Source of the DNA: Candidatus Hodarchaeota archaeon
Lineage (GTDB): Archaea > Asgardarchaeota > Lokiarchaeia > Sigyniarchaeales > SOKP01
NCBI GenBank assembly: GCA_048886685.1
Contig: JBHLKM010000002.1
Location: forward strand, 231,532 to 295,531
Length of the DNA: 64,000 bases
Reading direction: 5' to 3'
Of the stretch, positions 1 through 64,000 are shown one piece after another. Below the pieces are notes generated by a model. That model made no database searches. It saw only the letters and a program-made list of their open reading frames with translations, and was not told the origin of the DNA. Each line of letters starts with the position of its first letter. Within the stretch, counting starts at the first letter, position 1. A program made the position numbers and the translations under genes.

Positions 1-761
1 TCTTTACCGTCTGCGTCTCGACCACCGAACCTAGCGGAATCTGACATAAAAATGTTTTCTCTCACAGTATTACAAGCATTGATGAAATCTCTTAAATCTC
101 CTCTTAAGGTTAAACCACTGCTTACTCCCTGTACGTTATGGACTATTACATTACCCGATATATCAGCAATAATTACTTTCGCTTTAATTTCATCAAGTTG
201 TTTCTCTGCTTTTTCTACATGATCTTTCAATTCCGCATATTGAGATATTAAGATATCTCTAAATACTTTTGTTAACTTGTCTTCTTCATAGATGCTTGTA
301 AGCATAAAATCGAAATCATAATCTTTAAACATGTCCAGAAATATTTCTTTTGCATTCTTCACATTGGTATCGAGAAGTTCTTTCTGGTAATTCTCTGTAT
401 CATACTTATGGAGAAATAAGAAAATTTTAGGCTTTTCATTATTTTTTCGATAAAGATCTAATAAATCTATAAAATAATCCTTGGCTTGGTTAAAATTTGC
501 TGGATCGTGTAGATCAACAATGGGAATAAGAATATCAGTTCCTTTAAATATTTCTGGCTTTTCCATGTATTCCTTTCGAAATTGTTCTTGACCTCCAAAA
601 TCAAAGATTCCAACTTGTAAACCTAAGAAAGGATGTCTTCTAGTTTCATAGAGAATCGTTGGACTTAAACCTTTAGTGTCTTCTGGGCTTTTAGCAGCAA
701 AAGCCACCGAATATACGCTTGTTTTACCGCAACCTGATAAACCTACGAGTGAAATTTTCAA
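1..761 (-). CDS. Rag/Gtr-like small GTPase with C-terminal roadblock/longin-like domain (3' end runs off the window)
   Basis: Manual translation from TTG at 761 (AAGGAG upstream): MKISLVGLSGCGKTS (P-loop), DFGGQ (G3), FLHKYD (G4) and TSIYE (G5), all typical of the Rag family. Absent from the ORF track because it has no stop in the window. Confidence 0.8.
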   Translation of the reverse strand, partial: MKISLVGLSGCGKTSVYSVAFAAKSPEDTKGLSPTILYETRRHPFLGLQVGIFDFGGQEQFRKEYMEKPEIFKGTDILIPIVDLHDPANFNQAKDYFIDLLDLYRKNNEKPKIFLFLHKYDTENYQKELLDTNVKNAKEIFLDMFKDYDFDFMLTSIYEEDKLTKVFRDILISQYAELKDHVEKAEKQLDEIKAKVIIADISGNVIVHNVQGVSSGLTLRGDLRDFINACNTVRENIFMSDSARFGGRDADGK

Positions 762-857
762 TTTACTTCTACTCCTTTATTTTTACCTTAACGATCTAAT
801 AATTTTTTATAATATTTTATTTCATTTAACTTTTTTAATAAAAATTTATTTAATTTT

Positions 858-2348
858 TTATTCTGTTGGTGCGATTTTAAATGTTCTGGAAAATATCTTG
901 CCAAAAGTTTCAGTTGACGCTTCCACTAAAATATTTGCCATGAATGGTTCACTTTCCTTTATTTCTATAGGATATCCTATTTCGATTGTTTCGAATGGGA
1001 ATAATTCCCTTATAGTTGTAATCCAGGGTCTTTTCTCAAAGAGTTCTTCAACAGTAACAACACGAATTTTTAGATCCTCTAACACATAACCTATTGTGTT
1101 TGTAAGGGAGAGAGCTAATATCTTATCCTCTTCATTTAAAGTCTTTGAAGCACTGAGAAATTTTCTTGTTCCAAGTGGAGGTTTAACAGATATTTGTTCT
1201 GTTTCTGGTTTAGTTTCAATTCGTGGTTCTTCAATTTCCTCGGAATCTCTTACGATGAAGACTTTTCTTTTTTGTATAGTGTACTGTGATACTTTTTTGA
1301 GTTTTGCCAAAAATAACACAGCATTCAAATTGATAGCATTAAACGTTTCTATTTTAAGATAACCTTTCTCAGCAGCATCTTCTATGATTTCAGTACCTAT
1401 TCCACTTCGCGCAAAAACAGTATTTTTATTTGCACCAGAACCTACACTGCCTACGCTAATGTCAGCATTCTCTGCAGTTAAATCGGTACAGAAATTACAG
1501 CTCGAGGATTTAAATTTATCCAATTGCCTAATAGTGTATGATTTCACCGGGTCTTCCTGTGGATCATAATAAAGATGAAATTTTCCCTTATTAATATCCA
1601 TTTTTTGAACTTTTGACAAATCTATACCTTCCTTCTCAAAAAATGGATAGATAGCTTCGGGGGCAAAAGAATCCATACAAAATAACCCAATTTTAAGTAC
1701 ATGACATCTCATGAAATACTTTAGCATGCCGGTTGGACTGTCGAACATCTTTGTAACCGCATCAATATTGCATGGGGTTCCAACAAATGCAATCGATCGA
1801 AAATCTTGCCTAACAGCATCCATTAATGCTTCAACAGTTTGGGAATGACTATAAATAGAACCTGAAGCTTTAATCGCATCCTCTTTATTCGTAATAATTT
1901 GAGCAACTGGATGCCACGGTTTACTAGGATCTTTCATTGTTACAATTGCAGCATCAATTAAATGTTCATCAAACAAATAACAAAGTAAACTTGTTACTGT
2001 TCCCCCATCCTGGCCACCGATTACTTCTGGAATATTAGTATTTGCAACATATCCGGTTTTGAACACCCCCATTAATATGTATGGGTCAGTAATTGTTCGA
2101 GGACATTGATTATAACATATTCCACAACCTGTACATTTGCCTGTAAGTTTTGGTTGTCCTGCGATATCATCCCATTCCAAGACTGGACAGACTGCAGCAC
2201 AAGTTCCACATTCTGTACAAATTCCTGTACGAACAATCTCTTTCATCAACATTCCAAACGAATCTTTCTTGCCTTCAAGCTTCTTCTGGATGTACTCAAA
2301 GGAATAATCATATTGAGTTTCAGTTTTTTCTGTATTATTTTCTGTCAT
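858..2348 (-). CDS. Coenzyme F420 hydrogenase/dehydrogenase beta subunit (FrhB family) with N-terminal 2x[4Fe-4S] and an extra C-terminal beta-rich domain
   Basis: CTECGTCAAVCP, CTGCGICYNQCP, QDGGTVT, VGTPC, IGLFCMDSF, CNFCTDLTAENADISVGSVGS; about 130 extra C-terminal residues. Confidence 0.85.
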   Translation of the reverse strand: MTENNTEKTETQYDYSFEYIQKKLEGKKDSFGMLMKEIVRTGICTECGTCAAVCPVLEWDDIAGQPKLTGKCTGCGICYNQCPRTITDPYILMGVFKTGYVANTNIPEVIGGQDGGTVTSLLCYLFDEHLIDAAIVTMKDPSKPWHPVAQIITNKEDAIKASGSIYSHSQTVEALMDAVRQDFRSIAFVGTPCNIDAVTKMFDSPTGMLKYFMRCHVLKIGLFCMDSFAPEAIYPFFEKEGIDLSKVQKMDINKGKFHLYYDPQEDPVKSYTIRQLDKFKSSSCNFCTDLTAENADISVGSVGSGANKNTVFARSGIGTEIIEDAAEKGYLKIETFNAINLNAVLFLAKLKKVSQYTIQKRKVFIVRDSEEIEEPRIETKPETEQISVKPPLGTRKFLSASKTLNEEDKILALSLTNTIGYVLEDLKIRVVTVEELFEKRPWITTIRELFPFETIEIGYPIEIKESEPFMANILVEASTETFGKIFSRTFKIAPTE

Positions 2349-2499
2349 TTTATTTTCCAGTAATCTCTATATTGTATTTAATTTATAGTTAATAGGCTAT
2401 GAAATAGAATGGATTTTTGTAAAAAAAGATTATTAATTAAACGATTATGAAGTTTGTTTTTTGAAATTTTAGTCAAAAAAGGTAATTTCAGACTTGATT

Positions 2500-4095
2500 T
2501 CAATTATCTAATTCTAACCTTTCTTCAATTTTTTTAATGGCATTAGATGCCCGGATTCTAACAACTCTGTGAAAATCATTAACCCTTTTAAGCAAAGCGC
2601 TTAAGGCAAGGTCATTTCCATATGTTTCTAATATTTTTATTAAACTAATTTTTACTTTAAAGTTTTCATCTGCCTCATTTCCTAGATGGTCAATAAGTAT
2701 CGCAATATTTTTGTTTAATAATCTCTTTACGTCTTCCTCATCGTCTTTTTTCTGATACCAATTATTTTGAAATATATTATAAATTGCATCAACAGTTACT
2801 TTTTTAATGAGCCAATATGAATCCTTATCTTCCAGAAGCCTAATCAAATTTTCCAGAGAATCCAGATTTCCTATTTTTCCCAAAGCGATAATAGTATTTT
2901 TTCTAACGTCCAAATTTTTTATGCTGAGCAATTTAACCAATGGTTGGACAAATTCTTCATTCCCTAACTCTCCTAGGATAAATGCAACACTTTCTCGTAT
3001 TGTATTATTCTCTCTTTCCAGACAAGAATATAGATAATCATATGAAGCATCCTGATTACTTGAATAAATTTTTTTTATAGCATCTAAGATGTATAGCTTC
3101 ATATCTAAATCGGTATATTCAAAACTTATGTCTTCGATATCTAAAATATCTAAAAGTTCTGGTACTGCAGAAAGATCTCCAATTTCACCTAAGGCTTCAA
3201 TCGATGCGATACTAACTTCATTATAAATGTTGTCTAAATTAGTAATGAGAAAATCTACAGCATTCTTAATTTTTAATTTGCCGCTTAAAATAATAGCATT
3301 TTTCCTAACAATGAAATCATCAATTAATAATAATTTTATTATTTCTCTCGCAATCTCTTCTCCCATTAATTTTAAAATTGTAATAATGGAGTTTAACAAC
3401 TCTAAATCTTCTTCTTTTAAAATCAGTGTAATAACATCAAGTAAAACATCTTTATTTTGAATTAAATTAGTTATAATCTCTGGATATTTTACTTCCATAT
3501 AACTTATATCTTCATAAGAAATGTTAATACTTGATAATTCATATCCAATTAATTTTATTAATTCCGCTTTATGCTTATTCGAAAGATATTTATTTTTTAA
3601 TGAATCTAATAATCCACTTATGAGATGTTCGGGGTTCAGGCTTAATAATTGGATTGTAATGAAATCCTTTATTGCATTGAAATTACAATCTAATTCATTA
3701 ATAAAAAGTTTGATTTCTGGTTCCTTAAATCTAATTTGCCGTATTGCTTTGAACACTGACAACTTTAATTCGTTATCGACTTGTTTCTGTTCTAATATCC
3801 ACTTTAATGGTTTTAATCCCTTTTCATGTTTTATTCTTCCTATGGCTTTCGCAGCTTCGCATTTTATCTCTACTTTTTCCTCAGAAATTAATAAATTCTC
3901 AAATATTGTAAAGCAATTATCTTTAATTTCCATAGAATTGTTGCTTATTAATGCCAAATATTTAATTGCTTCTTTTCTCTTATTGCCATCCACATCTGAT
4001 TCTATTATTTCCGTTAGCATATTTACTGAATTTTTTACCCCTAATTCTTTTCTCCTTTCAAAAATTTCTCGTGGATGGATCTTAGTTCCTAGCAT
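2500..4095 (-). CDS. HEAT/PBS-lyase repeat protein
   Basis: Repeated motifs such as VRKNTIIALGKIG, IRESVAFILGELG, SIEALGEIGD. Confidence 0.85.
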   Translation of the reverse strand: MLGTKIHPREIFERRKELGVKNSVNMLTEIIESDVDGNKRKEAIKYLALISNNSMEIKDNCFTIFENLLISEEKVEIKCEAAKAIGRIKHEKGLKPLKWILEQKQVDNELKLSVFKAIRQIRFKEPEIKLFINELDCNFNAIKDFITIQLLSLNPEHLISGLLDSLKNKYLSNKHKAELIKLIGYELSSINISYEDISYMEVKYPEIITNLIQNKDVLLDVITLILKEEDLELLNSIITILKLMGEEIAREIIKLLLIDDFIVRKNAIILSGKLKIKNAVDFLITNLDNIYNEVSIASIEALGEIGDLSAVPELLDILDIEDISFEYTDLDMKLYILDAIKKIYSSNQDASYDYLYSCLERENNTIRESVAFILGELGNEEFVQPLVKLLSIKNLDVRKNTIIALGKIGNLDSLENLIRLLEDKDSYWLIKKVTVDAIYNIFQNNWYQKKDDEEDVKRLLNKNIAILIDHLGNEADENFKVKISLIKILETYGNDLALSALLKRVNDFHRVVRIRASNAIKKIEERLELDN

Positions 4096-4371
4096 TTAAT
4101 AAGCCTTTAAATATTTGAAAATCTGTTATTTTTTTCTTTAACTATTATCAAATTAGATCATATATCTATAAAAATCTTTTCTAAATGCGACAGAAATACA
4201 GATCCTAACTACCAAACTCGAAAAAACTAATGAATCCCAAAATAATAATAATAAAACTGTTATAACATGAAAAACATTTGTGGTTTTTAATAATGAAATC
4301 ATAACAATTCTAATGAAAATTAAATTTTTTCTTACTTTATCAATTACCAATATCTTTAAAATAAATAAATT

Positions 4372-5109
4372 ATGAAAATCAATATGTCATTTCGTCAATC
4401 AATAAATAATGCTAGAGCAAGATTTTATAGTTTTATAACAGATTTCAATGTTGTCAAATTTTCTGCGATTACTGTAATGATTGGGTATATCTGTTTGCTT
4501 ATAGTGGGAGTCATCACAGCTACTTTACTTGATCCAGACAGTTATACGATTTGGGATAATTGGATTTCTGATCTTGGTTCTGATGATCATACTCCTGCTC
4601 CAATTTTATACGATATTGCATGTATCATAGCAGGATCTATGACTATTCCACTCACTTTCTATCTAGAAAAAATATTAGCTCCATTACCTATAAAAACCAA
4701 ATTAGGCGAGCAGCATTATTCTCGATTACGTTTCCGACTAAGCAGTTTTGCTTTCTTATTCAGTATAATCGGGAATTTCGGATATATTGGTGTAGGGATC
4801 TTTTCTTCTGACCGTGATTACGAATGCTTATCTATTTTAGGAGAGGGACCCCATAACATTATGTCATATCTAGCTTTTGGTGGATTTACTTTTGGTGCTT
4901 TCTTTATGGGGTGGTTAATCATTTTATATGATACTAAAATTCCAAAAATTCTGGGAATCTATGGAATAATTGGGCCAATAACTATCTCGATTCTGAATTT
5001 AATTGATAGTACTCCATTATTAGAATGGTTACTACTCTTCTCAATACTAATTTGGATAATCCCACTTTCAATAATTATGCTAAGGAAACCGGAATTAAAC
5101 CTAAGATAG
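4372..5109 (+). CDS. DUF998-like membrane protein
   Basis: Several hydrophobic segments; NWISDLG, GVGIFS and H..S.LAF motifs. Confidence 0.65.
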   Translation: MKINMSFRQSINNARARFYSFITDFNVVKFSAITVMIGYICLLIVGVITATLLDPDSYTIWDNWISDLGSDDHTPAPILYDIACIIAGSMTIPLTFYLEKILAPLPIKTKLGEQHYSRLRFRLSSFAFLFSIIGNFGYIGVGIFSSDRDYECLSILGEGPHNIMSYLAFGGFTFGAFFMGWLIILYDTKIPKILGIYGIIGPITISILNLIDSTPLLEWLLLFSILIWIIPLSIIMLRKPELNLR

Positions 5110-5260
5110 AATAACAATAAATTTGTAATTTGAATAATTAAAAAATTAACCAGTTATTAATAATATTCCTAAATCAAAATTATTCTTTTAGAGTACCTCT
5201 ATTTTCGTGTCTTTACCTATTTTTCTAAAAACTATAAATATTAATATTTATTCCGCAATT

Positions 5261-5281
5261 TGATATATCTAGATTTGATAT
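5261..5281 (+). promoter_or_regulatory. Putative PadR operator (ATATC-N7-GATAT), copy 1
   Basis: TGATATATCTAGATTTGATAT lies 33 nt upstream of padR and is 18/21 identical to 6251-6271. Confidence 0.55.
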
Positions 5282-5313
5282 TTTAACTCTTTATTATTAA
5301 TGGTTAAATTGAA

Positions 5314-5898
5314 ATGAGCCAAAAAACAAAAAATTCAGAAAAAATTGATACAATTGCCGATGCTATTGAACAATCAATGAAAAAAGGGCATATTAGCACT
5401 TTAATACTATTAGCTTTAGAGAAAGGACCGTCTCATGGATATAACTTAATGCAAGTTATTAAAGACGATACTTATGGAGTATGGAATCCAACTGCTTCTT
5501 CGCTCTATCCACATTTATCATCATTAACAGAAAAGGGTCTAATAGAGTTTACAACTGAAATGGAAGGAAAAAGGGAACGAAAAGTTTATGATATTACCCA
5601 AAAAGGGAAAAAAACGTTGAAAATGCTTATTGAAAGACAACAGAATATGCGAAAATCACTCTTATCTATGATAATGTCAACTATAGGGATAACTGATTCG
5701 AACATTCCTGATGATTTTGAAAGTTTATTTGGTCCTGAATTACTTGAAGATACAAGTTTAGTTGGCAAAACCAATTATGAAAAACTCGAAATTCTCTCTA
5801 AACGAAAAATGGTTATATCAAAAATTGTAGATAAACTCAAAAATCTAACAAATGAAATTGACCAAAGAATTGAGAGTTTAAAATTTAATGGAAATTAA
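5314..5898 (+). CDS. PadR family transcriptional regulator
   Basis: LILLALEKGPSHGYNL, SSLYPHLSSLTEKGLI, RKVYDITQKG winged-helix motifs. Confidence 0.9.
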   Translation: MSQKTKNSEKIDTIADAIEQSMKKGHISTLILLALEKGPSHGYNLMQVIKDDTYGVWNPTASSLYPHLSSLTEKGLIEFTTEMEGKRERKVYDITQKGKKTLKMLIERQQNMRKSLLSMIMSTIGITDSNIPDDFESLFGPELLEDTSLVGKTNYEKLEILSKRKMVISKIVDKLKNLTNEIDQRIESLKFNGN

Positions 5899-5915
5899 TA
5901 AAATCTAAGTGATTA

Positions 5916-6020
5916 TTAGGCCACTATACCAAGAAGTATTAATAAAACAATCCCTAATGCAGCCAGACCTGAGATTCCAATAATACCCATTAAAATCTCA
6001 TATATCACTTTAGCATTCAT
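5916..6020 (-). CDS. 34-aa single-pass membrane peptide
   Basis: MNAKVIYEILMGIIGISGLAALGIVLLILLGIVA*, GGGGTGA/AAGGA upstream, tandem TAA TAA stops; below the ORF-track length cutoff. Confidence 0.5.
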   Translation of the reverse strand: MNAKVIYEILMGIIGISGLAALGIVLLILLGIVA

Positions 6021-6250
6021 TTTTTTTGCTTCCTTTCACCCCTAATATTTTTTTAATTTCCTATTAATAGTATATAAAACTATATATTTAAAAGTTGTGA
6101 TTATATCTGTTTTTAAAATATTTTACCACAGCTTGTTTTTTTAATTTAATAATAATATATATTTATATATATTCTATGTAATGTAATTTTTGGTTTATTA
6201 TCTTACTTTTTCAAAACATTTATATATCCATAATATATATATTAAGTAAC

Positions 6251-6275
6251 TGATATATCCAGGCTTGATATATCC
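6251..6275 (+). promoter_or_regulatory. Putative PadR operator, copy 2
   Basis: TGATATATCCAGGCTTGATATATCC just upstream of the SDR gene start at 6302. Confidence 0.55.
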
Positions 6276-6301
6276 CGATTGCATAACAAGTGTAGTTAAT
6301 T

Positions 6302-7294
6302 TTGAAAATATTATTAACAGGGGCTTTTGGGAATGTTGGATTAAGTACATTGAAAGAATTAATTAAACGAAACTATGACATAAGAGTTTTTGATATAAAA
6401 AACAAAAAAAATCGTAGGATTTCTCATAAATATAAAGATCAGATTGAGCTAATTTGGGGAGATTTACGAAATTTTAAGGATGTAGAGAAAGCAGTTTCTG
6501 GTTGTGATGTTATTATTCATGTTGCTGCCATAATTCCTCCACTTGCCGATAGAAAACCTAAATTTGCTGAAGCTGTAAATGTTGGGGGAACCTCAAATAT
6601 AATCGAAGCTATGAAAACACAATCGCAAAAACCAAAGCTTATATTCACCTCTTCAATAGCAATATATGGTGATAGAACTAAAAATCCATTAATTCGAACA
6701 ACTGATCCCCTGAAGCCTAATGATGATGATGAATATGCTAAACAAAAAGTAAAGTGTGAAGAGCTTATCAAAAACTCAGGATTAGAGTGGGTAATATGTC
6801 GTTTAACCTATATTGTTTCTATCAATAAGCTTCAACTGGATCCTCTCATGTTTGAAATGCCCTTAAACACTTGTATTGAAATTTGTGATACGAAAGATGT
6901 TGGCTTTGCTTTAGCTAAGGCTGTTGAAAACAAAGAGATTTGGGGCGAAATCTTACATATTGCAGGTGGACCAAAGTGTCGGATTTCATATAGAGAATAT
7001 CTTAGAGAGATGTTAGATATTTTTGGAATTGGGGCAGATGAGTTGCCTTCTGAAGCATTTAGCACAAAAGGTTTTCATTGTGGATTTATGACAACTGATA
7101 AAAGCCAAGCATTATTACAATATCAACGGCATACAATTGATGATCACTTCAATGCTGTTAGAAAAAAAGTAGCAGTTTCACGAATATTCATGATAATGGT
7201 TAGACCTTTTGCGCGAAAATACCTTTTAAGTAAATCTCATTATTATAAAGAATATTCTCACCGCAGTCATCTTGGTTATCAAAAACTCAGTTAG
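6302..7294 (+). CDS. NAD-dependent epimerase/dehydratase (extended SDR)
   Basis: TGAFGNVG, IIHVAA, VNVGGT, FTSSIAIYG, YAKQK. Confidence 0.9.
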   Translation: MKILLTGAFGNVGLSTLKELIKRNYDIRVFDIKNKKNRRISHKYKDQIELIWGDLRNFKDVEKAVSGCDVIIHVAAIIPPLADRKPKFAEAVNVGGTSNIIEAMKTQSQKPKLIFTSSIAIYGDRTKNPLIRTTDPLKPNDDDEYAKQKVKCEELIKNSGLEWVICRLTYIVSINKLQLDPLMFEMPLNTCIEICDTKDVGFALAKAVENKEIWGEILHIAGGPKCRISYREYLREMLDIFGIGADELPSEAFSTKGFHCGFMTTDKSQALLQYQRHTIDDHFNAVRKKVAVSRIFMIMVRPFARKYLLSKSHYYKEYSHRSHLGYQKLS

Positions 7295-7351
7295 ATATTT
7301 AATTAAAGGGTTTATTTAAACAACGCATTTTATAATTTTCATATATAATTT

Positions 7352-7395
7352 TCGATCTCAATGAAATAATTCTAATATAAAATGTTTGAGATCGA
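7352..7395. repeat. 10-bp perfect inverted repeat with 24-nt spacer
   Basis: TCGATCTCAA (7352-7361) and TTGAGATCGA (7386-7395). Confidence 0.5.
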
Positions 7396-7680
7396 TCACA
7401 AATCTCTTTCTTCTTGTCATTTTCTAAAACCCAATAATAGAAAATCCTCAGTTTGGATAAAAATGTTTTAATGTTATGATTCCTTTGGAAAAAATTGCCT
7501 ATCTCTATAAACAGAAAGAATTAAAAATATTGAAAATGAATAAATTTTAAAAAAAAACATTTAATATTGATCTTGACAAAAAGATCTATATTGCAACTTA
7601 AAAATCATTCAATAAACATCTAACAGTTTCAAAAACATACAGTTTTGTATAAAAATTAAGAGGTGGATGTGTAAAAGTAG

Positions 7681-9624
7681 ATGAATAATAAAGAAAATCA
7701 TCGGATTGGATACTATGCTTGTCAATGAGGTGTAAATATAAGAACTAAGGTAGATTGCGATGAATTAACTAATTATGTTAAGAGTCTTGGAGATGAAATT
7801 ATAATTTCGAAGAAAAACCCATTTCTATGAACTGATAATGCTCAAAATGAAATTATAGAGGACATCAAAGAAAAGAATTTAAATAGAATTGTAGCGTCCG
7901 CTTGAACTCCGCGTACACATGAGGTGATTTATAGAGGTACTATTGCTAAAACGGATTTAAATCCTTATTATTTTCAAATGGTAAATGTTCGGGAACATTG
8001 TTCTTGGTGTACAGATACTAAAGAAGAAGCTACAGAAAAGGCAAAAGTTTTAGTAAAAAGTGGCATTGAAAGAGCCAAGCGATTGGAACCTGTTCCTATT
8101 AAAACTGTTCCCGTCACTAAAGCCACTTTAGTTGTTGGAGGTGGGATAGGAGGTATGAATGCAGCTCTAGATTTAGCGAACCAAGGTATTAAAGTTTACT
8201 TAGTCGATATTAAAACAACAATCGGAGGAAGAATGGCTCAATTGGACAGAACCTTTCCAACAGACGACTGTGCGATATGAATCTGCGGTCCAAAAATGCT
8301 TGAAGTTAATAGAAATGAGAATATAGAATTATTAACATATTCTGAAGTAAAAAAAATTGAAGGATACGTTGGTAATTATAAGGTAACTATTGAGAAGAAA
8401 CCACGATACACAACTGATGAATGTAATGGTTGTGGTGCTTGCGCTGAAGTCTGTCCAGTTTATACAACGAATTATTTTGATGAGCATCTAGGTGCACGAA
8501 GAGCAATAGATATTCCATTTGGTCAGGCAGTCCCGTTTCTATATGATATTGATCGAAATGCATGTGTTGAGTGTTTTTCATGTGTAGACGCTTGTGAATT
8601 GGATGCTATTGATTTTAGCCAGGAACCTACAGAACTTAATGTTGAGGTTGGTACAATCATTATAGCGACTGGTTGGGATATACATGAACCTTTTGGCGAA
8701 TACGGATATGGAGAATTCGAAAATGTGATTACTCAAGCTCAACTAGAACGAATTTTAGCTCCAAACGGACCACTTGAAGGCCACGTACATCGAATTTCGG
8801 ATAATAAGAAACCTAAGGAAATTGTTTTCATTCAATGTGTCGGTAGTAGAGAAGAGGATAGGACTTACTGCAGCGGAGTGTGTTGCATGCTTGCTTTAAA
8901 GAATGGACGATTGCTTTTAGAAGAATTTCCTGATGCAAACATTACAATCTGTTATATTGACATAAGAACTCCTGAAAAAGGATTTGAAGAATACTATGAA
9001 CGAGCTAAAGATGCTGGTATTAGATTGATACGAGGGAAAGTAGGTGAAATTTCTGAAGATCCAGAAACAAAGAACGTGAAAGTTCGAGTATATTCAACAT
9101 TAACAGATAAAATTGTAAAAATTGATGCTGATTTAGTTGTGTTATCCACAGCAGCAATCCCTTCAAAAGGTACTCAACAGATTGTAGAACTTTTAAATCT
9201 TGATACTAATACTTATGGCTTTCTAACAGAATCACATTTCGGATTAATGCCCCAAGAAACTAAGTCAAAAGGCATTTTTATAGCTGGATTTGCTCAAGGA
9301 CCGAAAAATATTTCTTATTCCGTTTCTCAAGCTAGAGCCGCTGCTAGTAAAGTAGCGGAATTAACATCACCTGGAGAAATAGATATTGAACTAATTACTG
9401 CTGAAGTTGATAGCGATTTTTGTATCTCCTGTCGACGATGCGAAAAAGAATGCCCTAAAAATGCCATCAAGATTGAAGAAGACATCGGAGCGTTCATTGA
9501 TGAGATAAATTGCGATGGATGCGGTATCTGTGCTACATGCTGTCCTACTCAGGCAATTGATATAAGGTATTATCGAGATCATCAATTATTTGCAGAAATT
9601 GATGGAATTTTAGGAGGTGGTTAA
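7681..9624 (+). CDS. hdrA: Selenocysteine-containing heterodisulfide reductase subunit A (647 aa, 4 Sec)
   Basis: One frame from ATG 7681 to TAA 9624 with in-frame TGA at 7726 (ACQ*GVNI), 7828 (FL*TD), 7903 (SA*TPRTHE) and 8278 (DDCAI*ICGPKM). These match CHCGINI, YSCSS, ASCTPRTHE and DCSLCILAPKM in the paralogs. The call joins ORF-track fragments 7924-8280 and 8296-9624. Confidence 0.93.
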
Positions 9625-9627
9625 ACA

Positions 9628-10101
9628 ATGGACAACTATAATTATAAAATTGTTGCTTTTGCTTGTTTAAAATGAGGTTATAGCGCAGCGGATTTAGCAG
9701 GTGTTTCACGAATGAAATACCCTTCTTCCATAAAAATAATTAAAGTTCGTTGTACAGGAAGAGTAGATTTGAAACATATACTTTATAGCATTAAATCTGG
9801 GGCGGATGGTGTAATGCTTGCTGGTTGAAGACCCAGTGAATGCCAGTATAAAAACGGTAATTTCACGGCTAATAAACATGTCGAATTCGCAAATAGAATT
9901 TTAGAATCTAGAGGCTTCGGAAATCAAAGAATTAACATGTATTGGTTAAGTGGAGCAGAGTCAGAAAAATTTGTAAGAAGTGTAGAAGATGCTTTAGAAA
10001 AGGTAAAATCTGTTGGACCAAGCCCAATTAATTTAGTAAAACAAGAAGCAGAAATAGAAGCTAAAGAAACAAAACAAGCTATAACTACCCCTGCAGAATG
10101 A
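9628..10101 (+). CDS. mvhD: Selenocysteine-containing hydrogenase delta subunit MvhD/VhuD (157 aa, 2 Sec)
   Basis: MDNYNYKIVAFACLK*GYSAADLAGVSRMKYP...VRCTGRVD...GADGVMLAG*RPSECQY. TGA 9673 and 9826 align to the Cys of CNWC and GCH in the paralogs. GGAGGTG RBS upstream. Entirely missing from the ORF track. Confidence 0.93.
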
Positions 10102-10146
10102 ATCTTATAAAAAACTTTAGTTATAGGATGACTTACCTTGCGAGGG
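10088..10146 (+). ncRNA. Eukaryote-type SECIS element (cis-acting mRNA structure)
   Basis: AUGA (10098-10101), 9-bp stem AUCUUAUAA/UUAUAGGAU, loop AAAACUUUAG, then GA (10130-10131); lower stem CCCUGCAG/UUGCG-A-GGG. Confidence 0.85.
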
Positions 10147-10217
10147 AAGGGGTCTTAAAATAGTATTCAATTAAAATAAAAAATTTGTTAAATGGAAAAA
10201 TCCAAAAGGATGAGAAT

Positions 10218-11714
10218 ATGGTTCAAATTTCAAATAATGTATCTTTCAATGGAATATCCCCAAAAAATCTAATGGATGCAACATATAAAGCCATTAAAAA
10301 TTTTCAAATTCGAGCGTTCTTCGAAGCTAAAGATGAAATTTTAGAAATAGGTAAATATTCTGAAGAAGAATTTTATAAAATATTAGATGCCATGATAGAT
10401 GCTGAAACAGAGCGTAAATTAGTACTGGAGTCTTTAAGGGGTAAGGAACCGTTATTTTTAGAGGAAATTGCAAAAATTCTAAAAGACTTTCCGGCAGAAC
10501 ATGTAATTCGTGATATAATTTACCTAAAAGAACAGGGATATATTGAAGAACATATTGAAATAAAAACTAAAATAGTTATCAAGAAAATAAAGGGAGAAGA
10601 AAAAGAAGTCGAGGAACAAGAATATTTCTACAGATATCAAGTAAAAGATATACCCGAGGATTTCATTGAACATTTTTTTGAACCTGTCTCTATTGTCTTC
10701 GATTCTGAAGTATGCTGTCAATGTGGTTGGTGTTCATCTATTTGTCCTGTAAATGCCATTACAGTCACAGCAGATACTTTAGAGATCGATGATGAGACTT
10801 GTATGAAATGTGGGATCTGTTATTCTGTTTGCCCGAGATCATTTTCAATTGAACAAGCGGGTAAAAGCATAAATAAGCTTGATAAATCTTTAAAATTCTC
10901 AGAAAAAATTAATGGTTATATTAATACCTATTCTGCCTCCACCACTAAAAATGAAATTAAAAAAGTTCGACAAGATGGGGGAATTGTTACTTCTTTACTT
11001 GAATACTTACTCAAGAATAAATTAGTTGATGCAATTATAGCTGTAAAACATTCAAAGGACCTATGGAAACCAGAGCCAGTAATAGTAGAAGATGTTAAAG
11101 ATTTATACAAAACAAGTGGTACTAAATACGCTAATGCCTCAACTTTAAATATCATTGATGAAACGAAAAAGTACGAAAACATAGCAGTCGTAGGAGTTCC
11201 TTGTATGATGAATGCATTAAAAAAAGGGTATTTATTTCCAAGCGGACAACCTTTTTTCAAAAACATTAGCTATAGAATAGGGCTTTTCTGCATGGAATCT
11301 TTTCCCTATGAAGGAGTGCTTAAATTAATTAAAGATCAATTTGATAAAGATTTTAATAAAGTTACTAAAATGGATATAAGTGGGGGTAAATTTATTATAT
11401 ATTTAGATTCGGGTGAGGATTTAAGAGTACCCTTAAACGATGTTAAATCCTATGCACGCCATAATTGTCATTTTTGTGAGGATTTGACTGCCGATTATGC
11501 TGATATTTCTGTAGGATCGATTGGGTCTCCTAGTGGTTGGTCTACAGTAATTACGCGAAATGAAAAAGGTGATAAAATCTATAAAGACGCAATTAAAGCA
11601 GGATTAATTGAATCTAAAAGCTTAAAGGAGGTAAAACCAGGACAACCCTTATTAGAAAGGATTGCTGGTACAAAAAGAAAAAATTGTAAACCCATTAAAT
11701 TGGGACAAGAATAA
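10218..11714 (+). CDS. FrhB-family F420-binding subunit with N-terminal winged-HTH-like domain and 2x[4Fe-4S]
   Basis: CCQCGWCSSICP, CMKCGICYSVCP, QDGGIVT, SGTKY, VGVPC, IGLFCMESF, CHFCEDLTADYADISVGSIGS. ATG 10218 is preferred to TTG 10185. Confidence 0.85.
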   Translation: MVQISNNVSFNGISPKNLMDATYKAIKNFQIRAFFEAKDEILEIGKYSEEEFYKILDAMIDAETERKLVLESLRGKEPLFLEEIAKILKDFPAEHVIRDIIYLKEQGYIEEHIEIKTKIVIKKIKGEEKEVEEQEYFYRYQVKDIPEDFIEHFFEPVSIVFDSEVCCQCGWCSSICPVNAITVTADTLEIDDETCMKCGICYSVCPRSFSIEQAGKSINKLDKSLKFSEKINGYINTYSASTTKNEIKKVRQDGGIVTSLLEYLLKNKLVDAIIAVKHSKDLWKPEPVIVEDVKDLYKTSGTKYANASTLNIIDETKKYENIAVVGVPCMMNALKKGYLFPSGQPFFKNISYRIGLFCMESFPYEGVLKLIKDQFDKDFNKVTKMDISGGKFIIYLDSGEDLRVPLNDVKSYARHNCHFCEDLTADYADISVGSIGSPSGWSTVITRNEKGDKIYKDAIKAGLIESKSLKEVKPGQPLLERIAGTKRKNCKPIKLGQE

Positions 11715-11732
11715 TAATAACAAAGAATTATT

Positions 11733-12833
11733 ATGAGTGTAAAATCTTTTCAAAATTTAATAAAAGAAGTTCATGAGAAAGGAATTTGTCAAGAATGCGG
11801 AGGTTGCGTAAGTTTTTGTAGTTCGGTTGATTATAATGTTATAGGATTTAAAGAACCTTACTCACCTCCAGAATATATTAATAAAGATGCGTGTCTTGAA
11901 TGTGGTATTTGTTATTATCTATGTCCTCAAACTCACATATTAGACGATGAACTTAATAAAACTTATAAATTTATAGATTTTAAATCAATGCCACTTGGTT
12001 ATTTCGAAGACATATATTCTTGCCAATCCACTGATCCTGATTTTCTAAAATATGGAACTGATGGTGGAGTAGTGAATTCAATAATTAATTATATGTTAGA
12101 AAAGAAATTAATTGATGGAGCAATAGTTGCTAAAATTCAGGGTCCTTTTTCAAAAGAAGCTATGTTTGCTGGTGATAAAAAAGATTTAATTAAAGGTTCT
12201 GGGACAAAACTTGAAATATCGACACAGTTAGATGAGATACAGAATTTTTGTACGTATACTCGCTCCATCCCAGAATTAAACCGTTACAAATTTAAAAAAT
12301 TAGCAATAGTAGGGACGCCCTGTCAAATTTATACCATCAGGTGTATGCAAAATTTAGGGGTTACTCCTTCAGAATATATAGAAATATGTTTAGGATTATT
12401 TTGTTATCATAATTTCCTTTTTGATAAAGCTCAAATAGAAAAATTTGAAAAAGACTTTGATGTAAAATTTGAAGATATCACAAAAATAAACATTAAGGAA
12501 GATCTTATTTTAAAAATTGGCACAGATGGGAGAGTAGTACATATTCCCTTCGATAAAATAGTAGATTATGTACGTCCCGCTTGCTTTAGTTGTGCTGATT
12601 TCACCAATGTGTATTCAGACATTTCTTTTGGAGGACTTGGATCTCCAGATAAGTATACTACAGTAATTCCCCGTACTGAAAAAGGACGTAAATTATTTCA
12701 TAAAGTTCTGGATGATCAACTTATCAAAAAATTAGTACTTGATGCTCCTGAAAAAAGTAAAATGAAAGAACGAATAACAAAATTCTCTCATTCGAAAATG
12801 GAGAGGGAACTAAGTTTTGTAAAAAATTTATAG
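11733..12833 (+). CDS. FrhB-family F420 hydrogenase/dehydrogenase beta subunit
   Basis: CQECGGCVSFC, CLECGICYYLCP, TDGGVV, VGTPCQ, LGLFC, CFSCADFTNVYSDISFGGLGS. Confidence 0.85.
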   Translation: MSVKSFQNLIKEVHEKGICQECGGCVSFCSSVDYNVIGFKEPYSPPEYINKDACLECGICYYLCPQTHILDDELNKTYKFIDFKSMPLGYFEDIYSCQSTDPDFLKYGTDGGVVNSIINYMLEKKLIDGAIVAKIQGPFSKEAMFAGDKKDLIKGSGTKLEISTQLDEIQNFCTYTRSIPELNRYKFKKLAIVGTPCQIYTIRCMQNLGVTPSEYIEICLGLFCYHNFLFDKAQIEKFEKDFDVKFEDITKINIKEDLILKIGTDGRVVHIPFDKIVDYVRPACFSCADFTNVYSDISFGGLGSPDKYTTVIPRTEKGRKLFHKVLDDQLIKKLVLDAPEKSKMKERITKFSHSKMERELSFVKNL

Positions 12834-12840
12834 TAAGGGT

Positions 12841-14097
12841 GTGAGATATCTGACCGAGTTGAAACAACCCAGTAAAAGTGATCAAGAAACTGATGAAATT
12901 CAAGTTTTTTTAGATAAAATATATGAAACTGATTTAAGACATTTATTGAAAAAATGTTATCAATGCGCACGATGCTCAGGTGTATGTCAAATTAGTAAGG
13001 TTCAGAAATTTACACCTAGTAGGATCATCCAAATGATTTTGGAGGGATTTGAAGACGAAATAATTGATAATGGAGTATTATGGGAATGTTTGACCTGTAA
13101 TAGTTGTCTCCAAGACTGTCCTAAAAATATAAATTTTGCAGATATTGCTCGGATTCTAAGATATAAAATGAGAAATAAGGGTATTCATAACCTTGAGAGA
13201 GCGGTTGCTCATAAAGGAATTTATCCTACAATGGGTGAATTGATGAGTCAAGATTATATTAATATCAATCGTCCTTTAGATTGGATCCCTAAAGGTTGTA
13301 AGATTGCAGATAAAGGTGAAATCTTATATTACGTTGGATGTTTGCCATTTTTCGATTATGATTTTCAGAATCTCAAGCCTATCTCATCAAGTACTTTAAA
13401 AACTATATGTAAAATTGAAAATGAACCAATTGTCGTACTTAAAGAAGAGACTTGTTGTGGACATGATTTATATTGGGGGCAAGGAAAATTTGAAGTTTTT
13501 ATTGAGTTAGCTAAGAAAAATCGAGAAAAATTTGAAAAAGCAGGCATATCAACAATAATTACTGCTTGTGCGGAATGCTACAGAACATTCAAGGTTGATT
13601 ATGCGAATTTATTTGATGATTTCAATAAAAGGTTTGATGTTCAACATATTATTGAATATGTATATGATAAGTGGAAACAAGGGAAGATCGATTTTAAAAA
13701 ACCTAATGAAAAATATAAGAAAACCACTTTTACGTTTCACGATCCCTGTAGATTAAGTAGATTTTTACCAACAGAAAACAACCTGGTAAAGAATTTAAGA
13801 GAAATTTTTAATTATCTACAGAATTTGGGGTATAATTTTAAAGAAATGAAACATAATCAAGAAAATTCCCTATGCTGCGGAGTTAGTTCTTGGTTAAATT
13901 GTAATGAGCGCTCTAAAGCATTGCGATACACCCGAATCTTAGAGGCAAAAGAGGTTGCTACTCAAGTATATACATCTTGTCCTAAATGTAACGTTCATTT
14001 GAATTGTATTAAAAAAGATTATGAGGATATTTCTTCGGTAGAAATTTCAGATCTTTCAGAATTTCTCGCAGATATAATAAAAATTGTAAAAAGTTAG
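12841..14097 (+). CDS. HdrD/GlpC-like Fe-S oxidoreductase (4Fe-4S dicluster plus two CCG domains)
   Basis: CYQCARCSGVC, CLTCNSCLQDCP, ETCCG, TACAEC, FHDPCRLSR, LCCG, TSCPKC. Confidence 0.85.
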   Translation: MRYLTELKQPSKSDQETDEIQVFLDKIYETDLRHLLKKCYQCARCSGVCQISKVQKFTPSRIIQMILEGFEDEIIDNGVLWECLTCNSCLQDCPKNINFADIARILRYKMRNKGIHNLERAVAHKGIYPTMGELMSQDYININRPLDWIPKGCKIADKGEILYYVGCLPFFDYDFQNLKPISSSTLKTICKIENEPIVVLKEETCCGHDLYWGQGKFEVFIELAKKNREKFEKAGISTIITACAECYRTFKVDYANLFDDFNKRFDVQHIIEYVYDKWKQGKIDFKKPNEKYKKTTFTFHDPCRLSRFLPTENNLVKNLREIFNYLQNLGYNFKEMKHNQENSLCCGVSSWLNCNERSKALRYTRILEAKEVATQVYTSCPKCNVHLNCIKKDYEDISSVEISDLSEFLADIIKIVKS

Positions 14098-14120
14098 AAA
14101 ATTGAGGAGATAATAAAATC

Positions 14121-17100
14121 ATGGAAGGATCTGTGTTAGTAATTGGAGGAGGTATTGCAGGGATCCAAGCTTCTTTAGATTTAACGGAGATGGGATTTAA
14201 AGTTTATCTAGTAGAAAAAACTCCTTCTATTGGAGGTAGAATGGCTCAACTCGATAAAACATTTCCTACTTTAGATTGTAGTTTATGCATATTGGCACCT
14301 AAAATGGTTGAAGTTTTCAGAAATCCTAATATCGAACTAATGACTTATCATGAAGTTAAAGAGGTTACTGGTAAAGCTGGAGATTTTAAGGTTACTGTTC
14401 TTAAGAGACCTCGTTTTGTTGATGAGACAAAATGCAAAGGATGTGGGGATTGTACCACTAGATGCCCAAAGATCGAAGCCCCAAATATTTTTGACATGAA
14501 TCTGGGAAAAAGAAAATCAATATACATCCCATTTCCTCAAGCAGTTCCACCAGTTTATTTGATTGATCCTGATATGTGTTTAAAATTGACGAGGGATGTA
14601 TGTGGTGTCTGTGAAAAAGTTTGTGAAGCAAAAGCTATAGATTTCACACAAAAAACTCAAGAAATTCAAATAAGTGTTGGAGCGATAGTAGTTGCTACTG
14701 GATTTGATATGGCTAGAGATGGTTTATCATCAAGATGGGGCATTGATTATGATAATGTAGTGACTGCATTAGAGTATGAAAGAATTCTATGTGCTTCTGG
14801 ACCATTTGGGGGGCATGTTTTACGCCCGAGTGATAAGGAAGAGCCAGAAAAGATAGCATTTATTCAATGTGCTGGATCAAGAGACTTGCATGAAAGAATT
14901 CCCTATTGTTCCAGCGTATGTTGTATGTATACGAGTAAAGAAGCCATAATCACTAAGGAACACTCTGATCAGTCACAATGTTTTGTTTTTAGACATGATA
15001 TTAGAGCCTATGGGAAAAATTTCTATGAATTTACCCAGAGAGCCCAAAATGAATATGGTGTGAATTATTTTCACACTAAAATTAGTAAGATTAAAGAAGA
15101 TCCTGAGAATAATGATCTGATTATACACTATGAAGATTTACAATCAGGTTTACTTAATAATTTTCGAGCAAATTTAGTCGTCTTGGCAACACCCTTGGTC
15201 CCTTCTAAGGGAACTGAAGAATTAGCAAAGATTTTAGATATCGAATTAGATGACTATAACTTTTTTAAGGAGAAATCACATTTTACTAAATCGAGATCCT
15301 CGAAAAAAGGTATTTTTTTAGCAGGATTTTGCCAAGGACCTATGGATATACCTGAAACTGTGGCTGATGCCAGTGGAGTGGCTTCCCAAGTAGCAGTTCT
15401 ACTTAGTTCCGTTAAATTTACTGAGACCAAAGAAAAAATAATAGAAGTGCCAGAAAAAGAGGTAAAAATAACAGATGACCCGAGAATTGGGGTACTAATT
15501 TGTCATTGTGGAATTAACATAGGAAAATATATCGATATTCCAAAAGTTATTGAATATATAAAGAATTTGCCTAATGTGGTTTTTTGTGAAGATAATTTGT
15601 ATTCTTGCAGTTCCGATTCTCAAGAAAGAATTAAGGAAGTAATAAACGAATTTAATTTAAATAGGTTTGTTGTAGCATCGTGTACTCCACGAACTCATGA
15701 ATCCTTATTCCAAGAGACCTGTCAAGAAGCAGGATTGAATAAATACTTGTTTCAAATGGCTAACATTAGGGACCAGTGTTCTTGGGTTCATATGGAACAA
15801 CCAGAAGAAGCTACGCAAAAAGCAAAAGATCTAATTGAAATGGCTGTTGCTAAATCCAGATTATTTAAACCCCAAGAAGAACAGACATTATCCATGACTC
15901 CCAAAGCATTAATTATTGGTGGGGGTATATCTGGAATGACTGCCGCGTTAAATATTGCTAATCAAGGATTTAATGTCTACCTTATAGAAAAAGAGAACAG
16001 GTTAGGGGGATTATTAAATGATTTATATCTCTTATATCCCACTCAAGAAGATTCTTCAACATTTTTAAAGAGGATAATAGAAGATACTACCAAAAATAAA
16101 AACATCCAGATATGTTTAGAATCAAAAGTAAAAGATGTTAAAGGATATATAGGTAATTATGATATCTCCATTGTTAACTCCAAAAAAGAAATTACCGAAT
16201 TTAAAGTGGGTGTTATTATTGTTGCTACTGGGGGAAAAGAATTAAAACCTATTGGATATCCGCAATATAATGATAAAAATCAAAATGTAATAACTCAATT
16301 AGAACTGGAACGGAAATTAAAAGCTGAAGATTTATCATGGCTTGACAAGATCAAACGCATTACGACTATCTTGTGTGTTAGAGCTAGAGAAGTAAAAGGA
16401 ATTACATATTGTTCAAATGTGTGTTGTGCAATATCTATTAAAAACTTAAATATTCTTAAGGAATTAAAGCCAGATCTTGAAATAATTGTTCTTTACAGAG
16501 ATTTTCAAATGGCCAAAAAAGAATTTGAAGAATATTTCTTTGATAGAAGGAAGGATGCAATTCTTCTGAGATATAATTTAAATAAACCACCAGATATTAA
16601 AAAAATTGGTAATAAACCCGAGAAATATGGAATAAAGGTATTCGATACTAATTTACAAGATGATATCAATTTTGAAACAGATATGATTATCTTATCTCCT
16701 CCTATGAGTCCTCCAGAAAATTCAGAAGAATTAGCAAAAATGCTTAAAGTACCTTTAGACCATCAAGGCTTTTTCTTAGAAGCTCATGCTAAATTAAGAC
16801 CTGTAGATTTCGCAACAGATGGAGTATTTTTATGTGGATGTGCCCATTGGCCAAAACATATTCAAGAATCAATTACTCAGGCAAATGGAGCAGCAGGAAG
16901 AGCAAGCAGATTTTTGAGTTCAGAAGATATTATTGCATCGGGTTTAGTATCAGAGGTGGATGATGAATTATGTATCGGATGTGGTGTTTGCGTGAAACTT
17001 TGTCCTTATAATGCAATATCGAAGAATGAACAAGAGGTAGCGGTTGTTAACAAACTCATGTGCAAAGGATGTGGAGTTTGTGGTGCTAGTTGTCCTGAAA

Positions 17101-17171
17101 ATGCGATAACTGTACATCATTTTACAGACGACCAAATCTTATCAGAAATTATTGTATACGGAGGAGATTAA
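14121..17171 (+). CDS. hdrA: Large (two-module) HdrA-like FAD/Fe-S protein
   Basis: VIGGGIAG, GGRMAQLDKTFPT, YCSSVCC, RIGVLICHCG, second IIGGGISG, C-terminal ferredoxin. Confidence 0.88.
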   Translation: MEGSVLVIGGGIAGIQASLDLTEMGFKVYLVEKTPSIGGRMAQLDKTFPTLDCSLCILAPKMVEVFRNPNIELMTYHEVKEVTGKAGDFKVTVLKRPRFVDETKCKGCGDCTTRCPKIEAPNIFDMNLGKRKSIYIPFPQAVPPVYLIDPDMCLKLTRDVCGVCEKVCEAKAIDFTQKTQEIQISVGAIVVATGFDMARDGLSSRWGIDYDNVVTALEYERILCASGPFGGHVLRPSDKEEPEKIAFIQCAGSRDLHERIPYCSSVCCMYTSKEAIITKEHSDQSQCFVFRHDIRAYGKNFYEFTQRAQNEYGVNYFHTKISKIKEDPENNDLIIHYEDLQSGLLNNFRANLVVLATPLVPSKGTEELAKILDIELDDYNFFKEKSHFTKSRSSKKGIFLAGFCQGPMDIPETVADASGVASQVAVLLSSVKFTETKEKIIEVPEKEVKITDDPRIGVLICHCGINIGKYIDIPKVIEYIKNLPNVVFCEDNLYSCSSDSQERIKEVINEFNLNRFVVASCTPRTHESLFQETCQEAGLNKYLFQMANIRDQCSWVHMEQPEEATQKAKDLIEMAVAKSRLFKPQEEQTLSMTPKALIIGGGISGMTAALNIANQGFNVYLIEKENRLGGLLNDLYLLYPTQEDSSTFLKRIIEDTTKNKNIQICLESKVKDVKGYIGNYDISIVNSKKEITEFKVGVIIVATGGKELKPIGYPQYNDKNQNVITQLELERKLKAEDLSWLDKIKRITTILCVRAREVKGITYCSNVCCAISIKNLNILKELKPDLEIIVLYRDFQMAKKEFEEYFFDRRKDAILLRYNLNKPPDIKKIGNKPEKYGIKVFDTNLQDDINFETDMIILSPPMSPPENSEELAKMLKVPLDHQGFFLEAHAKLRPVDFATDGVFLCGCAHWPKHIQESITQANGAAGRASRFLSSEDIIASGLVSEVDDELCIGCGVCVKLCPYNAISKNEQEVAVVNKLMCKGCGVCGASCPENAITVHHFTDDQILSEIIVYGGD

Positions 17172-17175
17172 TTAT

Positions 17176-17949
17176 ATGAATTTCACCCCAAAAATTTTAG
17201 GATTTTTATGTAATTGGTGCTCTTATGCTGGAGCAGATCTTGCTGGGGTAAGTCGAATTCAATACTCTCCTAATATTAGGATAGTAAGGGTTATGTGCAG
17301 TGGAAGAGTTGATCCTATATTTATTGCTGAAGCACTCTCAAGAAATATTGATGGAGTACTTGTTTTAGGATGTCATCCTGGAGACTGCCATTATATCAGC
17401 GGTAATTATGAAGCAGAGATAAAAATGAAGATGCTAACTAAATTATTGAAAATAATTGGGTTTTCTGAACGTTTAAGGTTGGATTGGGTTTCTGCTGCTG
17501 AAGGAAATAGATTTGCTCAACTAGTAAATGAATTTACTGAGCATATTAAAAATTTGGGTCCAAATCTGGTTAGAGACAAAAAATTAAAAAATAAATTAAT
17601 ATCCGATTTTGATGCTATAAAATCTGTATTGAAAGATTCAAGACTTAGAATTCTAGTTGGTAGAGAAAGAAAAATCATTAATGAAGGTAATGCATATAAC
17701 GAGAAAATCCCATTAGAGAAATTTGAACAAATTCTTGACGATGCCATTCAGAATGAATTTGAACGTCATAAAATATTACAAATAATTTCTGAAAATGGTA
17801 AATCCGTACCAGAAATCTCTAAAGAAGTTCAACTTCCCCCAAATAATGTGCTAAATCATATTGTTTCCTTAAGACAAAGAGGGTTGGTCGATTTACACGA
17901 GCTGAATGAAGAAATACCCCTATTTATATCAATTAACGAGGGCAAATAA
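17176..17949 (+). CDS. mvhD: MvhD (Cys form) fused to a C-terminal winged-HTH-like domain
   Basis: FLCNWCSYAGADLAG, VMCSGRVD, GCHPGDCHY plus about 120 extra residues; ATG 17176 follows GGAGGAG. Confidence 0.85.
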   Translation: MNFTPKILGFLCNWCSYAGADLAGVSRIQYSPNIRIVRVMCSGRVDPIFIAEALSRNIDGVLVLGCHPGDCHYISGNYEAEIKMKMLTKLLKIIGFSERLRLDWVSAAEGNRFAQLVNEFTEHIKNLGPNLVRDKKLKNKLISDFDAIKSVLKDSRLRILVGRERKIINEGNAYNEKIPLEKFEQILDDAIQNEFERHKILQIISENGKSVPEISKEVQLPPNNVLNHIVSLRQRGLVDLHELNEEIPLFISINEGK

Positions 17950-20900
17950 TGGAAAAAGTTGGTGCAGTACTGGTTGTTGGTGGAGGCATAGCAGGTATTC
18001 AAGCATCCATTGATTTGGCAGATTCAGGTTATAAAGTATATATAGTAGAATCGTCTATGAGTATCGGTGGGGTTATGTCACAGCTAGATAAAACCTTTCC
18101 TACTAATGATTGTGCTATATGTATCCTTGCCCCAAAATTAGTGCTTACGGGTCGTCATGAAAATATAGAAATAATAATAAATTCATCTATAGAAAAAATC
18201 GAAGGAGAACCAGGAAATTTTAATGTGGATATTATCCAAAAATCGCTTTATTTAGATCAAAATAAATGTACTGGATGTGGTGTGTGTGCCCAAAAATGCC
18301 CCATTGAAGCTATTGATTTCTTCAATGAAGGATTTTCTAAAAAATCAGCAATATCTGTAAAATTTCCACAAGCAGTTCCATTAGTTTTCTCAATAGATAA
18401 AGAAAAATGTATAGGATGTGAAGTTTGTAAAGAAATTTGTAAAGCAAATGCCATAGATTATGAGCTTAGAGATAAGAAAATAAATCTCAAGGTAGGAGCA
18501 GTAATTTTAGCAATTGGTTTTGATGAATTTGAACCTTCTCCTTTAATAAATATTGGCTACGATAAATACTTGAATGTCATAACGAGTATTGAATTTGAAC
18601 GTACGTTAAGTGCTAGCGGACCTCACTCAGGTTTAATTCTCCGTCCTTCTGATGGAATTATTCCAAAAAAAATAGCTTTCTTACAATGCATCGGTTCAAG
18701 GGATAAAAGTATTAATGCTGAATATTGTTCTTCAGTATGTTGTATGTATACCACAAAAGAAGCAGTAATTGCAAAAGAACATGTGAATTTTATAGAACCT
18801 ACGATCTTTGCAATGGATATAAGAGCATATGGTAAAGATTTTGATAAATATATTGAACGGGCAAAGAATGAACATGGCATACGATATATTAGAAGAAGGA
18901 TTTCAACTATTAGTGAAATTCCAGATTCAAAAGATTTAAAGATTCGATATGAAACAGATGATGGGAAAGTCATTGAAGAAATTTTTAATTTAGTTGTTCT
19001 TGCTGTAGGAGCACAATCTAATAAGAGTTCTATAGAATTAGCTCAAAAGTTAAATATAGAGTTAAATGAATATGGTTTCTGCAAAACAAAAAGTTTTAAT
19101 CCGGTAGAAACATCAAAACCTGGAATCTATGTATGTGGAATGTTTGCCTCACCTAAGGATATCCCAGAAACTGTCATCGAAGCTAGTGCTGCTGCTGGAT
19201 GCGTTAATGTTTTGCTAACAGAAGTAAGAAATACATTAATCTCAAAGAAAGAACTCCCAGAAGAAATTGATGTGAGTGAACAGCCACCAAAAATAGGGGT
19301 CTTTATATGTCATTGTGGAATTAATATTGGGGGGGTTGTTAACGTTCCTGAGATTGTCGAATATGTAAAAACATTACCTAATGTAGTATATGCTGAACAT
19401 AATCTATACACTTGTTCCGCTGATACTCAAACGAATATTAAAGAAAAAATAACAGAAAATCAGCTTAATAGAGTAATAGTTGCTTCATGTACTCCAAGAA
19501 CGCACGAACCCTTATTTCAAGCAACAATACAGGAGGTAGGATTGAATAAGTATCTTTTTGAGATGGTGAATATCAGAGATCAATGCTCTTGGGTTCATAT
19601 GCATGAAGCTGAAAATGCAACATCAAAAGCAAAAGATTTACTAAGAATGTCAGTAGCTAAAGCTGCACAGTTAATTCCATTACAAGAACAAGAAATTGAT
19701 GTAATCGACAAAAGTTTAGTCATTGGTGGGGGTGTATCTGGAATGATTTCAGCTTTAAATTTGGCTTCTCAAGGTTTTGAAGTATTCTTAATTGAAAAAG
19801 AAGATTCTCTAGGAGGATTTGTCAAGAATATTTTCCAAACCCTTGAAAATGACGATATTCAAGAATTTATTATCAACCTAATACAAGAGGTTGAAAATAA
19901 TCAGTTAATTCAAGTATTTAAAAAAGCTCAAATTAATTCAATTTCAGGATACATCGGCAATTTCACCACAAATATATCTTATGGGAAAAATAATAAAATT
20001 ATTGATCTTGAACACGGAATAATTATTGTGGCTACAGGCGCAAAAGAATACCAACCAAATGAATACAATTATGGACAAGATCAGAGAATTATATCTCAAG
20101 TTGAATTTGAAAAAACCCTTTTTACTACAAATGAAGTAAAAAAATTGAATTTAATCACAATGATACAATGTATTGGTTCTAGAAATGAAGATCATCCCTA
20201 TTGTAGCAGAATATGTTGTTCTGAAGCCATAAAGAATGCATTAAAAGCAAAAGAAATCAACCCAAATCTTGAAATAATTATTTTATATCGTGATATTCGT
20301 ACATATGGATTCAAGGAGAAATATTACAATCTGGCTAGAGAAAAAGGAGTCATTTTCATTAGATTTGATGAAAATAAACCCCCAGAATTAAAAATAAAAA
20401 ATGAAAAGTTAAATCTTTTAGTTGAAAGACCCGATATAGGTAAATTGGAAATAAATCCAGAATTAATCGTTTTAAGTACAGGACTCGTAGCACCTATAAA
20501 AGAAAATGAAGATCTAGCAAAAATGCTAAAAGTTCCTCTTAATGAGGATAAATTCTTTCTCGAAGCTCATGTAAAATTAAGACCAATTGACTTTGCAACA
20601 GATGGTATCTTTTTATGTGGTTGTGCACACTCACCTAAAAATATTAGGGAATCTATTGCTCAAGCTAATGGAGCCGCTGCCCAAGCAGTTAAAGTTTTGG
20701 GTGCTAAAAAAATTGTAACATCCGGTCTTGTTGCTACTGTAATAGAAGATAATTGTATTGGATGTGGAAATTGTGTTGAAGTTTGCCAATTTAATGCAAT
20801 AGAATTAGTAGAACAACAAAAAGAGTTCGAAGATTGCACAATTACAATAAAAAAATCTCATGTTAATTCAGCATTATGTAAAGGTTGCGGGACATGTGGA

Positions 20901-20984
20901 GCTCAATGCCCAAATTCTACAATTATTATAAAACATTTTGGATTCGAGCAAATAAGTGCCATGATTTCTGCTCTTTTAGTCTAA
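17949..20984 (+). CDS. hdrA: Large (two-module) HdrA-like FAD/Fe-S protein
   Basis: VVGGGIAG, LDKTFPTNDCAIC, YCSSVCC, IGVFICHCG, YCSRICC, C-terminal ferredoxin. Confidence 0.88.
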   Translation: MEKVGAVLVVGGGIAGIQASIDLADSGYKVYIVESSMSIGGVMSQLDKTFPTNDCAICILAPKLVLTGRHENIEIIINSSIEKIEGEPGNFNVDIIQKSLYLDQNKCTGCGVCAQKCPIEAIDFFNEGFSKKSAISVKFPQAVPLVFSIDKEKCIGCEVCKEICKANAIDYELRDKKINLKVGAVILAIGFDEFEPSPLINIGYDKYLNVITSIEFERTLSASGPHSGLILRPSDGIIPKKIAFLQCIGSRDKSINAEYCSSVCCMYTTKEAVIAKEHVNFIEPTIFAMDIRAYGKDFDKYIERAKNEHGIRYIRRRISTISEIPDSKDLKIRYETDDGKVIEEIFNLVVLAVGAQSNKSSIELAQKLNIELNEYGFCKTKSFNPVETSKPGIYVCGMFASPKDIPETVIEASAAAGCVNVLLTEVRNTLISKKELPEEIDVSEQPPKIGVFICHCGINIGGVVNVPEIVEYVKTLPNVVYAEHNLYTCSADTQTNIKEKITENQLNRVIVASCTPRTHEPLFQATIQEVGLNKYLFEMVNIRDQCSWVHMHEAENATSKAKDLLRMSVAKAAQLIPLQEQEIDVIDKSLVIGGGVSGMISALNLASQGFEVFLIEKEDSLGGFVKNIFQTLENDDIQEFIINLIQEVENNQLIQVFKKAQINSISGYIGNFTTNISYGKNNKIIDLEHGIIIVATGAKEYQPNEYNYGQDQRIISQVEFEKTLFTTNEVKKLNLITMIQCIGSRNEDHPYCSRICCSEAIKNALKAKEINPNLEIIILYRDIRTYGFKEKYYNLAREKGVIFIRFDENKPPELKIKNEKLNLLVERPDIGKLEINPELIVLSTGLVAPIKENEDLAKMLKVPLNEDKFFLEAHVKLRPIDFATDGIFLCGCAHSPKNIRESIAQANGAAAQAVKVLGAKKIVTSGLVATVIEDNCIGCGNCVEVCQFNAIELVEQQKEFEDCTITIKKSHVNSALCKGCGTCGAQCPNSTIIIKHFGFEQISAMISALLV

Positions 20985-21019
20985 TATTAAATTGTAATTA
21001 ATGAAAAAAATGAGGAATA

Positions 21020-21451
21020 TTGATAAGTCAAGAAAAAAAAGGAAAAAATGTAGAATTTACTCCCAATATTTTATGTTTTTGCTGTAATTGGTGTAGTTAT
21101 GCAGGAGCAGATTTAGCTGGAGTATCACGTTTTCAATATCCCCCGACCATAAAAATAGTAAGAGTAATGTGTTCTGGTAGAGTAGATCCCGCTTTCGTTT
21201 TAGAGGCATTTAAAGAGGGTATTGATGGAGTCATTGTGACAGGGTGCCATATCGGTGATTGCCATTACCTTAAAGGAAATGAATTTGCAAAAGAAAGATT
21301 TGAACGTTTTAGAGAAACTATAAAAATATTTAACCTCGAGAAGAGATTTCGACTTGAATGGGTAAGTGCATCTGAAGGTAAACGATTCGCTGAAGTTATC
21401 ACTGAATTTACTAATCAAATTAAAAAATTAGGCCCATTACTCACAATTTAA
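21020..21451 (+). CDS. mvhD: MvhD (Cys form)
   Basis: CCNWCSYAGADLAG, VMCSGRVDP, GCHIGDCHY, WVSASEG. Confidence 0.92.
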   Translation: MISQEKKGKNVEFTPNILCFCCNWCSYAGADLAGVSRFQYPPTIKIVRVMCSGRVDPAFVLEAFKEGIDGVIVTGCHIGDCHYLKGNEFAKERFERFRETIKIFNLEKRFRLEWVSASEGKRFAEVITEFTNQIKKLGPLLTI

Positions 21452-21541
21452 CAATTTAAAATATTATAAATTCTTTTCTTTTTACCATTAAAACATATAG
21501 TTCTCTTGAAATGTATGAAATGGTAAATTCAGAATCTGATT

Positions 21542-21682
21542 TCAATCAAATTTATTAAATATCAATTCATCTTCTACGGCAATTCCCACTGCAAATCCAG
21601 GAATTTCCTTAATGTATGCTTGATAATCTAACCAATTATCAATTAAATGTAGGGCTGATTTTATTAATTCCTTATCAACCAT
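21542..21682 (-). pseudogene. N-terminal remnant of a beta-lactamase-family serine hydrolase
   Basis: MVDKELIKSALHLIDNWLDYQAYIKEIPGFAVGIAVEDELIFNKFD*; has the IPG.AVGI motif but stops before SxxK. Confidence 0.5.
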
Positions 21683-21844
21683 AGTAAGTTCTCTTGATCC
21701 TATAATGAATTTAAGGTTTTTCTTTTAAAGTTTTTTAGCTAACCAGTTTCTATAGTAAAATTATTATTTTAAACAACTTTTATTTTAAACAACTTTTAAG
21801 AATCTAGGTATTGAAAATCTTGGAATAGAGAAAGGTGAAATAAA

Positions 21845-23398
21845 ATATCTGTTAAAAATCTTCCATTAACAAGAGAAAACATACCGTTTGAAAGACTATT
21901 TAATCCACGTGCGATAGTAATAATTGGTGTTTCAAAATTAAAACCAATGGGAGCAACCCAATATGTTTTTGCATTGAAATCTTCTCAATTTCAGAATCCC
22001 ATTTACCTCGTAAACCCGAAATATGCTGATAAGAAATTGCAAGGATATAAATTTTATGATTCTATCTCTTCAATACCAGATGAACCACCAGTTGATCTCG
22101 CTATAATAGCTGTACCTGCACAAATTACTCCTTCAATTATTGAAGAACTAGGTAAAAAAGGAGTTTCATTTGCACACATTTTTAGTAGTGGATTTTCTGA
22201 ATTAGACTCTGAATTTGATAAAAGAGGTAAAATACTAGAGGATGAATTAATCAAAATTGCTTCGAATTATGGAATACGTATCCTCGGTCCCAATTGTATG
22301 GGCGTGTTCGCACCAAAATCAAGACTCACTTTTTTAATGCCCATGAGAGAAATGCAAAGATTAAATGATGCAAATAAAGAAAAAGAATCAGAAAATTTTG
22401 AAGATTTAGAAGATATCGGAAATTTAACAAGTACTGGGCAAGTAGCTTTTATATCACAGAGTGGAGGGATTGCATTCAGCCATGGAATGCTTTCACAGTC
22501 ATTAGGTTATAGTTTTTCAAAAATGGTCTCCCTTGGTAATCAAATTGATTTGGATTTAATTGATTTTCTACGGTATTTTAAAGATGATCCAGAAACAAAA
22601 ATAATAGCAATGTATATTGAAAATATAAAACGAGACGGGAATGAGTTTGTTCGATTGCTAAAAGAGACGACGACAAAGAAACCTGTAATCATATGGAAAG
22701 GCGGTATATTTCAAACTGGTCATCAAGCAGTTATGAGTCATACGGGAGGCTTAGCAGGTAATTACAAAATGTGGGAATCAATGGCAAATCAAACTGGAGT
22801 AATTCTGGTAAATAATTTTTTGGAATTAACAGATATGGTGCAAACATGTCTTACTTATCCTTTTCCACAAACTTTAGGAACTGCTGTACTATCAATGAGC
22901 GGGGGTACAGCGGTGGAAAGTACTGATGAAGTTGAACGGAATGGTTTAATTATGCCCCTTTTATCGCAAGGATTAACACAAAAAATCAGCCAATTTATCC
23001 CAGAAATTAACTCTAATTTAAAAAATCCATTAGAATTTGGCGGAAAGAACAGTTTAGAACATACTATTAAAATAATTGGGATGTTGGCTGAGGAACCTCA
23101 ATTCTCTTCTATAATTATGGCAAGTTCTCCAGAATTTCTTATTTTCCGAAGAGCAAATAGTTTGGATGATTATATTAAAGCAATTTCTAATGCTTTACCC
23201 CCTAATTCGGGTAAATTATTATTATGTGTTGGCAACGAGATAAATATGTTTGAGCAAGGGATAAAAATGAATCTTGAATTTCGTTCCAGATCTCTACCCA
23301 ATGGATTTGTAGCATATCGATCTACAGCAGCAGCAGCAAAATCTTGTTATCGCTGGTGGAAATACGGAAAGTATTTAGAAAAAAGAAAAAATACTTAA
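21845..23398 (+). CDS. Acyl-CoA synthetase (NDP-forming) alpha subunit / CoA-binding protein
   Basis: LFNPRAIVIIGVS (upstream of the track ATG 21947), VDLAIIAVPA, ILGPNCMG, ISQSGG, SHTGGLAG. The start is probably ATA 21845, after GGTGA. Confidence 0.85.
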   Translation: MSVKNLPLTRENIPFERLFNPRAIVIIGVSKLKPMGATQYVFALKSSQFQNPIYLVNPKYADKKLQGYKFYDSISSIPDEPPVDLAIIAVPAQITPSIIEELGKKGVSFAHIFSSGFSELDSEFDKRGKILEDELIKIASNYGIRILGPNCMGVFAPKSRLTFLMPMREMQRLNDANKEKESENFEDLEDIGNLTSTGQVAFISQSGGIAFSHGMLSQSLGYSFSKMVSLGNQIDLDLIDFLRYFKDDPETKIIAMYIENIKRDGNEFVRLLKETTTKKPVIIWKGGIFQTGHQAVMSHTGGLAGNYKMWESMANQTGVILVNNFLELTDMVQTCLTYPFPQTLGTAVLSMSGGTAVESTDEVERNGLIMPLLSQGLTQKISQFIPEINSNLKNPLEFGGKNSLEHTIKIIGMLAEEPQFSSIIMASSPEFLIFRRANSLDDYIKAISNALPPNSGKLLLCVGNEINMFEQGIKMNLEFRSRSLPNGFVAYRSTAAAAKSCYRWWKYGKYLEKRKNT

Positions 23399-23432
23399 TA
23401 AAAAAGCCAACTTATTAAAAAAACTTTCTTTC

Positions 23433-24875
23433 TTATAGATCTTTGACAATACCTAAAACTGAATGGATTAACTTATCAAAATCTTCATTTTTGGATCTAT
23501 AATTCACAATTGCTACTCTAATTGCGAAATTTCCATTAATAGTTGTACTAGAAGGGACAGCAATTCCTTTTTCTTGTAATTGGTATAATATTTCTTCATT
23601 TAGTTTATTGAGAGTATTTGCATTACTTTTTCCGTCATTATACCTGAAATTAACTATGTTCAAGGTAGTAGGAGCAAGTAATTCTAAAGAATACTCCTTT
23701 TCTATTAATTTTGTAAGATATCGAGCTTGTTTAATATTTTGGTATATAAGACGCCCATATTTATTAATACCATGCTCTTTAATACTCATCCATATCTTAA
23801 GTGCTCTAAATCCCCGAGAAAGTTGAGGCCCATAGAATCCATACCATATATCACCACTCCCAACCCCTCTATCTTGATGAGCAATGTAATCTGCTGTTAA
23901 ATTAAATGTTTCAAAATGATCTTCTCTATTCCTTATAAGAACGCAACCTGCCTCAAAATTCATATACATCCACTTGTGAAAATCAAAAGCAATACTATCT
24001 GCTCGTTCAATTCCCTCAACAATGTCCCCGATCTCAGGAGAGAGTTTACACCAGGCGCCAAAAGCACCATCTATGTGGAACCACATATCAAACTCTCTAG
24101 CTAGATCAGCTAAATTATCCAAATTATCAACGGCACCGGTATTTATAGTTCCAGCACATCCAATAATGCATATAGGCTTAAAACCAGCTTTGATATCTGC
24201 TTCTATGGTTTCTTTAAGCTTTTCAATTCTTATCTCATAATTATCGTTAACTGGTATTTTTTTGAGAGAATTAATTCCGAAACCTAACAAATGTATTGCT
24301 TTATCAATAGAATTATGCATTTCTTCGGATCCATAGATCAAGAGTTCTTTATTGCTTTTTCTTAAACCTTCTTTTTTAATGTCATAACCTGCCTTCTTAT
24401 TTCGAGCAACAGCTAATCCAATATAATTGGCAATACTACCTCCTGATACAAGTATACCAGAAGCATTTGGCCCATAACCAAACACATCTTTAGCCCATTC
24501 AATCACTTGATTTTCAACATAATTCGCTATATGCTCTCCTCCACCAAGATTTGGATTCATAGTCGCAGCAAGCATTTCTGCTAGTACTCCAAATGGAGTG
24601 CCATTACCTACTGCCCAACCCCAAAAGCAAGGATGAGCATTTCCCAATGGATATGGAAAGATATTCTCCTTGAATTCTTTATAAATCTTTTCTCTATCTT
24701 GTCCTTCCTTTGGTAAAGGTGCTCGGAATTTTAATTTTATTTCTTTTGGGATCGGTTGCCAAACTGGTTGGTCTCTAATATCTCTAAGATAATCTAACAT
24801 ATCATCAAGCATTTTATGCCCCAAGATCCTTAGATTTTCCCAATTTTCAGGATCAAGACTTTCTTCGGATGCCAT
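23433..24875 (-). CDS. Group II PLP-dependent decarboxylase (aromatic-L-amino-acid decarboxylase-like)
   Basis: SGGSIAN, AGTINTGAVD, WFHIDGAFG, SIAFDFHKW, LSRGFRALKIW. Confidence 0.88.
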   Translation of the reverse strand: MASEESLDPENWENLRILGHKMLDDMLDYLRDIRDQPVWQPIPKEIKLKFRAPLPKEGQDREKIYKEFKENIFPYPLGNAHPCFWGWAVGNGTPFGVLAEMLAATMNPNLGGGEHIANYVENQVIEWAKDVFGYGPNASGILVSGGSIANYIGLAVARNKKAGYDIKKEGLRKSNKELLIYGSEEMHNSIDKAIHLLGFGINSLKKIPVNDNYEIRIEKLKETIEADIKAGFKPICIIGCAGTINTGAVDNLDNLADLAREFDMWFHIDGAFGAWCKLSPEIGDIVEGIERADSIAFDFHKWMYMNFEAGCVLIRNREDHFETFNLTADYIAHQDRGVGSGDIWYGFYGPQLSRGFRALKIWMSIKEHGINKYGRLIYQNIKQARYLTKLIEKEYSLELLAPTTLNIVNFRYNDGKSNANTLNKLNEEILYQLQEKGIAVPSSTTINGNFAIRVAIVNYRSKNEDFDKLIHSVLGIVKDL

Positions 24876-25097
24876 ACCTAAAAGTAAAATAATTTACATA
24901 AAAAATGTTGTCTTTCTTTTACATATCTTGCTCAGATCAATGATATTGAAGGTAACTTACTAAATCTTTGGGAAGATAAAATATAATAGATATTATCAAA
25001 ATTATTTCTATAATTTTGAGTAATTTATAATATCGAAAAAACTATTTTTTTGGTATAGTTATTTACTTTAACTTAAAAATATCGTATGAATATGTGA

Positions 25098-25664
25098 ATG
25101 ATTATTATTTTAAATCAGTTAAAAGTGAGTGGTAGATTCAGAACTAATTGTTATCTTTTTGGGGATGAAAGTACAAAAGAAATTGCTATAATTGATCCTG
25201 GGATTGAATCAAATAATGTTATAAATGTTGTTAATAGCGAAGGATATAAACCGGTTTATTTAATAGGTACACATGCACACCATGACCATATTCAATGCGC
25301 CATTGATATCATGGATTATTTTAATATTCCATTATTAATCAATGGTTTTGGGAAAGGAGCACTTGAAAATATAAATTTTATCAAAGAGAATGATGTAATC
25401 GAAATAGGTGCAGAATATCTTCATGTAATTGAAACACCAGGTCACACTAACAATGACGTAATGCTGATAGATTATAAAAACATGCTTATCTTTACCGGAG
25501 ATACTCTATTACGTGGCAGACTCCCAAGACAGCTTATAAATTATAATAATTTGTTGGCTAGTATAAGAAAAATATTATATTATCCTCAAATTTCGGGTGA
25601 GTTCAAAATATACCCCGGGCATGGTAGTCATTCTACAATAGGCAAAGAAAGGTTGAGATACTAA
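25098..25664 (+). CDS. MBL-fold metallo-hydrolase (glyoxalase II-like)
   Basis: THAHHDHI, TPGHT, FTGDTL, YPGHG. Confidence 0.9.
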   Translation: MIIILNQLKVSGRFRTNCYLFGDESTKEIAIIDPGIESNNVINVVNSEGYKPVYLIGTHAHHDHIQCAIDIMDYFNIPLLINGFGKGALENINFIKENDVIEIGAEYLHVIETPGHTNNDVMLIDYKNMLIFTGDTLLRGRLPRQLINYNNLLASIRKILYYPQISGEFKIYPGHGSHSTIGKERLRY

Positions 25665-25852
25665 ATTTTGATATTTAAAAATTGTGTTAAAATTTATTCC
25701 ATTTTCCTATAGAATTGGAATGGAAAAGCAAATGCAGAGTCTGATTTTCATAAATATTCTATGGGATATATAATATATAAGTTAGAATAAAAAAATTAGT
25801 GTAATGTATTAGAGAACTTAGGAAACATTATTGATCTTTATAATGTGGGGAT

Positions 25853-26146
25853 GTCATACATAATGCCGAAATTGACCAGATACTCATATATTTCATGTTT
25901 GAAAAGTATATTTTCAATGAACAATACTTCCCTTATTGATCATAATTTATGATATCGATAACTGAAAAAGATAATACTGTCCCAAGTCATGCATAATGCC
26001 AAAATTGACCAATCCCTCGCATATTTCATGTTTGAAAAGGATATTCTCAATAAACAATACTTCCCTTATTGATCATAATTTATGATATCGATAACTGAGG
26101 AAGATAAAACCGTCCCAAATCGTGCATAATGTCGAGAATAACCAAT
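25853..26146. repeat. Non-coding tandem repeat, 133-bp unit, about 2.2 copies
   Basis: Units start at 25853, 25986 and 26119 (partial); shared core aacaatacttcccttattgatcataatttatgatatcgataactga. Confidence 0.9.
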
Positions 26147-26329
26147 ATTTCATAATTTGACTGCATGACTCCAATAATTCAAACGAATTTCACCATTGGA
26201 ATCCGATCATTTCAAAGTGATTCATGTCGAAAAGCGATAATTTTTCATAATAATGTTTATATAATTAAATTTCTTTTTTTTTTACTCAGTTAAAAAAAAT
26301 TTGAAACTAAAATCTTAAAGTGTTAAATA

Positions 26330-29300
26330 ATGGAAGGTTCTGTATTAGTTATTGGAGGAGGGATTGCTGGAATACAAACTTCTTTAGATTTAACTGAATT
26401 GGGTTTTAAAGTATATTTAGTGGAAAAAACTCCTTCTATTGGAGGGAGAATGGCTCAACTTGATAAAACCTTTCCTACTAACGATTGTAGTCTATGCATT
26501 CTTGCTCCTAAGATGGTAGAAGTATTCAGAAATCCTAATATTGAGTTAATGACATATCATGAAGTCCAAAAGGTCACTGGAAAACCTGGAAATTTTATTG
26601 TCTCAGTATTAAAGAAGCCTCGTTATGTTGATGAGACTAAATGTAAAGGTTGTGGGGATTGTGCTTCCAAATGCCCGAAGATCGAAACGCCTAATATCTT
26701 TGATATGAACTTAGGTAAGAGAAAATCAGTTTATATTCCATTTCCTCAAGCTGTTCCCCCTGTTTATATAATCGATCCTGATTTGTGTTTATTTTTAAAC
26801 AAAGGAGTTTGCGGTGTTTGTAAAAAAACATGTGAAGCAGATGCAATAGATTTTGAACAGAAGTCATTAGAAATTGAATTAAATGTTGGAGCCATTGTTG
26901 TGGCGACTGGTTATGATATACTTGGTGAGGAGTTATCTTCAAGATGGGGTTATAATTATAAGAATGTAGTCAATGCTTTAGAATACGAAAGAATGTTATC
27001 TGCTTCAGGCCCTTTTGGAGGGCATATTTTACGTCCGAGCGATGAGAAAGAGCCAGAAAAAATAGCATTCATTCAATGTGCTGGCTCAAGAGACCTACAT
27101 GAAGGAGTTCCCTATTGTTCCAGCGTATGTTGTATGTATACGAGTAAAGAAGCCATAATCACTAAGGAGCACTCTGACCATTCCCAATGCTTTGTTTTTA
27201 GACATGATATTAGAGCATTTGGAAAGAATTTTTATGAATTCACTCAAAGGGCTCAAGAAGAATATGGTGTAAAATATTTTCAGACCAAAGTGAATAGAAT
27301 CTTAGAAGATCCAGAAACAAATGATCTAATTATTCATTATGAAGACCTAAAAACTGGAGAATTTAAGGACTTTAAAGCAAATTTGGTAGTATTAGCTTCA
27401 CCATTAGTCCCCTCAAATGGAACCAGAAAATTAGCTGAAATTTTAGATATTGAATTAGATGATTATAGCTTCTTCAAAGAAAAAACTTACTTCAACAAAT
27501 CTTTATCTTCGAGAGAAGGTATCTTCTTAGCTGGATTTTGTCAAGGCCCAATGGATATACCAGAGACTGTCGCTGATGCTAGTGGTGTAGCTTCGCAGAT
27601 CGCAACTTTACTAAATCCCTCCAAATTTACAGAAATTGAAGAAAAGATATTTGAGATTCCCGAGAAAGAAGTAAAGACTACAGATGATCGGAGAATTGGT
27701 GTACTTATTTGCCATTGTGGAATTAATATTGGAAAATATATCAATATTCCTGAAGTCATCGAACATATAAAGACATTGCCTAATGTAGTCTTTTGTGAAG
27801 ATAATCTTTATTCTTGTAGTTCTGATTCTCAACAACGAATTAAGGAAGTAATTGCGGAATATAACTTAAATAGATTTATTGTAGCATCTTGTACACCGCG
27901 AACCCATGAATCTCTATTTCAAGAAACATGTCAAGAAGCAGGGCTAAATAAATATCTCTTTGAGATGGTTAATATTCGAGATCAGTGTTCTTGGGTTCAT
28001 ATGACAGAAAAAGAAAAAGCTACCGAAAAGGCAAAGGATCTAATAAGAATGGGAGTTGCAAAGTCAAGGTTATTAAGACCTCAATCAGAGGAAAAACTGC
28101 AAATCACTCAAACTGCTTTGGTAATTGGTGGCGGTGTATCTGGGATGAGTGCCGCCTTAAATATTGCTAACCAAGGATTCATAGTTTATCTTGTAGAAAA
28201 AGAGAAATTTCTAGGTGGAAATCTCAAAAACTTAAATGTATTATATCCAACTCAAGAAGATGCTTCAATCTTACTAAATGAAATTATAGAAAAGGTTATG
28301 AAAAATAGGAATATTCAACTTCTCCTAAGCTCTCAATTGAAAGATGTTAATGGTTATATTGGAAATTACAACGTTACTGTCGTCGATTCAGAAAATGAAA
28401 GCCACGATTTAAAAATTGGCACTATAATAGTTGCTACTGGAGGACAAGAACTAAAACCTAAAGAAGTTTTTCAATATAAACTTAAGAACCATAATGTAAT
28501 TACGCAATTAGAATTAGAACAGAAATTGAAAAGTGAAGATGTGTCTTGGCTTGATAAGATTAATCGTATTACATCAATGTTATGTGTCAACGCAAGGCAA
28601 AAAGAAGGAATTACATACTGTTCTAATATATGTTGTGGAAGCGCTATTAAGAACATTAATATTTTAAAAGAATTGAAAAATGACCTCGAATTAGTAGTTC
28701 TTTATCGAGATCTCCAAATGGCAAAAAAACAATTTGAGGAATATTATCGCGATCGGAGAAAAGATGCGATATTCTTAAGATATGATTTAGATAAACCCCC
28801 ATTCATTAGTACGAAGAATGGCAAATCGGAAAAGTACGAAATTAAAGTATTTGATACTAATTTACAAGATTACCTCACATTTGAAACAGATTTAATAGTA
28901 TTATCAACTCCTATGATCCCAGCTAGTAATTTAGAAGAACTAGCAAAAATGCTCAAAGTTCCTCTAGATAAAAATGGTTTTTTCTTAGAGGCTCATGTCA
29001 AATTAAGACCATTAGATTTTGCCACAGATGGGATTTTCTTATGCGGATGTGCTCAGTGGCCAAAAAATATTCAAGATTCTATATCACAAGCAAATGGTGC
29101 TGCAGGAAGAGCAAGTAGATTCTTAAGTGCAAAAGAAATTACAACTTCTGGTTTAGTAGCAGAAGTAGATCAAGATATGTGCATTGGATGTGGAACCTGT
29201 GAAGATGTTTGTGCTTATAATGCAGTAGAACTAACCGAAATAATAAAAGAATTTGAAGATGTGAGTTTAGTCATAAAAAAATCTTCCATCAATCCAAATT

Positions 29301-29410
29301 TATGTAAAGGGTGTGGAACTTGTGCCGCAAATTGTCCAATTGGGGCAATTTCTGTAAAACACTACGACTTTGAGCAAATTAATGCTTTAATTAGGGCATT
29401 AGTAATTTAA
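26330..29410 (+). CDS. hdrA: Large (two-module) HdrA-like FAD/Fe-S protein
   Basis: Same architecture as 14121-17171 and highly similar to it. Confidence 0.88.
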   Translation: MEGSVLVIGGGIAGIQTSLDLTELGFKVYLVEKTPSIGGRMAQLDKTFPTNDCSLCILAPKMVEVFRNPNIELMTYHEVQKVTGKPGNFIVSVLKKPRYVDETKCKGCGDCASKCPKIETPNIFDMNLGKRKSVYIPFPQAVPPVYIIDPDLCLFLNKGVCGVCKKTCEADAIDFEQKSLEIELNVGAIVVATGYDILGEELSSRWGYNYKNVVNALEYERMLSASGPFGGHILRPSDEKEPEKIAFIQCAGSRDLHEGVPYCSSVCCMYTSKEAIITKEHSDHSQCFVFRHDIRAFGKNFYEFTQRAQEEYGVKYFQTKVNRILEDPETNDLIIHYEDLKTGEFKDFKANLVVLASPLVPSNGTRKLAEILDIELDDYSFFKEKTYFNKSLSSREGIFLAGFCQGPMDIPETVADASGVASQIATLLNPSKFTEIEEKIFEIPEKEVKTTDDRRIGVLICHCGINIGKYINIPEVIEHIKTLPNVVFCEDNLYSCSSDSQQRIKEVIAEYNLNRFIVASCTPRTHESLFQETCQEAGLNKYLFEMVNIRDQCSWVHMTEKEKATEKAKDLIRMGVAKSRLLRPQSEEKLQITQTALVIGGGVSGMSAALNIANQGFIVYLVEKEKFLGGNLKNLNVLYPTQEDASILLNEIIEKVMKNRNIQLLLSSQLKDVNGYIGNYNVTVVDSENESHDLKIGTIIVATGGQELKPKEVFQYKLKNHNVITQLELEQKLKSEDVSWLDKINRITSMLCVNARQKEGITYCSNICCGSAIKNINILKELKNDLELVVLYRDLQMAKKQFEEYYRDRRKDAIFLRYDLDKPPFISTKNGKSEKYEIKVFDTNLQDYLTFETDLIVLSTPMIPASNLEELAKMLKVPLDKNGFFLEAHVKLRPLDFATDGIFLCGCAQWPKNIQDSISQANGAAGRASRFLSAKEITTSGLVAEVDQDMCIGCGTCEDVCAYNAVELTEIIKEFEDVSLVIKKSSINPNLCKGCGTCAANCPIGAISVKHYDFEQINALIRALVI

Positions 29411-29571
29411 AAAGTGATTAAAGAAAGAAAAAAGAAATTCTAATTTTTTATACATATTCTTTCTTATTTGACAATAGAGTTATGAAAACTAATCAGAAAA
29501 AATAAATGTTTTCTATTTTTTTCCTATACAATATAGGTTCAAATTACTAAATCTCATATAAACTAATAAAA

Positions 29572-30852
29572 GTGAATGTTATTACTGAGATTGAAAAATT
29601 AGATGATTCAAAAGAACCGAGCAGTGATTATAGTTCTTATCTTGAAAAAATTTATGAGCCTGATATAAGAAAATTATTATATCGATGTTATCAATGTGTT
29701 CGTTGTAGTGGTGTATGTCAACTTAGTCGGGTTCAAAGTTTTGAACCAAGTAAAATAATCCAAATGATTTTGGAGGGTTTTGAAGATAAAATTATTGATA
29801 GTGGTATATTGTGGGATTGTCTTACATGTAACGCTTGCCTTCAGAACTGTCCTGAGGGAATAAATTTCGCGGATATTGTAAGAATGGCAAAATACAAAAT
29901 GAGAACTTCTAAAGGGCAAAACTCTGATGAGTATATAGCTCATAAAGGAGTATATACAACTATTTCAGAAATTATGAGTGAACCACATATAAAGCCTGAA
30001 AGATCTCTTGAATGGGTTCCTAAGGAATGCAAAACGTCAGATCGGGGAAATATTTTATATTATGTGGGGTGTTTACCATACTTTAATTTTGAGTTCGAAA
30101 ATTCAGATACTATAGCAGAAAGCACTTTAAAAATTCTATGTCAAATTGAAAAAGAACCCATAGTAGTTCTTAAAGATGAAATTTGTTGCGGGCATGATTT
30201 ATATTGGGGTCAAGGTAAACTGAATGCTTTCATTGATTTAGCAAAAAAGAATGTTAAAAGAATTGAGGAAACTGGAGCTAAAACGATTATTACTGCTTGT
30301 GCTGAATGCTACCGAACATTTAAAGTAGATTATCAAGATTTATTTGAAGATTTTAATCAAAAATTCGTTGTCAAACATTTAATTGAATATATTTATGAGA
30401 ATTGGAAAAATAACAAAATTGAATTCAAGAATCCAACTATGCAAGAAGAACCAATTCCTTTTACATATCACGATCCTTGTCGGTTAAGTAGGTTTTTACC
30501 TAAAGACAGTAATATTATTGAAAATGTACGTGAAATTTTTTCACATTTAAGAAAATTGGGATATAAGTTTAATGAAATGGCACATAATAAAACCGATGCT
30601 TTATGCTGTGGTGTAAGTTCTTGGATGAACTGTAATGATCGCTCGAAAGCCTTACGATATAAAAGACTCTTAGAAGCTAAAGATGCGGGTGAAATAATGG
30701 TCACATCGTGCCCAAAGTGTAAAATACATTTATCTTGTTTACAAAATGACTATGAAGATATTTCTTCAATTGAAATTGTAGATTTTTCAGAATTCTTAGT
30801 GAATCTAATAAGTATTATAGAATCTAATAAAAAAGAGGAGGAAGACAAATAA
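29572..30852 (+). CDS. HdrD/GlpC-like Fe-S oxidoreductase (CCG domains)
   Basis: Paralog of 12841-14097: CYQCVRCSGVC, ICCG, YHDPCRL, LCCG, SCPKC. Confidence 0.85.
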   Translation: MNVITEIEKLDDSKEPSSDYSSYLEKIYEPDIRKLLYRCYQCVRCSGVCQLSRVQSFEPSKIIQMILEGFEDKIIDSGILWDCLTCNACLQNCPEGINFADIVRMAKYKMRTSKGQNSDEYIAHKGVYTTISEIMSEPHIKPERSLEWVPKECKTSDRGNILYYVGCLPYFNFEFENSDTIAESTLKILCQIEKEPIVVLKDEICCGHDLYWGQGKLNAFIDLAKKNVKRIEETGAKTIITACAECYRTFKVDYQDLFEDFNQKFVVKHLIEYIYENWKNNKIEFKNPTMQEEPIPFTYHDPCRLSRFLPKDSNIIENVREIFSHLRKLGYKFNEMAHNKTDALCCGVSSWMNCNDRSKALRYKRLLEAKDAGEIMVTSCPKCKIHLSCLQNDYEDISSIEIVDFSEFLVNLISIIESNKKEEEDK

Positions 30853-33800
30853 TGGAAGGTTCGGTTCTAGTAATTGGTGGAGGAATAGCAGGAATTCAAA
30901 TCTCCCTTGATCTAACAGAATTAGGCTTTAAAGTCTATTTAGTAGAAAAGTCCCCTTCTATTGGGGGAAGAATGGCTCAGCTTGATAAAACTTTCCCAAC
31001 CTTAGATTGTTCATTATGCATCCTTGCTCCTAAAATGGTTGAGGTCTTTCGTAATCCTAATATCGAATTGATGACATATCATGAAGTTCTTCAAGTTGAT
31101 GGTCAACCAGGAAATTTTACCGCAAAAATTTTGAAAAAACCTCGATATATTGATGAGGAAAAATGTAAAGGATGTGGAGAATGTGCTAATAAATGCCCCA
31201 AAATTATGGCCCCTAATCCTTTCGAAATGAATATTGGGAGAATAAAATCGGTATATATTCCTTTTCCTCAAGCAGTACCTCCTGTTTATTTAATTGATTC
31301 AGAAAGGTGTTTATATTTACAAAAAGGTGTATGTCAAGTATGTAAAAAAGCTTGTCCCGCTGATGCAATAGATTTTGAACAGAAACTTGAAGAATTTGAA
31401 ATTAATGTTGGAGCTTTAGTAGTCGCAACAGGCTATGAAATGCCTGTTGAAGAATTATCTTCCAGATGGGGTTATCGATTCGAAAATGTTGTAAGTGCAC
31501 TTGAATATGAAAGAATATTATGTGCATCTGGACCATTTAGCGGTCATGTTATGCGATTAAGCGATGAGAAAGAACCTGAAGTAATCGCTTTCGTTCAATG
31601 TGCTGGTTCTAGAGATCTTCATGAGAACGTTCCTTTTTGTTCAAGTGTCTGTTGTACTTATACTGCTAAACAAGCTATTATCACTCAAGAACATTCTGAA
31701 AACTCTAAATGTTATGTGTTTCGACACGATATACGGGCTTATGGCAAGAATTTCTATGAATTCACACAAAGAGCTCAAAAAGAATATGGAGTTCAATATT
31801 TTCAATCTAAGATAAGTATTATTGAAGAAGATCCTGAAACTAATGATCTAATTATCCATTATGAAGATCTTAAAACTGGTGAATTTAAGGATTTTCGAGC
31901 AAACCTAGTTGTTTTAGCTTCACCCTTAGTTCCATCAAAAGGAGTTAAAGATTTAGGAGGAGTTTTAGATATCGAATTAGATAAATACAATTTCTTCCAA
32001 GAAAAATCTTATTTTAATAAATTGAAATCTACAAGAGATGGAGTATTCTTATGCGGATTCTGTCAAGGTCCAATGGATATTCCAGAAACTGTTGCTGACG
32101 CTAGTGGTGTAGCAGCTCAAATAGCTGATCTGTTAAATCCAGTAAAATATACTCAAATGAAAGAGAAAGTCTTTGTTCAAGAAAAAGAAATTAACATAAC
32201 TGATGAACCAAGAATTGGTGTTATGGTTTGTCATTGTGGAATAAATATAGGAAACTATGTAGATGTCCCTAAAGTTGTAGAATATGTAAAAACTCTTCCA
32301 AATGTAATTGTATGTGAAGATAATTTATATTCTTGTTCTTCAGATTCTCAAATTAGGATTAAAGAATTAATTGATGAACACAATTTAAATAGGTTTATTG
32401 TTGCATCTTGCACTCCAAGAACTCATGAATCACTATTTCAAGAAACCTGTCAAGAAGCAGGACTAAATAAATATTTATTTGAACTTGTAAACATCAGAGA
32501 TCAATGTTCTTGGGTTCATATGACAGAAAAAGAAGCTGCCACTGATAAAGCCATAGATTTAATTAGAATGCATATTGCAAAATCTAGATTACTAAGACCC
32601 CAGAAAGAAGATAAAATTGATATTACTCACACAGCATTAGTTATTGGTGGTGGCATTTCTGGAATGACAGCTGCTTTAAATACAGCAAATCAAGGATTCA
32701 AAACTATTATTGTTGAAAAAGAAAGTGAATTAGGGGGGAATTTAAGATTTCTAAATGTATTATATCCTGTTCATAAAAATGCGTTAGAATTATTAAATGA
32801 AACAAAAGAAAAGATAGAGAAAAATCACAACATTCAGGTATTCCTAAATGCTGAAATTAAGAATATTAAAGGTTATGTTGGGAATTATGATGTTATGATA
32901 AATGATTCTAATAGCGAAACTCATGAAGTAAAAATTGGTACTATAATTGTCGCTACTGGGGGGCAAGAACTTAAACCAATAGGCCTGTTTGGGTATGATG
33001 AGAAAAACAATAATGTAATGACTCAACTAGAGTTAGAACAGAAATTAAAAAGTCAAGATAAATCATGGCTAGATAAAATTAATCGAATAACCATAATTTT
33101 ATGCGTAAATGCTAGACAAAATGAAGGAATAACCTACTGTTCTAATATCTGTTGCTCAAATTCTATTAAAAATGTTCGGATACTAAAAGAAATAAAGCCA
33201 AAACTGGAGATCGTGGTGATTTATAGGGATATGCAAATGGCTAAGAAAGAATTTGAGGAATATTATCGTGAACGGAGAAAAGATGCCATTTTTTTAAGAT
33301 ACGATTTGGAGAATTTGCCCGAAGTAAAGAGGATTAAAGCAAGTTCAGAAAAATATAGTATTAAAGTATTTGATACAAATTTGAAAGATAATGTTGAATA
33401 TGAAACGGATTTAGTTGTCTTATCGACTCCTATGATCCCAGCTGATAATTTAAAGGAATTAGCAATGATGCTGAAAGTTCCATTGGACAAAAATGGATTC
33501 TTCTTAGAAGCACATGTTAAATTAAGACCATTAGATTTTGCTACGGATGGTATTTTTCTATGTGGATGTGCTCAATGGCCAAAGAATGTTCAAGATTCAA
33601 TTTCACAAGCTAATGGCGCTGCAGGAAGAGCAAGTAGGTTCCTAAGTGCTGATAAAATTACCACTTCCGGATTGGTTGCTGAAGTTTCAGAGGAAAAATG
33701 TATAGGGTGTGGTAAATGTGAAGATGTGTGTCCCTATAATGCAATAGAGCTTATAGGAAAAACGAAAGAATTTGAAGATTTTAACATTATGGTGAAAAAA

Positions 33801-33959
33801 TCGAATATAAACGCAGCAGTATGTAAAGGTTGTGGAACTTGTGCTGCTACTTGTCCAGTCGGAGCAATAATGGTAAAGCATTATGATTTTGACCAGATAT
33901 CTACGATGATTGATTCCTATTTACTTGATAAAGTCAAAATTAATTCTAAAGGTGAATAA
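30852..33959 (+). CDS. hdrA: Large (two-module) HdrA-like FAD/Fe-S protein
   Basis: Same architecture as 14121-17171 and 26330-29410. Confidence 0.88.
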   Translation: MEGSVLVIGGGIAGIQISLDLTELGFKVYLVEKSPSIGGRMAQLDKTFPTLDCSLCILAPKMVEVFRNPNIELMTYHEVLQVDGQPGNFTAKILKKPRYIDEEKCKGCGECANKCPKIMAPNPFEMNIGRIKSVYIPFPQAVPPVYLIDSERCLYLQKGVCQVCKKACPADAIDFEQKLEEFEINVGALVVATGYEMPVEELSSRWGYRFENVVSALEYERILCASGPFSGHVMRLSDEKEPEVIAFVQCAGSRDLHENVPFCSSVCCTYTAKQAIITQEHSENSKCYVFRHDIRAYGKNFYEFTQRAQKEYGVQYFQSKISIIEEDPETNDLIIHYEDLKTGEFKDFRANLVVLASPLVPSKGVKDLGGVLDIELDKYNFFQEKSYFNKLKSTRDGVFLCGFCQGPMDIPETVADASGVAAQIADLLNPVKYTQMKEKVFVQEKEINITDEPRIGVMVCHCGINIGNYVDVPKVVEYVKTLPNVIVCEDNLYSCSSDSQIRIKELIDEHNLNRFIVASCTPRTHESLFQETCQEAGLNKYLFELVNIRDQCSWVHMTEKEAATDKAIDLIRMHIAKSRLLRPQKEDKIDITHTALVIGGGISGMTAALNTANQGFKTIIVEKESELGGNLRFLNVLYPVHKNALELLNETKEKIEKNHNIQVFLNAEIKNIKGYVGNYDVMINDSNSETHEVKIGTIIVATGGQELKPIGLFGYDEKNNNVMTQLELEQKLKSQDKSWLDKINRITIILCVNARQNEGITYCSNICCSNSIKNVRILKEIKPKLEIVVIYRDMQMAKKEFEEYYRERRKDAIFLRYDLENLPEVKRIKASSEKYSIKVFDTNLKDNVEYETDLVVLSTPMIPADNLKELAMMLKVPLDKNGFFLEAHVKLRPLDFATDGIFLCGCAQWPKNVQDSISQANGAAGRASRFLSADKITTSGLVAEVSEEKCIGCGKCEDVCPYNAIELIGKTKEFEDFNIMVKKSNINAAVCKGCGTCAATCPVGAIMVKHYDFDQISTMIDSYLLDKVKINSKGE

Positions 33960-33962
33960 AAG

Positions 33963-34397
33963 ATGTCAAAATCCAAACAAAAAATAAAAGAAGGAAAATT
34001 TGAGCCGAATATTTTAGTTTTTTGCTGTAATTGGTGTAGTTATGCTGGAGCAGATTTAGCAGGAGTTTCACGATTTCAATATCCTCCAAATATTCGAATA
34101 ATAAGAGTTATGTGTTCTGGACGAGTAGATCCATCATTCGTTTTAAAAGCATTAAAAAATGGTGCTGATGGAGTTCTCGTGAGCGGATGTCATATAGGAG
34201 ATTGTCATTACATTTCTGGAAATGAATATACTAAAGAAAGATTTGAAAAATTACACAGTATTTTAATTACTCAATTAGGGATAGATCCAAAGCGGGTACG
34301 CTTAGAATGGGTAAGTGCTTCTGAAGGTAAGCGATTTGCTGATGTTATAACTGAATTTACAAATCAAATCAAAGAACTAGGTCCCTTCAAACATTAG
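33963..34397 (+). CDS. mvhD: MvhD (Cys form)
   Basis: CCNWCSYAGADLAG, VMCSGRVDP, GCHIGDCHY. Confidence 0.92.
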   Translation: MSKSKQKIKEGKFEPNILVFCCNWCSYAGADLAGVSRFQYPPNIRIIRVMCSGRVDPSFVLKALKNGADGVLVSGCHIGDCHYISGNEYTKERFEKLHSILITQLGIDPKRVRLEWVSASEGKRFADVITEFTNQIKELGPFKH

Positions 34398-34619
34398 GAT
34401 CTTTAATGCTTCATCAATAGACAAGTGCTTTAACTTATCTGCCTTCTGAAAATGTTTCTTACAAAACCATTCTGCATAGGGGGGATGTCCTACACCTTCT
34501 ATTTCCTCCATCCTTTTTTCCCATTCTCTATCAGACTGACGTTTTTTAAAATAGACTAAACCCCCATCATCCGTTTCTTCTAATTCTTTATCACATATCC
34601 TACATATTGGAGGTTTCAT
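34377..34619 (-). CDS. Small putative zinc-binding protein
   Basis: CRIC...GHPPYAEWFCKKH; convergent with mvhD and overlapping it by 21 nt. Confidence 0.6.
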   Translation of the reverse strand: MKPPICRICDKELEETDDGGLVYFKKRQSDREWEKRMEEIEGVGHPPYAEWFCKKHFQKADKLKHLSIDEALKILMFEGT

Positions 34620-34703
34620 AATTCTACTATTCTTTGTTTAAGTTTAAATCTTTATGCTAAAGCATATAATTAAAAAAAAATTATAAAAATTTATGATTTA
34701 GTA

Positions 34704-35717
34704 TTGAAAATTGAAATTCTATTGAGGAGAAAAATTATTAAAGCAGCAGTTTTTGAAGATATTTACAAAATTGTGTACCGAGAAGATTATCCGAAACCAA
34801 CTCTTGGTTCTGACGATGTGTTAATTAGAGTTCATTACTGTGGTATTTGTGGGTCGGATATAACTAATTTTAAATATAAAATGTTTCAGGTTCCTTTAGT
34901 AATGGGTCATGAGATATCAGGAGAAGTAATCGAAATAGGAGAGAATGTTTCTGAAGTAAAATTAGGTGATAAGGTAGGATGTTTTACTGTGTTGCTGGAT
35001 ATTAGTGAGGGCAACCTAAAAGGATTAGGAACATTTCAGGATGGTGGATTTGCAGAATATGTTAAAGTTCCAAAGGAATGGGTCTTTAAAATTCCGTTAA
35101 AAATATCAATGAAAGAAGCAGTTTTGATTGAAACCTTCTCATTAGCGGTTAGAGCTTTTAAACTCTCAAGAATTAAAAAAGGGGAAAATATATTAATATT
35201 TGGAGGAGGTAGTGTGGGTTTAACAACCTTAAAAGCTTTATTACTTCTGAAAGATCCAAACTACATAGTTGTAGTTGAGCCTCAAGAATTTCTAAGAAAT
35301 AAAGCAATACAAATTGGAGCAACTGATGCAGTAGCTCCAAGAAGAGCAAAAATAAAAAGAGCGATCAAAAATCTAGGAGAACCTTCTTTTATTTTTGATT
35401 GTGTTGGCAATCAGGAAACATTATCTGATTCAATTTTTTTAATAAAAAGAGGAGGTACTATTATACTTGAGGGAATCCATAAGGGGAGTATTCCGTTTCC
35501 CTTCTTTATGATAAATTCTAAAGAAGTTACTTTAAAAGGATGTTTAGGTCATGATCGAGACGATATTTTAGCAGCTATTGAAATGTTTATTAATTTTAAA
35601 ATAAATGCCAACGATTTTATCTCCGAAATAATTCCCTTAAAAGCGGCCCAAAAAGCGTTTGAAAAATTTATTGGATCAAATGAAAGAGATTTTGTTAAGA
35701 TTCTTTTAGAAATTTGA
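34704..35717 (+). CDS. Zinc-dependent alcohol dehydrogenase (MDR family)
   Basis: CGICGSD, GHEISG, DGGFAEY, GGGSVG; lacks the four-Cys structural zinc loop. The true start may be ATT 34737, after GAGGAG. Confidence 0.88.
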   Translation: MKIEILLRRKIIKAAVFEDIYKIVYREDYPKPTLGSDDVLIRVHYCGICGSDITNFKYKMFQVPLVMGHEISGEVIEIGENVSEVKLGDKVGCFTVLLDISEGNLKGLGTFQDGGFAEYVKVPKEWVFKIPLKISMKEAVLIETFSLAVRAFKLSRIKKGENILIFGGGSVGLTTLKALLLLKDPNYIVVVEPQEFLRNKAIQIGATDAVAPRRAKIKRAIKNLGEPSFIFDCVGNQETLSDSIFLIKRGGTIILEGIHKGSIPFPFFMINSKEVTLKGCLGHDRDDILAAIEMFINFKINANDFISEIIPLKAAQKAFEKFIGSNERDFVKILLEI

Positions 35718-35735
35718 AAATGGTACATTATAAGT

Positions 35736-36233
35736 ATGAAAGATGAGAACACCCAGTTGAAAGATATCAAAGCAATATCCTTACGGAGAATTACTAGGCG
35801 TAATTATCGTAAAATTATTGGATTGAAGGTAAAACCAGAACAGAAGACTTTAATTTCTTCTAATGCCGTATCAATGGCAGATGCCTACTTTTACAGGGAA
35901 GCATGGATGCGTGCAATATATTTAGGCGATATCCCTATAGGATTTGTAATGCTTGGAGATAACTATTTGAAATATAAGTTTATTAAACATTTTAAACCTT
36001 ATCTATATATCTGGAGATTTATGATTGCTGATGAATATCAAAGAAAGGGATATGGCAAAAAAGCAATGCAAAGGATTATTGAATATGTGAAATCTAAATA
36101 TAATGCGAAAGAATTGATTGCCTATACATTACCAAAGAATAAAAATGCTCTTGAATTTTATAAAAAATTAGGTTTTAAACCAACAGGCAGGAAATTACCA
36201 GTTGGGGACCTTGAACTTCTATTAGAGTTATAA
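35736..36233 (+). CDS. GNAT acetyltransferase (spermidine/diamine acetyltransferase-like)
   Basis: WRFMIADEYQRKGYGK, NKNALEFYKKLGF. Confidence 0.85.
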   Translation: MKDENTQLKDIKAISLRRITRRNYRKIIGLKVKPEQKTLISSNAVSMADAYFYREAWMRAIYLGDIPIGFVMLGDNYLKYKFIKHFKPYLYIWRFMIADEYQRKGYGKKAMQRIIEYVKSKYNAKELIAYTLPKNKNALEFYKKLGFKPTGRKLPVGDLELLLEL

Positions 36234-36311
36234 TTTCTTAATTATTCTAAATACTTATATCTCTAAGAGACTTTTAAAAATATAATCAAGAAATTATTAG
36301 TTAGCATATTA

Positions 36312-37268
36312 ATGTCATTTCAGGGAATAGAAGAAGCATATAGTAAAATTAGCGGTGTCGTAAATAAGACACCAGTAATGACTTCAAGAACATTAAATTC
36401 AAAATTAAAAGCAGTAATATTTTTTAAATGTGAAAATTTTCAAAGAGTTGGCGCGTTTAAATTTCGAGGGGCATATAATGCATTAAACTTACTTTCAAAG
36501 GAAGAGAAGAAGCGAGGTGTTATTACCCACTCCAGTGGTAATCATGCTCAAGCTGTTGCACTTGCTGCTTCGATATTAGGAATTCAGGCTACAATTGTAA
36601 TGCCAAAAGGAGCTCCTACTAATAAAATTAATGCTACTAAAGATTATGGCGCCCAAATTGTATTTTGTGATAACACACTAGAATCTAGAACTCAAACTAC
36701 GGAAAAGTTAATCGAACAATATCAATATATTCTAATTCATCCATATGATGATTATAATGTAATATACGGGCAAGGAACAGCAGCATATGAATTAATAAAA
36801 GAAATCGGAGAACTTGATATAGCTATTGCTCCTCTAGGTGGGGGGGGATTATTGAGTGGTTCGGCTCTTGCGACTAGAGAATTATGCCCACATGCTCAAA
36901 TTTTTGGTGTTGAACCTTCAATGGCAGATGACGCTTACAGATCAATTCAAGCTGGGCATATAATACCAAGTAATTATCCAAATACAATTGCTGATGGATT
37001 ACGTACATCGATTTGTGAGAAGACATTCAAAATAATTCGAAAACTTGTTAATCAAATTGTAACAGTTTCTGAAACTGAAATCATTGACGCGATGAGATTT
37101 CTCTGGCAACGGATGAAAATTATAGTAGAACCCTCCGGAGTAGTTCCCTTATCAGCATTACTTTCAAAAAAGATAAATGTAGAAGGTAAAAGAGTAGGAC
37201 TAATTATAAGTGGGGGCAATATTGATATAGAACCCTTTTTCAAACTATTAGAAAAAAGAGTGTGTTAA
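36312..37268 (+). CDS. PLP-dependent threonine/serine dehydratase or serine racemase family protein
   Basis: KCENFQRVGAFKFRGA, SSGNHAQ, GGGGL, TIADGL, SGGN. Confidence 0.9.
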   Translation: MSFQGIEEAYSKISGVVNKTPVMTSRTLNSKLKAVIFFKCENFQRVGAFKFRGAYNALNLLSKEEKKRGVITHSSGNHAQAVALAASILGIQATIVMPKGAPTNKINATKDYGAQIVFCDNTLESRTQTTEKLIEQYQYILIHPYDDYNVIYGQGTAAYELIKEIGELDIAIAPLGGGGLLSGSALATRELCPHAQIFGVEPSMADDAYRSIQAGHIIPSNYPNTIADGLRTSICEKTFKIIRKLVNQIVTVSETEIIDAMRFLWQRMKIIVEPSGVVPLSALLSKKINVEGKRVGLIISGGNIDIEPFFKLLEKRVC

Positions 37269-38545
37269 TGATGATTGAATCTCTCAATAAATTATTTAAT
37301 GATATTGAACTCTCATGGATTGACACCTATAAGGACATAACAGATTCAATGGAATTTACCCAGTTAGTATCAATATTTCCCAATTTAGAAAACAGTTTTC
37401 AAGAAGGAAGGGATAAAGATAACGATGAATACCATAGAACAATACGTCATATCTTTAGACTCTTCAAAATATATTTTCTAATAAAAAATGGAGAGTTCTC
37501 GCATGAAACTCTTTCACAAGAATCATTAAACATAATTAGAGAGAAACTATTAATTCAACATTCTCAAAACGAATTAGTCGTTCCAATCATTTTAATGTAT
37601 CATGATATTGGTCGATTGGACAATAAAAAAGAACATCCTTATTATAGTTATTCAATAATTTCAAAAAAAAACTTGCTTGAACGATATAATCTCTCAGGAA
37701 TTGATAAATTACTTATTAATAAGGTTATTCAATATCATTTGTTATTCGCTACTATTTATACCGGTGAATCTTCTTTTTATGGTGTCTATTCACTCCTAAA
37801 TGATACTGAATTTAAAAAATTATTAACCGATAAAAAAAGTATTGATAGATTCATTGATTTATTAGAAATTTTTACTTATATTGATATATTGGGTTATTCT
37901 TATGCACATATTTATGATCACTATATACAATATTATAACGAAATTAATAATAAACTTAAAACCATCTTAAATTTATGGCCTGATGAAGAAAAAGCTTTAA
38001 AAAAAGCTTTAGAATATTCTCTAGATTGGTTAGATTGGAGAATTGCAGGAGCTCTTCGAATTTTTCAATATGTTAATACTAAACCATACTTAACAAAAAA
38101 TTTCTATTTTAAAAAAATCCAAGAAAGTAATAGTAAAGATAGAGATAAAATTATTAATGTTACTGGTTGGAATGAACTAAAAGAACAGTACTTGACAAAC
38201 TCTTCGAAAATTCAATTGAAATATGGCCTCGCTATATTAATGCTACTTGCGTTTGGAAAATTTTTTAGAGGGCCAATTAAAGAAGAGGAAACAATCTCAA
38301 GTAATCTTATTTTATTTTGGATTTTATTATCAGAAGAAATCACCAGAAGATCATCTGAAGAAAAGGAATATCTATGGAACGTTCATTTTATAGGCCTACC
38401 TAATTGGTGGAAATGGGATAGAAAATTCAAAAAGGAACTTAATTATCATACCCTTAAGGATCTTTTCAAAGACGCTACACACGACGTTGATACCATTAAA
38501 AAAGAATTTAATTTATATTTGGATTTTACTTCAGTATTCAATTAA
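37268..38545 (+). CDS. Hypothetical protein with HD-domain-like motif
   Basis: H..RH, MYHDIGR, EH, QYH and YID spaced as in HD phosphohydrolases; ATG overlaps the upstream TAA. Confidence 0.5.
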   Translation: MMIESLNKLFNDIELSWIDTYKDITDSMEFTQLVSIFPNLENSFQEGRDKDNDEYHRTIRHIFRLFKIYFLIKNGEFSHETLSQESLNIIREKLLIQHSQNELVVPIILMYHDIGRLDNKKEHPYYSYSIISKKNLLERYNLSGIDKLLINKVIQYHLLFATIYTGESSFYGVYSLLNDTEFKKLLTDKKSIDRFIDLLEIFTYIDILGYSYAHIYDHYIQYYNEINNKLKTILNLWPDEEKALKKALEYSLDWLDWRIAGALRIFQYVNTKPYLTKNFYFKKIQESNSKDRDKIINVTGWNELKEQYLTNSSKIQLKYGLAILMLLAFGKFFRGPIKEEETISSNLILFWILLSEEITRRSSEEKEYLWNVHFIGLPNWWKWDRKFKKELNYHTLKDLFKDATHDVDTIKKEFNLYLDFTSVFN

Positions 38546-38888
38546 AAGAAATCTGGAAAGATTGAATCAATCCCATTTTGAGTAATAGACTTCTTGTTAT
38601 ATATTTCAATATCACATTAGTTTTAAAAGAAATTAGTCTGAAGTTATTTTAATTATTATTCATATTCAATAAATCAAAATTAATGGTGTTTTATTAGAAA
38701 TTTGGTGAAAACTTTTTTGTCAAATGAAATATTTGATAAAATCTTTGTTTCTTTTAATAACACGTACTAGCATTTTAAAGAGTACTTTAAAATCTTTAGA
38801 ATAACTTAAAAAATCATAGCTATATTTAGCTACCAATTGGGGTTAACTTTCAACAATTAATATAATATTTAAATTAGGAGTATTTTAC

Positions 38889-39491
38889 ATGGGGAAATTA
38901 TCTCAATTCTTAAATAGATTAAAGAAATCAAGAAAATTAGTTCGAATGACTATTGTAGGGGATGGAGCAGTCGGAAAGACAACATTAGTACAAGCTTTAA
39001 TACAAAAAACAACGCGTCATGTTAATAACTCTAATGGGGGTGAAGTTCTAGATAATAAAGAGATCACTCGCACATCTTTTATGGAAATAGAATCTTGGGC
39101 ATATAAAGATTTACGATTTCAGTGTTATGATTTAGCGGGGCAAAGAACTCCTGGCACACATCCCTTAGATATCATAAAAGATCAAGTGATTAAATCTATT
39201 GATATTTATATCTTTGTCTTTTCAGTTGACAGATACGAATCATTTGAGAATCTGAATAGTTGGAAAGAATTAATGAACCTTAGTAATGAATTTAAAAATG
39301 GACAGGTAGGTTTAATTCTTGTAGGAAACAAAATAGATTTAGAAAGAAATATATCAGATGAATTGATCAAGTCTGTAGTTGGAAAAAAGAAATATTTTCA
39401 AAAATACATAGAAACTTGCTGTTTAGATGGAAGAGGTATTCATAAATTATTAGATGAGATTACGCATATGGGTAAAAAACTCCTTAGATAA
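38889..39491 (+). CDS. Ras-superfamily small GTPase
   Basis: GDGAVGKTT, DLAGQ, GNKID, ETCC (G5 variant); N-terminal MGKLSQFLNRL. Confidence 0.9.
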   Translation: MGKLSQFLNRLKKSRKLVRMTIVGDGAVGKTTLVQALIQKTTRHVNNSNGGEVLDNKEITRTSFMEIESWAYKDLRFQCYDLAGQRTPGTHPLDIIKDQVIKSIDIYIFVFSVDRYESFENLNSWKELMNLSNEFKNGQVGLILVGNKIDLERNISDELIKSVVGKKKYFQKYIETCCLDGRGIHKLLDEITHMGKKLLR

Positions 39492-39555
39492 TATAGAAAA
39501 AGGAGTTCTGTGAATGAATGGTAACTCTCATTTTCAATTGAGATGAGGTGTTAAA

Positions 39556-41784
39556 ATGACTGAGATTAATTGTAAAATATGTGATAAAAAGATCCATTTT
39601 AACCACGTTAATCCTAATACCTACATCCATAAGTCTGAGTCAGGCAACCCAATGATAGGAAAGCTTTATACAATTCGGGTAGGACACTCTACTGAATCAG
39701 ATTCTTTACATGTCAACGTCGTTGTAGTTGATGAAAAAGGAGAATATCGTGCTCATAAAGATTATTATGAAGAAAAAAAAAGTGGAAAAGGAGCTCCTGA
39801 TCTATGGAACACCTTTCAACGTCTTGTTCCTCTAGAGCTGCGGGTTTATTTATCGTTAGCAAATGAAGAAGAAATAAATATTCTTACCTCTATAAAGGGG
39901 ATACAAAAAAAAAATATTAGTGAATGGTATGAGTATTTAATTGACCTAAGAAATAATAATCCTCAAAGTCAATTACTTTCATTCTTAGCAGTTAAATGGG
40001 GATTTATAATTGGAAAAGGTAAAGAACTTCTAGATTTTAGATATAATCCTAGTTCTTGGAGTTATCCCATATATTTACGATTACAAGCAAGGTTTGCACC
40101 CTCATCAGAGCTAATCTTAATCGCTAAAAGAATTAACTTCAAGTTTGCTCCCCCAATTATTCAATTAGAAGCTGCCATTGCAAAAGCTGAAGTCTTCCTT
40201 CGTTTAAGTGCTTATGATCTTTTAGAAAAATTATATGATAATTGTCAAGCGGAATGGGGTGACCAAACTTCTATAGAAATGAAATCAGGATTAATGCTTT
40301 TGCAAGGGTATTATGGCTTCAGATTATATTTTCTTGGTAGGATTAATGAAGCTATAGAAGTTATAGAACCAGTTTTTAATTTCGGACAATTATTAGATAA
40401 TCGAGAAATCATAAGTGTTGTAGGAAATTTTTATGCTGCTGTTAATCAATCTAGTGGAGATTTAGAAAAAGCTTTAGAAATCTTTGAAATTGTATTAAAA
40501 GTCAGCGAAGAAATGGGAGATGAAAGAACTCATGCCGTTATTTCTTCGAATATGTCAGTTCTTGAATCCAAACAAGGATTGTATGATCAAGCTCTAAAAC
40601 GTCAGCAAGCTATATTAGAATTACCAATTGTACAAGAAGAATTTTTTATAAGAAGTTCTTTATTGAGTATTATTGCCGAGACACTATTTATTTCGGAACG
40701 ATATGATGAATCAAAAGAATTATGCCAAAAAGTTCTTTCAGAAGAAAATGTGCCTTCCTATTATAAACTTGATCTACTCTCTACTCTAAAAAGAATTGCT
40801 GGTAAAACAGATTCTCTTGAACTACTAGAATTTGTACGAAATAACTTACCAAATGATACAGATTTCTTAGATTCCCCGGTAGGCAATATCTTTATGCATG
40901 ATCTAGAAGCTATCGAAGGAGAATTACGTGGTAATTGGTCAGAATTGATTACTCATCTGAATGAAGAAAGAGAAATTATGTTTTTGAACCAAATTGTAGA
41001 AGATGCAAGTGATATTGAAATTAGGTTAGCTGAAGGATATTTTAAATATTACCAAGAGACGGGGAATCTAGAGCATTTAAATCATGCTTACAATCATTTG
41101 GATTTAGCAAAAACTATTGCAATTGAAAATCAAAGCTATTTAGATCTTTGTAGATTGGTTTTACTCAAAGGATTATTAGCAGCTGAAAGTAACTTGCCTG
41201 AACAAGCAAAATTGTACTTCGAAGAAGCATTAAAAACAGCACATGAATTCAATTTATCAAGTCTTGAAAAAGATATAAAGTTAAATTTGGGACAATTAAA
41301 TGCGGGAGTAATAGAAAAATCTGCAGATTCTATCTTAAGAAGAATGTTTCAAAGATTAACATTCAGAAAATCTGAGGAGACAAAAACAAAAAAGAAAAGT
41401 ATTGTACAAACAATTTATATAGAAACACAAGATTCTGCTTGGGAATTAATTTTACAAAATGTAAAGAGTGGATCTCCCCAAAATGCTAATTATCTCATAG
41501 GATTTCATGATCTATGGAATAATGTGAGGAAATATGTATTACAACAGCAAGTAAATTATTTTACTGTAAGTAACGGTGCTGTTTTAATTGAAAATTCAAC
41601 TCACTTTCAATTGATTGCTTTATGTGATCAATTAGACTATTTAACCAGATTAACTCTTCAGAACCTCCTACCAGCACTCGAAGATTTTTCTTTTAGACAT
41701 ATTCCAGAAGAATTAGAAGAAGAGACGCTAAAAATACTAAGTTCCAGTATCGGTAAATTCATCAAAGTCGATAAAAATCAATAG
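39556..41784 (+). CDS. TPR-repeat protein (likely co-transcribed with the GTPase)
   Basis: TPR-like helices (GDLEKALEIFEIVL, GLYDQALKRQQAIL, EQAKLYFEEALKTA); GAGGTG RBS. Confidence 0.7.
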   Translation: MTEINCKICDKKIHFNHVNPNTYIHKSESGNPMIGKLYTIRVGHSTESDSLHVNVVVVDEKGEYRAHKDYYEEKKSGKGAPDLWNTFQRLVPLELRVYLSLANEEEINILTSIKGIQKKNISEWYEYLIDLRNNNPQSQLLSFLAVKWGFIIGKGKELLDFRYNPSSWSYPIYLRLQARFAPSSELILIAKRINFKFAPPIIQLEAAIAKAEVFLRLSAYDLLEKLYDNCQAEWGDQTSIEMKSGLMLLQGYYGFRLYFLGRINEAIEVIEPVFNFGQLLDNREIISVVGNFYAAVNQSSGDLEKALEIFEIVLKVSEEMGDERTHAVISSNMSVLESKQGLYDQALKRQQAILELPIVQEEFFIRSSLLSIIAETLFISERYDESKELCQKVLSEENVPSYYKLDLLSTLKRIAGKTDSLELLEFVRNNLPNDTDFLDSPVGNIFMHDLEAIEGELRGNWSELITHLNEEREIMFLNQIVEDASDIEIRLAEGYFKYYQETGNLEHLNHAYNHLDLAKTIAIENQSYLDLCRLVLLKGLLAAESNLPEQAKLYFEEALKTAHEFNLSSLEKDIKLNLGQLNAGVIEKSADSILRRMFQRLTFRKSEETKTKKKSIVQTIYIETQDSAWELILQNVKSGSPQNANYLIGFHDLWNNVRKYVLQQQVNYFTVSNGAVLIENSTHFQLIALCDQLDYLTRLTLQNLLPALEDFSFRHIPEELEEETLKILSSSIGKFIKVDKNQ

Positions 41785-41911
41785 GTAATAAAAATCTAAA
41801 ATTTTCTCTTTTTTGACAAAATAAAAATTAGCAAAATAAAAATTATTATAAGATGAAGTTCAAGTATTATTATTCAAATTATCCATATTAATACTCTCGA
41901 TTGAAGCAGAT

Positions 41912-43282
41912 TTGAATATGATTGAAGCATATCAAGAAAGTAGAAAAAAAACTTTCCGTTCCCTCTTTTTTCTATATTTCATGATATTTTTTTGTACAGG
42001 AATTTTACCCGTGAATATAGATAATCTCTTAGCATATCTTCATAATACCACAAAATTCGGAATCGGAATAATTTCAGCTGCATCATTGATCACTGGCATT
42101 ATTAGCATCTTAATATTTGGTTATCATGGAGATAAAATCTCAGAAAAATTTTCAAGGAAGAAAGTATTTATCTATACTAATTTTGTGTGGATCTTTACAT
42201 TTGGCTTAGCTTCTTTATCATATAATTTTTTTTATTTTCTTTTCTTTATTGTAGTAGGCGCAATTGGAACTGGAGCTTTTTTACCTCTTGGTTATTCAAT
42301 GATTGGAGATTTTTATTCTCCCAAAGAGAGAGGGAAAAAATATGGGATAATGCAAGTTAGTTTAATTTTAGGTGCGGGAATGGGGATAATATTTGGAGGA
42401 TTGTTAGGAAGCTATGCCGGACCTTTAGGATGGAGAATTGCCTATGGGCTAGGATTTGTTTTAGGATTATTTGCGTTAATCTCTTATATTTTCTCAGGCA
42501 TAGAACCAGAACGGTTACGATCAGAACCGGAATTTGAGAATTTTAAAGGTGAAATAAATTATAACTATAAAATAACTTACAATAATCTGAAGCTACTGTT
42601 TAAAACACGATCTATAGGAGGAATATTACTTTCAGTATTCTGCTCAGGTATAGCTAATGCTACACTTGCTATATGGGCAATTTTTTATTTAACTACTAAA
42701 ATAAATGGTAGTGATGCGGAATTCATAGCTACAACTATTTATATTCTAGCTGGAGGTGGCGCTCTTCCTGGATCTATAATAGGTGGAAGGTTAGGAGATA
42801 AATATTTCAAGTCTGGAAAATTTAAAGGGCGGGTGATCGTTTCATTAATCGGTCTAATCGTAGGAATCTCTCTTTTGATAATCTTCTATATATTACCATT
42901 CTATACTGAAACAAGACTTCAAGTTATCTTTTCTTGGATATTTTTTCTGATAACAGGTTATTTAGGTTTTTTTCTAACAGCTTTTTCTTCTGGAAATCAA
43001 TTTGCTATTTATTCAGAAGTCTCTCTACCTGAGGTTAGAAGTACTGCTAATGCTATGAATGGATTAATGGTGAATCTCGGGGGGATTATTGGGAATTTGG
43101 TAATATCTTCCATGATTGAAAATAATGAGTCATTGTTACCTTTTGCTATTTTTTTAGTTCTAATGATTTGGTTAATCGGAACACTCTTTTGGATTATTCC
43201 ATACCTTTATTATCCAAAAGATTTGAAAGAATGCAGAGATACTCTATCAAAAAGAAGATTTGATTTAGAAAAAAACATATAA
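41912..43282 (+). CDS. MFS transporter
   Basis: About 12 TM segments; GYHGDK...SRKK, IGDFYSPKERGK, GWRIAY, EVRSTA. Confidence 0.9.
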   Translation: MNMIEAYQESRKKTFRSLFFLYFMIFFCTGILPVNIDNLLAYLHNTTKFGIGIISAASLITGIISILIFGYHGDKISEKFSRKKVFIYTNFVWIFTFGLASLSYNFFYFLFFIVVGAIGTGAFLPLGYSMIGDFYSPKERGKKYGIMQVSLILGAGMGIIFGGLLGSYAGPLGWRIAYGLGFVLGLFALISYIFSGIEPERLRSEPEFENFKGEINYNYKITYNNLKLLFKTRSIGGILLSVFCSGIANATLAIWAIFYLTTKINGSDAEFIATTIYILAGGGALPGSIIGGRLGDKYFKSGKFKGRVIVSLIGLIVGISLLIIFYILPFYTETRLQVIFSWIFFLITGYLGFFLTAFSSGNQFAIYSEVSLPEVRSTANAMNGLMVNLGGIIGNLVISSMIENNESLLPFAIFLVLMIWLIGTLFWIIPYLYYPKDLKECRDTLSKRRFDLEKNI

Positions 43283-43374
43283 AACAAGAAAAAATCCAAT
43301 TGAATTATTTATCATCCCAATTGTATTTTATTTTCTTTAAAAATAAATAAAAGACATTCATTATTGTTTAGTTC

Positions 43375-45351
43375 ATGGATGTTGAAAAATATCTAAACAA
43401 AATATTATCTGAAGTTAATGGGCAAAGAGCTTGGGATTGGGTCGCAAAGATATCTCAGTTTAGCAGAATACAAGGATCTAAGGGATATCACGAAATTGCT
43501 CAAATAATTAAGAATGAATTATCTAGAATTGGATATAGCGAGATCGAGCACTTTAAATCTCCCGCCGATGGAAAAAACAATGTTTGGGGGTATGTTGCGG
43601 CTTATCAGTGGGAAATTGAGTCTGGCGAGCTTTGGATTACTGAGCCTGAAAAGATAAAACTCTGCGATTATAATGAAATTAAAACTTCCGTTATAACCCA
43701 TTCAAAGGCATGTGATATCATTACTGAAGTAGTTGATATAGGAAAAGGGGATAAAAAGGAGGATTATGAAAGTAAGGATATCAATGGAAAAATAATATTG
43801 ATTTCTAGCCCAACGTATAGGTATCATTCCTATATTGAAGATTCGGGAGCTCTAGGGGTAATATACTATCCAGATATGAAAAGAACAGGTGATCAATTGG
43901 ATAAGCGTATTTATAATAGCTTTTTCACTACTCATGACCGACTTGATAAGGCTAAATCTGGTTTTAGTATCTCCTACAAACAAGCTATTTATTTGAAGGA
44001 ACTATTAGCAAAAGGAGCTGTAAAGGTCCATGCATTAATTAATGCCAAATTTATGGAGGGAAATCTTGAAGTAGTCACTTCTTCTATCAAAGGGACTAAA
44101 TATCCTGACCAAGAAATAGTTGTTATCGCCCATTTATGTCATCCTTTTCCAAGTGCAAATGACAATGCTAGTGGTGCTGCTGGATTATTGGAACTCGCAA
44201 GAGCCTTAAAAAACTTAATTGATAAAAAAATTATAAATCCACCAAAAAGAACTATCAGGTTTGTATGGGTTCCAGAATTCAATGGGACAGTCCCATGGAT
44301 GAAGCAGCATGAAAACAAAATTAGCAACGTTTTAGCCTGTCTTAATCTAGATATGATTGGAGAACATCCTCTAAAAATAGGATATCCTTTACTAATAAAT
44401 TTAGCAGCCCATTCCACTCCGTCAATCCTTAATGATATTGCAACGTTCTTTATAGAGAAGATTGTTGATCACCCTAAAGGCATCGCAATTAATGGTACAA
44501 AAGTTCCAATGAGTTATCGGTTTACAGGTTTTGAAGGAGGGAGCGATCACGTTCTTTTTGCGGACTCATATTTCGGAATACCCTCATTAATGTTTGGGCA
44601 TGAGGATCCTTATTATCACTCATCGATGGACACTGTTGAATATTGTGATTCTACAGAATTGAAAAGAGTTATCGGAATGGGTACATCCATATCACATACC
44701 CTCTCATTATTGGATGATAATTTGATATCTGAGTTATGGCCTATTATTCAGCAAGGTGTATATAATAGATGGGGTAAAGCAATTAAACTTCTGGAAGAAT
44801 TGATATTAAGCATAACTGGTCTAAAATACACGTCAAGTAAAGAAGATTTAATTGAAATTGTTATACTAGGAACAGATATCATTCAATCTTTTCTTGATTA
44901 TGAATTGAATTTATTGAATTGGCTAGAAAAATTTGACTCATCTTATAAATTAGTTGGTCTACTAGATTTTTCAAAAAAATTGATTTCAGAAATCCTTGAA
45001 ATTTATAATCTAAGATGGTCTAATCAAATTAAAGAATATATAGGAGATAATAAAGTTGAGGATTTAAAAACCAGATTAAACGTAAGTTATATGCCCAATT
45101 TCAATGGACCCCTTGATATAGAAAAACTATTCCCTCTTTTTGATTTTCCACCATTTAAAGACTTTTGTAAGAGTTTGAAGTCCGAATATTTAGGTCCAAT
45201 TAATGAGTTAATTAATTTACTATGTAAGGGATATAAACTTTTAAGGGTTGCGAGTTATTTATCTTTGGAATATAATACGACTATTCTACCAAAAAAGGTT
45301 GTAGAACTCGTAAATTATTTAGAAAAGGAAAATATTATATATAAAAATTAA
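43375..45351 (+). CDS. M28-family aminopeptidase (DUF4910-like, PA domain)
   Basis: AHLCH, ANDNASG, WVPE, NLDMIG, GSDH, YHSSMD. Confidence 0.85.
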   Translation: MDVEKYLNKILSEVNGQRAWDWVAKISQFSRIQGSKGYHEIAQIIKNELSRIGYSEIEHFKSPADGKNNVWGYVAAYQWEIESGELWITEPEKIKLCDYNEIKTSVITHSKACDIITEVVDIGKGDKKEDYESKDINGKIILISSPTYRYHSYIEDSGALGVIYYPDMKRTGDQLDKRIYNSFFTTHDRLDKAKSGFSISYKQAIYLKELLAKGAVKVHALINAKFMEGNLEVVTSSIKGTKYPDQEIVVIAHLCHPFPSANDNASGAAGLLELARALKNLIDKKIINPPKRTIRFVWVPEFNGTVPWMKQHENKISNVLACLNLDMIGEHPLKIGYPLLINLAAHSTPSILNDIATFFIEKIVDHPKGIAINGTKVPMSYRFTGFEGGSDHVLFADSYFGIPSLMFGHEDPYYHSSMDTVEYCDSTELKRVIGMGTSISHTLSLLDDNLISELWPIIQQGVYNRWGKAIKLLEELILSITGLKYTSSKEDLIEIVILGTDIIQSFLDYELNLLNWLEKFDSSYKLVGLLDFSKKLISEILEIYNLRWSNQIKEYIGDNKVEDLKTRLNVSYMPNFNGPLDIEKLFPLFDFPPFKDFCKSLKSEYLGPINELINLLCKGYKLLRVASYLSLEYNTTILPKKVVELVNYLEKENIIYKN

Positions 45352-45464
45352 AAAGATAGTTATATTTTTTATTTAATTACTTTTTTATAGTTAAATTTTT
45401 AGAATAAGTAGAATTTATTTCTCTTGAAGAAAGAACTATTATTATCCTTTAAATTACTATTGGA

Positions 45465-46508
45465 ATGGTTGTTTTGTCGGATATTTTTAATGGATCAGTG
45501 GATAAAAACCCGAATGAAGATCTATGTGTCGTTTATGTATTATATTTTGATGAAAAGAAGGGTCAAATTCCCCTATTAATGTATCCTGATGATAGGCTAA
45601 GGAATGATAAAAGATATATGCGTCCAGTAAATTATCATCCAGTTTGGTTCTTGGAAACTGCGGAACTTGACCATATAGATTTAGAATATAAAGGATATAC
45701 TTTTTTTGGAAAAAAATTTTTAGTAAAATCTAAAAGGCAAAAGAGAAGAGCAGGACTTGAATTAGAGACCCCAGAAACAATAGTAATAATAGTTTCTTTG
45801 CCTATTGAATTAGAAATTTTTGGAGATGAACTAATCCGAAAGTTAGCAGATGAAATTAGGAGTAAATTCGAAGATCAATTTTTTGAAGTTATTGAAAGTG
45901 AAATTGCTAGCGAAAATGTAATTAAATCTCCAAAGGTTCAGGAACGAATAACGAAAGGTAAGAAGATAAAAGTATTCATGAGGGAATTGATTGATACTAC
46001 CATCAGAAATTACTTCTCTAATGCTATTCAGAAAAAAACTGATTCACCATCATTTAAAACTCAAAAAGCTATTTCCTATTTTGCTCTAAAGGGATTTGAT
46101 TTTTCACCTCTTGGCAATTTAAGAAGAGAGGAACCATTCTCTAATATAGAATTATTTGATCCTACAAAACAAGCAAATGAAGGTATCTCAACCGCATTTC
46201 CCGTTTCAATAAATCATATTAATTTTATTGAAAATAGTCAAGAAATAGAAGTTACAGTTCAAAACAATACTGACAAAGAATTACAAAATATTTCTATAAC
46301 AATAACTCATGTGAAAGAATTTTTTGAAAAAGAAGTAATGAACCAAGAGGTTGATTTCTGGTTTTCTCAAGAAGAACTCTTGTTTGTATCTCCAATTGTG
46401 CCTCATATTGATGAATATTTATTTTCCATCAATCAACAAGTCGATGGTGGAGATGATATAAAAATTCTTACACAGAGAATAGATTTAAAATTAATCAATA
46501 AAATTTAA
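45465..46508 (+). CDS. uDENN/longin-like protein with C-terminal Ig-like domain
   Basis: N-terminal VYVLYFDEKKGQIPLLMYP resembles the hFD..xGP...hP longin/uDENN signature. Confidence 0.5.
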   Translation: MVVLSDIFNGSVDKNPNEDLCVVYVLYFDEKKGQIPLLMYPDDRLRNDKRYMRPVNYHPVWFLETAELDHIDLEYKGYTFFGKKFLVKSKRQKRRAGLELETPETIVIIVSLPIELEIFGDELIRKLADEIRSKFEDQFFEVIESEIASENVIKSPKVQERITKGKKIKVFMRELIDTTIRNYFSNAIQKKTDSPSFKTQKAISYFALKGFDFSPLGNLRREEPFSNIELFDPTKQANEGISTAFPVSINHINFIENSQEIEVTVQNNTDKELQNISITITHVKEFFEKEVMNQEVDFWFSQEELLFVSPIVPHIDEYLFSINQQVDGGDDIKILTQRIDLKLINKI

Positions 46509-46518
46509 AATTAAAAAA

Positions 46519-47007
46519 ATGGAAATCAAAATGTCATATGATGTATTAAAAGAAGAAGATATTATTATTAGAAATTACCGGACATCAGATTATCAATCAA
46601 CTTTAGAAATTCTAAAAGAGCTTAACAAGCTATATGATATTGGTTTTAATGAAAAACAATGGAGAGAATCTTCAGGATTAAGACAGTTTAAACCAAATTT
46701 AAAACGAATCACCTTGATTGCAGAATTAAAATCTAATGGTGATGTTGTCAGCATGGGTGTAATTGAAGCTCAAAAGAATACTTTAGGGCAGTATGTTGGT
46801 TATTTAGATAATTGGGCTACAAAACGCGGATTCATAGGAAAGGGTGTTGGAAAACTCTTAGCAGATAGAGCCATTCAGATTTTACAATCCTGGGGATGTG
46901 ATTCGATAAGGATCAATCTAGCATATAAAACAGATAAAAAGCTTCTTGATGTATTTGGGAAAACGGGATTTCATCCAATACTCATAGTTCTCGAAAAAAG
47001 ATTTTAG
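46519..47007 (+). CDS. GNAT acetyltransferase
   Basis: IRNYRTSD, FIGKGVGKLL, FGKTGF. Confidence 0.7.
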   Translation: MEIKMSYDVLKEEDIIIRNYRTSDYQSTLEILKELNKLYDIGFNEKQWRESSGLRQFKPNLKRITLIAELKSNGDVVSMGVIEAQKNTLGQYVGYLDNWATKRGFIGKGVGKLLADRAIQILQSWGCDSIRINLAYKTDKKLLDVFGKTGFHPILIVLEKRF

Positions 47008-47103
47008 AATTTTTAAAGAGAAAGCTGTTCAAAACTGTTATATCAGATTTTTTATTATTTCTTATTTTAATTAAATGAGTCCATAATCTAAACTTTAAGG
47101 TGA

Positions 47104-47379
47104 ATGAAGATGGGTGAGGTGTGTAGATTATGTAAACATTGTAAGATTGAATACTATATCTGCAATATTGATAAAGAACGAAAAGATCCTGAGGATACAT
47201 GTGAACATTTTAAGAGTTTTAGTGGTTTTAGAGCTTTTACCTTGCCATTTATAATAATTATATTATTAGCTATTGTTAGTTGCGTAGTTTTATGGATTCT
47301 TTTCCCAGATAAGATTATCTTAATATTGTCACCAATAATAGTTGGTGCTATTTGGGTAATTTTTATTTTTCTGCGATAA
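47104..47379 (+). CDS. Small Cys-rich membrane protein
   Basis: CRLCKHC...C...CEHF followed by two TM helices. Confidence 0.55.
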   Translation: MKMGEVCRLCKHCKIEYYICNIDKERKDPEDTCEHFKSFSGFRAFTLPFIIIILLAIVSCVVLWILFPDKIILILSPIIVGAIWVIFIFLR

Positions 47380-47502
47380 TTCTTACTCCAGAAGATATTT
47401 GAGTAAAAATTATAGTTAAGAACTGAGATTCAGTTTTTAAAAATTTTAAAGTTCCATGATGATAAATCAATATATTCTTACCTCTTTAATTTTTCTAAGC
47501 TA

Positions 47503-48066
47503 TTACCTTAAAAGGTTAAAATAACTTTTTAGGTATTTTTGCGCAACAAAAATTGAAAGAAGGTTTCCTCCACCCAATATTCCTCCAATTAATACTGTAA
47601 TCCATGCTATTTTTGCGGTCTTAGATGTTTCAAAACGTAAGAAAATGATCGTACCTATAACTGTGATGACGCCTCCCAAAATTGTAATAAATTGGAAAAT
47701 TGTAACAAATAACATTCCTAAAATTAGGAATTCAGGATACAAAACTAATATAAGCGACCCAATAAGTATTGAGATAGTTCCACCGAGAATCCCTAAAGCA
47801 AATCCTCCCGTCTTTGATGTTGACTTAATTCGCTCATCTAGACAATAGGGGCAGTTATCTACTCCTTGAGGGATATAGTTCTTACAATATATACATTTTA
47901 CCATTTTCTCTTGTTGATACAGTTTAAATTGCTCTCCTTCTTTTTCAATATTTTCCAAATGCTTTTCTCTTTCCTCTGTCTTCCTCTTTTCGATTTTTAC
48001 TATTTTTGCTTTCATTTCTTGAGCATAATCCCTTGCATTTCCACCATTTTTTCCTTCTTCATTCAT
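47503..48066 (-). CDS. Zinc-ribbon membrane protein
   Basis: Charged N-terminus, CIYC...CPYC, three TM helices. Confidence 0.65.
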   Translation of the reverse strand: MNEEGKNGGNARDYAQEMKAKIVKIEKRKTEEREKHLENIEKEGEQFKLYQQEKMVKCIYCKNYIPQGVDNCPYCLDERIKSTSKTGGFALGILGGTISILIGSLILVLYPEFLILGMLFVTIFQFITILGGVITVIGTIIFLRFETSKTAKIAWITVLIGGILGGGNLLSIFVAQKYLKSYFNLLR

Positions 48067-48156
48067 TCCTTACACACATACGTTCAATTCAATTATATAA
48101 CAAATCATATATAATAGAAATTAAATTGCTTCAATTCGTTTAATTAAATTTGATCT

Positions 48157-48246
48157 TTACAAAATTAAGAAAGTTAATGCATCAAACATCTCTTCAATAT
48201 TTCCTTTTTTTACACTACATTCTATGAATCCGTTCACACCCTCGAT
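48157..48246 (-). pseudogene. C-terminal remnant of a Ras-like small GTPase
   Basis: IEGVNGFIECSVKKGNIEEMFDALTFLIL*, matching the G5 region (compare YIECSSKTGENVESVF at 58630-58926); in-frame TAA immediately upstream. Confidence 0.55.
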
Positions 48247-48401
48247 TTAGCACACAGTATTATGAAATAATTAGACTTTCTTGTATAAAAACTTAATTAC
48301 AAATCTCTAATTTCGTATATCAATCCTATGTAGATAAATAATACATAATGTCTAACAGGTTAGGAAAATAGAAATTTTATTAATTCTAAATAAAAGGAAT
48401 T

Positions 48402-49772
48402 TTATAATTTTTCAAACCTAGCTTGAAAAAATCTCAAATATTCAGGTTCATAGACCATTTCTAATCCACGAATCGTTTCTCTTTTTTCATAGAGTCTTTT
48501 TATCGATTCTGCTGTGTATTCCATATGGGAATTTGTGTAAACCCTTCTTGGAATTGTTAATCTTACTAATTCTAAAGGTGGAAAAATATTATCACCCGTT
48601 TCCTTATCTCGTCCCTTCGAAATAGCACCTCTCTCCATAGTTCTTACGGCAGAATCCTCATAAATCGCTGCTGCTAATGTTTGAGCAGGCCATTGTTCTC
48701 TTTCGAGATGAGGTAAAAATTTCAAAGCATCAAGAAAGACAGCATGTCCCCCAATAGGTTTTACAATTGGCACGTTAACTTTTTTTAACATCTCACCTAA
48801 ATACCGAACTTGATGAATTCTATATTTTAAATATTCATATTGAGCGCCCTCTCTCAAACCTCGAGCAACAGCTTCCATATCTCTCCCAGCCATACCACCA
48901 TATGTATGTAGACCTTCATAAACCACTACCATATTACGGGTGCTTTCAAAGATTTCCTCGTCATTTGTAGCGAGGAAACCACCAATGTTAACTAAACAAT
49001 CTTTCTTGCTCGAATATATACATCCATCAGAATAGCTCATCATTTCTCTTAAAATTTCAACAATCGGTACGTTTTCATAACCTTTTTCATGTTCTCGAAT
49101 AAAGAAAGCATTCTCACTAGAACGAGTTGCATCATAAATTATTTTAAGTTTGTAATCATTACAAAAATCTCTTAATTTTCTTAAGTTCTCCATAGAAATG
49201 GGTTGACCTCCTGCCATATTTACATCCATTTCCACGCTAACAAAAGCGATTTTATCCAAACCGTAGTCGTCTATATATTTCTGTAATTTTTTTAAGTCTA
49301 CATTTCCCTTAAATGGATGCTCATTCTCTGGATCATGAGCTTCATCAATAATCATGTCAACCATTTTTCCTCCAGGAAGTTCAACATGTAATTTTGAAGT
49401 AGTAAAATACATGTTTCTTGGAACAATTTGCCCTGGTTTTACAAGATGGCTATACATGAGATGTTCAGCACCTCTACCTTGGTGGGTTGGGACTAAATAT
49501 TTATAGCCTAAAACATCTTGTACCGCTTTCTCAAGATGGTAGAAGTTTTTTGCCCCAGCATAAGCCTCATCGCCTAAAAGCATACCACTCCACTGATAAT
49601 CAGACATAGCGGAAGTACCAGAATCAGTTAATAAATCAATAAATACATCTTCAGATTTTAAAAGGAATGTGTTATACCCAGCCTCTTTAATTGCTTCCTT
49701 TCTTCTATTTTCATCCGGCATTCCAACATGTTCGATCATCTTAATTTTAAATGGCTCAACAGGACCGTTCAT
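48402..49772 (-). CDS. tpl: Tyrosine phenol-lyase (beta-eliminating lyase family)
   Basis: YNTFLL, IDLLTDSGT, GDEAYAG, NMYFTT, SSKKD, MERG and LRFF are TPL-type; tryptophanase has YNPF, FDTT and LRHF. Confidence 0.82.
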   Translation of the reverse strand: MNGPVEPFKIKMIEHVGMPDENRRKEAIKEAGYNTFLLKSEDVFIDLLTDSGTSAMSDYQWSGMLLGDEAYAGAKNFYHLEKAVQDVLGYKYLVPTHQGRGAEHLMYSHLVKPGQIVPRNMYFTTSKLHVELPGGKMVDMIIDEAHDPENEHPFKGNVDLKKLQKYIDDYGLDKIAFVSVEMDVNMAGGQPISMENLRKLRDFCNDYKLKIIYDATRSSENAFFIREHEKGYENVPIVEILREMMSYSDGCIYSSKKDCLVNIGGFLATNDEEIFESTRNMVVVYEGLHTYGGMAGRDMEAVARGLREGAQYEYLKYRIHQVRYLGEMLKKVNVPIVKPIGGHAVFLDALKFLPHLEREQWPAQTLAAAIYEDSAVRTMERGAISKGRDKETGDNIFPPLELVRLTIPRRVYTNSHMEYTAESIKRLYEKRETIRGLEMVYEPEYLRFFQARFEKL

Positions 49773-49980
49773 AATAATATCAATAGAGAATACAATTTAG
49801 TATATTAATAATAATTAAGTATGTTAAATTGAAAAATATTCTCATAAAAGTCTCCCATCCTTTTCCCATTATCAAAAATCCTAATGGAAAATTACTTAAA
49901 TTCAAAAAAAGTTTAAATTAAGACTATATAAGGTTATATCTCTTTATTTTTTAACTTTTCATGAAATAATTTAAATTAAT

Positions 49981-50307
49981 CTATTCATTTTTCCTCCAAG
50001 GCTTCGTAAGTTGATGTGCTGCCATTTTTGGTCTTCGATCTCGCGTTAATACGCCTATATAATTTATTCCCCCCATTCTTCGAATTCCTTGGGCAGTTTT
50101 AAAGTCACATAAGTTCCAAACATGGTGTCCCACGATGTATGGCTTTTTATCCAAGAGTTCAATATAGCGCGTTAAAAATTCTACTTGATATTCTTCACTA
50201 AACATTTCTGGAGGTTGTGCATGCCATCCTGATATAGTATCTGCTCCAAATTCGCTTAATATTATTGGTTTATCATATAATTGATAAATTTTATCTAGTT
50301 CTGTTGC
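49981..50307 (-). pseudogene. C-terminal remnant of a GH2 beta-glucuronidase
   Basis: KPIILSEFGADTISGWH...FSEEYQ...VGHHVWNLCDF...GVLTRDRRPKMAA; bounded by an upstream TAA at 50308-50310 with no N-terminal domains. Confidence 0.75.
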
Positions 50308-50442
50308 TTATTCAAAATTATATTCTTATAATAATTTTCCTTTTCTGCAATTGTATTGGTAATTTTGAAGAAATATTTTAATTGTGGAAAATTCAGAATC
50401 ATATAATATAATAAACATTAAAAGAAAGGGAGAAAGAAATAA

Positions 50443-51882
50443 ATGATTGGGATAAAATCTTATGGTGCATATTTACCAAAATATCTTATGCCCCGTGAGC
50501 TGATTGCAAAAGCTTGGGACTTTCCATCAGTTCCCGGTACTAAAGCTGTTGCGAGCATTGATGAAGATAGTATTACAATGGCAGTTGAAGCTGGATTAGA
50601 CTGTTTAAGTGGAATTGACCCAAAGAGTATTGATGGTCTATTTTTTGCTACAACAACTCAAGTATATACAGAAAAAGATTCGGCTTCATTTATAGCCACA
50701 GTGTTAGATTTAAGGGAAGACATTATTACTACAGACTTTACTGATTCTTTAAAAGCTGGAACGACAGCTCTAGCTAGAGCAATTGATACTATTAAAGCAA
50801 ATAAAGATATAAGCACTATACTAGTTATTGCCGCTGATACAAGGGAAGCTGAACCTGCAACTATGTCAGAATTTGGATTTGCTGATGGGGCTGCTGCGCT
50901 TCTTGTTAAGGAAGGAGAAGATCTACCTCTTGTAATTGATGATTATTATTCTATTTCAGCTAATGTTACTGGACCTTGGAAACGGACAAAAGAAGATAGT
51001 TTTATTAGGACTTTTGAAGCTAAAATGGATAACCAATTCTACACTCAAAGCATAATAAGGGTTATGTCTGAGATTATGAAAAGGAATAATTTGAATCCTG
51101 AGGATATTGATGTAGCGGCATATTATTATAACAATCCTCGAACACATGGTCGTATTTCCAAAATGATGAAATTCAGTCAAGGAGTTGCTCAAAATGGATT
51201 ATTTTTTCAGATCGGTGACCTTGGTACTCCAATGCCTTTTATGTTATTAATATCGGCCATGAAACGTCCAAAAGAAGATGCAAAGGTTATTTTAGCAGGA
51301 TTTGGTGATGGAGCTGACGCAATCCTAATGCATATTCAAGACAGAAAAGGTCTCAGAGAACTAACAAAGAATCATATGGGCTTATCAGGACATCAAAAAA
51401 CAATGAAAACACTGGAAAACTATACTGTATATATAGAAAACAAAAAGCTACTTACTAAGGATCGTTATGTTCGAAAAAGTTCTGCTGTGACAATGTGGCG
51501 TGAAACACCTACAGTATATAAGATGTATGGTAATAAATGCAAAAATTGTGGTACTGTTCAGTATCCTTCTACATTTAGATCTTGTATTGTTTGTAGGGCT
51601 GATGATCAAATGGAACTTGTGAAACTTGCTCTAAAAGGTAAAATATTTACTTATACATTAGATCATTTAGTTGGTGGATCATATATGGCTACACCTATAC
51701 CTCGTTGTGTTATAGATCTTGATGGTGGTGGGCGTATTTTAGTAAATATGACAGAAATAGAAAATCCAGAAGAGAATGTAAAGATTGGAATGGAAGTTGA
51801 ATTAACTTTCAGAAAAGAGCATGAAGGTGCTGATTTCAAAAATTATTATTGGAAATGTCGACCTTTAAGGGGAAGAATTTAA
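50443..51882 (+). CDS. HMG-CoA synthase/KASIII-fold protein fused to DUF35 (zinc ribbon plus OB-fold)
   Basis: DEDSITMAVEA, GFGDGADA, CKNCG...CIVC, LTFRK; the catalytic-Cys position reads SLKAGT. Confidence 0.82.
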   Translation: MIGIKSYGAYLPKYLMPRELIAKAWDFPSVPGTKAVASIDEDSITMAVEAGLDCLSGIDPKSIDGLFFATTTQVYTEKDSASFIATVLDLREDIITTDFTDSLKAGTTALARAIDTIKANKDISTILVIAADTREAEPATMSEFGFADGAAALLVKEGEDLPLVIDDYYSISANVTGPWKRTKEDSFIRTFEAKMDNQFYTQSIIRVMSEIMKRNNLNPEDIDVAAYYYNNPRTHGRISKMMKFSQGVAQNGLFFQIGDLGTPMPFMLLISAMKRPKEDAKVILAGFGDGADAILMHIQDRKGLRELTKNHMGLSGHQKTMKTLENYTVYIENKKLLTKDRYVRKSSAVTMWRETPTVYKMYGNKCKNCGTVQYPSTFRSCIVCRADDQMELVKLALKGKIFTYTLDHLVGGSYMATPIPRCVIDLDGGGRILVNMTEIENPEENVKIGMEVELTFRKEHEGADFKNYYWKCRPLRGRI

Positions 51883-51896
51883 AGGAGGTGGAGAGG

Positions 51897-53084
51897 TTGG
51901 TAGTAAAAGGAATTAAAGATAAAATCGCTATTATTGGATGTGATGCTACAAAATATGGAGAATTATGGGATAAAGGAAGGGAAGACTTACTTTTTGAAGC
52001 AACTCAGGGTGCTATTAAAGATGCTGGAATCAAAAAGGATGAAATCGAAGCAGCATGGGTTGGTATTTATTATTATTTTACTGGAATGTCAGGTGCTACG
52101 GTAGAAGATATATTAAGACTTGATGGTATTCCAATTACTCGAACTGAGAATTATTGTGCCTCAGGGATGGATGCTTTTCGAAATGCATGTTTTGGAGTTG
52201 TTAGTGGTGCCTATGATGTAGTTCTCGCATGTGGAGTTGAAAAACTTATGGATGAAGGTTCAAGTGGATTACCCGGTTTTAAGATATTTGGGCATCCCGT
52301 ATTACCTTTACCATCTGCACCCGCTATGTTTTCAATGGCAGCAACAAGATGTTTTCATGAATTTGGGTGGACAAAGGAGGACATATCTCGAGTAGCAGTT
52401 AAAAATCATGATAATGGATCCTATCATCCGAAAGCTCATTTTAGAAGCAAGATATCAATCGACCAGGCAATGAAGGCTCCGATGATTGCTGATCCACTAG
52501 GACGTTTCGACTGTTGTGCTATGTCAGATGGTGCTGCATCATTGATTTTAACTAGACCAGAGCTAGCAGAAAGTTATGCTCATGCTGATGATTACATTGT
52601 AGTTAAATCAAATCAAATATCAACTCGAACGAATTTTCCATGGTACGTCCCTCCAAACGGACCTGGAGCGGATTTTACTAGTTTTCCATCTACAGTTAAA
52701 GCGGCTGAAATGGCTTATAAAGAAGCGGGGATTACCAATCCTAGAAAAGAAATTGATGCAGCAGAAGTTCATGATTGTTTTACTATTACAGAACTTATTA
52801 ATTATCAAGATTTGCAATTTTGTGATCGTGGTATGGCTGCAGAAGAATTAAAGAATGGAACGTTTGATTGGGATGGAGAAACAGCTGTTAATCCGAGTGG
52901 TGGTCTAAAATCGTTCGGACATCCGATTGGAAGTACTGGTTGTAGAATGCTTCAAGAGATAACTAAACAATTACAAGGGCGTGCTGAAGGGAGACAAGTT
53001 CCTGATGCAAAGATTGGATTATGTCATAATCTTGGAGGAGCGTTCAGCGTTGCATCAGTTACGATTTTAGGTCAGAGAGGTTGA
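51897..53084 (+). CDS. Acetyl-CoA acetyltransferase (SCP2-type thiolase)
   Basis: ENYCASG, EVHDCF, GHPIGSTG, HNLGG. TTG 51897 follows GGAGGTGG and matches the paralog N-terminus. Confidence 0.88.
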   Translation: MVVKGIKDKIAIIGCDATKYGELWDKGREDLLFEATQGAIKDAGIKKDEIEAAWVGIYYYFTGMSGATVEDILRLDGIPITRTENYCASGMDAFRNACFGVVSGAYDVVLACGVEKLMDEGSSGLPGFKIFGHPVLPLPSAPAMFSMAATRCFHEFGWTKEDISRVAVKNHDNGSYHPKAHFRSKISIDQAMKAPMIADPLGRFDCCAMSDGAASLILTRPELAESYAHADDYIVVKSNQISTRTNFPWYVPPNGPGADFTSFPSTVKAAEMAYKEAGITNPRKEIDAAEVHDCFTITELINYQDLQFCDRGMAAEELKNGTFDWDGETAVNPSGGLKSFGHPIGSTGCRMLQEITKQLQGRAEGRQVPDAKIGLCHNLGGAFSVASVTILGQRG

Positions 53085-53088
53085 TTAT

Positions 53089-54264
53089 ATGGTTATCCAT
53101 GGTATTAAAGATAAGGTTGCGGTTATTGGTTGTGAAGCTACAAAATATGGTGAATTATGGAATAAAAGCAAAGAGGATTTACTTTTTGAATCAACTCAAG
53201 GTGCAATTAAAGATGCTGGTATTACCAAAGAGGATATAGATGCCGCTTGGCTAGGGGTTTATTATTTCTTTACAGGTGTTTCTGGAACTACTTTAGAAGA
53301 TTCACTAAGGTTAGGTGGTAAACCAGTAACTAGATGTGAGAATTATTGTGCTTCTGGAATGGATGCCTTCCGTAATGCTTGTTTCGGGGTTGCTTCTGGA
53401 GCATATGATGTAGCTATGGCCTGTGGTGTGGAAAAATTAATGGATGAGGGAGGAAGAGGGCTTCCTGGTACTACAGTAATGGGTCATCCTGTATTACCAC
53501 GTCCATCAGCACCTGCGATCTTTTGTCTACTTGCTACTCGTAGTTTTCATGAATATGGATGGAATAAAGAAGATTTAGCGCGTGTAGCTGTAAAAAACCA
53601 CGAAAATGGCTATTATCATCCAAAGGCGCATTTCAAAATGAAAATCACATTGGAACAAGCGTTAAATGCTCCAATGATTGCCGATCCTCTTGGGAGGTTT
53701 GATTGTTGTGCTATGAGTGATGGTTCTGCTGCGTTAATCCTAACTCGACCTGAGCTAGCAGAATCTTATGCTCATGCCGATGATTATGTTCTTGTTAAAT
53801 CCAACTCTCTATCTGTGCATACGGCGTTCCCTTGGTATGATACAAAGTTCGAATTTACATCAGCCCCGGCAACTGTTGATGCTGCAATAATGGCATATAA
53901 AGAAGCAGGTATTACAAATCCTAGGAAAGAGATTGACTTAGCTGAAGTTCATGATTGTTTTACTATAACTGAGTTATTAAACTGTCAAGATCTACAATTT
54001 TGCGAGCGAGGAAAAGCAGCTGAAGAATTAAAAAATGGTACATTTAATTGGGATGGGGAAACAGCAGTGAACCCAAGTGGTGGACTTAAATCATTTGGTC
54101 ATCCAATTGGAAGTACTGGATGCAGAATGGTTCAAGAGGTTACAAAACAACTACAGGGAAGAGCAGAAGGAAGACAAGTACCTGACGCAAGAATTGGTTT
54201 AGCTCACAACCTCGGTGGAGCTTATGCTGTCTGTTCGGTTACTATCTTAGGTCAAAAAGACTAA
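53089..54264 (+). CDS. Acetyl-CoA acetyltransferase (SCP2-type thiolase), tandem paralog
   Basis: Same motifs as, and high identity to, the preceding gene. Confidence 0.88.
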   Translation: MVIHGIKDKVAVIGCEATKYGELWNKSKEDLLFESTQGAIKDAGITKEDIDAAWLGVYYFFTGVSGTTLEDSLRLGGKPVTRCENYCASGMDAFRNACFGVASGAYDVAMACGVEKLMDEGGRGLPGTTVMGHPVLPRPSAPAIFCLLATRSFHEYGWNKEDLARVAVKNHENGYYHPKAHFKMKITLEQALNAPMIADPLGRFDCCAMSDGSAALILTRPELAESYAHADDYVLVKSNSLSVHTAFPWYDTKFEFTSAPATVDAAIMAYKEAGITNPRKEIDLAEVHDCFTITELLNCQDLQFCERGKAAEELKNGTFNWDGETAVNPSGGLKSFGHPIGSTGCRMVQEVTKQLQGRAEGRQVPDARIGLAHNLGGAYAVCSVTILGQKD

Positions 54265-54308
54265 TTAAGAAGTGAATTAAAAAAAAGAAGATAAAAAAAT
54301 TTTTTATT

Positions 54309-54692
54309 TTATTCAAGTCCTATTTTAGAAGCATATTTGATTATCATAAATATTATAAAAGCAATAATAACGAAATTAATAAAAGCAGCTATAAAATTAC
54401 CTATCCCAAAAACACCAAGCTTAATATCTTGAATTGTATCAAAACCGGGTATAAATATTCCGATTATCGGTGTTATTATATCTTGAGCTAGTGATAAAAT
54501 AAGAGCGTTGACAGCAAGTCCGATAATGAAAGCGGATGCTAATCCAAGGATTTTGTACTTTTTAATGAACTGTAAAAATTCAGCAGCAAGACTTTTTGGT
54601 TTCTCTGGAACCGGTTCTGGTTTAGGAGTAAGAAGCTCCCGTATTTTCTTTAATTCTTCCAACATTTCATTTTCTTTTGACATTTTATACAC
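54309..54692 (-). CDS. mscL: Large-conductance mechanosensitive channel family protein
   Basis: EFLQFIKKYKILGLASAFIIG, DIITPII, GNFIAAFINFVIIAF. Confidence 0.82.
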   Translation of the reverse strand: MYKMSKENEMLEELKKIRELLTPKPEPVPEKPKSLAAEFLQFIKKYKILGLASAFIIGLAVNALILSLAQDIITPIIGIFIPGFDTIQDIKLGVFGIGNFIAAFINFVIIAFIIFMIIKYASKIGLE

Positions 54693-54985
54693 ATATTTTA
54701 GTATTTTTTAATTAGAGTAATTAATAATTTATTCCTTAATTATATAAATTTAATTTATATATTTCATAAAGGAGCAATTAAAGACATATACAGTAATGAC
54801 AGAAGTAGAAATAAACACTCTTTTCTCTAAAATCCTAAATAAAAAAATTATTTCTGGTTAATCTATATATTTGGATAATTTTTTTACTAAATTTTAAATA
54901 AGTTTATAAGGTGGTATTTCTATTAGAATAACTCAATAGACATCATTAAATTTTACGTAAAAAGGATACAAGGAGGAATAATCAA

Positions 54986-55894
54986 CTGAAAAGTCATAGA
55001 GAATACCTAGAAAAGAATGAGTCTTTAGAGGAATTATGTTGTAAAGAGCCAGATATTGCTTTTAGGGGAGGTAATAAAGTTTGTTTGAATTGTGGATTGA
55101 TATCAGATATTCATTTGGTCGAAATTGAAAGAAGAGCTTATAATAAAGAAGAAATTGAAAATAGAAAACAGACTGAACCAAGATGGAGAGAGTTTGGATC
55201 TAGAACTGTACTTTCTAAAGACAAATTGGATTATAAAGGAAATAATTTGGGGCCTGAAAAAAATACTCTTTTCTTACGTTTATCGAAAATTCAGAATTCT
55301 TTAATTACAAGCATCGAGAGAAATTTCTGGGAAGCTAAGCCAAAAATGAAACTAATTGTATCTAAATTGAATATTCCTGAATACATTCATGAAACAGCGT
55401 GGAAAATATATTGTCTTATAGCAAAAAAAAAGTTAACCATGGGACGTTCAATTGAAGGTTTTATTGCGGCATCTCTATATGTGGCAATTAGAGTACATGA
55501 ATTTCCAAAAATATTAGAAGAAATTAGTGATGTAACTATGATCCCCCGTAAGACTATAATACATAGTTTAAGTTTAATTCTTAGGGAAGTTTTACCAGAA
55601 TTAAATTTAAATTATAAACCTATTAGTGTTAAACAGCTAATATATAAATTTGGAAATGAATTAGGTCTTTCAATGGAGATTCAAAAGAATGCTTTGAATT
55701 TAGTTTCTAATTCTTCAAAAAGGGGGCTCTCTTTGATTGGAAAAGATCCTAAAGGATTTGCAGCATCATCAATATATCTATCAGCAAAATCTTCAGGCAA
55801 AAAATTGACTCAAACTGAAATAGCTAAAGCTACTAAAATAACAGAAGTCACGTTAAGAACTAGAATAAAAGAGCTTAAAAATACGATGAATTAA
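54986..55894 (+). CDS. tfb: Transcription initiation factor IIB (TFB)
   Basis: Cyclin repeats (LTMGRSIEGFIAASLY, GKDPKGFAAS, TQTEIA..TEVTLR). The zinc ribbon CC...VCLNCG begins upstream of the track start 55085; CTG 54986 follows AGGAGG. Confidence 0.9.
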   Translation: MKSHREYLEKNESLEELCCKEPDIAFRGGNKVCLNCGLISDIHLVEIERRAYNKEEIENRKQTEPRWREFGSRTVLSKDKLDYKGNNLGPEKNTLFLRLSKIQNSLITSIERNFWEAKPKMKLIVSKLNIPEYIHETAWKIYCLIAKKKLTMGRSIEGFIAASLYVAIRVHEFPKILEEISDVTMIPRKTIIHSLSLILREVLPELNLNYKPISVKQLIYKFGNELGLSMEIQKNALNLVSNSSKRGLSLIGKDPKGFAASSIYLSAKSSGKKLTQTEIAKATKITEVTLRTRIKELKNTMN

Positions 55895-56419
55895 ATTCAA
55901 TAGACAAAATCTAGTTATTAAAAAATGAAAAAAATTTATTATTTATTGATCCTATTCAATATAAGCAAATATTAATAAAATTTAAAATTAGACTTTATGA
56001 TTTAGCATAAATATTAGTATAATTTTGTCTAAGAAAATATACTTTATATAGGCGTTGAGTTTAAAAAGAAAGGGCAAGAATATGGGATAGACTTGATGTC
56101 TGTTTCACAGAAGTTTCTGTAAAGTTTAGTGAGAGAATAGAAAAGTTTTTAGTTCCTAGATTTGATCAATTAACATAAATTATATATTCAAACAAAACAC
56201 TAGCTTCTGAAGTTGGAACTGAAATTTCAAAAGAAAATAACCTTGTAATACAATTTTCTAAAGTATAACTTTATAATACAAACTGTTGAGCATTAAAGTG
56301 TAATTCCACTATTTTACTATTCAAAATATTAGTAATAATTAAAATATTCTATATTCAAACAACAAATATTATCACGGGGATTCAAAAATTATTTAATTTT
56401 ACAATAATTTTGATTAATC

Positions 56420-57271
56420 ATGGATGCTACTTTTAATAAATTTAGAGGAGACGTAAAAACAGAAACTGTTAAATATTTAGCAGATCCGCAGCTTAGAAAT
56501 ATTGTTAATGTGTCTATTGCTCTGGGACGCCCTTTGCTAGTGAAAGGAGAACCTGGAACAGGAAAAACTATGCTAGCCCATGCGATAGCGTTAAATTTAG
56601 GCAAAAGATTAATAATCTGGAATATTAAGAGTACAACTGAAGCTATTGATGGGTGCTATATGTATGACACAGTTCAAAGATTGAATGATAGTAGATTCGG
56701 ATGTGAGGATCGCGATGTTAATAATATTCATGATTATATCACTTTTGGTCCATTAGGAGACGCTTTTAATTCTGATGAGCAGGTTGTACTTCTTATAGAT
56801 GAAATTGATAAAGCTGATATCGAGTTTCCAAATGATTTATTGCAGGAATTAGATGTTATGGAGTTTTATATAAAAGAAACAAAAGAATTTATAAAAGCAA
56901 AAACCAGACCAATAGTAATCATTACTTCTAACAATGAAAAAGAACTTCCTGATGCATTTTTAAGAAGATGTGTGTTCCATTGGATTGAATTTCCTTCAAA
57001 AGAATTTATGGCAGATATATGTAATCTTCATTATCCAAACCTAAAAGAAAATTTATTGGAACAATGCCTAAATCATTTTTATGCATTAAGAGCCATAACC
57101 AAAATGCGAAAATTACCTTCTACTTCTGAACTCCTTGATTGGATTGGAGTATTATTGAAAAGTGGAATAAGCATTGAAGAATTACGCACCCAAATTCCTT
57201 TTTTGGGAGTTTTGATAAAAAAAGAGAAGGACCTTGAAATAGCCCTAGAGAAAATCAAATTTCCTTCATGA
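56420..57271 (+). CDS. MoxR/CoxD-like AAA+ ATPase
   Basis: GEPGTGKT, LLIDEIDKAD, ITSNNEKELPDAFLRRC. Confidence 0.92.
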   Translation: MDATFNKFRGDVKTETVKYLADPQLRNIVNVSIALGRPLLVKGEPGTGKTMLAHAIALNLGKRLIIWNIKSTTEAIDGCYMYDTVQRLNDSRFGCEDRDVNNIHDYITFGPLGDAFNSDEQVVLLIDEIDKADIEFPNDLLQELDVMEFYIKETKEFIKAKTRPIVIITSNNEKELPDAFLRRCVFHWIEFPSKEFMADICNLHYPNLKENLLEQCLNHFYALRAITKMRKLPSTSELLDWIGVLLKSGISIEELRTQIPFLGVLIKKEKDLEIALEKIKFPS

Positions 57272-57319
57272 TTTTAGATTACCTGTTATTTTTTAAAAAT
57301 TTTAATTCAATTACTATCG

Positions 57320-57559
57320 GTGCAGAACTATGAATATTCATGGAACAAGAAAAAATTTATAGAAATAATAGAATTTTATGAGAATGACGATTATCAAGAG
57401 TATCTAGGTGAAGAACAATACCATGATGGTATTAGAGTCCACGATACCTATGTTAGAGGAGATTGGGATATTAACTTTAAAAAACTGGTATATAGCAAGG
57501 AACGAAAGAATTATTATACTGAACAAGGCTGGTATTATCTATATTCTATCCTAGAATAA
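57320..57559 (+). CDS. Hypothetical protein
   Basis: 79-aa ORF with GTG start and no recognisable motif; possibly a fragment. Confidence 0.4.
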   Translation: MQNYEYSWNKKKFIEIIEFYENDDYQEYLGEEQYHDGIRVHDTYVRGDWDINFKKLVYSKERKNYYTEQGWYYLYSILE

Positions 57560-57591
57560 AAATTAAAAAAAATTTTTTTTTATCTTTTTTT

Positions 57592-57710
57592 AGTGTGTGG
57601 AAGTCGAAAGGGGAGCACAAGGTTCAGGCTTAGGGTCTGAGGGGTTAAGGCGTGTTAGGATTGGTAAAGGTTAATGAGAAGAAAGAAGGAGTATGTTCTT
57701 GAGCAAAGAT
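57592..57710. repeat. Dispersed ~119-bp purine-rich repeat, copy 1
   Basis: Matches 58435-58552: near-identical 44-nt 5' block, variable middle, identical 46-nt 3' block. Confidence 0.9.
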
Positions 57711-57806
57711 TTTATCTTTATTGTAACACCTGCACAGAGACAACAAGGACAGCTAAAACATAACATTTAAATAACAATTTTTCATATTATAATGATGGTG
57801 ACACCA

Positions 57807-58205
57807 ATGTCAAAACCTACAAGAGAAGATGCCTCCTTACTTCTTCAACTATTGGCGATAAGGGGACAAAATAAAAATTTAACAAAAGCTCTTAGATGGA
57901 TATTTGAAGAATTAGATATAAAGAGTTACGACGAATTTAAAGATAAATATCCATTAAAAAGTGAAGGAAACAGATATATCAGAACTTTTTGTAACAATAT
58001 GGAACTTTTAAGCACTCTTGTGAACAAGGAACTTATTAGTGAAGATCTAGTCTTTGATTTAATGGGTTCTCTAATGTGGGAAAAATTAGGACCAATTGTA
58101 ATAGGTTTACGAAAAGACATAGAGATGCCTAGATATTTAGAGAACTATGAAGTATTAGCTAAAAAATATCCTAGTTGGGCAGAAAAAAATCCTCCTAAAG
58201 TTTAA
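57807..58205 (+). CDS. DUF4760-like hypothetical protein
   Basis: MSKPTREDASLLLQL...ELLSTLV...ISEDLVFD...YLENYE; ATG 57807 follows GGTGA (track start is 57792). Confidence 0.6.
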   Translation: MSKPTREDASLLLQLLAIRGQNKNLTKALRWIFEELDIKSYDEFKDKYPLKSEGNRYIRTFCNNMELLSTLVNKELISEDLVFDLMGSLMWEKLGPIVIGLRKDIEMPRYLENYEVLAKKYPSWAEKNPPKV

Positions 58206-58434
58206 ATAATCAAATCTTAAAATCAACTTTTTTTTTCTTGAAAAGGAATCGTATGATTCAGGTAATATTATATTTAAGTATTGGTTTTCAGCTTTACAGA
58301 AGTGTACAACACAGTCAGTAATGCGAACCTTTGGTATGAGACGAGTGCACCCGTAGAAGACGGAGTTGGTGAGGTAGGGGTGTACGTAGGGAACTTTCGG
58401 GCGACCTATTTAGCCTGCTACTCTCAATAGCACG

Positions 58435-58552
58435 AGTGTATGGAAGTCGAAGGGGAGCACAAGGTTCAGGCTTAGGGCGTAAGGTTATAGAGTGTAGACA
58501 GATTGGTAAAGGTTAATGAGAAGAAAGAAGGAGTATGTTCTTGAGCTTAGAT
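58435..58552. repeat. Dispersed ~118-bp purine-rich repeat, copy 2
   Basis: Direct repeat of 57592-57710. Confidence 0.9.
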
Positions 58553-58629
58553 CTTCTTTTTATTTTTACATTTAATTTCTTCTATTTGGCTCAATAGTAA
58601 ATATATTTAAAGGATTTAAATTTTATTTT

Positions 58630-58932
58630 TTATTTATTTAACCTAAATTTTATGAATTTATGTCCTTTATCTTCAAGAATTTTAGATAATAAAACTCTAA
58701 ATACTGATTCTACATTCTCTCCTGTTTTTGATGAACATTCAATATATTTATAGAATTTATATGATTTCATTATGTCTAACACTTCATCATTTTTACAAAC
58801 CCTTTGTTGTTCAAGGTCTAGTTTACCACCAACTATTATGAGAGGTATATATCTAACTGTCTTCCCAAATTCTGGAAGCCAATCATTTAAAGCAATTAAA
58901 CTTTCATAATTAGTATGATCAAACATAAAAAT
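58630..58932 (-). pseudogene. 5'-truncated Rab-like small GTPase
   Basis: Retains GGKLD (G4) and ECSSKTGENV (G5); lacks the P-loop and G3, with an in-frame TGA just upstream. Confidence 0.75.
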
Positions 58933-59137
58933 TCATAAAAAAAGAGAAAGATCTCGAGATAACTTTGGATAAACTCAAGTTTCCAACCTAATCAATTGAT
59001 TTATTTAAAATTTCTAAACTTTATTTTAAATTCTTCCTCCAAATTTTGATTAAGCAAGAAAAATGAAAAACTAATTCGAATCTCAAACTTTAAAATCCTC
59101 AGCTTTGGATCACTTCATAGAAATACCAAGAAAAAAT

Positions 59138-61126
59138 TTAGGCAGGAATAGCATCCATTACTTTCCCTACAATTGGGAAAGCCTTAATGAATCTTTTTCC
59201 TAATACTCCTATACATCTGGCTATAAGAGTAACTTTTTTGATCTTACCATTACGGTAATCGTCTAAAGCAATTTTGATTTTATCAACATCGCTCCCTATT
59301 CTTTTTCTCAAATAACTTTCAAGATCCTGAATTCCATCCATTATATCTGATATTTGCTCTGTATATTGTTTAATAAGAATTGTATCACTCTTAATCGAAT
59401 CACATTTTACGTTAATATCTCTTAGTAAATCTGTTAATTTTTCCACCCGGTCGCTCATTCCTTTAATAATCACTTGAGTATTATCTTCTTGTTTTTCCAT
59501 TGTTAGCGATAGCGCAACATCTTCTTTATCGTATCTGCCTTGAGCAAAACCCTCCAATGTTCTGTGAGAGGTATCCTGTGCCTGTTTAAGTTGTTCTAAA
59601 AGGAAGAAATTATTTTGCAATAAAATAGAAGAGAGAGCATTCTGAGCTTCATCAATATCTAACCCACAATCAATAACTAATTCTTTAGCATTCATATTTT
59701 TTACTTTTTTCTCGAAATCTTTCCTCGAAATTTGTCTAGGTACTAATAGATTACATACATATTCGATCTCAAATGGTTGAATTTCTATCGTCTCTTGATT
59801 ACCTGAAGGATTTGTATAAGTAATTATAGCCCCAATTGTATCTCCAACGCAACTTTCTAATGCTTTTAATTTAAAAGTGGGGGCTTCAAATGATCTTGGT
59901 CTTAGGGAATCTATTTTGTATAGGTCATCCATAACCTCTAAGCATGAAGGTACTTGTGTTAAGAGGATTTGAATATTTGTAATTACAAATTTCGAGTTAT
60001 TAATAATTTTTGGCTTGTAATAAAATACAGATTGATCTCCTTCGACTTTCCAGTCTCCACCTCTTAAGACTTCTATCTCATTTTTATTAAATTGGTCTTT
60101 TTCAAGATCCCCAGTTGTTTCAAATCGCTGTTCAAATTCTAGTTTCTCAACTATGTCAAATTCACGGTTAGCTTGAGCCGAAATTACATCTAAATTGTAT
60201 TCTGTTGCTTTTTGAAGAATGGCGTATAGCATAGTTTTAGCTTTAGTATATTGCTCTTTTTTAATTAACTTTCCAACTTTCGATAAATCTACTTCGAGCT
60301 GTTCTTCCATTATTTTTGCTTCTTTAGCCCTTTTTTCCTCATCGATTTTATTTTTGCATAAATCAAGCTGAGAATTAGCTTCTTCAAGAATTTCCTTAAA
60401 GATATATAGTTCAGCTTCTTTAAATATAGATTCTAATTCAGGTTTAGCTTTTGAATATTGCTCCTTTTCTATTAACTTTTCGGTTTTCAGTAATTTTTTT
60501 TCAAGATCACTCATTTTTGCTTTTTCATCACTACTAAAGTATCTTTCCTCTAAAATTTCCCAGTTTTGACTCATTGCAAGTTTCATTTTTTCCTTTTCCC
60601 CTAACTTTTTATAAGTTGCAGCTAGATTGTCCCAAGCCACATCGAAATTACGATCTACTAATATAGCGTTTTTAAATGACCTTATCGCGCCACTGTATAA
60701 TTTTTTTTGAAGCTGACCTTGAGCAAGTTCATACCAATAGTCTTTATTATTTGAATTGATGTCACATGCGTGTTTATACTGCTGAATTGCCTGGTCATAA
60801 TTTTTCTCATCATAATTTATTCTTGCAAGATTAGCCCATGCCTTATCAAAATCCTGTTTGAAGCTTAAGCTTTTTTTAAACGCTTCAATTGCTTCTTTAT
60901 TCTTCTTCATATCCCTATAAGTTAATCCGAGTTTGTTCCATATAGAATAGTTCTCTTTATTAACCTTTGTTAAATAATGAGTATAATATGATACGGCTCT
61001 CTTGTATTCACCTAAATTATAATACGCTGCTCCGATTTTCCTTAAATTCTTCTCATCGTTTGGATTCTTTTTCAATTCCTTTCTACACTCCCTAACTATT
61101 TCTTGGAGGTCCTTTTTTGATAACAT
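59138..61126 (-). CDS. TPR protein with coiled coil and C-terminal adaptin/coatomer appendage-like region
   Basis: N-terminal TPRs (WNKLGLTY, AWANLARI, AWDNLAATY), then a beta-sandwich-like segment and a PRQISRKDFEKKV platform-like segment. Confidence 0.7.
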   Translation of the reverse strand: MLSKKDLQEIVRECRKELKKNPNDEKNLRKIGAAYYNLGEYKRAVSYYTHYLTKVNKENYSIWNKLGLTYRDMKKNKEAIEAFKKSLSFKQDFDKAWANLARINYDEKNYDQAIQQYKHACDINSNNKDYWYELAQGQLQKKLYSGAIRSFKNAILVDRNFDVAWDNLAATYKKLGEKEKMKLAMSQNWEILEERYFSSDEKAKMSDLEKKLLKTEKLIEKEQYSKAKPELESIFKEAELYIFKEILEEANSQLDLCKNKIDEEKRAKEAKIMEEQLEVDLSKVGKLIKKEQYTKAKTMLYAILQKATEYNLDVISAQANREFDIVEKLEFEQRFETTGDLEKDQFNKNEIEVLRGGDWKVEGDQSVFYYKPKIINNSKFVITNIQILLTQVPSCLEVMDDLYKIDSLRPRSFEAPTFKLKALESCVGDTIGAIITYTNPSGNQETIEIQPFEIEYVCNLLVPRQISRKDFEKKVKNMNAKELVIDCGLDIDEAQNALSSILLQNNFFLLEQLKQAQDTSHRTLEGFAQGRYDKEDVALSLTMEKQEDNTQVIIKGMSDRVEKLTDLLRDINVKCDSIKSDTILIKQYTEQISDIMDGIQDLESYLRKRIGSDVDKIKIALDDYRNGKIKKVTLIARCIGVLGKRFIKAFPIVGKVMDAIPA

Positions 61127-61602
61127 GCTATTTTTATCCCTCGTAAGATAATTTTATCTACTTTTTATTAATAAATTCTATAGTTAATTAAGGAAAATGA
61201 TATTACATGGATATTCTCAGAAACTTATTTTATCCATTAGTATTCCTAATATTATATAGAATTTTTCAGATTTCTTTTTTAATTTTTATTAATAAAAGTT
61301 TATATTTAACGTTTTTGTCGCTGGTAATTAATTCAAAAAATACTTATTCTTAATAATTGAAATTTTAAAGAGAAATAATAAGATGTATTTATTAATGTTA
61401 GGTTTGATATTTAATTATAAAAAGACAAATGTATCAAAATTATGGATTTGTTATTGCTTTATTCATCACGATTATTTCTATAACAAATTTTATTTATAGA
61501 TTTTAGATAATTAAAAAGAAAAAGTAGAAAAGAAAATACTAAATTTTGATTAATTAAGAAAAATAGAAAAACTAAAATTCCCAACTTAAATTTTTTATTT
61601 CC

Positions 61603-62841
61603 ATGTTTTTGGATTACTTTTTTTATCTTAAAGAAATATTACCGGTAAGTATTACTGAGTTTATGACCTTATTGGAGGCACTCGATAAGGGTTTGATAAA
61701 AAACACTGTCGATTTTTACTATATCTCTCGTTCAATCCTATGTAAGAATGAGCATCAATTTGATATTTATGACATCGCTTTCGCTAATTATTTCAAAGAT
61801 GCTGGATTAGATTTTCCAGAGGATATTAGACAAGAGATTTGGGATTGGCTCCAAACAAACATATCAATCTTTCGTATGCCTGGAGTCATTAAAGAATTTT
61901 TTGGAAATATGAGTTTAGAAGAGTTAGAAGAACAGTTCAGAAAGTTACTCAGAGAGCAGGATGGAGAACATAATTTTGGGGCAAAATGGATTGGTACACA
62001 AGGACAATCTAAATTTGGGCATTCAGGGATTAATATAGATGGATATAGAATTGGTGATAGTTATGGTATGCATACAGCGGTAAAAATAGCTCAAAAAAGG
62101 ATCTTTAAAGATTATCGAAAAGACTTAATCATAGATACGCGCCAAATTAAAATCGCATTAAAACGTTTAAAAAGATTAGATGAAATAGGAAAAAAAGATG
62201 AGTTAGACCTCCCAAAGACAATACATGAGACTGGGCGAAATGGTGGTGATATTGAGCTGATCTTTAATAAAAGGAAAAAGAATAATATAAAGCTCTTACT
62301 TTTGATGGATGTTGGTGGAACAATGGATATTTATATTCACCAAGTAAATCTTTTATTTTCTGCGGCTAACAATATATCTCATTGGAAGGATTTTAAATAC
62401 TATTACTTTCATAATTGTATTTATAATTATTTATATGAGAATGCTGAAAGAAATACAGATCAAGCAATTGAATTTGAGGATTTTTTAAAAAAATACGATG
62501 ATTCCTACCGTGTAATAATTGTGGGAGATCAAACTATGCACCGTAGTGAATTAGTCAATCCGCATGGTGCTATTTATGATGATGCAAGTAACAAAAAGCC
62601 AGGCCTGTATTATGTAAATGAACTTGCTAAGCATTATAAAAAAAATGTGATTTGGTTAAATCCCGAACCAGTTACATTTGATTGGATGTCATGGACCAAA
62701 ATGAAAATCTCAAAAATCATTCCAACTTTCCATCTGACCATTAGGGGCATTGAAAAAGCTATGGATTACTTGAGAACTGGTGGTAAAAATCAATATACAA
62801 CAGTAGACCTACTTAAAGAAGTACCTTTGGCACTTTTTTAA
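61603..62841 (+). CDS. vWA domain protein (CoxE-like, MoxR partner)
   Basis: WIGTQGQSKFGHSG, LMDVGGTM, YYYFHNCIY, IIVGD, WLNP. Confidence 0.88.
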   Translation: MFLDYFFYLKEILPVSITEFMTLLEALDKGLIKNTVDFYYISRSILCKNEHQFDIYDIAFANYFKDAGLDFPEDIRQEIWDWLQTNISIFRMPGVIKEFFGNMSLEELEEQFRKLLREQDGEHNFGAKWIGTQGQSKFGHSGINIDGYRIGDSYGMHTAVKIAQKRIFKDYRKDLIIDTRQIKIALKRLKRLDEIGKKDELDLPKTIHETGRNGGDIELIFNKRKKNNIKLLLLMDVGGTMDIYIHQVNLLFSAANNISHWKDFKYYYFHNCIYNYLYENAERNTDQAIEFEDFLKKYDDSYRVIIVGDQTMHRSELVNPHGAIYDDASNKKPGLYYVNELAKHYKKNVIWLNPEPVTFDWMSWTKMKISKIIPTFHLTIRGIEKAMDYLRTGGKNQYTTVDLLKEVPLALF

Positions 62842-62858
62842 ATTATTTCTAGAAGTTT

Positions 62859-63254
62859 CTAGTAGTATCGATAGATCTTTTCCCACCATTTGTTTTTAAG
62901 ATAAATTATAGCAATACCAAAAAGATCTAAATCTTCAAAATCTTGATGATTCCCCTTTAATACTATAAGATCTTTACCATCTTTTGAATATATTTCTCTT
63001 TTTTCTTTAGAAAACTCAAAAACAGGCTCTTCTCTAAAATATATCGTTGAATTTAAAATAAAACCTACCATTTCATTACCAATAAAAATATCATCATGAT
63101 CGTCAAGTTTCAGTAGAATATGCCCATTTTCGTTCTTAACGAGATAACCATCTAAAAATCCAATTAATGTTTGTTTTCTATTAAAGAATTTTTTTTTCTC
63201 AACATATCCTATAATTTTTTTCTTCCTATTTAACACTTCTATAATAATTATCAC
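62859..63254 (-). CDS. Hypothetical protein (short beta-repeat)
   Basis: Repeated N.K...IG(Y/F) units; the start may be ATA 63242, after GAGGTGA. Confidence 0.55.
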   Translation of the reverse strand: MIIIIEVLNRKKKIIGYVEKKKFFNRKQTLIGFLDGYLVKNENGHILLKLDDHDDIFIGNEMVGFILNSTIYFREEPVFEFSKEKREIYSKDGKDLIVLKGNHQDFEDLDLFGIAIIYLKNKWWEKIYRYY

Positions 63255-63290
63255 CTCTACCCTTTCTTATACATATCTCTATAAATATAC

Positions 63291-63620
63291 TTAGAGATAT
63301 AAATTAATTTCTTCTAAGTAGACTTTTAACATTGAAATTAGCCAACATACTTTTTCATAACTAAGAGGAGAATCCATTATTTTTTGAACCCGCTCGATAA
63401 CATCTTGTTCAGAAAAACTACCATGACCTTTTTCAAATATCATTTGGAATTCTGCAAGAGCCCAACATAATGCATCATAAGGATAATATTTTTTTGAAAG
63501 CTCCTTAGCTGTATACTTAGCTTTTGATCTTAATTTTTGATTTAATTCAATTTTAACTCTAAAATCATTCTCTCTAATTACAGGTTCTAGTACATTTGTA
63601 TTATCTTTAGCTTTTAACAT
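63291..63620 (-). CDS. Hypothetical protein with internal duplicated Y..(L/V)CW motif
   Basis: YDALCWALA and YEKVCWLIS; ATG 63620 follows GAGGTGG. Confidence 0.6.
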   Translation of the reverse strand: MLKAKDNTNVLEPVIRENDFRVKIELNQKLRSKAKYTAKELSKKYYPYDALCWALAEFQMIFEKGHGSFSEQDVIERVQKIMDSPLSYEKVCWLISMLKVYLEEINLYL

Positions 63621-63748
63621 TTTTAGAACCACCTCATTTTTTATTTTAATTATAATGAATTTTATTCAAGAAATAAAAAACAACAGCAATAAACGAAATC
63701 CGATGAGTTCAGAGAGAATTTCCAAATAAATACTTTTTAAAAGGATGC

Positions 63749-63949
63749 CTATCTAAATTTTTTTTGTAATCTTTCTAACAAGCTATCTAATTTCTTCTGA
63801 TATCGCCATTGAAGTATACTATACTTATATTCATCTTTTACTATGAACTCGGAACGTCTAATTTCACTTTCACCGGAATATATAAGTTTATTAATGGTGT
63901 TTCTCCCTTGATTAATCTTTTTAAGTGATTCTTGATTTTTTTTCTGCAT
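63749..63949 (-). CDS. Small hypothetical protein
   Basis: 66-aa ORF preceded by AAGGAG. Confidence 0.45.
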   Translation of the reverse strand: MQKKNQESLKKINQGRNTINKLIYSGESEIRRSEFIVKDEYKYSILQWRYQKKLDSLLERLQKKFR

Positions 63950-64000
63950 TTTATCATTCTCCTTTTATACTATATTATCTAACTATTAATACATGACAAG

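Follow-up and report, generated by a model that had tools for sequence, protein, structure and literature searches.

The window, a stretch of 64,000 nucleotides, is confirmed at the sequence level to carry an intact HdrA gene with four in-frame UGA codons for selenocysteine (Sec), from a Loki-type Asgard archaeon. Together with the adjoining vhuD, this gene very probably constitutes a bicistronic selenoprotein unit of the Promethearchaeota (Lokiarchaeia) in which six UGA codons (HdrA 16, 50, 75 and 200; VhuD 16 and 67) are read as Sec. The features of the unit and of its 3' neighbourhood are listed below with predicted Sec residues.

7681..9624, + strand: hdrA coding sequence, 647 codons with four Sec (UGA) and a TAA stop; Pfam Pyr_redox_2 and Fer4
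7726..7728, + strand: UGA, Sec16, in a C-x-U motif; aligns with Cys13 of 5ODC_A
7828..7830, + strand: UGA, Sec50; aligns with Cys46 of 5ODC_A; evolutionarily labile Sec/Cys site
7903..7905, + strand: UGA, Sec75, in A-U-T-P-R-T-H-E; aligns with Cys71 of 5ODC_A
8278..8280, + strand: UGA, Sec200, the canonical HdrA Sec in the C197-x-x-U200 pair; Cys197 of 5ODC_A, X in 9SFI_A
9628..10101, + strand: vhuD/mvhD (FlpD family), 157 codons with Sec16 and Sec67; Pfam PF02662, E 9.5e-44
9673..9675, + strand: UGA, VhuD Sec16, at the relay cysteine position near the [2Fe-2S] cluster (PMC13580544; analogy with BamF Sec19)
9826..9828, + strand: UGA, VhuD Sec67, in a G-U-x-x-x-x-C motif
10082..10160, + strand: lokiSECIS (Asgard type I eSECIS-like) directly 3' of vhuD, with an AUGA...GA core
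10185..14097, + strand: three same-strand genes 3' of the unit, possible partners, with Pfam hits
10185-11714 and 11733-12833, + strand: two FrhB/FdhB-family Fe-S flavoproteins (Pfam)
12841-14097, + strand: HdrD-like protein with Fer4 and two CCG domains (Pfam)

The hdrA gene and the conservation of its UGA codons

Translated with table 11, the hdrA frame (7681-9624, + strand, 647 codons) contains four internal stops and no frameshift. All internal stops are TGA (nt 7726, 7828, 7903 and 8278, i.e. codons 16, 50, 75 and 200), the terminal stop is TAA, and neither TAA nor TAG occurs inside the frame. A mechanical ORF listing splits the gene into pieces of 118 and 442 aa, and an exact look-up of both fragments in a protein collection gave no match. 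The complete product matches solved chains over its full length (9SFI_A, E 2.5e-202; 5ODC_A, 1.1e-193), and residues 5-645 can be aligned with 9SFI_A, 5ODC_A, 8RVU_a and 7BKB_A with no large gap, each TGA falling on a Cys. The four-domain architecture of HdrA is present, consisting of an N-terminal cluster domain, a thioredoxin-reductase-like FAD domain, an inserted ferredoxin and a C-terminal ferredoxin; Pfam detected two Fer4 dicluster regions along with Pyr_redox_2/FAD. The first-pass annotation had proposed a hidden but intact Sec-HdrA whose four in-frame UGA codons sit on conserved Cys, and the frame translation, the TAA stop and the ortholog alignment bear this out. The motifs it had compared in the window's four double HdrA-like proteins of ~1,000 aa were likewise recovered, CHC, YSC/YTC and ASCTPRT in an internal N-type domain and DCxxC in the N-terminal halves.

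The genome encodes eight full-length HdrA paralogs, five Sec-type and three Cys-type, which share 26 invariant Cys/Sec columns; four of these are Sec in the gene at 7681-9624. All Cys groups are present: four N-terminal residues, the CxxC pair, eight residues of the inserted ferredoxin, a C-x10-C-x3-CC group and eight residues of the C-terminal ferredoxin. The count of 26 equals four ligands for each of six clusters plus the CxxC pair. Within the N-terminal domain, invariant Cys are confined to positions 14, 16, 50 and 75. The codon-16 position is U in all five Sec-type paralogs, and the codon-75 position is Cys in the seven other full-length paralogs.

Conservation was assessed across the window gene and 79 orthologs drawn from Promethearchaeota MAGs, with per-site totals that differ (75, 76, 75 and 80). 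The four TGA sites lie on Cys columns only: TGA occupies codon 16 in 74/75 sequences (TGT in the remaining one), codon 50 in 55/76 (TGT/TGC in 21), codon 75 in 75/75 and codon 200 in 80/80. Among 16 same-genus orthologs, TGA is found in 16/16 at codons 16, 75 and 200 and in 14/16 at codon 50, the other two having TGT. The check on close relatives thus gave TGA at the same four Cys columns, a pattern shared by orthologs of 74-95% identity, and such placement is far beyond chance. The hdrA stops of the 78 complete genes are TAA (64) or TAG (14), never TGA. Synonymous differences far exceed nonsynonymous ones in the gene. Between codons 76 and 200, the orthologs differ by 759 synonymous and 133 nonsynonymous changes; purifying selection acts upstream of the last hdrA TGA (codon 200). 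In one ortholog a stray TGA stands in place of a Tyr codon, and sporadic TGAs occur in single genomes at other Cys ligand codons (298, 301 and 614).

In two runs of a single sediment-metagenome study, Logan contigs span the four TGA sites without mismatch, though these runs are probably the source samples and hence do not count as independent evidence for the TGAs. A search of public runs for the hdrA stretch listed no RNA run containing it; one run labelled metatranscriptomic held only a contig of a diverged relative.

Codon 50 has switched between Sec and Cys at least seven times on the tree of 74 orthologs, so that Sec at this position is not essential. Its lability lends some weight to a possible, though rather doubtful, alternative in which the UGAs are decoded as Sec, but the non-canonical sites (especially 50, perhaps 16 and 75) are a near-neutral by-product of an efficient shared SECIS and do not tune a cluster potential. 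The rare TGAs at codons 298, 301 and 614 point the same way, as does the fact that in three paralogs of the genome Cys alone serves for the same chemistry. Against it, every ortholog has TGA at codons 75 and 200, and 74 of 75 have it at codon 16, although one base change would give Cys, whereas the ordinary Cys codons of the orthologs alternate freely between TGT and TGC (e.g. 46 versus 32 at codon 614). The retention of TGA at 16, 75 and 200, set against these free flips, argues for selection keeping Sec at three sites.

vhuD, the SECIS element and the Sec machinery

The vhuD gene follows hdrA on the same strand after a spacer of 3 nt, and a two-Sec VhuD lies directly 3' of hdrA in all 15 orthologs with downstream sequence. 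In alignment, its U residues fall on the two X of VhuD from M. maripaludis (9SFI_K), and U16 matches Cys16 of MvhD (9SW2_D). HdrA's N-terminal domain gave no significant BLASTP match to VhuD, and no family was found for it in Pfam; a profile-profile comparison with VhuD reached a probability of only 33%, aligning U50 with VhuD C41 and U75 with VhuD U67. A possible homology between the two is a lead, not a result.

The SECIS element was delineated from a centroid fold, an alignment of 15 orthologs and a covariance model. It comprises the AUGA at 10098-10101, a 9-bp stem (10102-10110 with 10121-10129), the GA at 10130-10131, an A-rich apical loop of 10 nt (10111-10120) and a lower helix ACCCCU/AGGGGU. 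The vhuD stop, UGA at 10099-10101, falls within the AUGA of the core. In the ortholog alignment, 96% of the stem cells are paired, compared with 44-64% when the stem is slid. Compensatory changes within the orthologs alter two of the nine pairs on both sides, a modest covariation because the sequences are close relatives. The covariance model finds one site in the whole 64 kb, at 10082-10160 (96 bits). Single-sequence folding of 10080-10160 yields a z-score of only -0.78, as the AU-rich stem is not thermodynamically exceptional; the support for the element therefore comes from conservation and the covariance model and not from folding energy. An Rfam scan of 7400-10400 at E<=10 returned no SECIS family match, which says nothing against the element since the Rfam SECIS models do not cover the Loki type. 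Similar elements lie 3' of the Sec-type paralogs B, C and E and none lies 3' of the three Cys-type paralogs; that of paralog D has a bulged stem, was seen by eye and was missed by the model.

The first-pass annotation had made its reading depend on Sec machinery, and the components were all found in the genome: a tRNA-Sec, anticodon UCA (detected by aragorn and, at 63 bits, by Rfam), SepSecS (483 bits) ~200 nt from the tRNA-Sec, PSTK, two SelD genes with one TGA each, and EFSec, whose best PDB match is the archaeal SelB 4AC9 (5.5e-90). In the same genome, TGA terminates 128 of 1,013 long ORFs. A 509-aa ORF with one TGA at 34704-36233 was considered as a further selenoprotein and rejected, being an ADH gene (34704-35717) that ends in TGA and is followed by a separate GNAT gene.

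A genome-wide reassignment of TGA to a standard amino acid (e.g. Trp, Gly or Cys) would likewise produce interruptions that are all TGA and never TAA or TAG, but is highly improbable given the ORFs that end in TGA, including this ADH gene, the confinement of in-frame TGAs to Cys columns of known selenoprotein families, and the presence of tRNA-Sec (anticodon UCA), SepSecS, PSTK and EFSec. That hdrA is a decaying pseudogene or its TGAs are assembly or sequencing errors, so that at most the 442-aa C-terminal ORF is made, would fit the fragments from standard ORF calling and the ortholog with a stray TGA at a Tyr codon, yet this reading can be practically dismissed, being already contradicted by the same four TGA codons in tens of independently assembled MAGs and by the excess of synonymous changes upstream of codon 200, and disfavoured by the frame free of frameshifts, TAA and TAG, the agreeing contigs of other runs, and the dedicated SECIS and Sec machinery.

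For the bicistronic selenoprotein unit, we infer Sec insertion, co-transcription, polycistronic decoding by one SECIS, and partner proteins. The six recoded UGA codons would be decoded by the archaeal/eukaryotic-type machinery (tRNA-Sec, PSTK, SepSecS, SelD and EFSec) under the direction of the single kink-turn SECIS, which lies 0.27 to 2.37 kb 3' of these codons. The UGA in its core would double as the vhuD stop, and HdrA, ending in UAA, would not be read through. The unit is predicted to yield a complete HdrA that belongs to the flavin-based electron-bifurcating type. Its candidate partners, if FdhB/ElpB-type input modules are taken as a guide, are the FrhB-like and CCG proteins whose genes lie 3', and the position of these genes suggests a physical association of their products with HdrA-VhuD. 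With respect to an HdrBC association, the HdrD-like gene with Fer4 and two CCG domains lies 3.2 kb 3' on the same strand, and no separate hdrB or hdrC adjoins the unit. The organism is not a known methanogen.

Probable cluster ligands and the proposed role of selenium

All four Cys had been taken as established ligands of an N-terminal cluster. For U200 this does not hold: according to cryo-EM papers from 2026, Cys197 of 5ODC and Sec197 of M. maripaludis belong to a Cys-Cys or Cys-Sec pair located between cluster A3/HA3 and FAD, which either forms a selenylsulfide or holds a ligand of unknown identity (PMC13518236, PMC13580544). Only Chadwick et al. 2022 assign the U200 equivalent as a cluster ligand donated by the partner protomer. 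For U16, U50 and U75, Cys counting makes the ligand role a reasonable reading but does not establish it. Mariotti et al. 2016 took the contrary position that these Cys do not ligate a cluster (PMC4989117), which predates the six-cluster HdrA structures. As three of only four invariant Cys of the N-terminal domain, U16, U50 and U75 most likely ligate the [4Fe-4S] shuttle cluster HA3/A3. In the proposed mechanism, the Cys197/Sec200 pair and VhuD Sec16 would form a thiol/selenol relay linking the [2Fe-2S] cluster of VhuD with the bifurcating FAD and the N-terminal shuttle cluster.

We lean towards the view that the shuttle cluster, which would take the bifurcation's low-potential electron, is held by the selenolates of Sec16, Sec50 and Sec75 and the thiolate of Cys14, or, if the alternative assignment applies, by Sec50, Sec75 and Sec200'. 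It would represent a natural, mostly selenium-ligated Fe-S cluster, with Sec16 and Sec75 apparently kept by selection in more than 70 species. The 2016 paper explicitly refrained from proposing such a cluster (PMC4989117), as the cluster was then unknown, and in the later literature no paper was found that states a mostly selenium-ligated shuttle cluster.

Gene callers break the hdrA at 7681-9624, its four sister hdrA genes, the vhuD partners and the two selD at UGA; metabolic reconstructions of Loki-type Asgard archaea built on such gene calls consequently miss or truncate the main electron-bifurcating modules. The value as annotation is modest. Both multi-Sec HdrA and the use of one SECIS for six UGAs over 2.4 kb are already published. 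More worthwhile is the re-mapping of the Loki-specific Sec sites on post-2017 structures, which places them in the shuttle-cluster domain of the low-potential branch. With two N-domain Sec sites fixed by selection and a third flipping freely between Sec and Cys, the family may serve as a natural experiment on selenium ligation of an Fe-S cluster.

Comparison with known selenoprotein and bifurcating systems

The closest known system is the unit of Lokiarchaeota described by Mariotti et al. 2016 (Mol Biol Evol; PMC4989117), in which HdrA with up to four Sec and a tandem VhuD share one SECIS and the HdrA stop is never UGA; multi-Sec HdrA/VhuD genes were re-surveyed in 227 Asgard genomes (ISME J 2024, PMC11227280). 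The novelty implied in the first-pass annotation was thus pre-empted in 2016, and the hdrA described here is a missed annotation and not a discovery. Both units stem from the same lineage and have up to four Sec in HdrA on conserved Cys, always including the canonical site at ~200. In both, VhuD lies immediately 3' on the same strand with two Sec ~50 codons apart, HdrA stops at UAA or UAG and VhuD may stop at UGA. A single SECIS, with AUGA...GA as its core, a stem of 9 bp and an A-rich loop, follows VhuD and none follows HdrA. The SECIS loop has 10 nt in our case versus 11, and nothing essential differs; the four Sec positions are presumed to be those of the published four-Sec gene.

The methanococcal HdrA and VhuD (9SFI, M. 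maripaludis) belong to the same families over their full length (E 2.5e-202 and 5e-39), share Sec at the HdrA CxxU and at both VhuD sites, and are likewise encoded in the order hdrA, then vhuD. As the first-pass annotation had correctly stated (PMC4989117), methanococcal HdrA carries a single Sec, in contrast to the three additional ones in the N-terminal domain here. The methanococcal unit further differs in its archaeal SECIS, which is eukaryote-like in our case, and no Vhu hydrogenase genes adjoin the present unit. The Cys-type HdrA of HdrABC-MvhAGD (5ODC, 8RVU, 7BKB) has its domains in the same order and shares the full set of 26 conserved Cys positions, four of which are Sec here, and the neighbouring genes here appear to encode FrhB-like and HdrD-like partners instead of HdrBC/MvhAG. 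Lastly, BamE/BamF of class II benzoyl-CoA reductase (bioRxiv 10.64898/2026.04.10.717634) comprises an HdrA-type bifurcating module whose MvhD-like subunit BamF has Sec19 at the relay position corresponding to VhuD Sec16. The N-terminal-type cluster of the module swings until it lies ~3.5 A from the CxxC pair. This system is bacterial, differently fused and without Sec in the N-domain of its HdrA-like subunit, and hence is a functional analogue only.

Reading frame and conservation of the TGA codons

The gene hdrA at 7681-9624 (+) very probably encodes an HdrA with four selenocysteines (Sec, U). As the first-pass annotation had proposed, four in-frame TGAs are the sole interruptions of a 647-residue translation (table 11); the frame has a terminal TAA. 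The opposite strand is closed, and a mechanical ORF listing of the stretch returns only pieces of 118 and 442 aa. With TGA read as U, the product shows the Pfam signature of HdrA, a FAD/pyridine-nucleotide-disulfide oxidoreductase fold with two ferredoxin dicluster regions, and aligns end to end with the solved HdrA chains 9SFI_A (E 2.5e-202) and 5ODC_A (1.1e-193), and also with 8RVU and 7BKB. Residues Cys13, Cys46, Cys71 and Cys197 of 5ODC_A correspond to U16, U50, U75 and U200, and U200 also matches the X (Sec) in 9SFI.

In-frame TGA codons of hdrA and their occurrence in a wider set, made up of the window gene and 79 orthologs of 74-95% identity from MAGs of Promethearchaeota (Lokiarchaeia)
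nt 7726, +, codon 16: TGA in 74/75
nt 7828, +, codon 50: TGA in 55/76, Cys in the other 21
nt 7903, +, codon 75: TGA in 75/75
nt 8278, +, codon 200: TGA in 80/80

The main argument, drawn from sequence comparison, is conservation across species, which points to conserved, selected codons and not to damage. A search of 30 related genomes, including 17 same-genus species genomes, found orthologs in 15 of these 17 (80-92% identity), with four TGAs in 12, five in one and three in two. When the 16 same-genus genes were aligned by codon, TGA occupied codons 16, 75 and 200 in all 16 and codon 50 in 14, the remaining two having TGT (Cys). The TGA/Cys alignment to be looked for in Asgard relatives is present: orthologs keep TGA, and the alternatives at codon 50 are Cys. 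On a tree of 74 orthologs, Sec/Cys changes occurred at least seven times at position 50, once at 16 and never at 75 and 200. Of the three N-domain Sec sites, selection keeps two constant in more than 70 species, and the third is exchanged freely with Cys; ordinary Cys codons of the same genes interchange TGT and TGC freely. All 78 complete genes of the wider set stop at TAA or TAG. Additional TGAs at Cys298, Cys301 and Cys614 (the last in orthologs L038/L060) occur sporadically in single genomes, on Cys ligands of classical ferredoxin motifs, and a TGA at Tyr96 in one ortholog probably reflects an error or a defunct copy.

Codons 76-200 would stay untranslated if the TGAs were stops; here synonymous differences far exceed nonsynonymous ones (759 against 133, summed over 15 orthologs), a sign of purifying selection. 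Across all four sites the stretch is tiled without mismatch by Logan contigs, drawn from two runs of a single sediment study; as both runs probably represent the source samples, an assembly slip is excluded only weakly.

Selenocysteine machinery, vhuD and a probably shared SECIS

The Sec machinery sought in the genome (G000) was found in full.

G000:C1 221073-221165, -, tRNA-Sec (aragorn; Rfam 63 bits, threshold 47)
G000:C1 219573-220874, -, SepSecS (483 bits), about 200 nt from tRNA-Sec
G000:C1 about 225126-226544, +, EFSec, about 4 kb further on; best solved relative archaeal SelB 4AC9 (5.5e-90, full length)
G000:C13:56676-58803, +, two tandem selD/SPS genes with one in-frame TGA each

The first three cluster within 7 kb (219573-226340). 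PSTK is also encoded (best solved relative M. jannaschii PSTK, 5e-23), and the Sec-SelD duplication has been called unusual for Loki/Thor genomes (PMC11227280). Because TGA remains the stop codon of 128 out of 1,013 long ORFs, the recoding is local and the genetic code itself unchanged. On G000:C1, aragorn reports a 93-nt 'tRNA-???' at c[21205,21297] with a four-base anticodon (tcca), which may be an intron-containing tRNA misread.

A second selenoprotein gene and a SECIS element follow hdrA.

9628-10101, +, vhuD, FlpD/MvhD family (Pfam E 9.5e-44), starting 3 nt after the hdrA stop
10102-10110/10121-10129, 9-bp stem of the SECIS after vhuD, with AUGA, A-rich apical loop and GA

In vhuD, TGA codons 16 and 67 stand exactly where the M. 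maripaludis VhuD chain 9SFI_K has its two X, and in M. marburgensis MvhD the residue opposite U16 is Cys16. The third TGA, codon 158 (10099-10101), is the stop and lies within the AUGA of the SECIS. Across 15 orthologs the element shows 89% identity per column, an 11-nt loop in 14, and pairing in 96% of stem cells versus 44-64% with the partner strand slid; compensatory changes occur at the first and fourth pairs, and the predicted structure includes a lower helix, ACCCCU/AGGGGU. Run over all 64 kb of the window, a covariance model derived from these sequences hits 10082-10160 (96 bits) and nothing else; elsewhere in the genome it found one site just 3' of each of three other Sec-type hdrA loci, with double compensatory stem changes, and none at the three Cys-type hdrA loci or the selD loci. 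At the fifth Sec-type locus, a form with a bulge was recognised by eye. Rfam holds no family matching the element. In ortholog L042 (G010:C47), vhuD stops at a TAA that precedes the SECIS by 14 nt, and the 3' core is AA instead of GA; this AUGA_AA variant has been described in some Lokiarchaeia.

Placement of the selenocysteines

HdrA's N-terminal domain carries the [4Fe-4S] 'shuttle' cluster A3/HA3 (e.g. PMC13518236). Comparing eight paralogs with the solved chains leaves only four invariant Cys columns in this domain, 14, 16, 50 and 75; the 26 invariant Cys in total equal six clusters with four each plus the CxxC pair (here C197-x-x-U200). Published assignments of the A3/HA3 ligands name four N-domain residues, or three plus residue 197'; either would give about three selenolate ligands. 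The first-pass annotation took all four Cys positions as established ligands of the N-terminal cluster. Such a selenium-ligated cluster is plausible for U16, U50 and U75, and for U200 the claim is wrong or contested. A placement of the N-domain Sec sites at the low-potential branch's shuttle cluster is apparently not spelled out in the literature consulted. A weak profile-profile alignment (33% probability) pairs U50/U75 with C41/U67 of VhuD and hints, as a lead only, that the HdrA N-domain and VhuD may be homologous domains for a cluster, with corresponding Sec positions.

For position 200 the published accounts conflict between cluster ligand and relay. Chadwick et al. (2022) have the N-terminal cluster completed by Cys197 from the partner protomer, whereas the 2026 M. 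maripaludis cryo-EM study (PMC13518236) places Sec197 and a Cys in a feature between A3 and FAD, interpreted as a selenylsulfide relay. In a 2026 M. marburgensis paper (PMC13580544), Cys202/Cys205, equivalent to C197/U200, and MvhD Cys16 are 'additional' conserved cysteines binding an unknown ligand. A 2026 preprint on HdrA-type BamE/F (bioRxiv 10.64898/2026.04.10.717634) reports Sec at the MvhD relay position and, in one state, an N-terminal-type cluster swung to about 3.5 Å of the Cys pair, which plausibly brings both views into agreement. U200 and, in VhuD, U16 are best read as relay selenols, not fixed cluster ligands.

Paralogs, neighbourhood and the published Loki unit

The genome holds five Sec-type hdrA paralogs (4, 2, 4, 2 and 3 TGAs) and three without internal stop. 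Related genes are located as follows.

G000:C2:318050-319984, -, sister hdrA paralog L020, about 22 kb past the window end, four TGAs
14121-17171, 17949-20984, 26330-29410 and 30852-33959, +, four fused double HdrA-like proteins, about 1,000 aa
17152-17949, +, MvhD/FlpD domain followed by a fused DNA-binding domain of the ArsR/HTH_20 type (C-terminal); overlaps the double-HdrA gene before it, at that gene's end

The TGAs of L020 match positions 16 and 200 and, in the inserted ferredoxin domain, two Cys (A-positions 258, 295). No vhuD follows; its own AUGA...AA SECIS overlaps its stop, a UGA, which departs from the published rule that HdrA never ends in UGA. The double proteins contain a DCxxC pair and lack the N-type cluster domain in their N-terminal half; their C-terminal half has that domain (CHC, YSC, ASCTPRT, motifs correctly read in the first pass) without the CxxC pair. 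The same complementary pattern in fused HdrA of ANME and Moorella (Chadwick et al. 2022) suggests that they may be built-in heterodimers.

No hydrogenase genes adjoin hdrA-vhuD. Downstream on the same strand, Pfam identifies two FrhB/FdhB-family proteins, an HdrD-like CCG protein, two double HdrA-like proteins and more MvhD genes. FdhB/ElpB-type input modules dock on HdrA via an MvhD-like subunit (PMC12350162). By analogy and position, the FrhB-like proteins may deliver electrons to HdrA-VhuD, and the CCG protein may be its high-potential outlet.

Mariotti et al. (2016; PMC4989117) described Lokiarchaeota HdrA containing as many as four Sec, for which there are five possible positions, each on a conserved Cys, the canonical site near 200 never missing; a two-Sec VhuD lay directly downstream in every case, followed by one lokiSECIS (AUGA...GA, stem of 9 bp, loop of 11 nt), which was proposed to act on as many as six UGAs across about 2 kb. 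HdrA stopped at UAA or UAG only, and VhuD could stop at UGA. In a 2024 survey of the Asgard selenoproteome (PMC11227280), with 227 Asgard genomes that use Sec, no selenoproteins were more numerous than HdrA and FrhD/VhuD, which again share one SECIS. The novelty implied in the first pass is therefore not upheld: every defining feature of the published HdrA-VhuD unit was tested and found at the window locus, which is thus a further instance of that system.

Follow-up and report, generated by a model that had tools for sequence, protein, structure and literature searches.

It is very probable that a single lokiSECIS element located after hdrA-vhuD in a Loki-type Asgard genome is shared by the two genes, that the UGA within the core of this element terminates vhuD, and that the overlap of stop codon and core is a tolerated by-product of the arrangement. 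The SECIS, the overlap of AUGA with the stop codon and the reason why this UGA still acts as a stop are already known, having been published in 2016 (PMC4989117) and restated in 2024 (PMC11227280), as far as the accessible text of these papers goes. The locus adds one more clean example, from an Asgard genome that has been newly assembled, and is ordinary for its lineage, with nothing new in principle.

The hdrA-vhuD locus and its host

The window, which is the whole stretch of 64,000 nucleotides (64 kb) analysed here, belongs to a Promethearchaeia (Loki-type Asgard) MAG of 4.4 Mb with a G+C content of 31%. The host genome encodes tRNA-Sec, SepSecS (482.8 bits, above the curated cut-off) and a SelB-like factor (237 bits, just under the cut-off), and the three genes are clustered within 7 kb on contig C1. 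Because these components of the Sec machinery are encoded, a Sec reading of in-frame UGAs is reasonable in this organism. Two genes precede the element:

7681..9624 (+), hdrA, 647 codons with a UAA stop (translation; Pfam Fer4/Pyr_redox_2 matches)
9628..10101 (+), vhuD/mvhD (FlpD family), 157 codons (translation; Pfam PF02662, E = 1e-43)

Translation of hdrA reveals four in-frame UGA (Sec) codons, at 7726, 7828, 7903 and 8278 (codons 16, 50, 75 and 200). The gene has no SECIS of its own, is separated from vhuD by a gap of 3 nt and lies approximately 480 nt upstream of the SECIS element. The vhuD frame contains two Sec codons at 9673-9675 and 9826-9828 (codons 16 and 67), and the first in-frame stop is the UGA of codon 158 at 10099-10101; the same three in-frame UGAs are present in vhuD orthologues. 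The six Sec UGAs of hdrA and vhuD thus lie upstream of the SECIS element at distances of 272 to 2372 nt. If 10099-10101 were read through, the protein would be extended by U-I-L up to the TAA at 10108-10110, and the translation agrees in this respect with a first-pass annotation of the same DNA. In three sequencing runs of a single study, which may be the source sample, Logan DNA contigs match positions 9600-10200 and show the element and the UGAs unchanged.

Two FrhB-like genes and an HdrB/C-like CCG-domain gene (Pfam) follow on the 3' side of the SECIS, at 10185-14097 of the window. If these genes are co-transcribed with hdrA-vhuD, the SECIS would be situated mid-way in a longer operon.

Structure of the SECIS element

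The element consists of two main helices, a kink-turn core and a small additional hairpin, which are arranged as follows:

10087..10153 (+), whole lokiSECIS, type I (Asgard eukaryote-like), common to hdrA and vhuD, from the covariance model R1 and the aligned elements
10087..10092 (+), helix I 5' strand ACCCCU, within the last vhuD codons (Thr-Pro), pairs with 10148-10153
10098..10101 (+), AUGA, 5' half of the kink-turn core, of which UGA 10099-10101 is the vhuD stop codon
10102..10110 (+), helix II 5' arm AUCUUAUAA, including an in-frame back-up UAA at 10108-10110
10111..10120 (+), apical loop AAAACUUUAG, 10 nt, with AAAA at the start and AG at the end
10121..10129 (+), helix II 3' arm UUAUAGGAU, pairs with 10102-10110
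10130..10131 (+), GA, 3' half of the kink-turn core
10136..10146 (+), small third hairpin CCU-UGCGA-GGG, 10136-10138 with 10144-10146, between the core and helix I on the 3' side
10148..10153 (+), helix I 3' strand AGGGGU, pairs with 10087-10092

Several features drawn in the first-pass annotation are read directly from the sequence, namely the AUGA (10098-10101) and GA (10130-10131) of the core, the 9-bp upper stem with one G-U pair (10102-10110 with 10121-10129) and the apical loop AAAACUUUAG (10111-10120) that begins with AAAA. Helix II (AUCUUAUAA/UUAUAGGAU) is formed with all nine base pairs, is A-U rich and contains a single C-G pair. By analogy with eukaryotic SECIS elements and k-turns, sheared pairs are predicted between the GA at 10130-10131 and G10100 and A10101. 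The apical loop is one A shorter here (10 nt) than the 11-nt loop found in 44 of the 46 orthologues. Folding of the single sequence with RNAfold gives a z-score of -0.78 for the element, which is not significant.

Conservation and covariation

A total of 46 distinct vhuD orthologues were compared, which come from several genera and mostly from one family, so that the counts obtained from these related sequences are not independent. Orthologues and paralogues together form an alignment set of 51 elements. MAFFT misplaced gaps inside the stem when applied to the short core segments, and the pairs in the paralogues were counted by position instead.

Covariation in the vhuD orthologues, which the first-pass annotation had proposed as a check, is clearly present. 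In the three-helix consensus of the 51 elements, 96% of the cells are paired and 14 of the 18 pairs show compensatory changes; these values are reached in none of 500 shuffles, and slid controls are 45-64% paired. In helix I (10087-10092 with 10148-10153), pairing reaches 96.6% and each of the six pairs shows compensatory changes, and helix II is 95.9% paired in the 51 sequences, with compensatory changes in seven of nine pairs. Pairs 3-9 of helix II are additionally 100% canonical across the paralogues of this genome, where up to three pair types occur at one position. The first-pass annotation had instead drawn a lower stem CCCUGCAG/UUGCG-A-GGG, with 10089-10096 opposite 10138-10146, which is only 76-82% paired in the 51 elements. 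The lower helix was therefore given the wrong partner, since the pairing of 10087-10092 with 10148-10153 is far better maintained and all six of its pairs covary.

The third hairpin (10136-10138 with 10144-10146) is 95% paired in the 51 sequences, and unconstrained folds of six other SECIS elements from the genome show a hairpin of unrelated sequence in the corresponding position. These results support a three-helix architecture with a small 3' hairpin. A third hairpin is seen in seven of the seven SECIS elements of the genome, with stems such as ACCC/GGGU, AUAGGA/UCCUAU and AUGG/CCAU.

The AUGA is invariant in all aligned elements (18 orthologues plus paralogues), and the 3' side of the core is GA in 43 of the 46 orthologues and AA in the remaining three. 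The SECIS is intact in 46/46 orthologues, whichever stop codon is used.

Search for the element in the genome

The distribution of the element in the genome was examined with sequence patterns and with a covariance model. The strict pattern, defined as R-UGA, a perfect 9-bp stem, an A-rich loop with a final G, and then GA or AA, gives five matches on both strands of the 4.4-Mb genome, compared with 0-2 in reversed or locally shuffled controls, and all five are located at the ends of ORFs with an in-frame UGA. Scans with a loose pattern (two mismatches allowed, stems of 8-10 bp) return 178 matches, which are mostly noise in a genome of 31% G+C. The candidates at C5:45987 and C18:67412 were judged to be false positives, as both are internal to ordinary ORFs and without a model match.

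The covariance model R1, built from 18 orthologous elements, matches the hdrA-vhuD element with 87.7 bits (E about 1e-21), and this is the single significant match in the 64-kb window. Six significant matches are obtained in the whole genome, each at the 3' end of a UGA-containing ORF: the hdrA-vhuD element, the elements of two other Sec-vhuD paralogues and of a stand-alone four-Sec hdrA, and those of two ORFs without a Pfam family. R1 misses the SECIS of a further vhuD paralogue on contig C11, which has a bulged U, and a candidate at C7:172092. Bulged-U variants of the C11 type are missed by covariance models built from one orthologue group. In five genomes of other families of the same order, R1 has no match among the best 150 candidates per genome; the model is specific to the orthologue group, and this result has no bearing on the absence of SECIS elements there.

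The model search suggested in the first-pass annotation thus succeeds with the orthologue-derived model and is blank with the eukaryotic SECIS models of Rfam. No SECIS family match is found by Rfam cmscan at the gathering score in the 64-kb window, with the eukaryotic SECIS models included, or at E <= 10 in positions 9900-10300, including SECIS_1 (RF00031). The blank in Rfam is expected because SECISearch3 also gives nothing significant in Asgard genes, according to the accessible part of PMC11227280.

The vhuD stop codon within the core

The first in-frame stop of vhuD coincides with the core UGA in 41 of the 46 orthologues, a count that overstates the number of independent observations of the overlap. 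Three other orthologues have a UAG that ends 1 nt before the AUGA, where a 1-nt deletion shifts the frame, and the remaining two have a UAA 16 nt upstream of the AUGA; the latter stops are preceded by runs of A in MAG sequences and may result from assembly indels. The stop codons of four other genes with a SECIS in this genome are placed as follows:

vhuD paralogue C6 (a), UAA at -12 relative to the AUGA
vhuD paralogue C6 (b), UAG at -4 relative to the AUGA
vhuD paralogue C11, UAA about 20 nt upstream of the AUGA
C2:317895-319996 (-), stand-alone hdrA, 683 codons with four in-frame UGAs and its own lokiSECIS (element at C2:317948(-)), the core UGA being the stop

On the 3' side of the core, the element of the stand-alone hdrA has AA and not GA. 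The C11 paralogue (C11:123456-124050) is a Sec-vhuD gene, and its SECIS, about 20 nt past the UAA, carries the bulged U in the 3' arm of helix II.

Judging from these sequences, the overlap of stop and core appears to be common in the orthologue group and optional for a working element, because relatives and paralogues stop at a UAG or UAA upstream while their SECIS is intact. The stop codons of hdrA orthologues are UAA or UAG in 36 of 36 readable ends, whereas UGA accounts for 89% of the stops in vhuD, compared with 13% genome-wide. This contrast between hdrA and vhuD is as the published proximity model predicts. The conservation of the TTP(A/V)E C-terminus and of the in-frame UAA could reflect a constraint on either the RNA or the peptide.

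Proposed mechanism and alternative explanations

A bicistronic hdrA-vhuD message carries the lokiSECIS at its 3' end. Once folded, the element most likely brings in the Sec-specific elongation factor, either directly or via a binding protein. The element would then act at a distance and direct Sec insertion at the six upstream UGAs. Since the core AUGA is in frame with vhuD, the core UGA is the first stop that the ribosome meets. Once this UGA occupies the A site, helix I and the 5' arm of helix II would have entered the mRNA channel and the element would be unfolded; a release factor may therefore terminate translation at the core UGA, because an unfolded SECIS could not recode it. Accordingly, a UGA stop would be avoided within reach of SECIS recoding but tolerated at a site where the ribosome has already unfolded the element. 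The overlap would then be a tolerated by-product of a SECIS packed against the coding end and not a required device, as relatives and paralogues use a UAG or UAA a few nucleotides upstream.

The first-pass annotation had offered the same melting argument, which agrees with the published model and with the UAA or UAG stops of hdrA, and it had identified the UGA at 10099-10101 as the in-frame vhuD terminator. Translation and the orthologues confirm that this codon is the first stop, and termination at 10099-10101 is probable on these grounds. Its interpretation is therefore supported, while the observation as it was drawn is partly confirmed.

Alternatively, the core UGA might be decoded, in full or in part, as a third Sec, which would give VhuD a conserved Sec-x-Leu tail ending at the UAA 10108-10110. 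UGA is probably decoded as Sec elsewhere on the same mRNA in this organism, and a stop occurs 2-3 codons past the UGA in 40 of the 41 orthologues with the overlap, where the final residue of the tail is always Leu or Leu-Lys. However, the tail codons are also the 5' arm of helix II, and RNA pairing suffices to explain their conservation. Different residues follow the UGA (F, I, L, V, Y, C or T), and in two cases the change breaks a base pair; read-through would run for 21 residues in one orthologue, and in five of the 46 the tail is missing because the stop lies upstream. Additionally, a ribosome at the core UGA must already have melted the SECIS if the reasoning above is correct, an argument that is also present in the accessible text of PMC4989117. 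A third Sec codon is consequently regarded as unlikely. A likewise improbable proposal is that the core UGA is a selected dual-use codon, either with termination tuned by SECIS occupancy or selenium status, so that VhuD release is tied to Sec decoding at the six upstream UGAs, or with a third Sec at the C-terminus inserted by some of the ribosomes, and that the conserved third hairpin is part of an undescribed protein-binding platform that replaces SBP2.

Persistence of the overlap is expected without any selected function, as the frame and the SECIS are both constrained and one frame in three meets the core UGA. This weakens the suggestion that the overlap is an actively selected switch, in which each round of termination resets the SECIS or a factor bound to the SECIS influences termination, such that vhuD termination is coupled to the decoding of the six UGAs. 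The retention of the overlap in 41/46 orthologues from several genera, although the upstream linker varies in length and sequence, is consistent with such a switch, as is the same arrangement in the stand-alone hdrA of this genome, where it is independent. The overlap has nevertheless been lost at least three times with the SECIS intact, and the other Sec-vhuD paralogues of the genome use a UAA or UAG upstream of the core, which makes a selected switch very improbable. Another alternative is that the hairpin is not a SECIS and stands after vhuD by chance; it could be some general structure of mRNA 3' ends, for example a terminator or a k-turn that binds L7Ae and stabilizes the mRNA. K-turns are bound by L7Ae in all archaea, which is a point in favor of this explanation. 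All significant R1 matches in the 4.4-Mb genome nonetheless coincide with the 3' ends of ORFs that contain in-frame UGAs, the four UGAs of hdrA have no other candidate element, and the A-rich loop together with the AUGA/GA core fits the signature of a SECIS and not that of a generic k-turn. This last explanation is hardly credible, and a shared lokiSECIS with a terminating core UGA is preferred over all of these alternatives.

Comparison with known SECIS elements

The lokiSECIS was described by Mariotti et al. (2016, Mol Biol Evol, PMC4989117), in the accessible text, as an AUGA, a 9-bp stem, an 11-nt A-rich loop ending in AG, and a GA. The same source reports that one element is common to hdrA-vhuD, with up to six UGAs over about 2 kb, that vhuD stops are frequently UGA whereas those of hdrA are UAA or UAG, and that a minimal distance between SECIS and UGA may account for this (the proximity argument). 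An AUGA that doubles as a stop codon is described there for VhuU.1, and SBP2 was not detected in the Lokiarchaeota genomes covered. Frequent overlaps of stop and core in Lokiarchaeia are reported in the accessible part of Huang et al. (2024, ISME J, PMC11227280).

The present element shares with the lokiSECIS, as presented in PMC4989117, the AUGA before a 9-bp stem, the A-rich loop ending in AG and the GA after the stem, in addition to the single element after vhuD that would serve a multi-Sec hdrA and a two-Sec vhuD and overlaps the coding end. It differs in its loop of 10 nt instead of 11, and the covarying outer helix and the third 3' hairpin are absent from the accessible text of that paper. 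The AUGA, the 9-bp stem, the loop, the GA, the gene position and the Sec machinery of the host all place the element in lokiSECIS type I, and the statement of the first-pass annotation that it is an eukaryote-like kink-turn SECIS of the Lokiarchaeota type is borne out by these sequence features and by the covariation. In comparison with the published overlap in VhuU.1 (PMC4989117, accessible text), the overlap and the proximity argument are the same, whereas the gene here is vhuD (and the stand-alone hdrA) and not vhuU.

A comparison with the eukaryotic SECIS of form 1 (RF00031, an SBP2-binding kink-turn) reveals the same AUGA...GA quartet, unpaired loop adenines, 3' position, predicted action at a distance and minimal-spacing rule. 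The element differs from this form in its shorter helix II (9 bp), in the lack of an Rfam match and in its location in a polycistronic archaeal mRNA, where it overlaps the coding sequence. The methanogen (euryarchaeal) SECIS occupies the same 3' UTR site in the same gene family, and the Methanococcales vhuD SECIS also contains AUGA...GAC, as stated in the accessible text of PMC4989117. The criteria for a methanogen SECIS, as given in the portion of PMC11227280 that is accessible, are a GAA_A internal bulge and three consecutive G-C pairs in a short upper stem. In contrast, the window element has neither the GAA_A bulge nor the run of three G-C pairs, and its A-U rich stem contains a single C-G pair.

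The contributions of this analysis are modest and consist of the quantified optional overlap (41/46, with losses), the corrected helix I and the support for three helices. The Loki-type SECIS is the best candidate for the ancestor of the eukaryotic SECIS, and clean conserved examples help to define it. The region of the third hairpin is an internal loop in the accessible text of PMC4989117 and PMC11227280. The hairpin may merit addition to SECIS search models, as current pattern searches take this region as an unstructured internal loop.

Other candidate selenoprotein genes

Three ORFs without a Pfam family are associated with SECIS-like elements in this genome. The ORF at C7:172076-173038 (-) comprises 320 codons, of which two are in-frame UGAs, and has a membrane-like segment in its C-terminal part; an AUGA hairpin that follows the lokiSECIS pattern with one mismatch and has no R1 match encompasses the final codons and the UAA of this ORF. 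At C14:111682-112239 (-), a SECIS scored by R1 at 30 bits is located 8 nt past a 167-codon frame, which contains two adjacent UGAs (HADUUADV). The SECIS at C2:362227-362559 (-), with 45 bits, is located 21 nt past a short ORF that has a hydrophobic N-terminal part and a GGGUVC motif, and this ORF is a candidate for a small membrane selenoprotein.

Follow-up and report, generated by a model that had tools for sequence, protein, structure and literature searches.

The closest described counterpart of the locus analysed here is the HdrA-VhuD tandem of Lokiarchaeota (Mariotti et al. 2016, PMC4989117). In that study, VhuD is a protein of ~150 amino acids with two selenocysteine (Sec) residues 50 codons apart, and its partner HdrA contains several Sec residues, at up to five positions of which ~200 is always one. 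HdrA is always found upstream of VhuD on the same strand, separated from it by a very short gap, and its stop codon is always UAA or UAG. A single lokiSECIS located after VhuD serves up to six UGA codons distributed over ~2 kb. This element comprises AUGA, a stem of 9 bp, an apical loop that is rich in A and 11 nt long, and GA; the UGA stop codon can overlap the AUGA core. A 2024 survey of Asgard archaea (PMC11227280) covers 1439 selenoprotein sequences, of which HdrA and FrhD/MvhD/VhuD are the most numerous; UGA stops are described there as often overlapping AUGA.

Structural information on this type of protein comes from the M. maripaludis complex and from the crystal structure of M. thermolithotrophicus MvhAGD-HdrABC. 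In both, the D subunit is attached to HdrA and has a single [2Fe-2S] cluster, through which electrons that arrive from hydrogenase or formate dehydrogenase are passed on to the bifurcating FAD (PMC13518236, PMC6019823, PMC5861303). For M. maripaludis VhuD itself, binding to HdrA and electron transfer from the [2Fe-2S] cluster to the HdrA flavin are described (PMC13518236). As far as these structural papers were covered, they do not settle what Sec does in such modules and say nothing on the Sec residues of VhuD.

Here we describe an HdrA-VhuD tandem in a Promethearchaeota (Asgard/Loki) metagenome-assembled genome, within an analysed stretch of 64,000 nucleotides (the window; C2:231532-295531). 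We are highly confident in the overall reading of a Sec-type MvhD/VhuD gene, followed by one SECIS that would recode six UGA codons, whose product would serve as an adaptor on HdrA. The locus shares with the Lokiarchaeota tandem its general architecture, two Sec codons in vhuD, a multi-Sec hdrA upstream and one SECIS, and the two hosts belong to the same group at phylum level.

Results

An MvhD-type reading frame with two internal UGA codons

Direct reading downstream of hdrA yields a vhuD frame without any in-frame TAA or TAG and without frameshifts (Table 1). The standard six-frame ORF list (minimum 80 aa) has no entry at this location. When the internal TGA codons are read through, the product matches the Pfam FlpD family (PF02662) over the entire profile (positions 1-123 of 123) with 148.8 bits (E 9.6e-44), compared to a curated cut-off of 22.3 bits. 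The preliminary description had proposed a 157-codon MvhD gene that is missing from the ORF track and starts 3 nt past the hdrA stop behind GGAGGTG, and each of these points is borne out by the sequence and the full-length family match.

Table 1. Positions of the features of the hdrA-vhuD locus within the window
Feature	Position	Strand	Remarks
hdrA, predicted selenoprotein gene	7681..9624	+	647 codons; TGA codons 16, 50, 75 and 200
In-frame TGA codons of hdrA	7726-7728, 7828-7830, 7903-7905, 8278-8280	+	
hdrA stop codon	9622-9624	+	TAA
Shine-Dalgarno-like GGAGGTG	9613..9619	+	inside the hdrA end, 8 nt 5' of the vhuD ATG
vhuD/mvhD (FlpD family), predicted selenoprotein gene	9628..10101	+	157 codons plus TGA stop
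vhuD start codon	9628-9630	+	ATG; gap to hdrA stop 3 nt
UGA codon 16 of vhuD (predicted Sec)	9673..9675	+	CxxU motif; context CLK-U-GY
UGA codon 67 of vhuD (predicted Sec)	9826..9828	+	context AG-U-RPSEC
vhuD stop codon	10099-10101	+	TGA
Putative Loki-type (eukaryote-like) SECIS overlapping the vhuD end	10087..10153	+	motif, position, covariation
SECIS helix I	10087-10091 with 10149-10153	+	ACCCC paired with GGGGU
SECIS AUGA core	10098-10101	+	includes the vhuD stop codon
SECIS helix II	10102-10110 with 10121-10129	+	9 bp, one G-U
SECIS apical loop	10111-10120	+	10 nt
3' GA of the SECIS core	10130-10131	+	
FrhB/FdhB-like flavoprotein gene	10185..11714	+	Pfam: two 4Fe-4S motifs, FrhB N and C domains

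The read-through product is 36-37% identical to three Cys-type MvhD paralogues of the window (17152, 21020, 33963). In this alignment the second Cys of CNWCS is matched by U16 and the first Cys of GCHxGDC by U67, as had been claimed beforehand for the CLK*G and AG*RPSEC segments. Among 150 FlpD family representatives, the five columns occupied here by C13, U16, C42, U67 and C72 contain Cys in 138-147 cases. The family pattern CxxC ... C ... CxxxxC is present in vhuD with U at two of its columns.

A decaying MvhD paralogue carrying two nonsense mutations would also account for a frame of which the standard gene call yields only fragments, and several intact Cys paralogues are indeed present nearby. 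Against such decay, both stops are TGA and both lie exactly on invariant Cys columns; the chance that two random stops both fall on the five invariant Cys columns is 10/12246 (~8e-4).

Conservation of vhuD and its UGA codons

To follow the gene across relatives we performed a six-frame search over 40 related genomes. Orthologues of vhuD are found in 19 genomes of the same genus, with 67-80% identity and exactly two TGA codons inside each. We then extracted and aligned 21 orthologous vhuD genes for codon and dN/dS analysis. TGA is present at both columns (16 and 67) in all 21, and the median pairwise values are 0.14 for dN, 1.15 for dS and 0.12 for dN/dS. The protein and both TGA codons are held while synonymous sites are nearly saturated. 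The preliminary description had named random disablements and a dN/dS near 1 in orthologues as grounds for refuting its reading, and neither is seen among the 21 orthologues. Since both TGA codons are kept in every orthologue and dN/dS is 0.12 at a dS of ~1.15, vhuD is not a pseudogene; recent copies of one dead locus are likewise excluded by the dS of ~1. Together with the lack of other stops or frameshifts, the conserved SECIS after the gene and the Sec machinery in the genome (see below), this makes decay of a paralogue extremely improbable.

A Cys-containing orthologue of this Sec-type vhuD subfamily was not found in the related genomes or among 1.8 billion cluster representatives. The best match among the latter is P0002, which represents the same gene (67% identity), and subsequent matches reach at most 44%. 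P0002, a public cluster representative of 156 aa, shows W at all three TGA codons, including the stop within the SECIS core, and ends in ...TPTEWFL. These W residues are an artefact of a gene caller that applied code 4 to an Asgard contig.

Taken together, the codon positions and their conservation support the prediction that vhuD is a genuine selenoprotein gene with two UGA codons read as Sec.

Selenocysteine machinery and genetic code of the host

The host genome comprises 4.4 Mb in 47 contigs with ~31% G+C. It contains a tRNA-Sec (63 bits, compared to a cut-off of 47 bits), which ARAGORN classifies as tRNA-SeC with anticodon TCA. A SepSecS gene lies directly beside it (E 5e-116), a SelB/EFSec-like gene that scores 237 bits, just below the bacterial SelB cut-off of 242, is located at a distance of ~4 kb, and a KTI12/PSTK-like kinase gene is present in the genome. 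SelA was not found in the genome search. Judged from this gene content, the Sec pathway of the host is of the archaeal/eukaryotic type.

SepSecS, tRNA-Sec and the EFSec/SelB-like gene lie within ~7 kb (G000:C1:219573-226340) and form a small Sec-machinery cluster. Elsewhere in the genome there are two tandem selD genes with one in-frame TGA each (G000:C13:56676-58803), in agreement with PMC11227280, where Loki and Thor genomes are reported to contain multiple copies of Sec-selD. Two more Sec-type FlpD genes belong to a different subfamily, with the motifs CWKUGYG ... AUY.GEC (G000:C6:147642 and G000:C11:123537). The former is followed by an AUGA/9-bp/A-loop/GA element; a simple pattern search detected none after the latter.

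A low G+C content of this order and the W residues at all three TGA positions of the public orthologue prediction P0002 would both be compatible with TGA being read as Trp or Gly throughout, i.e. with genetic code 4 or 25. The use of TGA in this genome contradicts such a code: among stop-to-stop frames, it terminates 247 of 1839 genome-wide (13%; minimum length 300 codons) and 4 of 32 within the window (minimum length 200 codons). TGA is therefore still an ordinary terminator, and a global reassignment is excluded. In addition, every in-frame TGA codon of hdrA and vhuD coincides with a conserved Cys and none with a Trp or Gly column, and a dedicated tRNA-Sec is present. We regard the probability of a changed code as practically negligible.

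A SECIS overlapping the vhuD stop codon

At the end of vhuD we identify a candidate SECIS of the Loki type, whose AUGA core includes the gene's own UGA stop codon (Table 1). Helix II follows directly and is capped by the apical loop AAAACUUUAG, with the 3' GA of the core on the other side of the stem. The 5' strand of helix I lies within the codons for ..T-T-P.. and, paired with its 3' partner, closes an asymmetric internal loop. Compared to the lokiSECIS of PMC4989117, the apical loop has 10 instead of 11 nt and helix I enters the coding sequence, both being genus-level details.

The proposed pairing is supported by the orthologues. Standard pairs are found in 96.9% of the pair cells over the 21 sequences, compared to 42-62% when the 3' partners are slid. 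Compensatory double changes occur at four pairs, three in helix II and one in helix I (C-G to U-A). None of the shuffles reaches the covariation score, and 1 in 500 reaches the count of pairs changed on both sides. As the sequences are close relatives, we consider the covariation supportive rather than strong. A search of the window with Rfam at gathering thresholds gives no match, and hence none to SECIS. The single-sequence fold of 10099-10200 regains the 9-bp stem with an energy no better than that of shuffled sequences (z -0.12). With the folding energy unremarkable, we base the SECIS assignment on its motif, its position and the covariation seen in closely related sequences.

A different hairpin further downstream (GACU..GGUC), which uses the GA of the core and is the one favoured by minimum free energy, was considered and rejected, as its inner stem is broken in the orthologue L021. 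Helix I is preferred because L021 shows the compensatory C-G to U-A change in ACCCC/GGGGU.

L021 (G010:C47) is unusual in other respects. Its vhuD ends on a TAA ~20 nt before the SECIS, so that the element is detached from the reading frame, and its core reads AUGA_AA and not AUGA_GA.

The 3' side of the internal loop, at 10132-10153 (columns 52-73 of alignment A2), has the consensus CUAACCUUGCAAGGGAAGGGGU and is almost invariant in the 21 genomes, in contrast to the nearly saturated synonymous sites in vhuD. The published SECIS description, as far as it was covered, does not account for it. The CUAACCUUGCAAGGGAAGGGGU region may form a 3-bp mini-hairpin or a putative protein-binding site.

The overlap of SECIS and coding sequence raises the question whether the UGA at the end of vhuD is also in part decoded as Sec, giving a three-Sec product ...PAE-U-I-L that ends on the TAA at 10108-10110. 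This UGA is in frame with a TAA two codons later, and the vhuD orthologues have a conserved C-terminal ...TTP(A/V)E-UGA-(F/I/L)-L-stop, the U-[FIL]-L-stop tail being present in 20 of 21. This tail is conserved, though, because the SECIS core and helix II overlap the gene end, and L021, with its earlier TAA and detached SECIS, indicates that the tail is not needed as protein. Moreover, the UGA is located inside the very element that must be folded for recoding, and PMC4989117 argues for a minimal distance between UGA and SECIS. We thus consider a third Sec improbable and retain the two-Sec product that terminates at this UGA.

The hdrA partner and the gene neighbourhood

The gene upstream of vhuD encodes an HdrA with Pfam FAD/NAD and 4Fe-4S domains. 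Its best PDB match is 9sfi_A from the M. maripaludis Hdr-Vhu-Fwd assembly (E 2.5e-202). X197 of 9sfi_A is aligned with U200 of HdrA, and the other three U are aligned with Cys. The four orthologous hdrA loci with long flanks have the same four TGA codons and stops that are TAA or TAG in all cases. In one hdrA orthologue, L038 (JBHLNW010000102.1), the C-terminal ferredoxin domain contains one more in-frame TGA, the fifth, near codon 613.

The 3-nt gap between hdrA and vhuD is conserved in all orthologous loci. The FrhB-like gene is located directly downstream of vhuD, with 79-88% identity, in all 24 orthologous loci that extend beyond vhuD, and the order hdrA-vhuD-frhB is kept throughout these. 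The downstream set comprises two FrhB/FdhB-like flavoproteins, an HdrB/C-like CCG protein, two HdrA-like proteins of ~1000 residues and two Cys-type MvhD. One Cys-type MvhD of the window (17152-17949, 265 aa) carries a C-terminal ArsR-like winged HTH, which is the domain order described for bacterial BamF in a bioRxiv preprint (10.64898/2026.04.10.717634).

No vhuAGU genes for a [NiFeSe] hydrogenase are found near vhuD, the nearest PF00374 match being ~84 kb away on the same contig (C2:325075). Given FrhB-like and not vhuAGU neighbours, we prefer the more cautious name 'MvhD-type adaptor' to 'hydrogenase subunit', and 'VhuD' is used here as a family name that is no proof of a hydrogenase subunit. 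At G000:C2:323851-326268 an HdrA-like protein with a C-terminal Cys-type MvhD fusion (730 residues upstream in frame) directly precedes a [NiFe] large-subunit gene. This fused HdrA-MvhD likely represents another Hdr module, one that is linked to hydrogenase and distinct from the Sec locus.

Similarity to the VhuD-HdrA complex of M. maripaludis

The best solved homologue of the VhuD described here is M. maripaludis VhuD (9sfi_K; E 5.3e-39, ~45% identical over 128 residues). It has X at the same two positions, in C-Y-Q-X-G-Y and A-G-X-K-P-N-E-C, and these X residues are read as Sec. Both proteins thus share CxxXGY and AGX(K/R)PxEC, a Sec-containing HdrA beside them and, as expected by analogy for the protein described here, the role of a [2Fe-2S] adaptor on HdrA. 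The comparison with a known VhuD, which the preliminary description had suggested as a check, agrees with its assignment; the status of VhuD as an archaeal selenoprotein family is in line with PMC4989117 and PMC11227280. Its proposal that VhuD partners the Sec-HdrA is likewise supported as the expected role, by the adjacent four-Sec hdrA and by homology to the M. maripaludis VhuD-HdrA pair.

The context differs in several respects. M. maripaludis VhuD has a methanogen-type SECIS and connects HdrABC, which reduces CoM-S-S-CoB, with a [NiFeSe] hydrogenase or Fdh. In the present case, by contrast, the organism is a non-methanogen, the neighbours are FrhB-like, HdrB/C-like and long HdrA-like proteins, HdrA has four predicted Sec and not one, and the SECIS is eukaryote-like.

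Discussion

Our analysis suggests the following mechanism. A single mRNA probably serves for the translation of both hdrA and vhuD, and on it the six internal UGA codons, four in hdrA and two in vhuD, would be decoded as Sec by the tRNA-Sec together with the EFSec-like factor. In line with the published Lokiarchaeota model, one SECIS of the kink-turn type at the vhuD end would direct all six. A ribosome arriving at the terminator UGA of vhuD would have to unfold the SECIS, so that this UGA would terminate translation. The resulting VhuD would be a small adaptor with a Rossmann-like structure and a [2Fe-2S] cluster. It would dock on HdrA and, by homology with the M. maripaludis and M. thermolithotrophicus complexes, may hand single electrons to the bifurcating FAD of HdrA. 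The input module would most likely consist of the FrhB-like flavoproteins encoded next to vhuD, and not of a [NiFeSe] hydrogenase.

In this protein the two Sec would take the place of two of the five invariant cysteines of the cluster region. The literature searched, in which the key structural papers are covered in part, does not state the identity of the four ligands of the MvhD [2Fe-2S] cluster. A useful comparison is provided by BamF of the class II benzoyl-CoA reductase from Geobacter metallireducens, which is likewise an adaptor with MvhD fold and [2Fe-2S] cluster on an HdrA-like bifurcating subunit and contains Sec19. BamF differs from the VhuD described here in being bacterial and more than 100 aa longer due to an extra wHTH, and Sec19 is the only Sec mentioned in the accessible text. 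In that text (10.64898/2026.04.10.717634) a cysteine near the MvhD cluster, Sec19 in BamF, is described as being near the cluster rather than a ligand. From residue number and motif, with BamF itself unaligned, we infer that Sec19 corresponds to the CxxU position, i.e. to U16 of VhuD. Position 16 is also the only one of the five Cys columns at which Ser (2) or Arg (1) is found as replacement, in 3 of 144 cases among the 150 family representatives. U67 is plausibly an Fe ligand, and U16 may lie next to the [2Fe-2S] cluster as a redox-active selenol instead of serving as a ligand. A more specific version of this idea, which we put forward tentatively and consider rather unlikely, is that U16 binds no iron and transiently enters a selenenylsulfide bond, in the manner of ferredoxin:thioredoxin reductase, which would make HdrA-VhuD a selenium-based converter.

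Every feature of the locus is already covered by PMC4989117 and PMC11227280, and it is therefore of a published kind and introduces no new principle. Its significance for annotation is practical, as gene callers miss vhuD or use the wrong code, which leaves public data with too few annotations for Asgard selenoproteomes and for bifurcating complexes of the Hdr type. The locus also adds another instance of the Loki HdrA-VhuD pair, which has served as an argument for deriving the eukaryotic SECIS from that of an archaeal VhuD. Finally, it touches on the question of what selenium does beside the [2Fe-2S] cluster of MvhD: if the tentative proposal for U16 is true, this residue and the four Sec of HdrA would constitute a selenium-based converter between one- and two-electron transfer that feeds the bifurcating flavin.

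Follow-up and report, generated by a model that had tools for sequence, protein, structure and literature searches.

Two loci of the window (the whole 64,000-nt stretch of DNA analysed here) encode an MvhD-type protein followed by a winged helix-turn-helix (wHTH) domain, and they raise the question why this domain is fused to MvhD in one locus and begins the next gene in the other, with a selenocysteine insertion element (SECIS) in between. The first-pass annotation had proposed an ancestral fusion that came apart at the site of the emerging SECIS. Our comparative analyses favor another answer, and the module is best read as a docking adaptor that is associated with MvhD and whose gene boundaries are labile.

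Organization of the selenocysteine locus

The following features were determined in the selenocysteine (Sec) locus:

7681..9624, + strand: HdrA, upstream partner of VhuD, with four in-frame TGA (Sec) codons
9628..10101, + strand: Sec-VhuD of the MvhD/FlpD family, Sec at codons 16 and 67, stop TGA 10099-10101
10096..10132, + strand: predicted lokiSECIS with GAAUGA core (AUGA 10098-10101), 9-bp stem (10102-10110/10121-10129), 10-nt A-rich loop and 3′ GAC
10130..10154, + strand: second hairpin, directly 3′ of the SECIS
10218..11714, + strand: wHTH-2x[4Fe-4S]-FrhB-like subunit, probable start ATG 10218, longest ORF from TTG 10185
10254..10670, + strand: adaptor module on FrhB, four helices followed by a winged helix with a long beta-hairpin wing

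When TGA is read as U, the hdrA gene forms one 647-aa frame, and the local domain map corresponds to an HdrA with four U; orthologues from 20 related genomes contain 3-5 U. VhuD is 38% identical to the Cys-MvhD paralogue of the second locus. Its U16 and U67, aligned to Cys of the paralogue, occupy the conserved cluster-proximal Cys/Sec positions of MvhD. Both proteins belong to the MvhD/FlpD family, with scores of 148.8 bits (VhuD) and 180 bits (Cys-MvhD) against Pfam PF02662 at a gathering score of 22.3.

The vhuD stop codon forms part of the AUGA core of the SECIS hairpin. An alignment of 26 related loci gave the consensus stem listed above, in which the seven inner pairs are kept in 25-26 of 26 loci and compensatory changes are seen. 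In single-sequence folding the stability of the region was no better than that of shuffled sequence (z = 0.01), and the support for the predicted structure comes from covariation only. The Rfam search gave no match to the SECIS at 10096..10132. The predicted element nevertheless has an AUGA core, a 9-bp stem, an apical loop of the ~11-nt class and a 3′ GA directly after the stop codon, and it fits the lokiSECIS description (Mariotti 2016, PMC4989117). The second hairpin folds at the same place in all 26 loci despite differing sequences. The vhuD stop, the covariation-supported lokiSECIS and the start of the next gene hence separate VhuD from the wHTH module, in agreement with the first-pass annotation. 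A locus that seemed to have no SECIS at this place (L050) proved to be no exception; vhuD ends there at an earlier TGA, and what looked like read-through spans the SECIS.

ATG 10218 is most likely the start of the FrhB-like gene, because the sequence surrounding it is conserved in orthologues. Database orthologues are 498-506 aa long, and a further homologue search gave close orthologues only. The protein is a member of the FrhB/FdhB family: FrhB_FdhB_N and FrhB_FdhB_C (PF04422 and PF04432; 78.6 and 145.6 bits) are both above gathering score, with a 2x[4Fe-4S] ferredoxin motif (Fer4, 37.9 bits) in front. The same genome encodes a wHTH-FrhB-GltD paralogue on contig 8, which has no adjacent MvhD gene.

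The two extensions are copies of one module

The second locus contains the fused form:

17176..17949, + strand: Cys-MvhD-wHTH fusion protein, between two ~1000-aa HdrA genes
17599..17946, + strand: adaptor module on MvhD, the extension compared by BLASTP, an alignment of the six own-genome copies and hhalign

At first pass the extension at the C-terminus of Cys-MvhD had been matched by eye with that at the N-terminus of the FrhB-like protein, and sequence and profile comparisons bore this out. BLASTP of the 265-aa Cys-MvhD against the 509-aa FrhB-like ORF aligned residues 154-249 with 31-123 (30% identity over 100 columns, E 3e-6), and hhalign of a profile of 21 FrhB-linked copies against one of 20 MvhD-linked copies gave a probability of 99.1% and an E-value of 1.6e-18 over 95 columns. 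The likeness goes beyond that of generic wHTH domains, because the hhalign match also covers the helical part before the wHTH. The two extensions represent the same module of ~110 residues, in which a short bundle of helices precedes an ArsR-like winged helix, and the order of MvhD and then wHTH is common to both loci. Six copies of the module were found in the genome. A further match on contig 15 (345 aa, E 0.024) was judged to be due to chance; its frame contains no domain of the Hdr/Mvh type and seems to encode a radical-SAM enzyme.

The AF2 model of the FrhB-linked module (pLDDT 94.2, pTM 0.80) has helices at residues 69-75 and 81-93 and strands at 97-112 and 115-130. On Cys-MvhD, Pfam HTH_5 and HTH_20 fall at residues 205-248, and the single-chain AF2 model (pLDDT 91.4, pTM 0.88) is rigid, without a low-confidence linker. 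The predicted HTH with a beta-hairpin wing, together with matches of the module profile to ArsR-type wHTH chains (E 8.5e-9 to 1e-5), places the module among ArsR/SmtB-like winged helix-turn-helix domains. We regard both homology and fold class as established.

Four forms of the module and their distribution

Four forms of the module were observed: MvhD-wHTH, wHTH-Fer4-FrhB, stand-alone wHTH, and, as a late form, a triple fusion in which MvhD is without Cys. In each of these architectures the module lies beside MvhD. MvhD-wHTH followed by HdrA is widespread in archaea and bacteria; searches with a six-sequence alignment as query revealed 47 archaeal and 13 bacterial species loci in which HdrA genes flank it. 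wHTH-Fer4-FrhB behind Sec-VhuD and a SECIS was seen in Asgard genomes. The module adjoins MvhD in 20/20 orthologous loci from seven genera of the same family, and 17 further Sec-split loci belong to families f5, f6, f7, f20, f21 and f28. The stand-alone wHTH is encoded between Cys-MvhD and FrhB or HdrA. In four genomes of family f28 it follows Cys-MvhD as an overlapping gene with conserved ATG and TGA, and Cys-MvhD, wHTH and FrhB are separate genes there; family f9 has the stand-alone form as well. One stand-alone representative (P0124) is labelled partial and was not used as evidence.

The search for a full MvhD-wHTH-FrhB fusion, proposed together with the fission, was successful: such a gene lies 10 kb outside the window and is present in nine genomes of one genus. 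Its MvhD domain scores 27.2 bits against PF02662. In three genera a Cys-less MvhD is split from wHTH-FrhB by an AT-rich spacer, without Sec or SECIS, and neither this form nor the fused paralogue has Cys at the cluster-proximal MvhD sites.

The correlation of split genes with Sec and of fused genes with Cys was found in one direction only, and in Asgard archaea. All of the at least 39 sampled Asgard Sec-VhuD loci followed by the module are split, and no Sec-VhuD fused to it was found among them; yet splits without Sec or SECIS occur in at least four genera (g1, g2, g12 and g65) and in family f9. Sec-MvhD with the extension was present in 6/25 bacterial vs. 0/47 archaeal species loci. No internal TGA was observed among the 150 best family-level matches. 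N-terminally truncated MvhD-wHTH representatives, which looked as if a Sec codon had cut their genes short, were rejected as evidence of archaeal Sec-MvhD-wHTH fusions; for P0133, the one examined, the contig is 965 nt long. A bathyarchaeial MvhD with two apparent U (L149) was rejected as well, its TGA codons being upstream of the start and not at ligand positions.

The split arrangement appears older than the fusion with readable direction

In FrhB trees the triple-fused proteins formed a monophyletic clade (support 99 and 100/97) inside the split, Sec-free forms, and in the MvhD tree the Cys-less MvhD proteins were nested in the Sec-VhuD clade. These topologies point to a derived triple fusion of single origin. 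As it is nested in split Sec-free forms, the only event with a readable direction is a fusion; we regard this direction as established, like the architectures and their distribution. The stand-alone form was sister to the FrhB-fused form in both FrhB and wHTH trees, and in the latter the fused-to-FrhB clade (95) was not nested in Asgard MvhD-wHTH. VhuD proteins preceding wHTH-FrhB formed a clade (96) of their own, apart from MvhD proteins fused to wHTH. Both the wHTH tree and the MvhD tree are unrooted and comprise 116-149 columns, and the deepest state (free, MvhD-fused or FrhB-fused) is not readable from them.

In the fission proposed at first pass, the rise of Sec with an untranslated SECIS would have severed MvhD from wHTH in an ancestral MvhD-wHTH(-FrhB) fusion gene, and the wHTH would have stayed on or joined FrhB. 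The same domain order in both loci, a break exactly at the SECIS and the uniformly split Asgard Sec-VhuD loci are as expected from such a history; MvhD-wHTH, as the most widespread form, could also be older, and a deep fission of an MvhD-wHTH gene is compatible with unrooted trees. However, the fused forms are not basal or paraphyletic to the split ones. The triple fusion is late and nested within split Sec-free relatives, which themselves lie in the Sec-VhuD clade. Nor is the split state confined to Sec/SECIS loci, the Sec-free relatives in three genera being still split by an AT-rich spacer with no SECIS. In family f28, where Cys-MvhD, wHTH and FrhB are split, both the wHTH and the FrhB branch as sisters of the fused-to-FrhB clade, and the separate clade of VhuD before wHTH-FrhB (96) also argues against such a history. 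Finally, Loki VhuD groups with Sec-VhuD of Methanococcales and Methanopyrus, with an AUGA-type SECIS in common (Mariotti 2016, PMC4989117); if this grouping holds, Sec and SECIS would predate the association with the module. We consider a fission at the SECIS improbable.

The best explanation is that the split arrangement is old and conserved and was not made by a SECIS arising within a fused gene. Taken as a whole, with an adaptor at the MvhD interface that can be free or attached to the left or the right, this reading has in our estimate a probability of about 0.62. From the first-pass annotation, the homology, the domain order and the guess of a docking role are retained, and the attractive story of fission at the SECIS is corrected as unsupported.

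The SECIS as a possible barrier to fusion

The SECIS may have acted as a barrier to fusion and not as the cause of a split. Located directly after the vhuD stop codon, it would keep VhuD from fusing, the downstream partner would carry the adaptor, and fusion would be possible only after loss of Sec or with a SECIS inside the coding sequence. Among the sampled Asgard loci with Sec there was no fusion, vs. many among Cys loci, and the one datable fusion arose in a lineage in which Sec, cluster ligands and SECIS were all lost. The occurrence of Sec-MvhD with the extension in bacterial but not in archaeal species loci is in line with a barrier as well, and in the bacterial Sec-MvhD-wHTH fusions the SECIS lies inside the gene. 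On the other hand, the Sec-split loci represent one or two clades and so very few independent events, and Sec-free relatives have long remained split. The contrast of archaea and bacteria is confounded, since most archaea with MvhD-wHTH are probably without Sec altogether. A SECIS behind a fused wHTH should also still work, because lokiSECIS acts over ~2 kb (Mariotti 2016, PMC4989117). As a full account of the two loci, a barrier appears unlikely to us. Slightly better, though still tentative, is the statement that an untranslated SECIS of the archaeal/eukaryote type behind the stop bars fusion, so that the adaptor is carried by FrhB in Sec loci and by MvhD only without Sec or, as in bacteria, with the SECIS in the coding sequence. 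Blocking of fusion by the SECIS is a possible but unproven cause of the Asgard asymmetry; if true, recoding signals would influence how the subunits of an electron-bifurcating complex are built.

Proposed function of the module

Under the preferred reading, the module would be a protein-protein adaptor between MvhD and the next electron-transfer module. Its place in gene order, right after the MvhD-type [2Fe-2S] connector of HdrA-based electron-bifurcating complexes, suggests a location at a subunit interface, at which it could be joined covalently to one neighbor or the other, or remain free. From gene order and by analogy with BamF, a subunit of class II benzoyl-CoA reductase, we infer that the FrhB-like dehydrogenase docks via its N-terminal module onto the separately translated VhuD. 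Electrons would then leave FrhB FAD, travel through the [4Fe-4S] clusters to the [2Fe-2S] cluster of VhuD and finally reach HdrA. The predicted rigidity of the single-chain MvhD-wHTH model (pTM 0.88) is a further pointer to docking. The partner surface is uncertain, because in BamF the contact of the wHTH is with the input module, BamI, and not with MvhD itself.

The first-pass annotation had left a docking or a regulatory role open. As a DNA-binding regulator, the wHTH would enable the redox subunit to regulate how its own operon is transcribed. The module profile does match ArsR/SmtB, MarR and TrmB regulators, and the top Foldseek hits were winged-helix proteins, mostly transcription factors (probabilities 0.99-1.0, with E-values >0.01). 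Yet Pfam HTH family scores were at or under gathering thresholds, the module is acidic to neutral (mean net charge of FrhB-linked copies -6.4) and is predicted to pack rigidly on MvhD, its operon-internal position is kept across many phyla, and in the one solved relative the contact is protein-protein. We find DNA binding very improbable, and docking is the best functional guess, with the BamF-BamI contact and the match of a Geobacter extension to the family in its favor.

Identification of this conserved adaptor, which has no dedicated Pfam family, would mark a plug-in site of input modules on MvhD-HdrA electron-bifurcating complexes. Its range comprises Asgard archaea, Bathyarchaeia, Thermoplasmata, ANME-1 and several bacterial phyla, and links them to the newly solved BamF. 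It leads, for Asgard metabolism, to the prediction that the FrhB-like dehydrogenase encoded after the HdrA-VhuD selenoprotein pair belongs physically to the HdrA-VhuD complex. The split, stand-alone, left-fused, right-fused and triple-fused forms are states of a single interface, and this natural series could serve modelling as well as tests of whether gene fusion is constrained by recoding signals.

Comparison with known systems

The window resembles the lokiarchaeal HdrA-VhuD pair described earlier (Mariotti 2016, PMC4989117) in its multi-Sec HdrA, two-Sec VhuD and single AUGA-type SECIS directly after vhuD; that a UGA stop can fall within the SECIS core was noted there, too. The full text of that study contains neither 'FrhB' nor 'fusion' and is silent on the downstream FrhB gene and the common wHTH module.

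In gene content (HdrA, MvhD/VhuD and an FrhB homologue) the window corresponds to the FdhAB-MvhD-HdrABC and ElpABC-HdrABC complexes of methanogens, in which the FrhB-family flavo-iron-sulfur subunits FdhB and ElpB pass electrons via an MvhD-type connector to HdrA (PMC12350162). The module sets the window apart: the solved methanogen MvhD and ElpC chains have 129-141 residues and lack a wHTH, and none is reported on FdhB or ElpB (PMC12350162). DsrD (rank 45 in Foldseek) and other non-regulatory winged-helix proteins likewise combine a small winged-helix fold with a neighboring redox enzyme, and the likeness of DsrD to the module is at the level of fold class only.

The closest parallel is BamF of the class II benzoyl-CoA reductase of Geobacter metallireducens (BamBCDEFGHI). 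Like Cys-MvhD-wHTH, it is an MvhD-type [2Fe-2S] subunit with >100 further residues ending in a wHTH, and it adjoins a fused double HdrA (BamE), as Cys-MvhD-wHTH adjoins HdrA genes. In the cryo-EM structure of Geobacter BCRII, available as a preprint (doi 10.64898/2026.04.10.717634), this wHTH contacts BamI. The extension of a homologue from a Geobacter MAG (L158, for which identity with the solved BamF is at most an assumption) matched the MvhD-linked profile with 96.6% probability (E 5.8e-10) and the FrhB-linked profile weakly (39%), so that Geobacter BamF is, judged by sequence, probably a distant family member. Sec at the first ligand-proximal position is a further shared feature. The BamF-type arrangement, MvhD with a ~110-aa C-terminal extension ending in a wHTH, is found in 17176-17949 and not in 10218-11714, because there the module is carried on FrhB. 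Compared with BamF, the Sec locus thus bears the module on the N-terminus of the next, FrhB-like subunit instead of on the MvhD homologue, and the partners are FrhB or HdrA here and BamGHI there.

Organization of the HdrA/MvhD supercluster

The window (contig 2:231532-295531) belongs to a 4.4-Mb genome of ~31% G+C, and database orthologues of its proteins carry the labels Promethearchaeota or Lokiarchaeota. One plus-strand supercluster spans positions 7681-21451.

Genes of the supercluster
7681-9624 (+): HdrA with in-frame TGA at four Cys positions (3-5 in orthologues)
9628-10101 (+): VhuD, the MvhD-family subunit in its Sec version, with two in-frame TGA
116-nt spacer between VhuD and the wHTH-2x[4Fe-4S]-FrhB gene
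10218-11714 (+): wHTH-2x[4Fe-4S]-FrhB gene
11733-12833 (+): second FrhB homologue
12841-14097 (+): HdrB/C-like CCG protein
between the HdrB/C-like CCG and Cys-MvhD-wHTH genes (+): 1016-aa HdrA
17176-17949 (+): Cys-MvhD-wHTH
after Cys-MvhD-wHTH (+): 1011-aa HdrA, then plain MvhD

For the FrhB-like gene, the longest ORF begins at TTG 10185. The true start is likely ATG 10218, which is preceded by GGATGA, is kept in orthologues and agrees with the 498-506 aa lengths of database proteins.

A SECIS had been placed between VhuD and the next gene, and the spacer does contain one, of the kind named lokiSECIS by Mariotti et al. 2016 (PMC4989117). HdrA ends in TAA, and the UGA of the GAAUGA core is the vhuD stop codon, as described in the same study. 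The 9-bp stem (10102-10110 with 10121-10129) encloses an A-rich loop and is followed by a 3′ GA. Its pairing is conserved: of 26 loci, 25-26 keep each of the seven inner pairs intact, with exchanges among AU, GC, UA and CG. The stability of the single-sequence fold was not unusual (z = 0.01), and an Rfam search gave no match to the element. Directly 3′ of it, a second hairpin (10130-10154) folds in 26/26 loci (the window and 25 relatives) despite differing sequences; its stems in loci L046 and L047 differ entirely. At L011 this hairpin is also found behind a VhuD without a downstream FrhB.

Homology and fold of the wHTH module

The likeness seen between the C-terminal extension of Cys-MvhD and the N-terminal extension of the FrhB-like gene was confirmed by BLASTP (residues 154-249 of the former vs. 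31-123 of the ORF of the latter; 30% identity, E 3e-6). It proved significant also in an hhalign comparison of family profiles from 21 FrhB-linked and 20 MvhD-linked copies (probability 99.1%, E 1.6e-18, 95 columns), where the match spans the helical segment N-terminal to the wHTH as well. The genome holds six copies of this module.

The AF2 model of 10254-10670 (51-sequence alignment; pLDDT 94, pTM 0.80) shows four helices, then a helix-turn-helix and a long beta-hairpin wing. The module profile matches ArsR/SmtB-type wHTH chains (best E 8.5e-9), and Foldseek returned generic winged-helix proteins only, every E being >0.01. No Pfam family covers the whole module, and no solved MvhD chain carries this extension. 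Full-length Cys-MvhD-wHTH is modeled as a single rigid body with no low-confidence linker (pLDDT 91, pTM 0.88). Module charge is acidic to neutral, with a mean net charge of -6.4 for FrhB-linked copies.

Gene arrangements around the module

The wHTH profile matches in 357/398 genomes of the phylum, and five arrangements were found. Locus counts are descriptive, as relatives are not independent.

Arrangements of the module
Type A: HdrA, Cys-MvhD-wHTH, HdrA; several Asgard families
Type B: HdrA(Sec), VhuD(Sec), lokiSECIS, wHTH-Fer4-FrhB
Type C: degenerate Cys-less MvhD, then wHTH-Fer4-FrhB; no HdrA nearby, no SECIS
Type D: wHTH-Fer4-FrhB-GltD behind an NfnA/PyrK-like gene
Type E: stand-alone wHTH genes, 110-140 aa

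Outside Asgard, type A occurs, among the matches listed for GTDB species representatives, in Bathyarchaeia, Methanomassiliicoccales and other Thermoplasmata, and ANME-1, and in Chloroflexota, Desulfobacterales, WOR-3, Clostridia and further bacterial groups. This sample comes from one pattern-based scan, and its counts refer to the 80 loci listed. Within the genome's own family, all 20 orthologous loci sampled, from 7 genera, have type B; it also occurs at a second locus in the genome under study (contig 6) and at 17 loci in families f5, f6, f7, f20, f21 and f28.

Type C exists as separate genes in members of genera g1, g12 and g2, and as a single fused protein of 620-644 aa in nine g1 genomes, including the one under study. 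Here the triple fusion (contig 2:306008; 305996-306820, -; L008/L065) lies ~10 kb past the window end and is a 630-aa single chain of Cys-less MvhD, wHTH module, 2x[4Fe-4S] and FrhB. Its divergent neighbour (L008:9015-10451, +) encodes a 479-aa FrhB homologue whose C-terminus is a winged helix of the TrmB type (PF01978 at 29.3 bits, exceeding the cut-off), a second, distinct FrhB-wHTH pairing in this genome.

Type D is represented in the genome by a 911-aa wHTH-Fer4-FrhB-GltD/NfnB-like fusion (L010, contig 8:158541-162172), flanked by the NfnA/PyrK-like gene (DHODB_Fe-S_bind) in front and a glutamate dehydrogenase with two in-frame TGA behind; no MvhD gene is adjacent.

Four genomes of family f28 have type E as HdrA, Cys-MvhD, wHTH, FrhB, and an HdrA-linked version exists too. 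The MvhD stop and wHTH start overlap there by ~20-29 nt, and both are conserved; the separation is no frameshift artefact. A similar Cys-MvhD/separate wHTH gene pair occurs in family f9. Three f21 loci (L195, L196, L204) carry stand-alone wHTH genes (123-138 aa) among HdrB/C-like CCG genes, not beside MvhD. Another instance of a wHTH protein after MvhD was seen in other Asgard families (L041, L055, L056, L058, L059, L192, L202, L203), where a short TGA-free MvhD-like gene precedes a 750-950-aa protein with one or two wHTH-like stretches mid-chain and C-terminal Fe-S or CCG motifs.

The triple fusion is derived

The first-pass annotation had proposed that an ancestral MvhD-wHTH(-FrhB) fusion was split where the SECIS arose. 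Full fusions do exist, as it anticipated, in the nine g1 genomes; their ancestral status is not borne out. Trees of wHTH+FrhB (46 sequences) and of the FrhB part alone (35 sequences, rooted on wHTH-less FrhB2) agree in uniting the triple fusions in one clade (support 99 and 100/97), nested in three successive split, Sec-free branches. The own-family Sec-split clade is the sister group of this whole assemblage. FrhB whose wHTH is a gene of its own is the sister lineage of every wHTH-fused FrhB (98/98). Nor is splitting confined to Sec loci: at least qualitatively, split forms also occur without Sec in types C and E, the kind of finding that the first-pass annotation had itself named as counting against a fission.

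The MvhD tree places type C Cys-less MvhD inside the own-family Sec-VhuD clade (98, 99). MvhDs preceding wHTH-FrhB form a group (96) apart from type A MvhD, which joins plain methanogen MvhDs. The wHTH tree unites the FrhB-linked copies in one clade (95), sister to stand-alone copies (84) and apart from the 65 MvhD-linked copies. The wHTH and MvhD domain trees are short and unrooted and do not fix the state of the deepest node. As far as it can be resolved, the history that follows from these topologies is that a Sec-VhuD/wHTH-FrhB pair was duplicated, one copy lost Sec, cluster ligands and SECIS, remained split for long, and was fused once. Loki VhuD reportedly groups with Sec-VhuD of Methanococcales and Methanopyrus, with an AUGA-type SECIS in common (Mariotti 2016, PMC4989117), which would put Sec and SECIS earlier than the association with the module.

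Could the SECIS instead hinder fusion of VhuD with the module? The bacterial SECIS lies within the coding sequence. No Asgard Sec-VhuD fused to the module was found among the sampled loci, and among the GTDB loci listed archaeal MvhD-wHTH has Cys in 47/47 cases, whereas bacterial MvhDs with this extension have canonical-position Sec in 6/25. Such an asymmetry fits a hindrance, yet this remains unproven because the Sec loci represent one or two evolutionary events, the archaea concerned are probably mostly non-Sec-users, and lokiSECIS is reportedly effective over ~2 kb (PMC4989117).

A putative interface adaptor

FrhB-family subunits give electrons to HdrA via connectors of the MvhD type; FdhAB-MvhD and ElpABC are examples (PMC12350162). 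BamF of Geobacter class II benzoyl-CoA reductase is an MvhD adaptor with Sec19 and >100 residues beyond known MvhDs, and its winged helix-turn-helix contacts BamI (2026 preprint, doi 10.64898/2026.04.10.717634). Against the profile of MvhD-linked modules, the extension in a homologue from a Geobacter MAG (L158, with Sec close to residue 16) scored 96.6% (E 5.8e-10), and it matched the FrhB-linked profile weakly. Taken together, these lines suggest that the module probably serves as an interface adaptor, which in the window would tether the FrhB-like dehydrogenase to VhuD-HdrA. BamF and Cys-MvhD-wHTH have in common an MvhD with a long wHTH-bearing extension.
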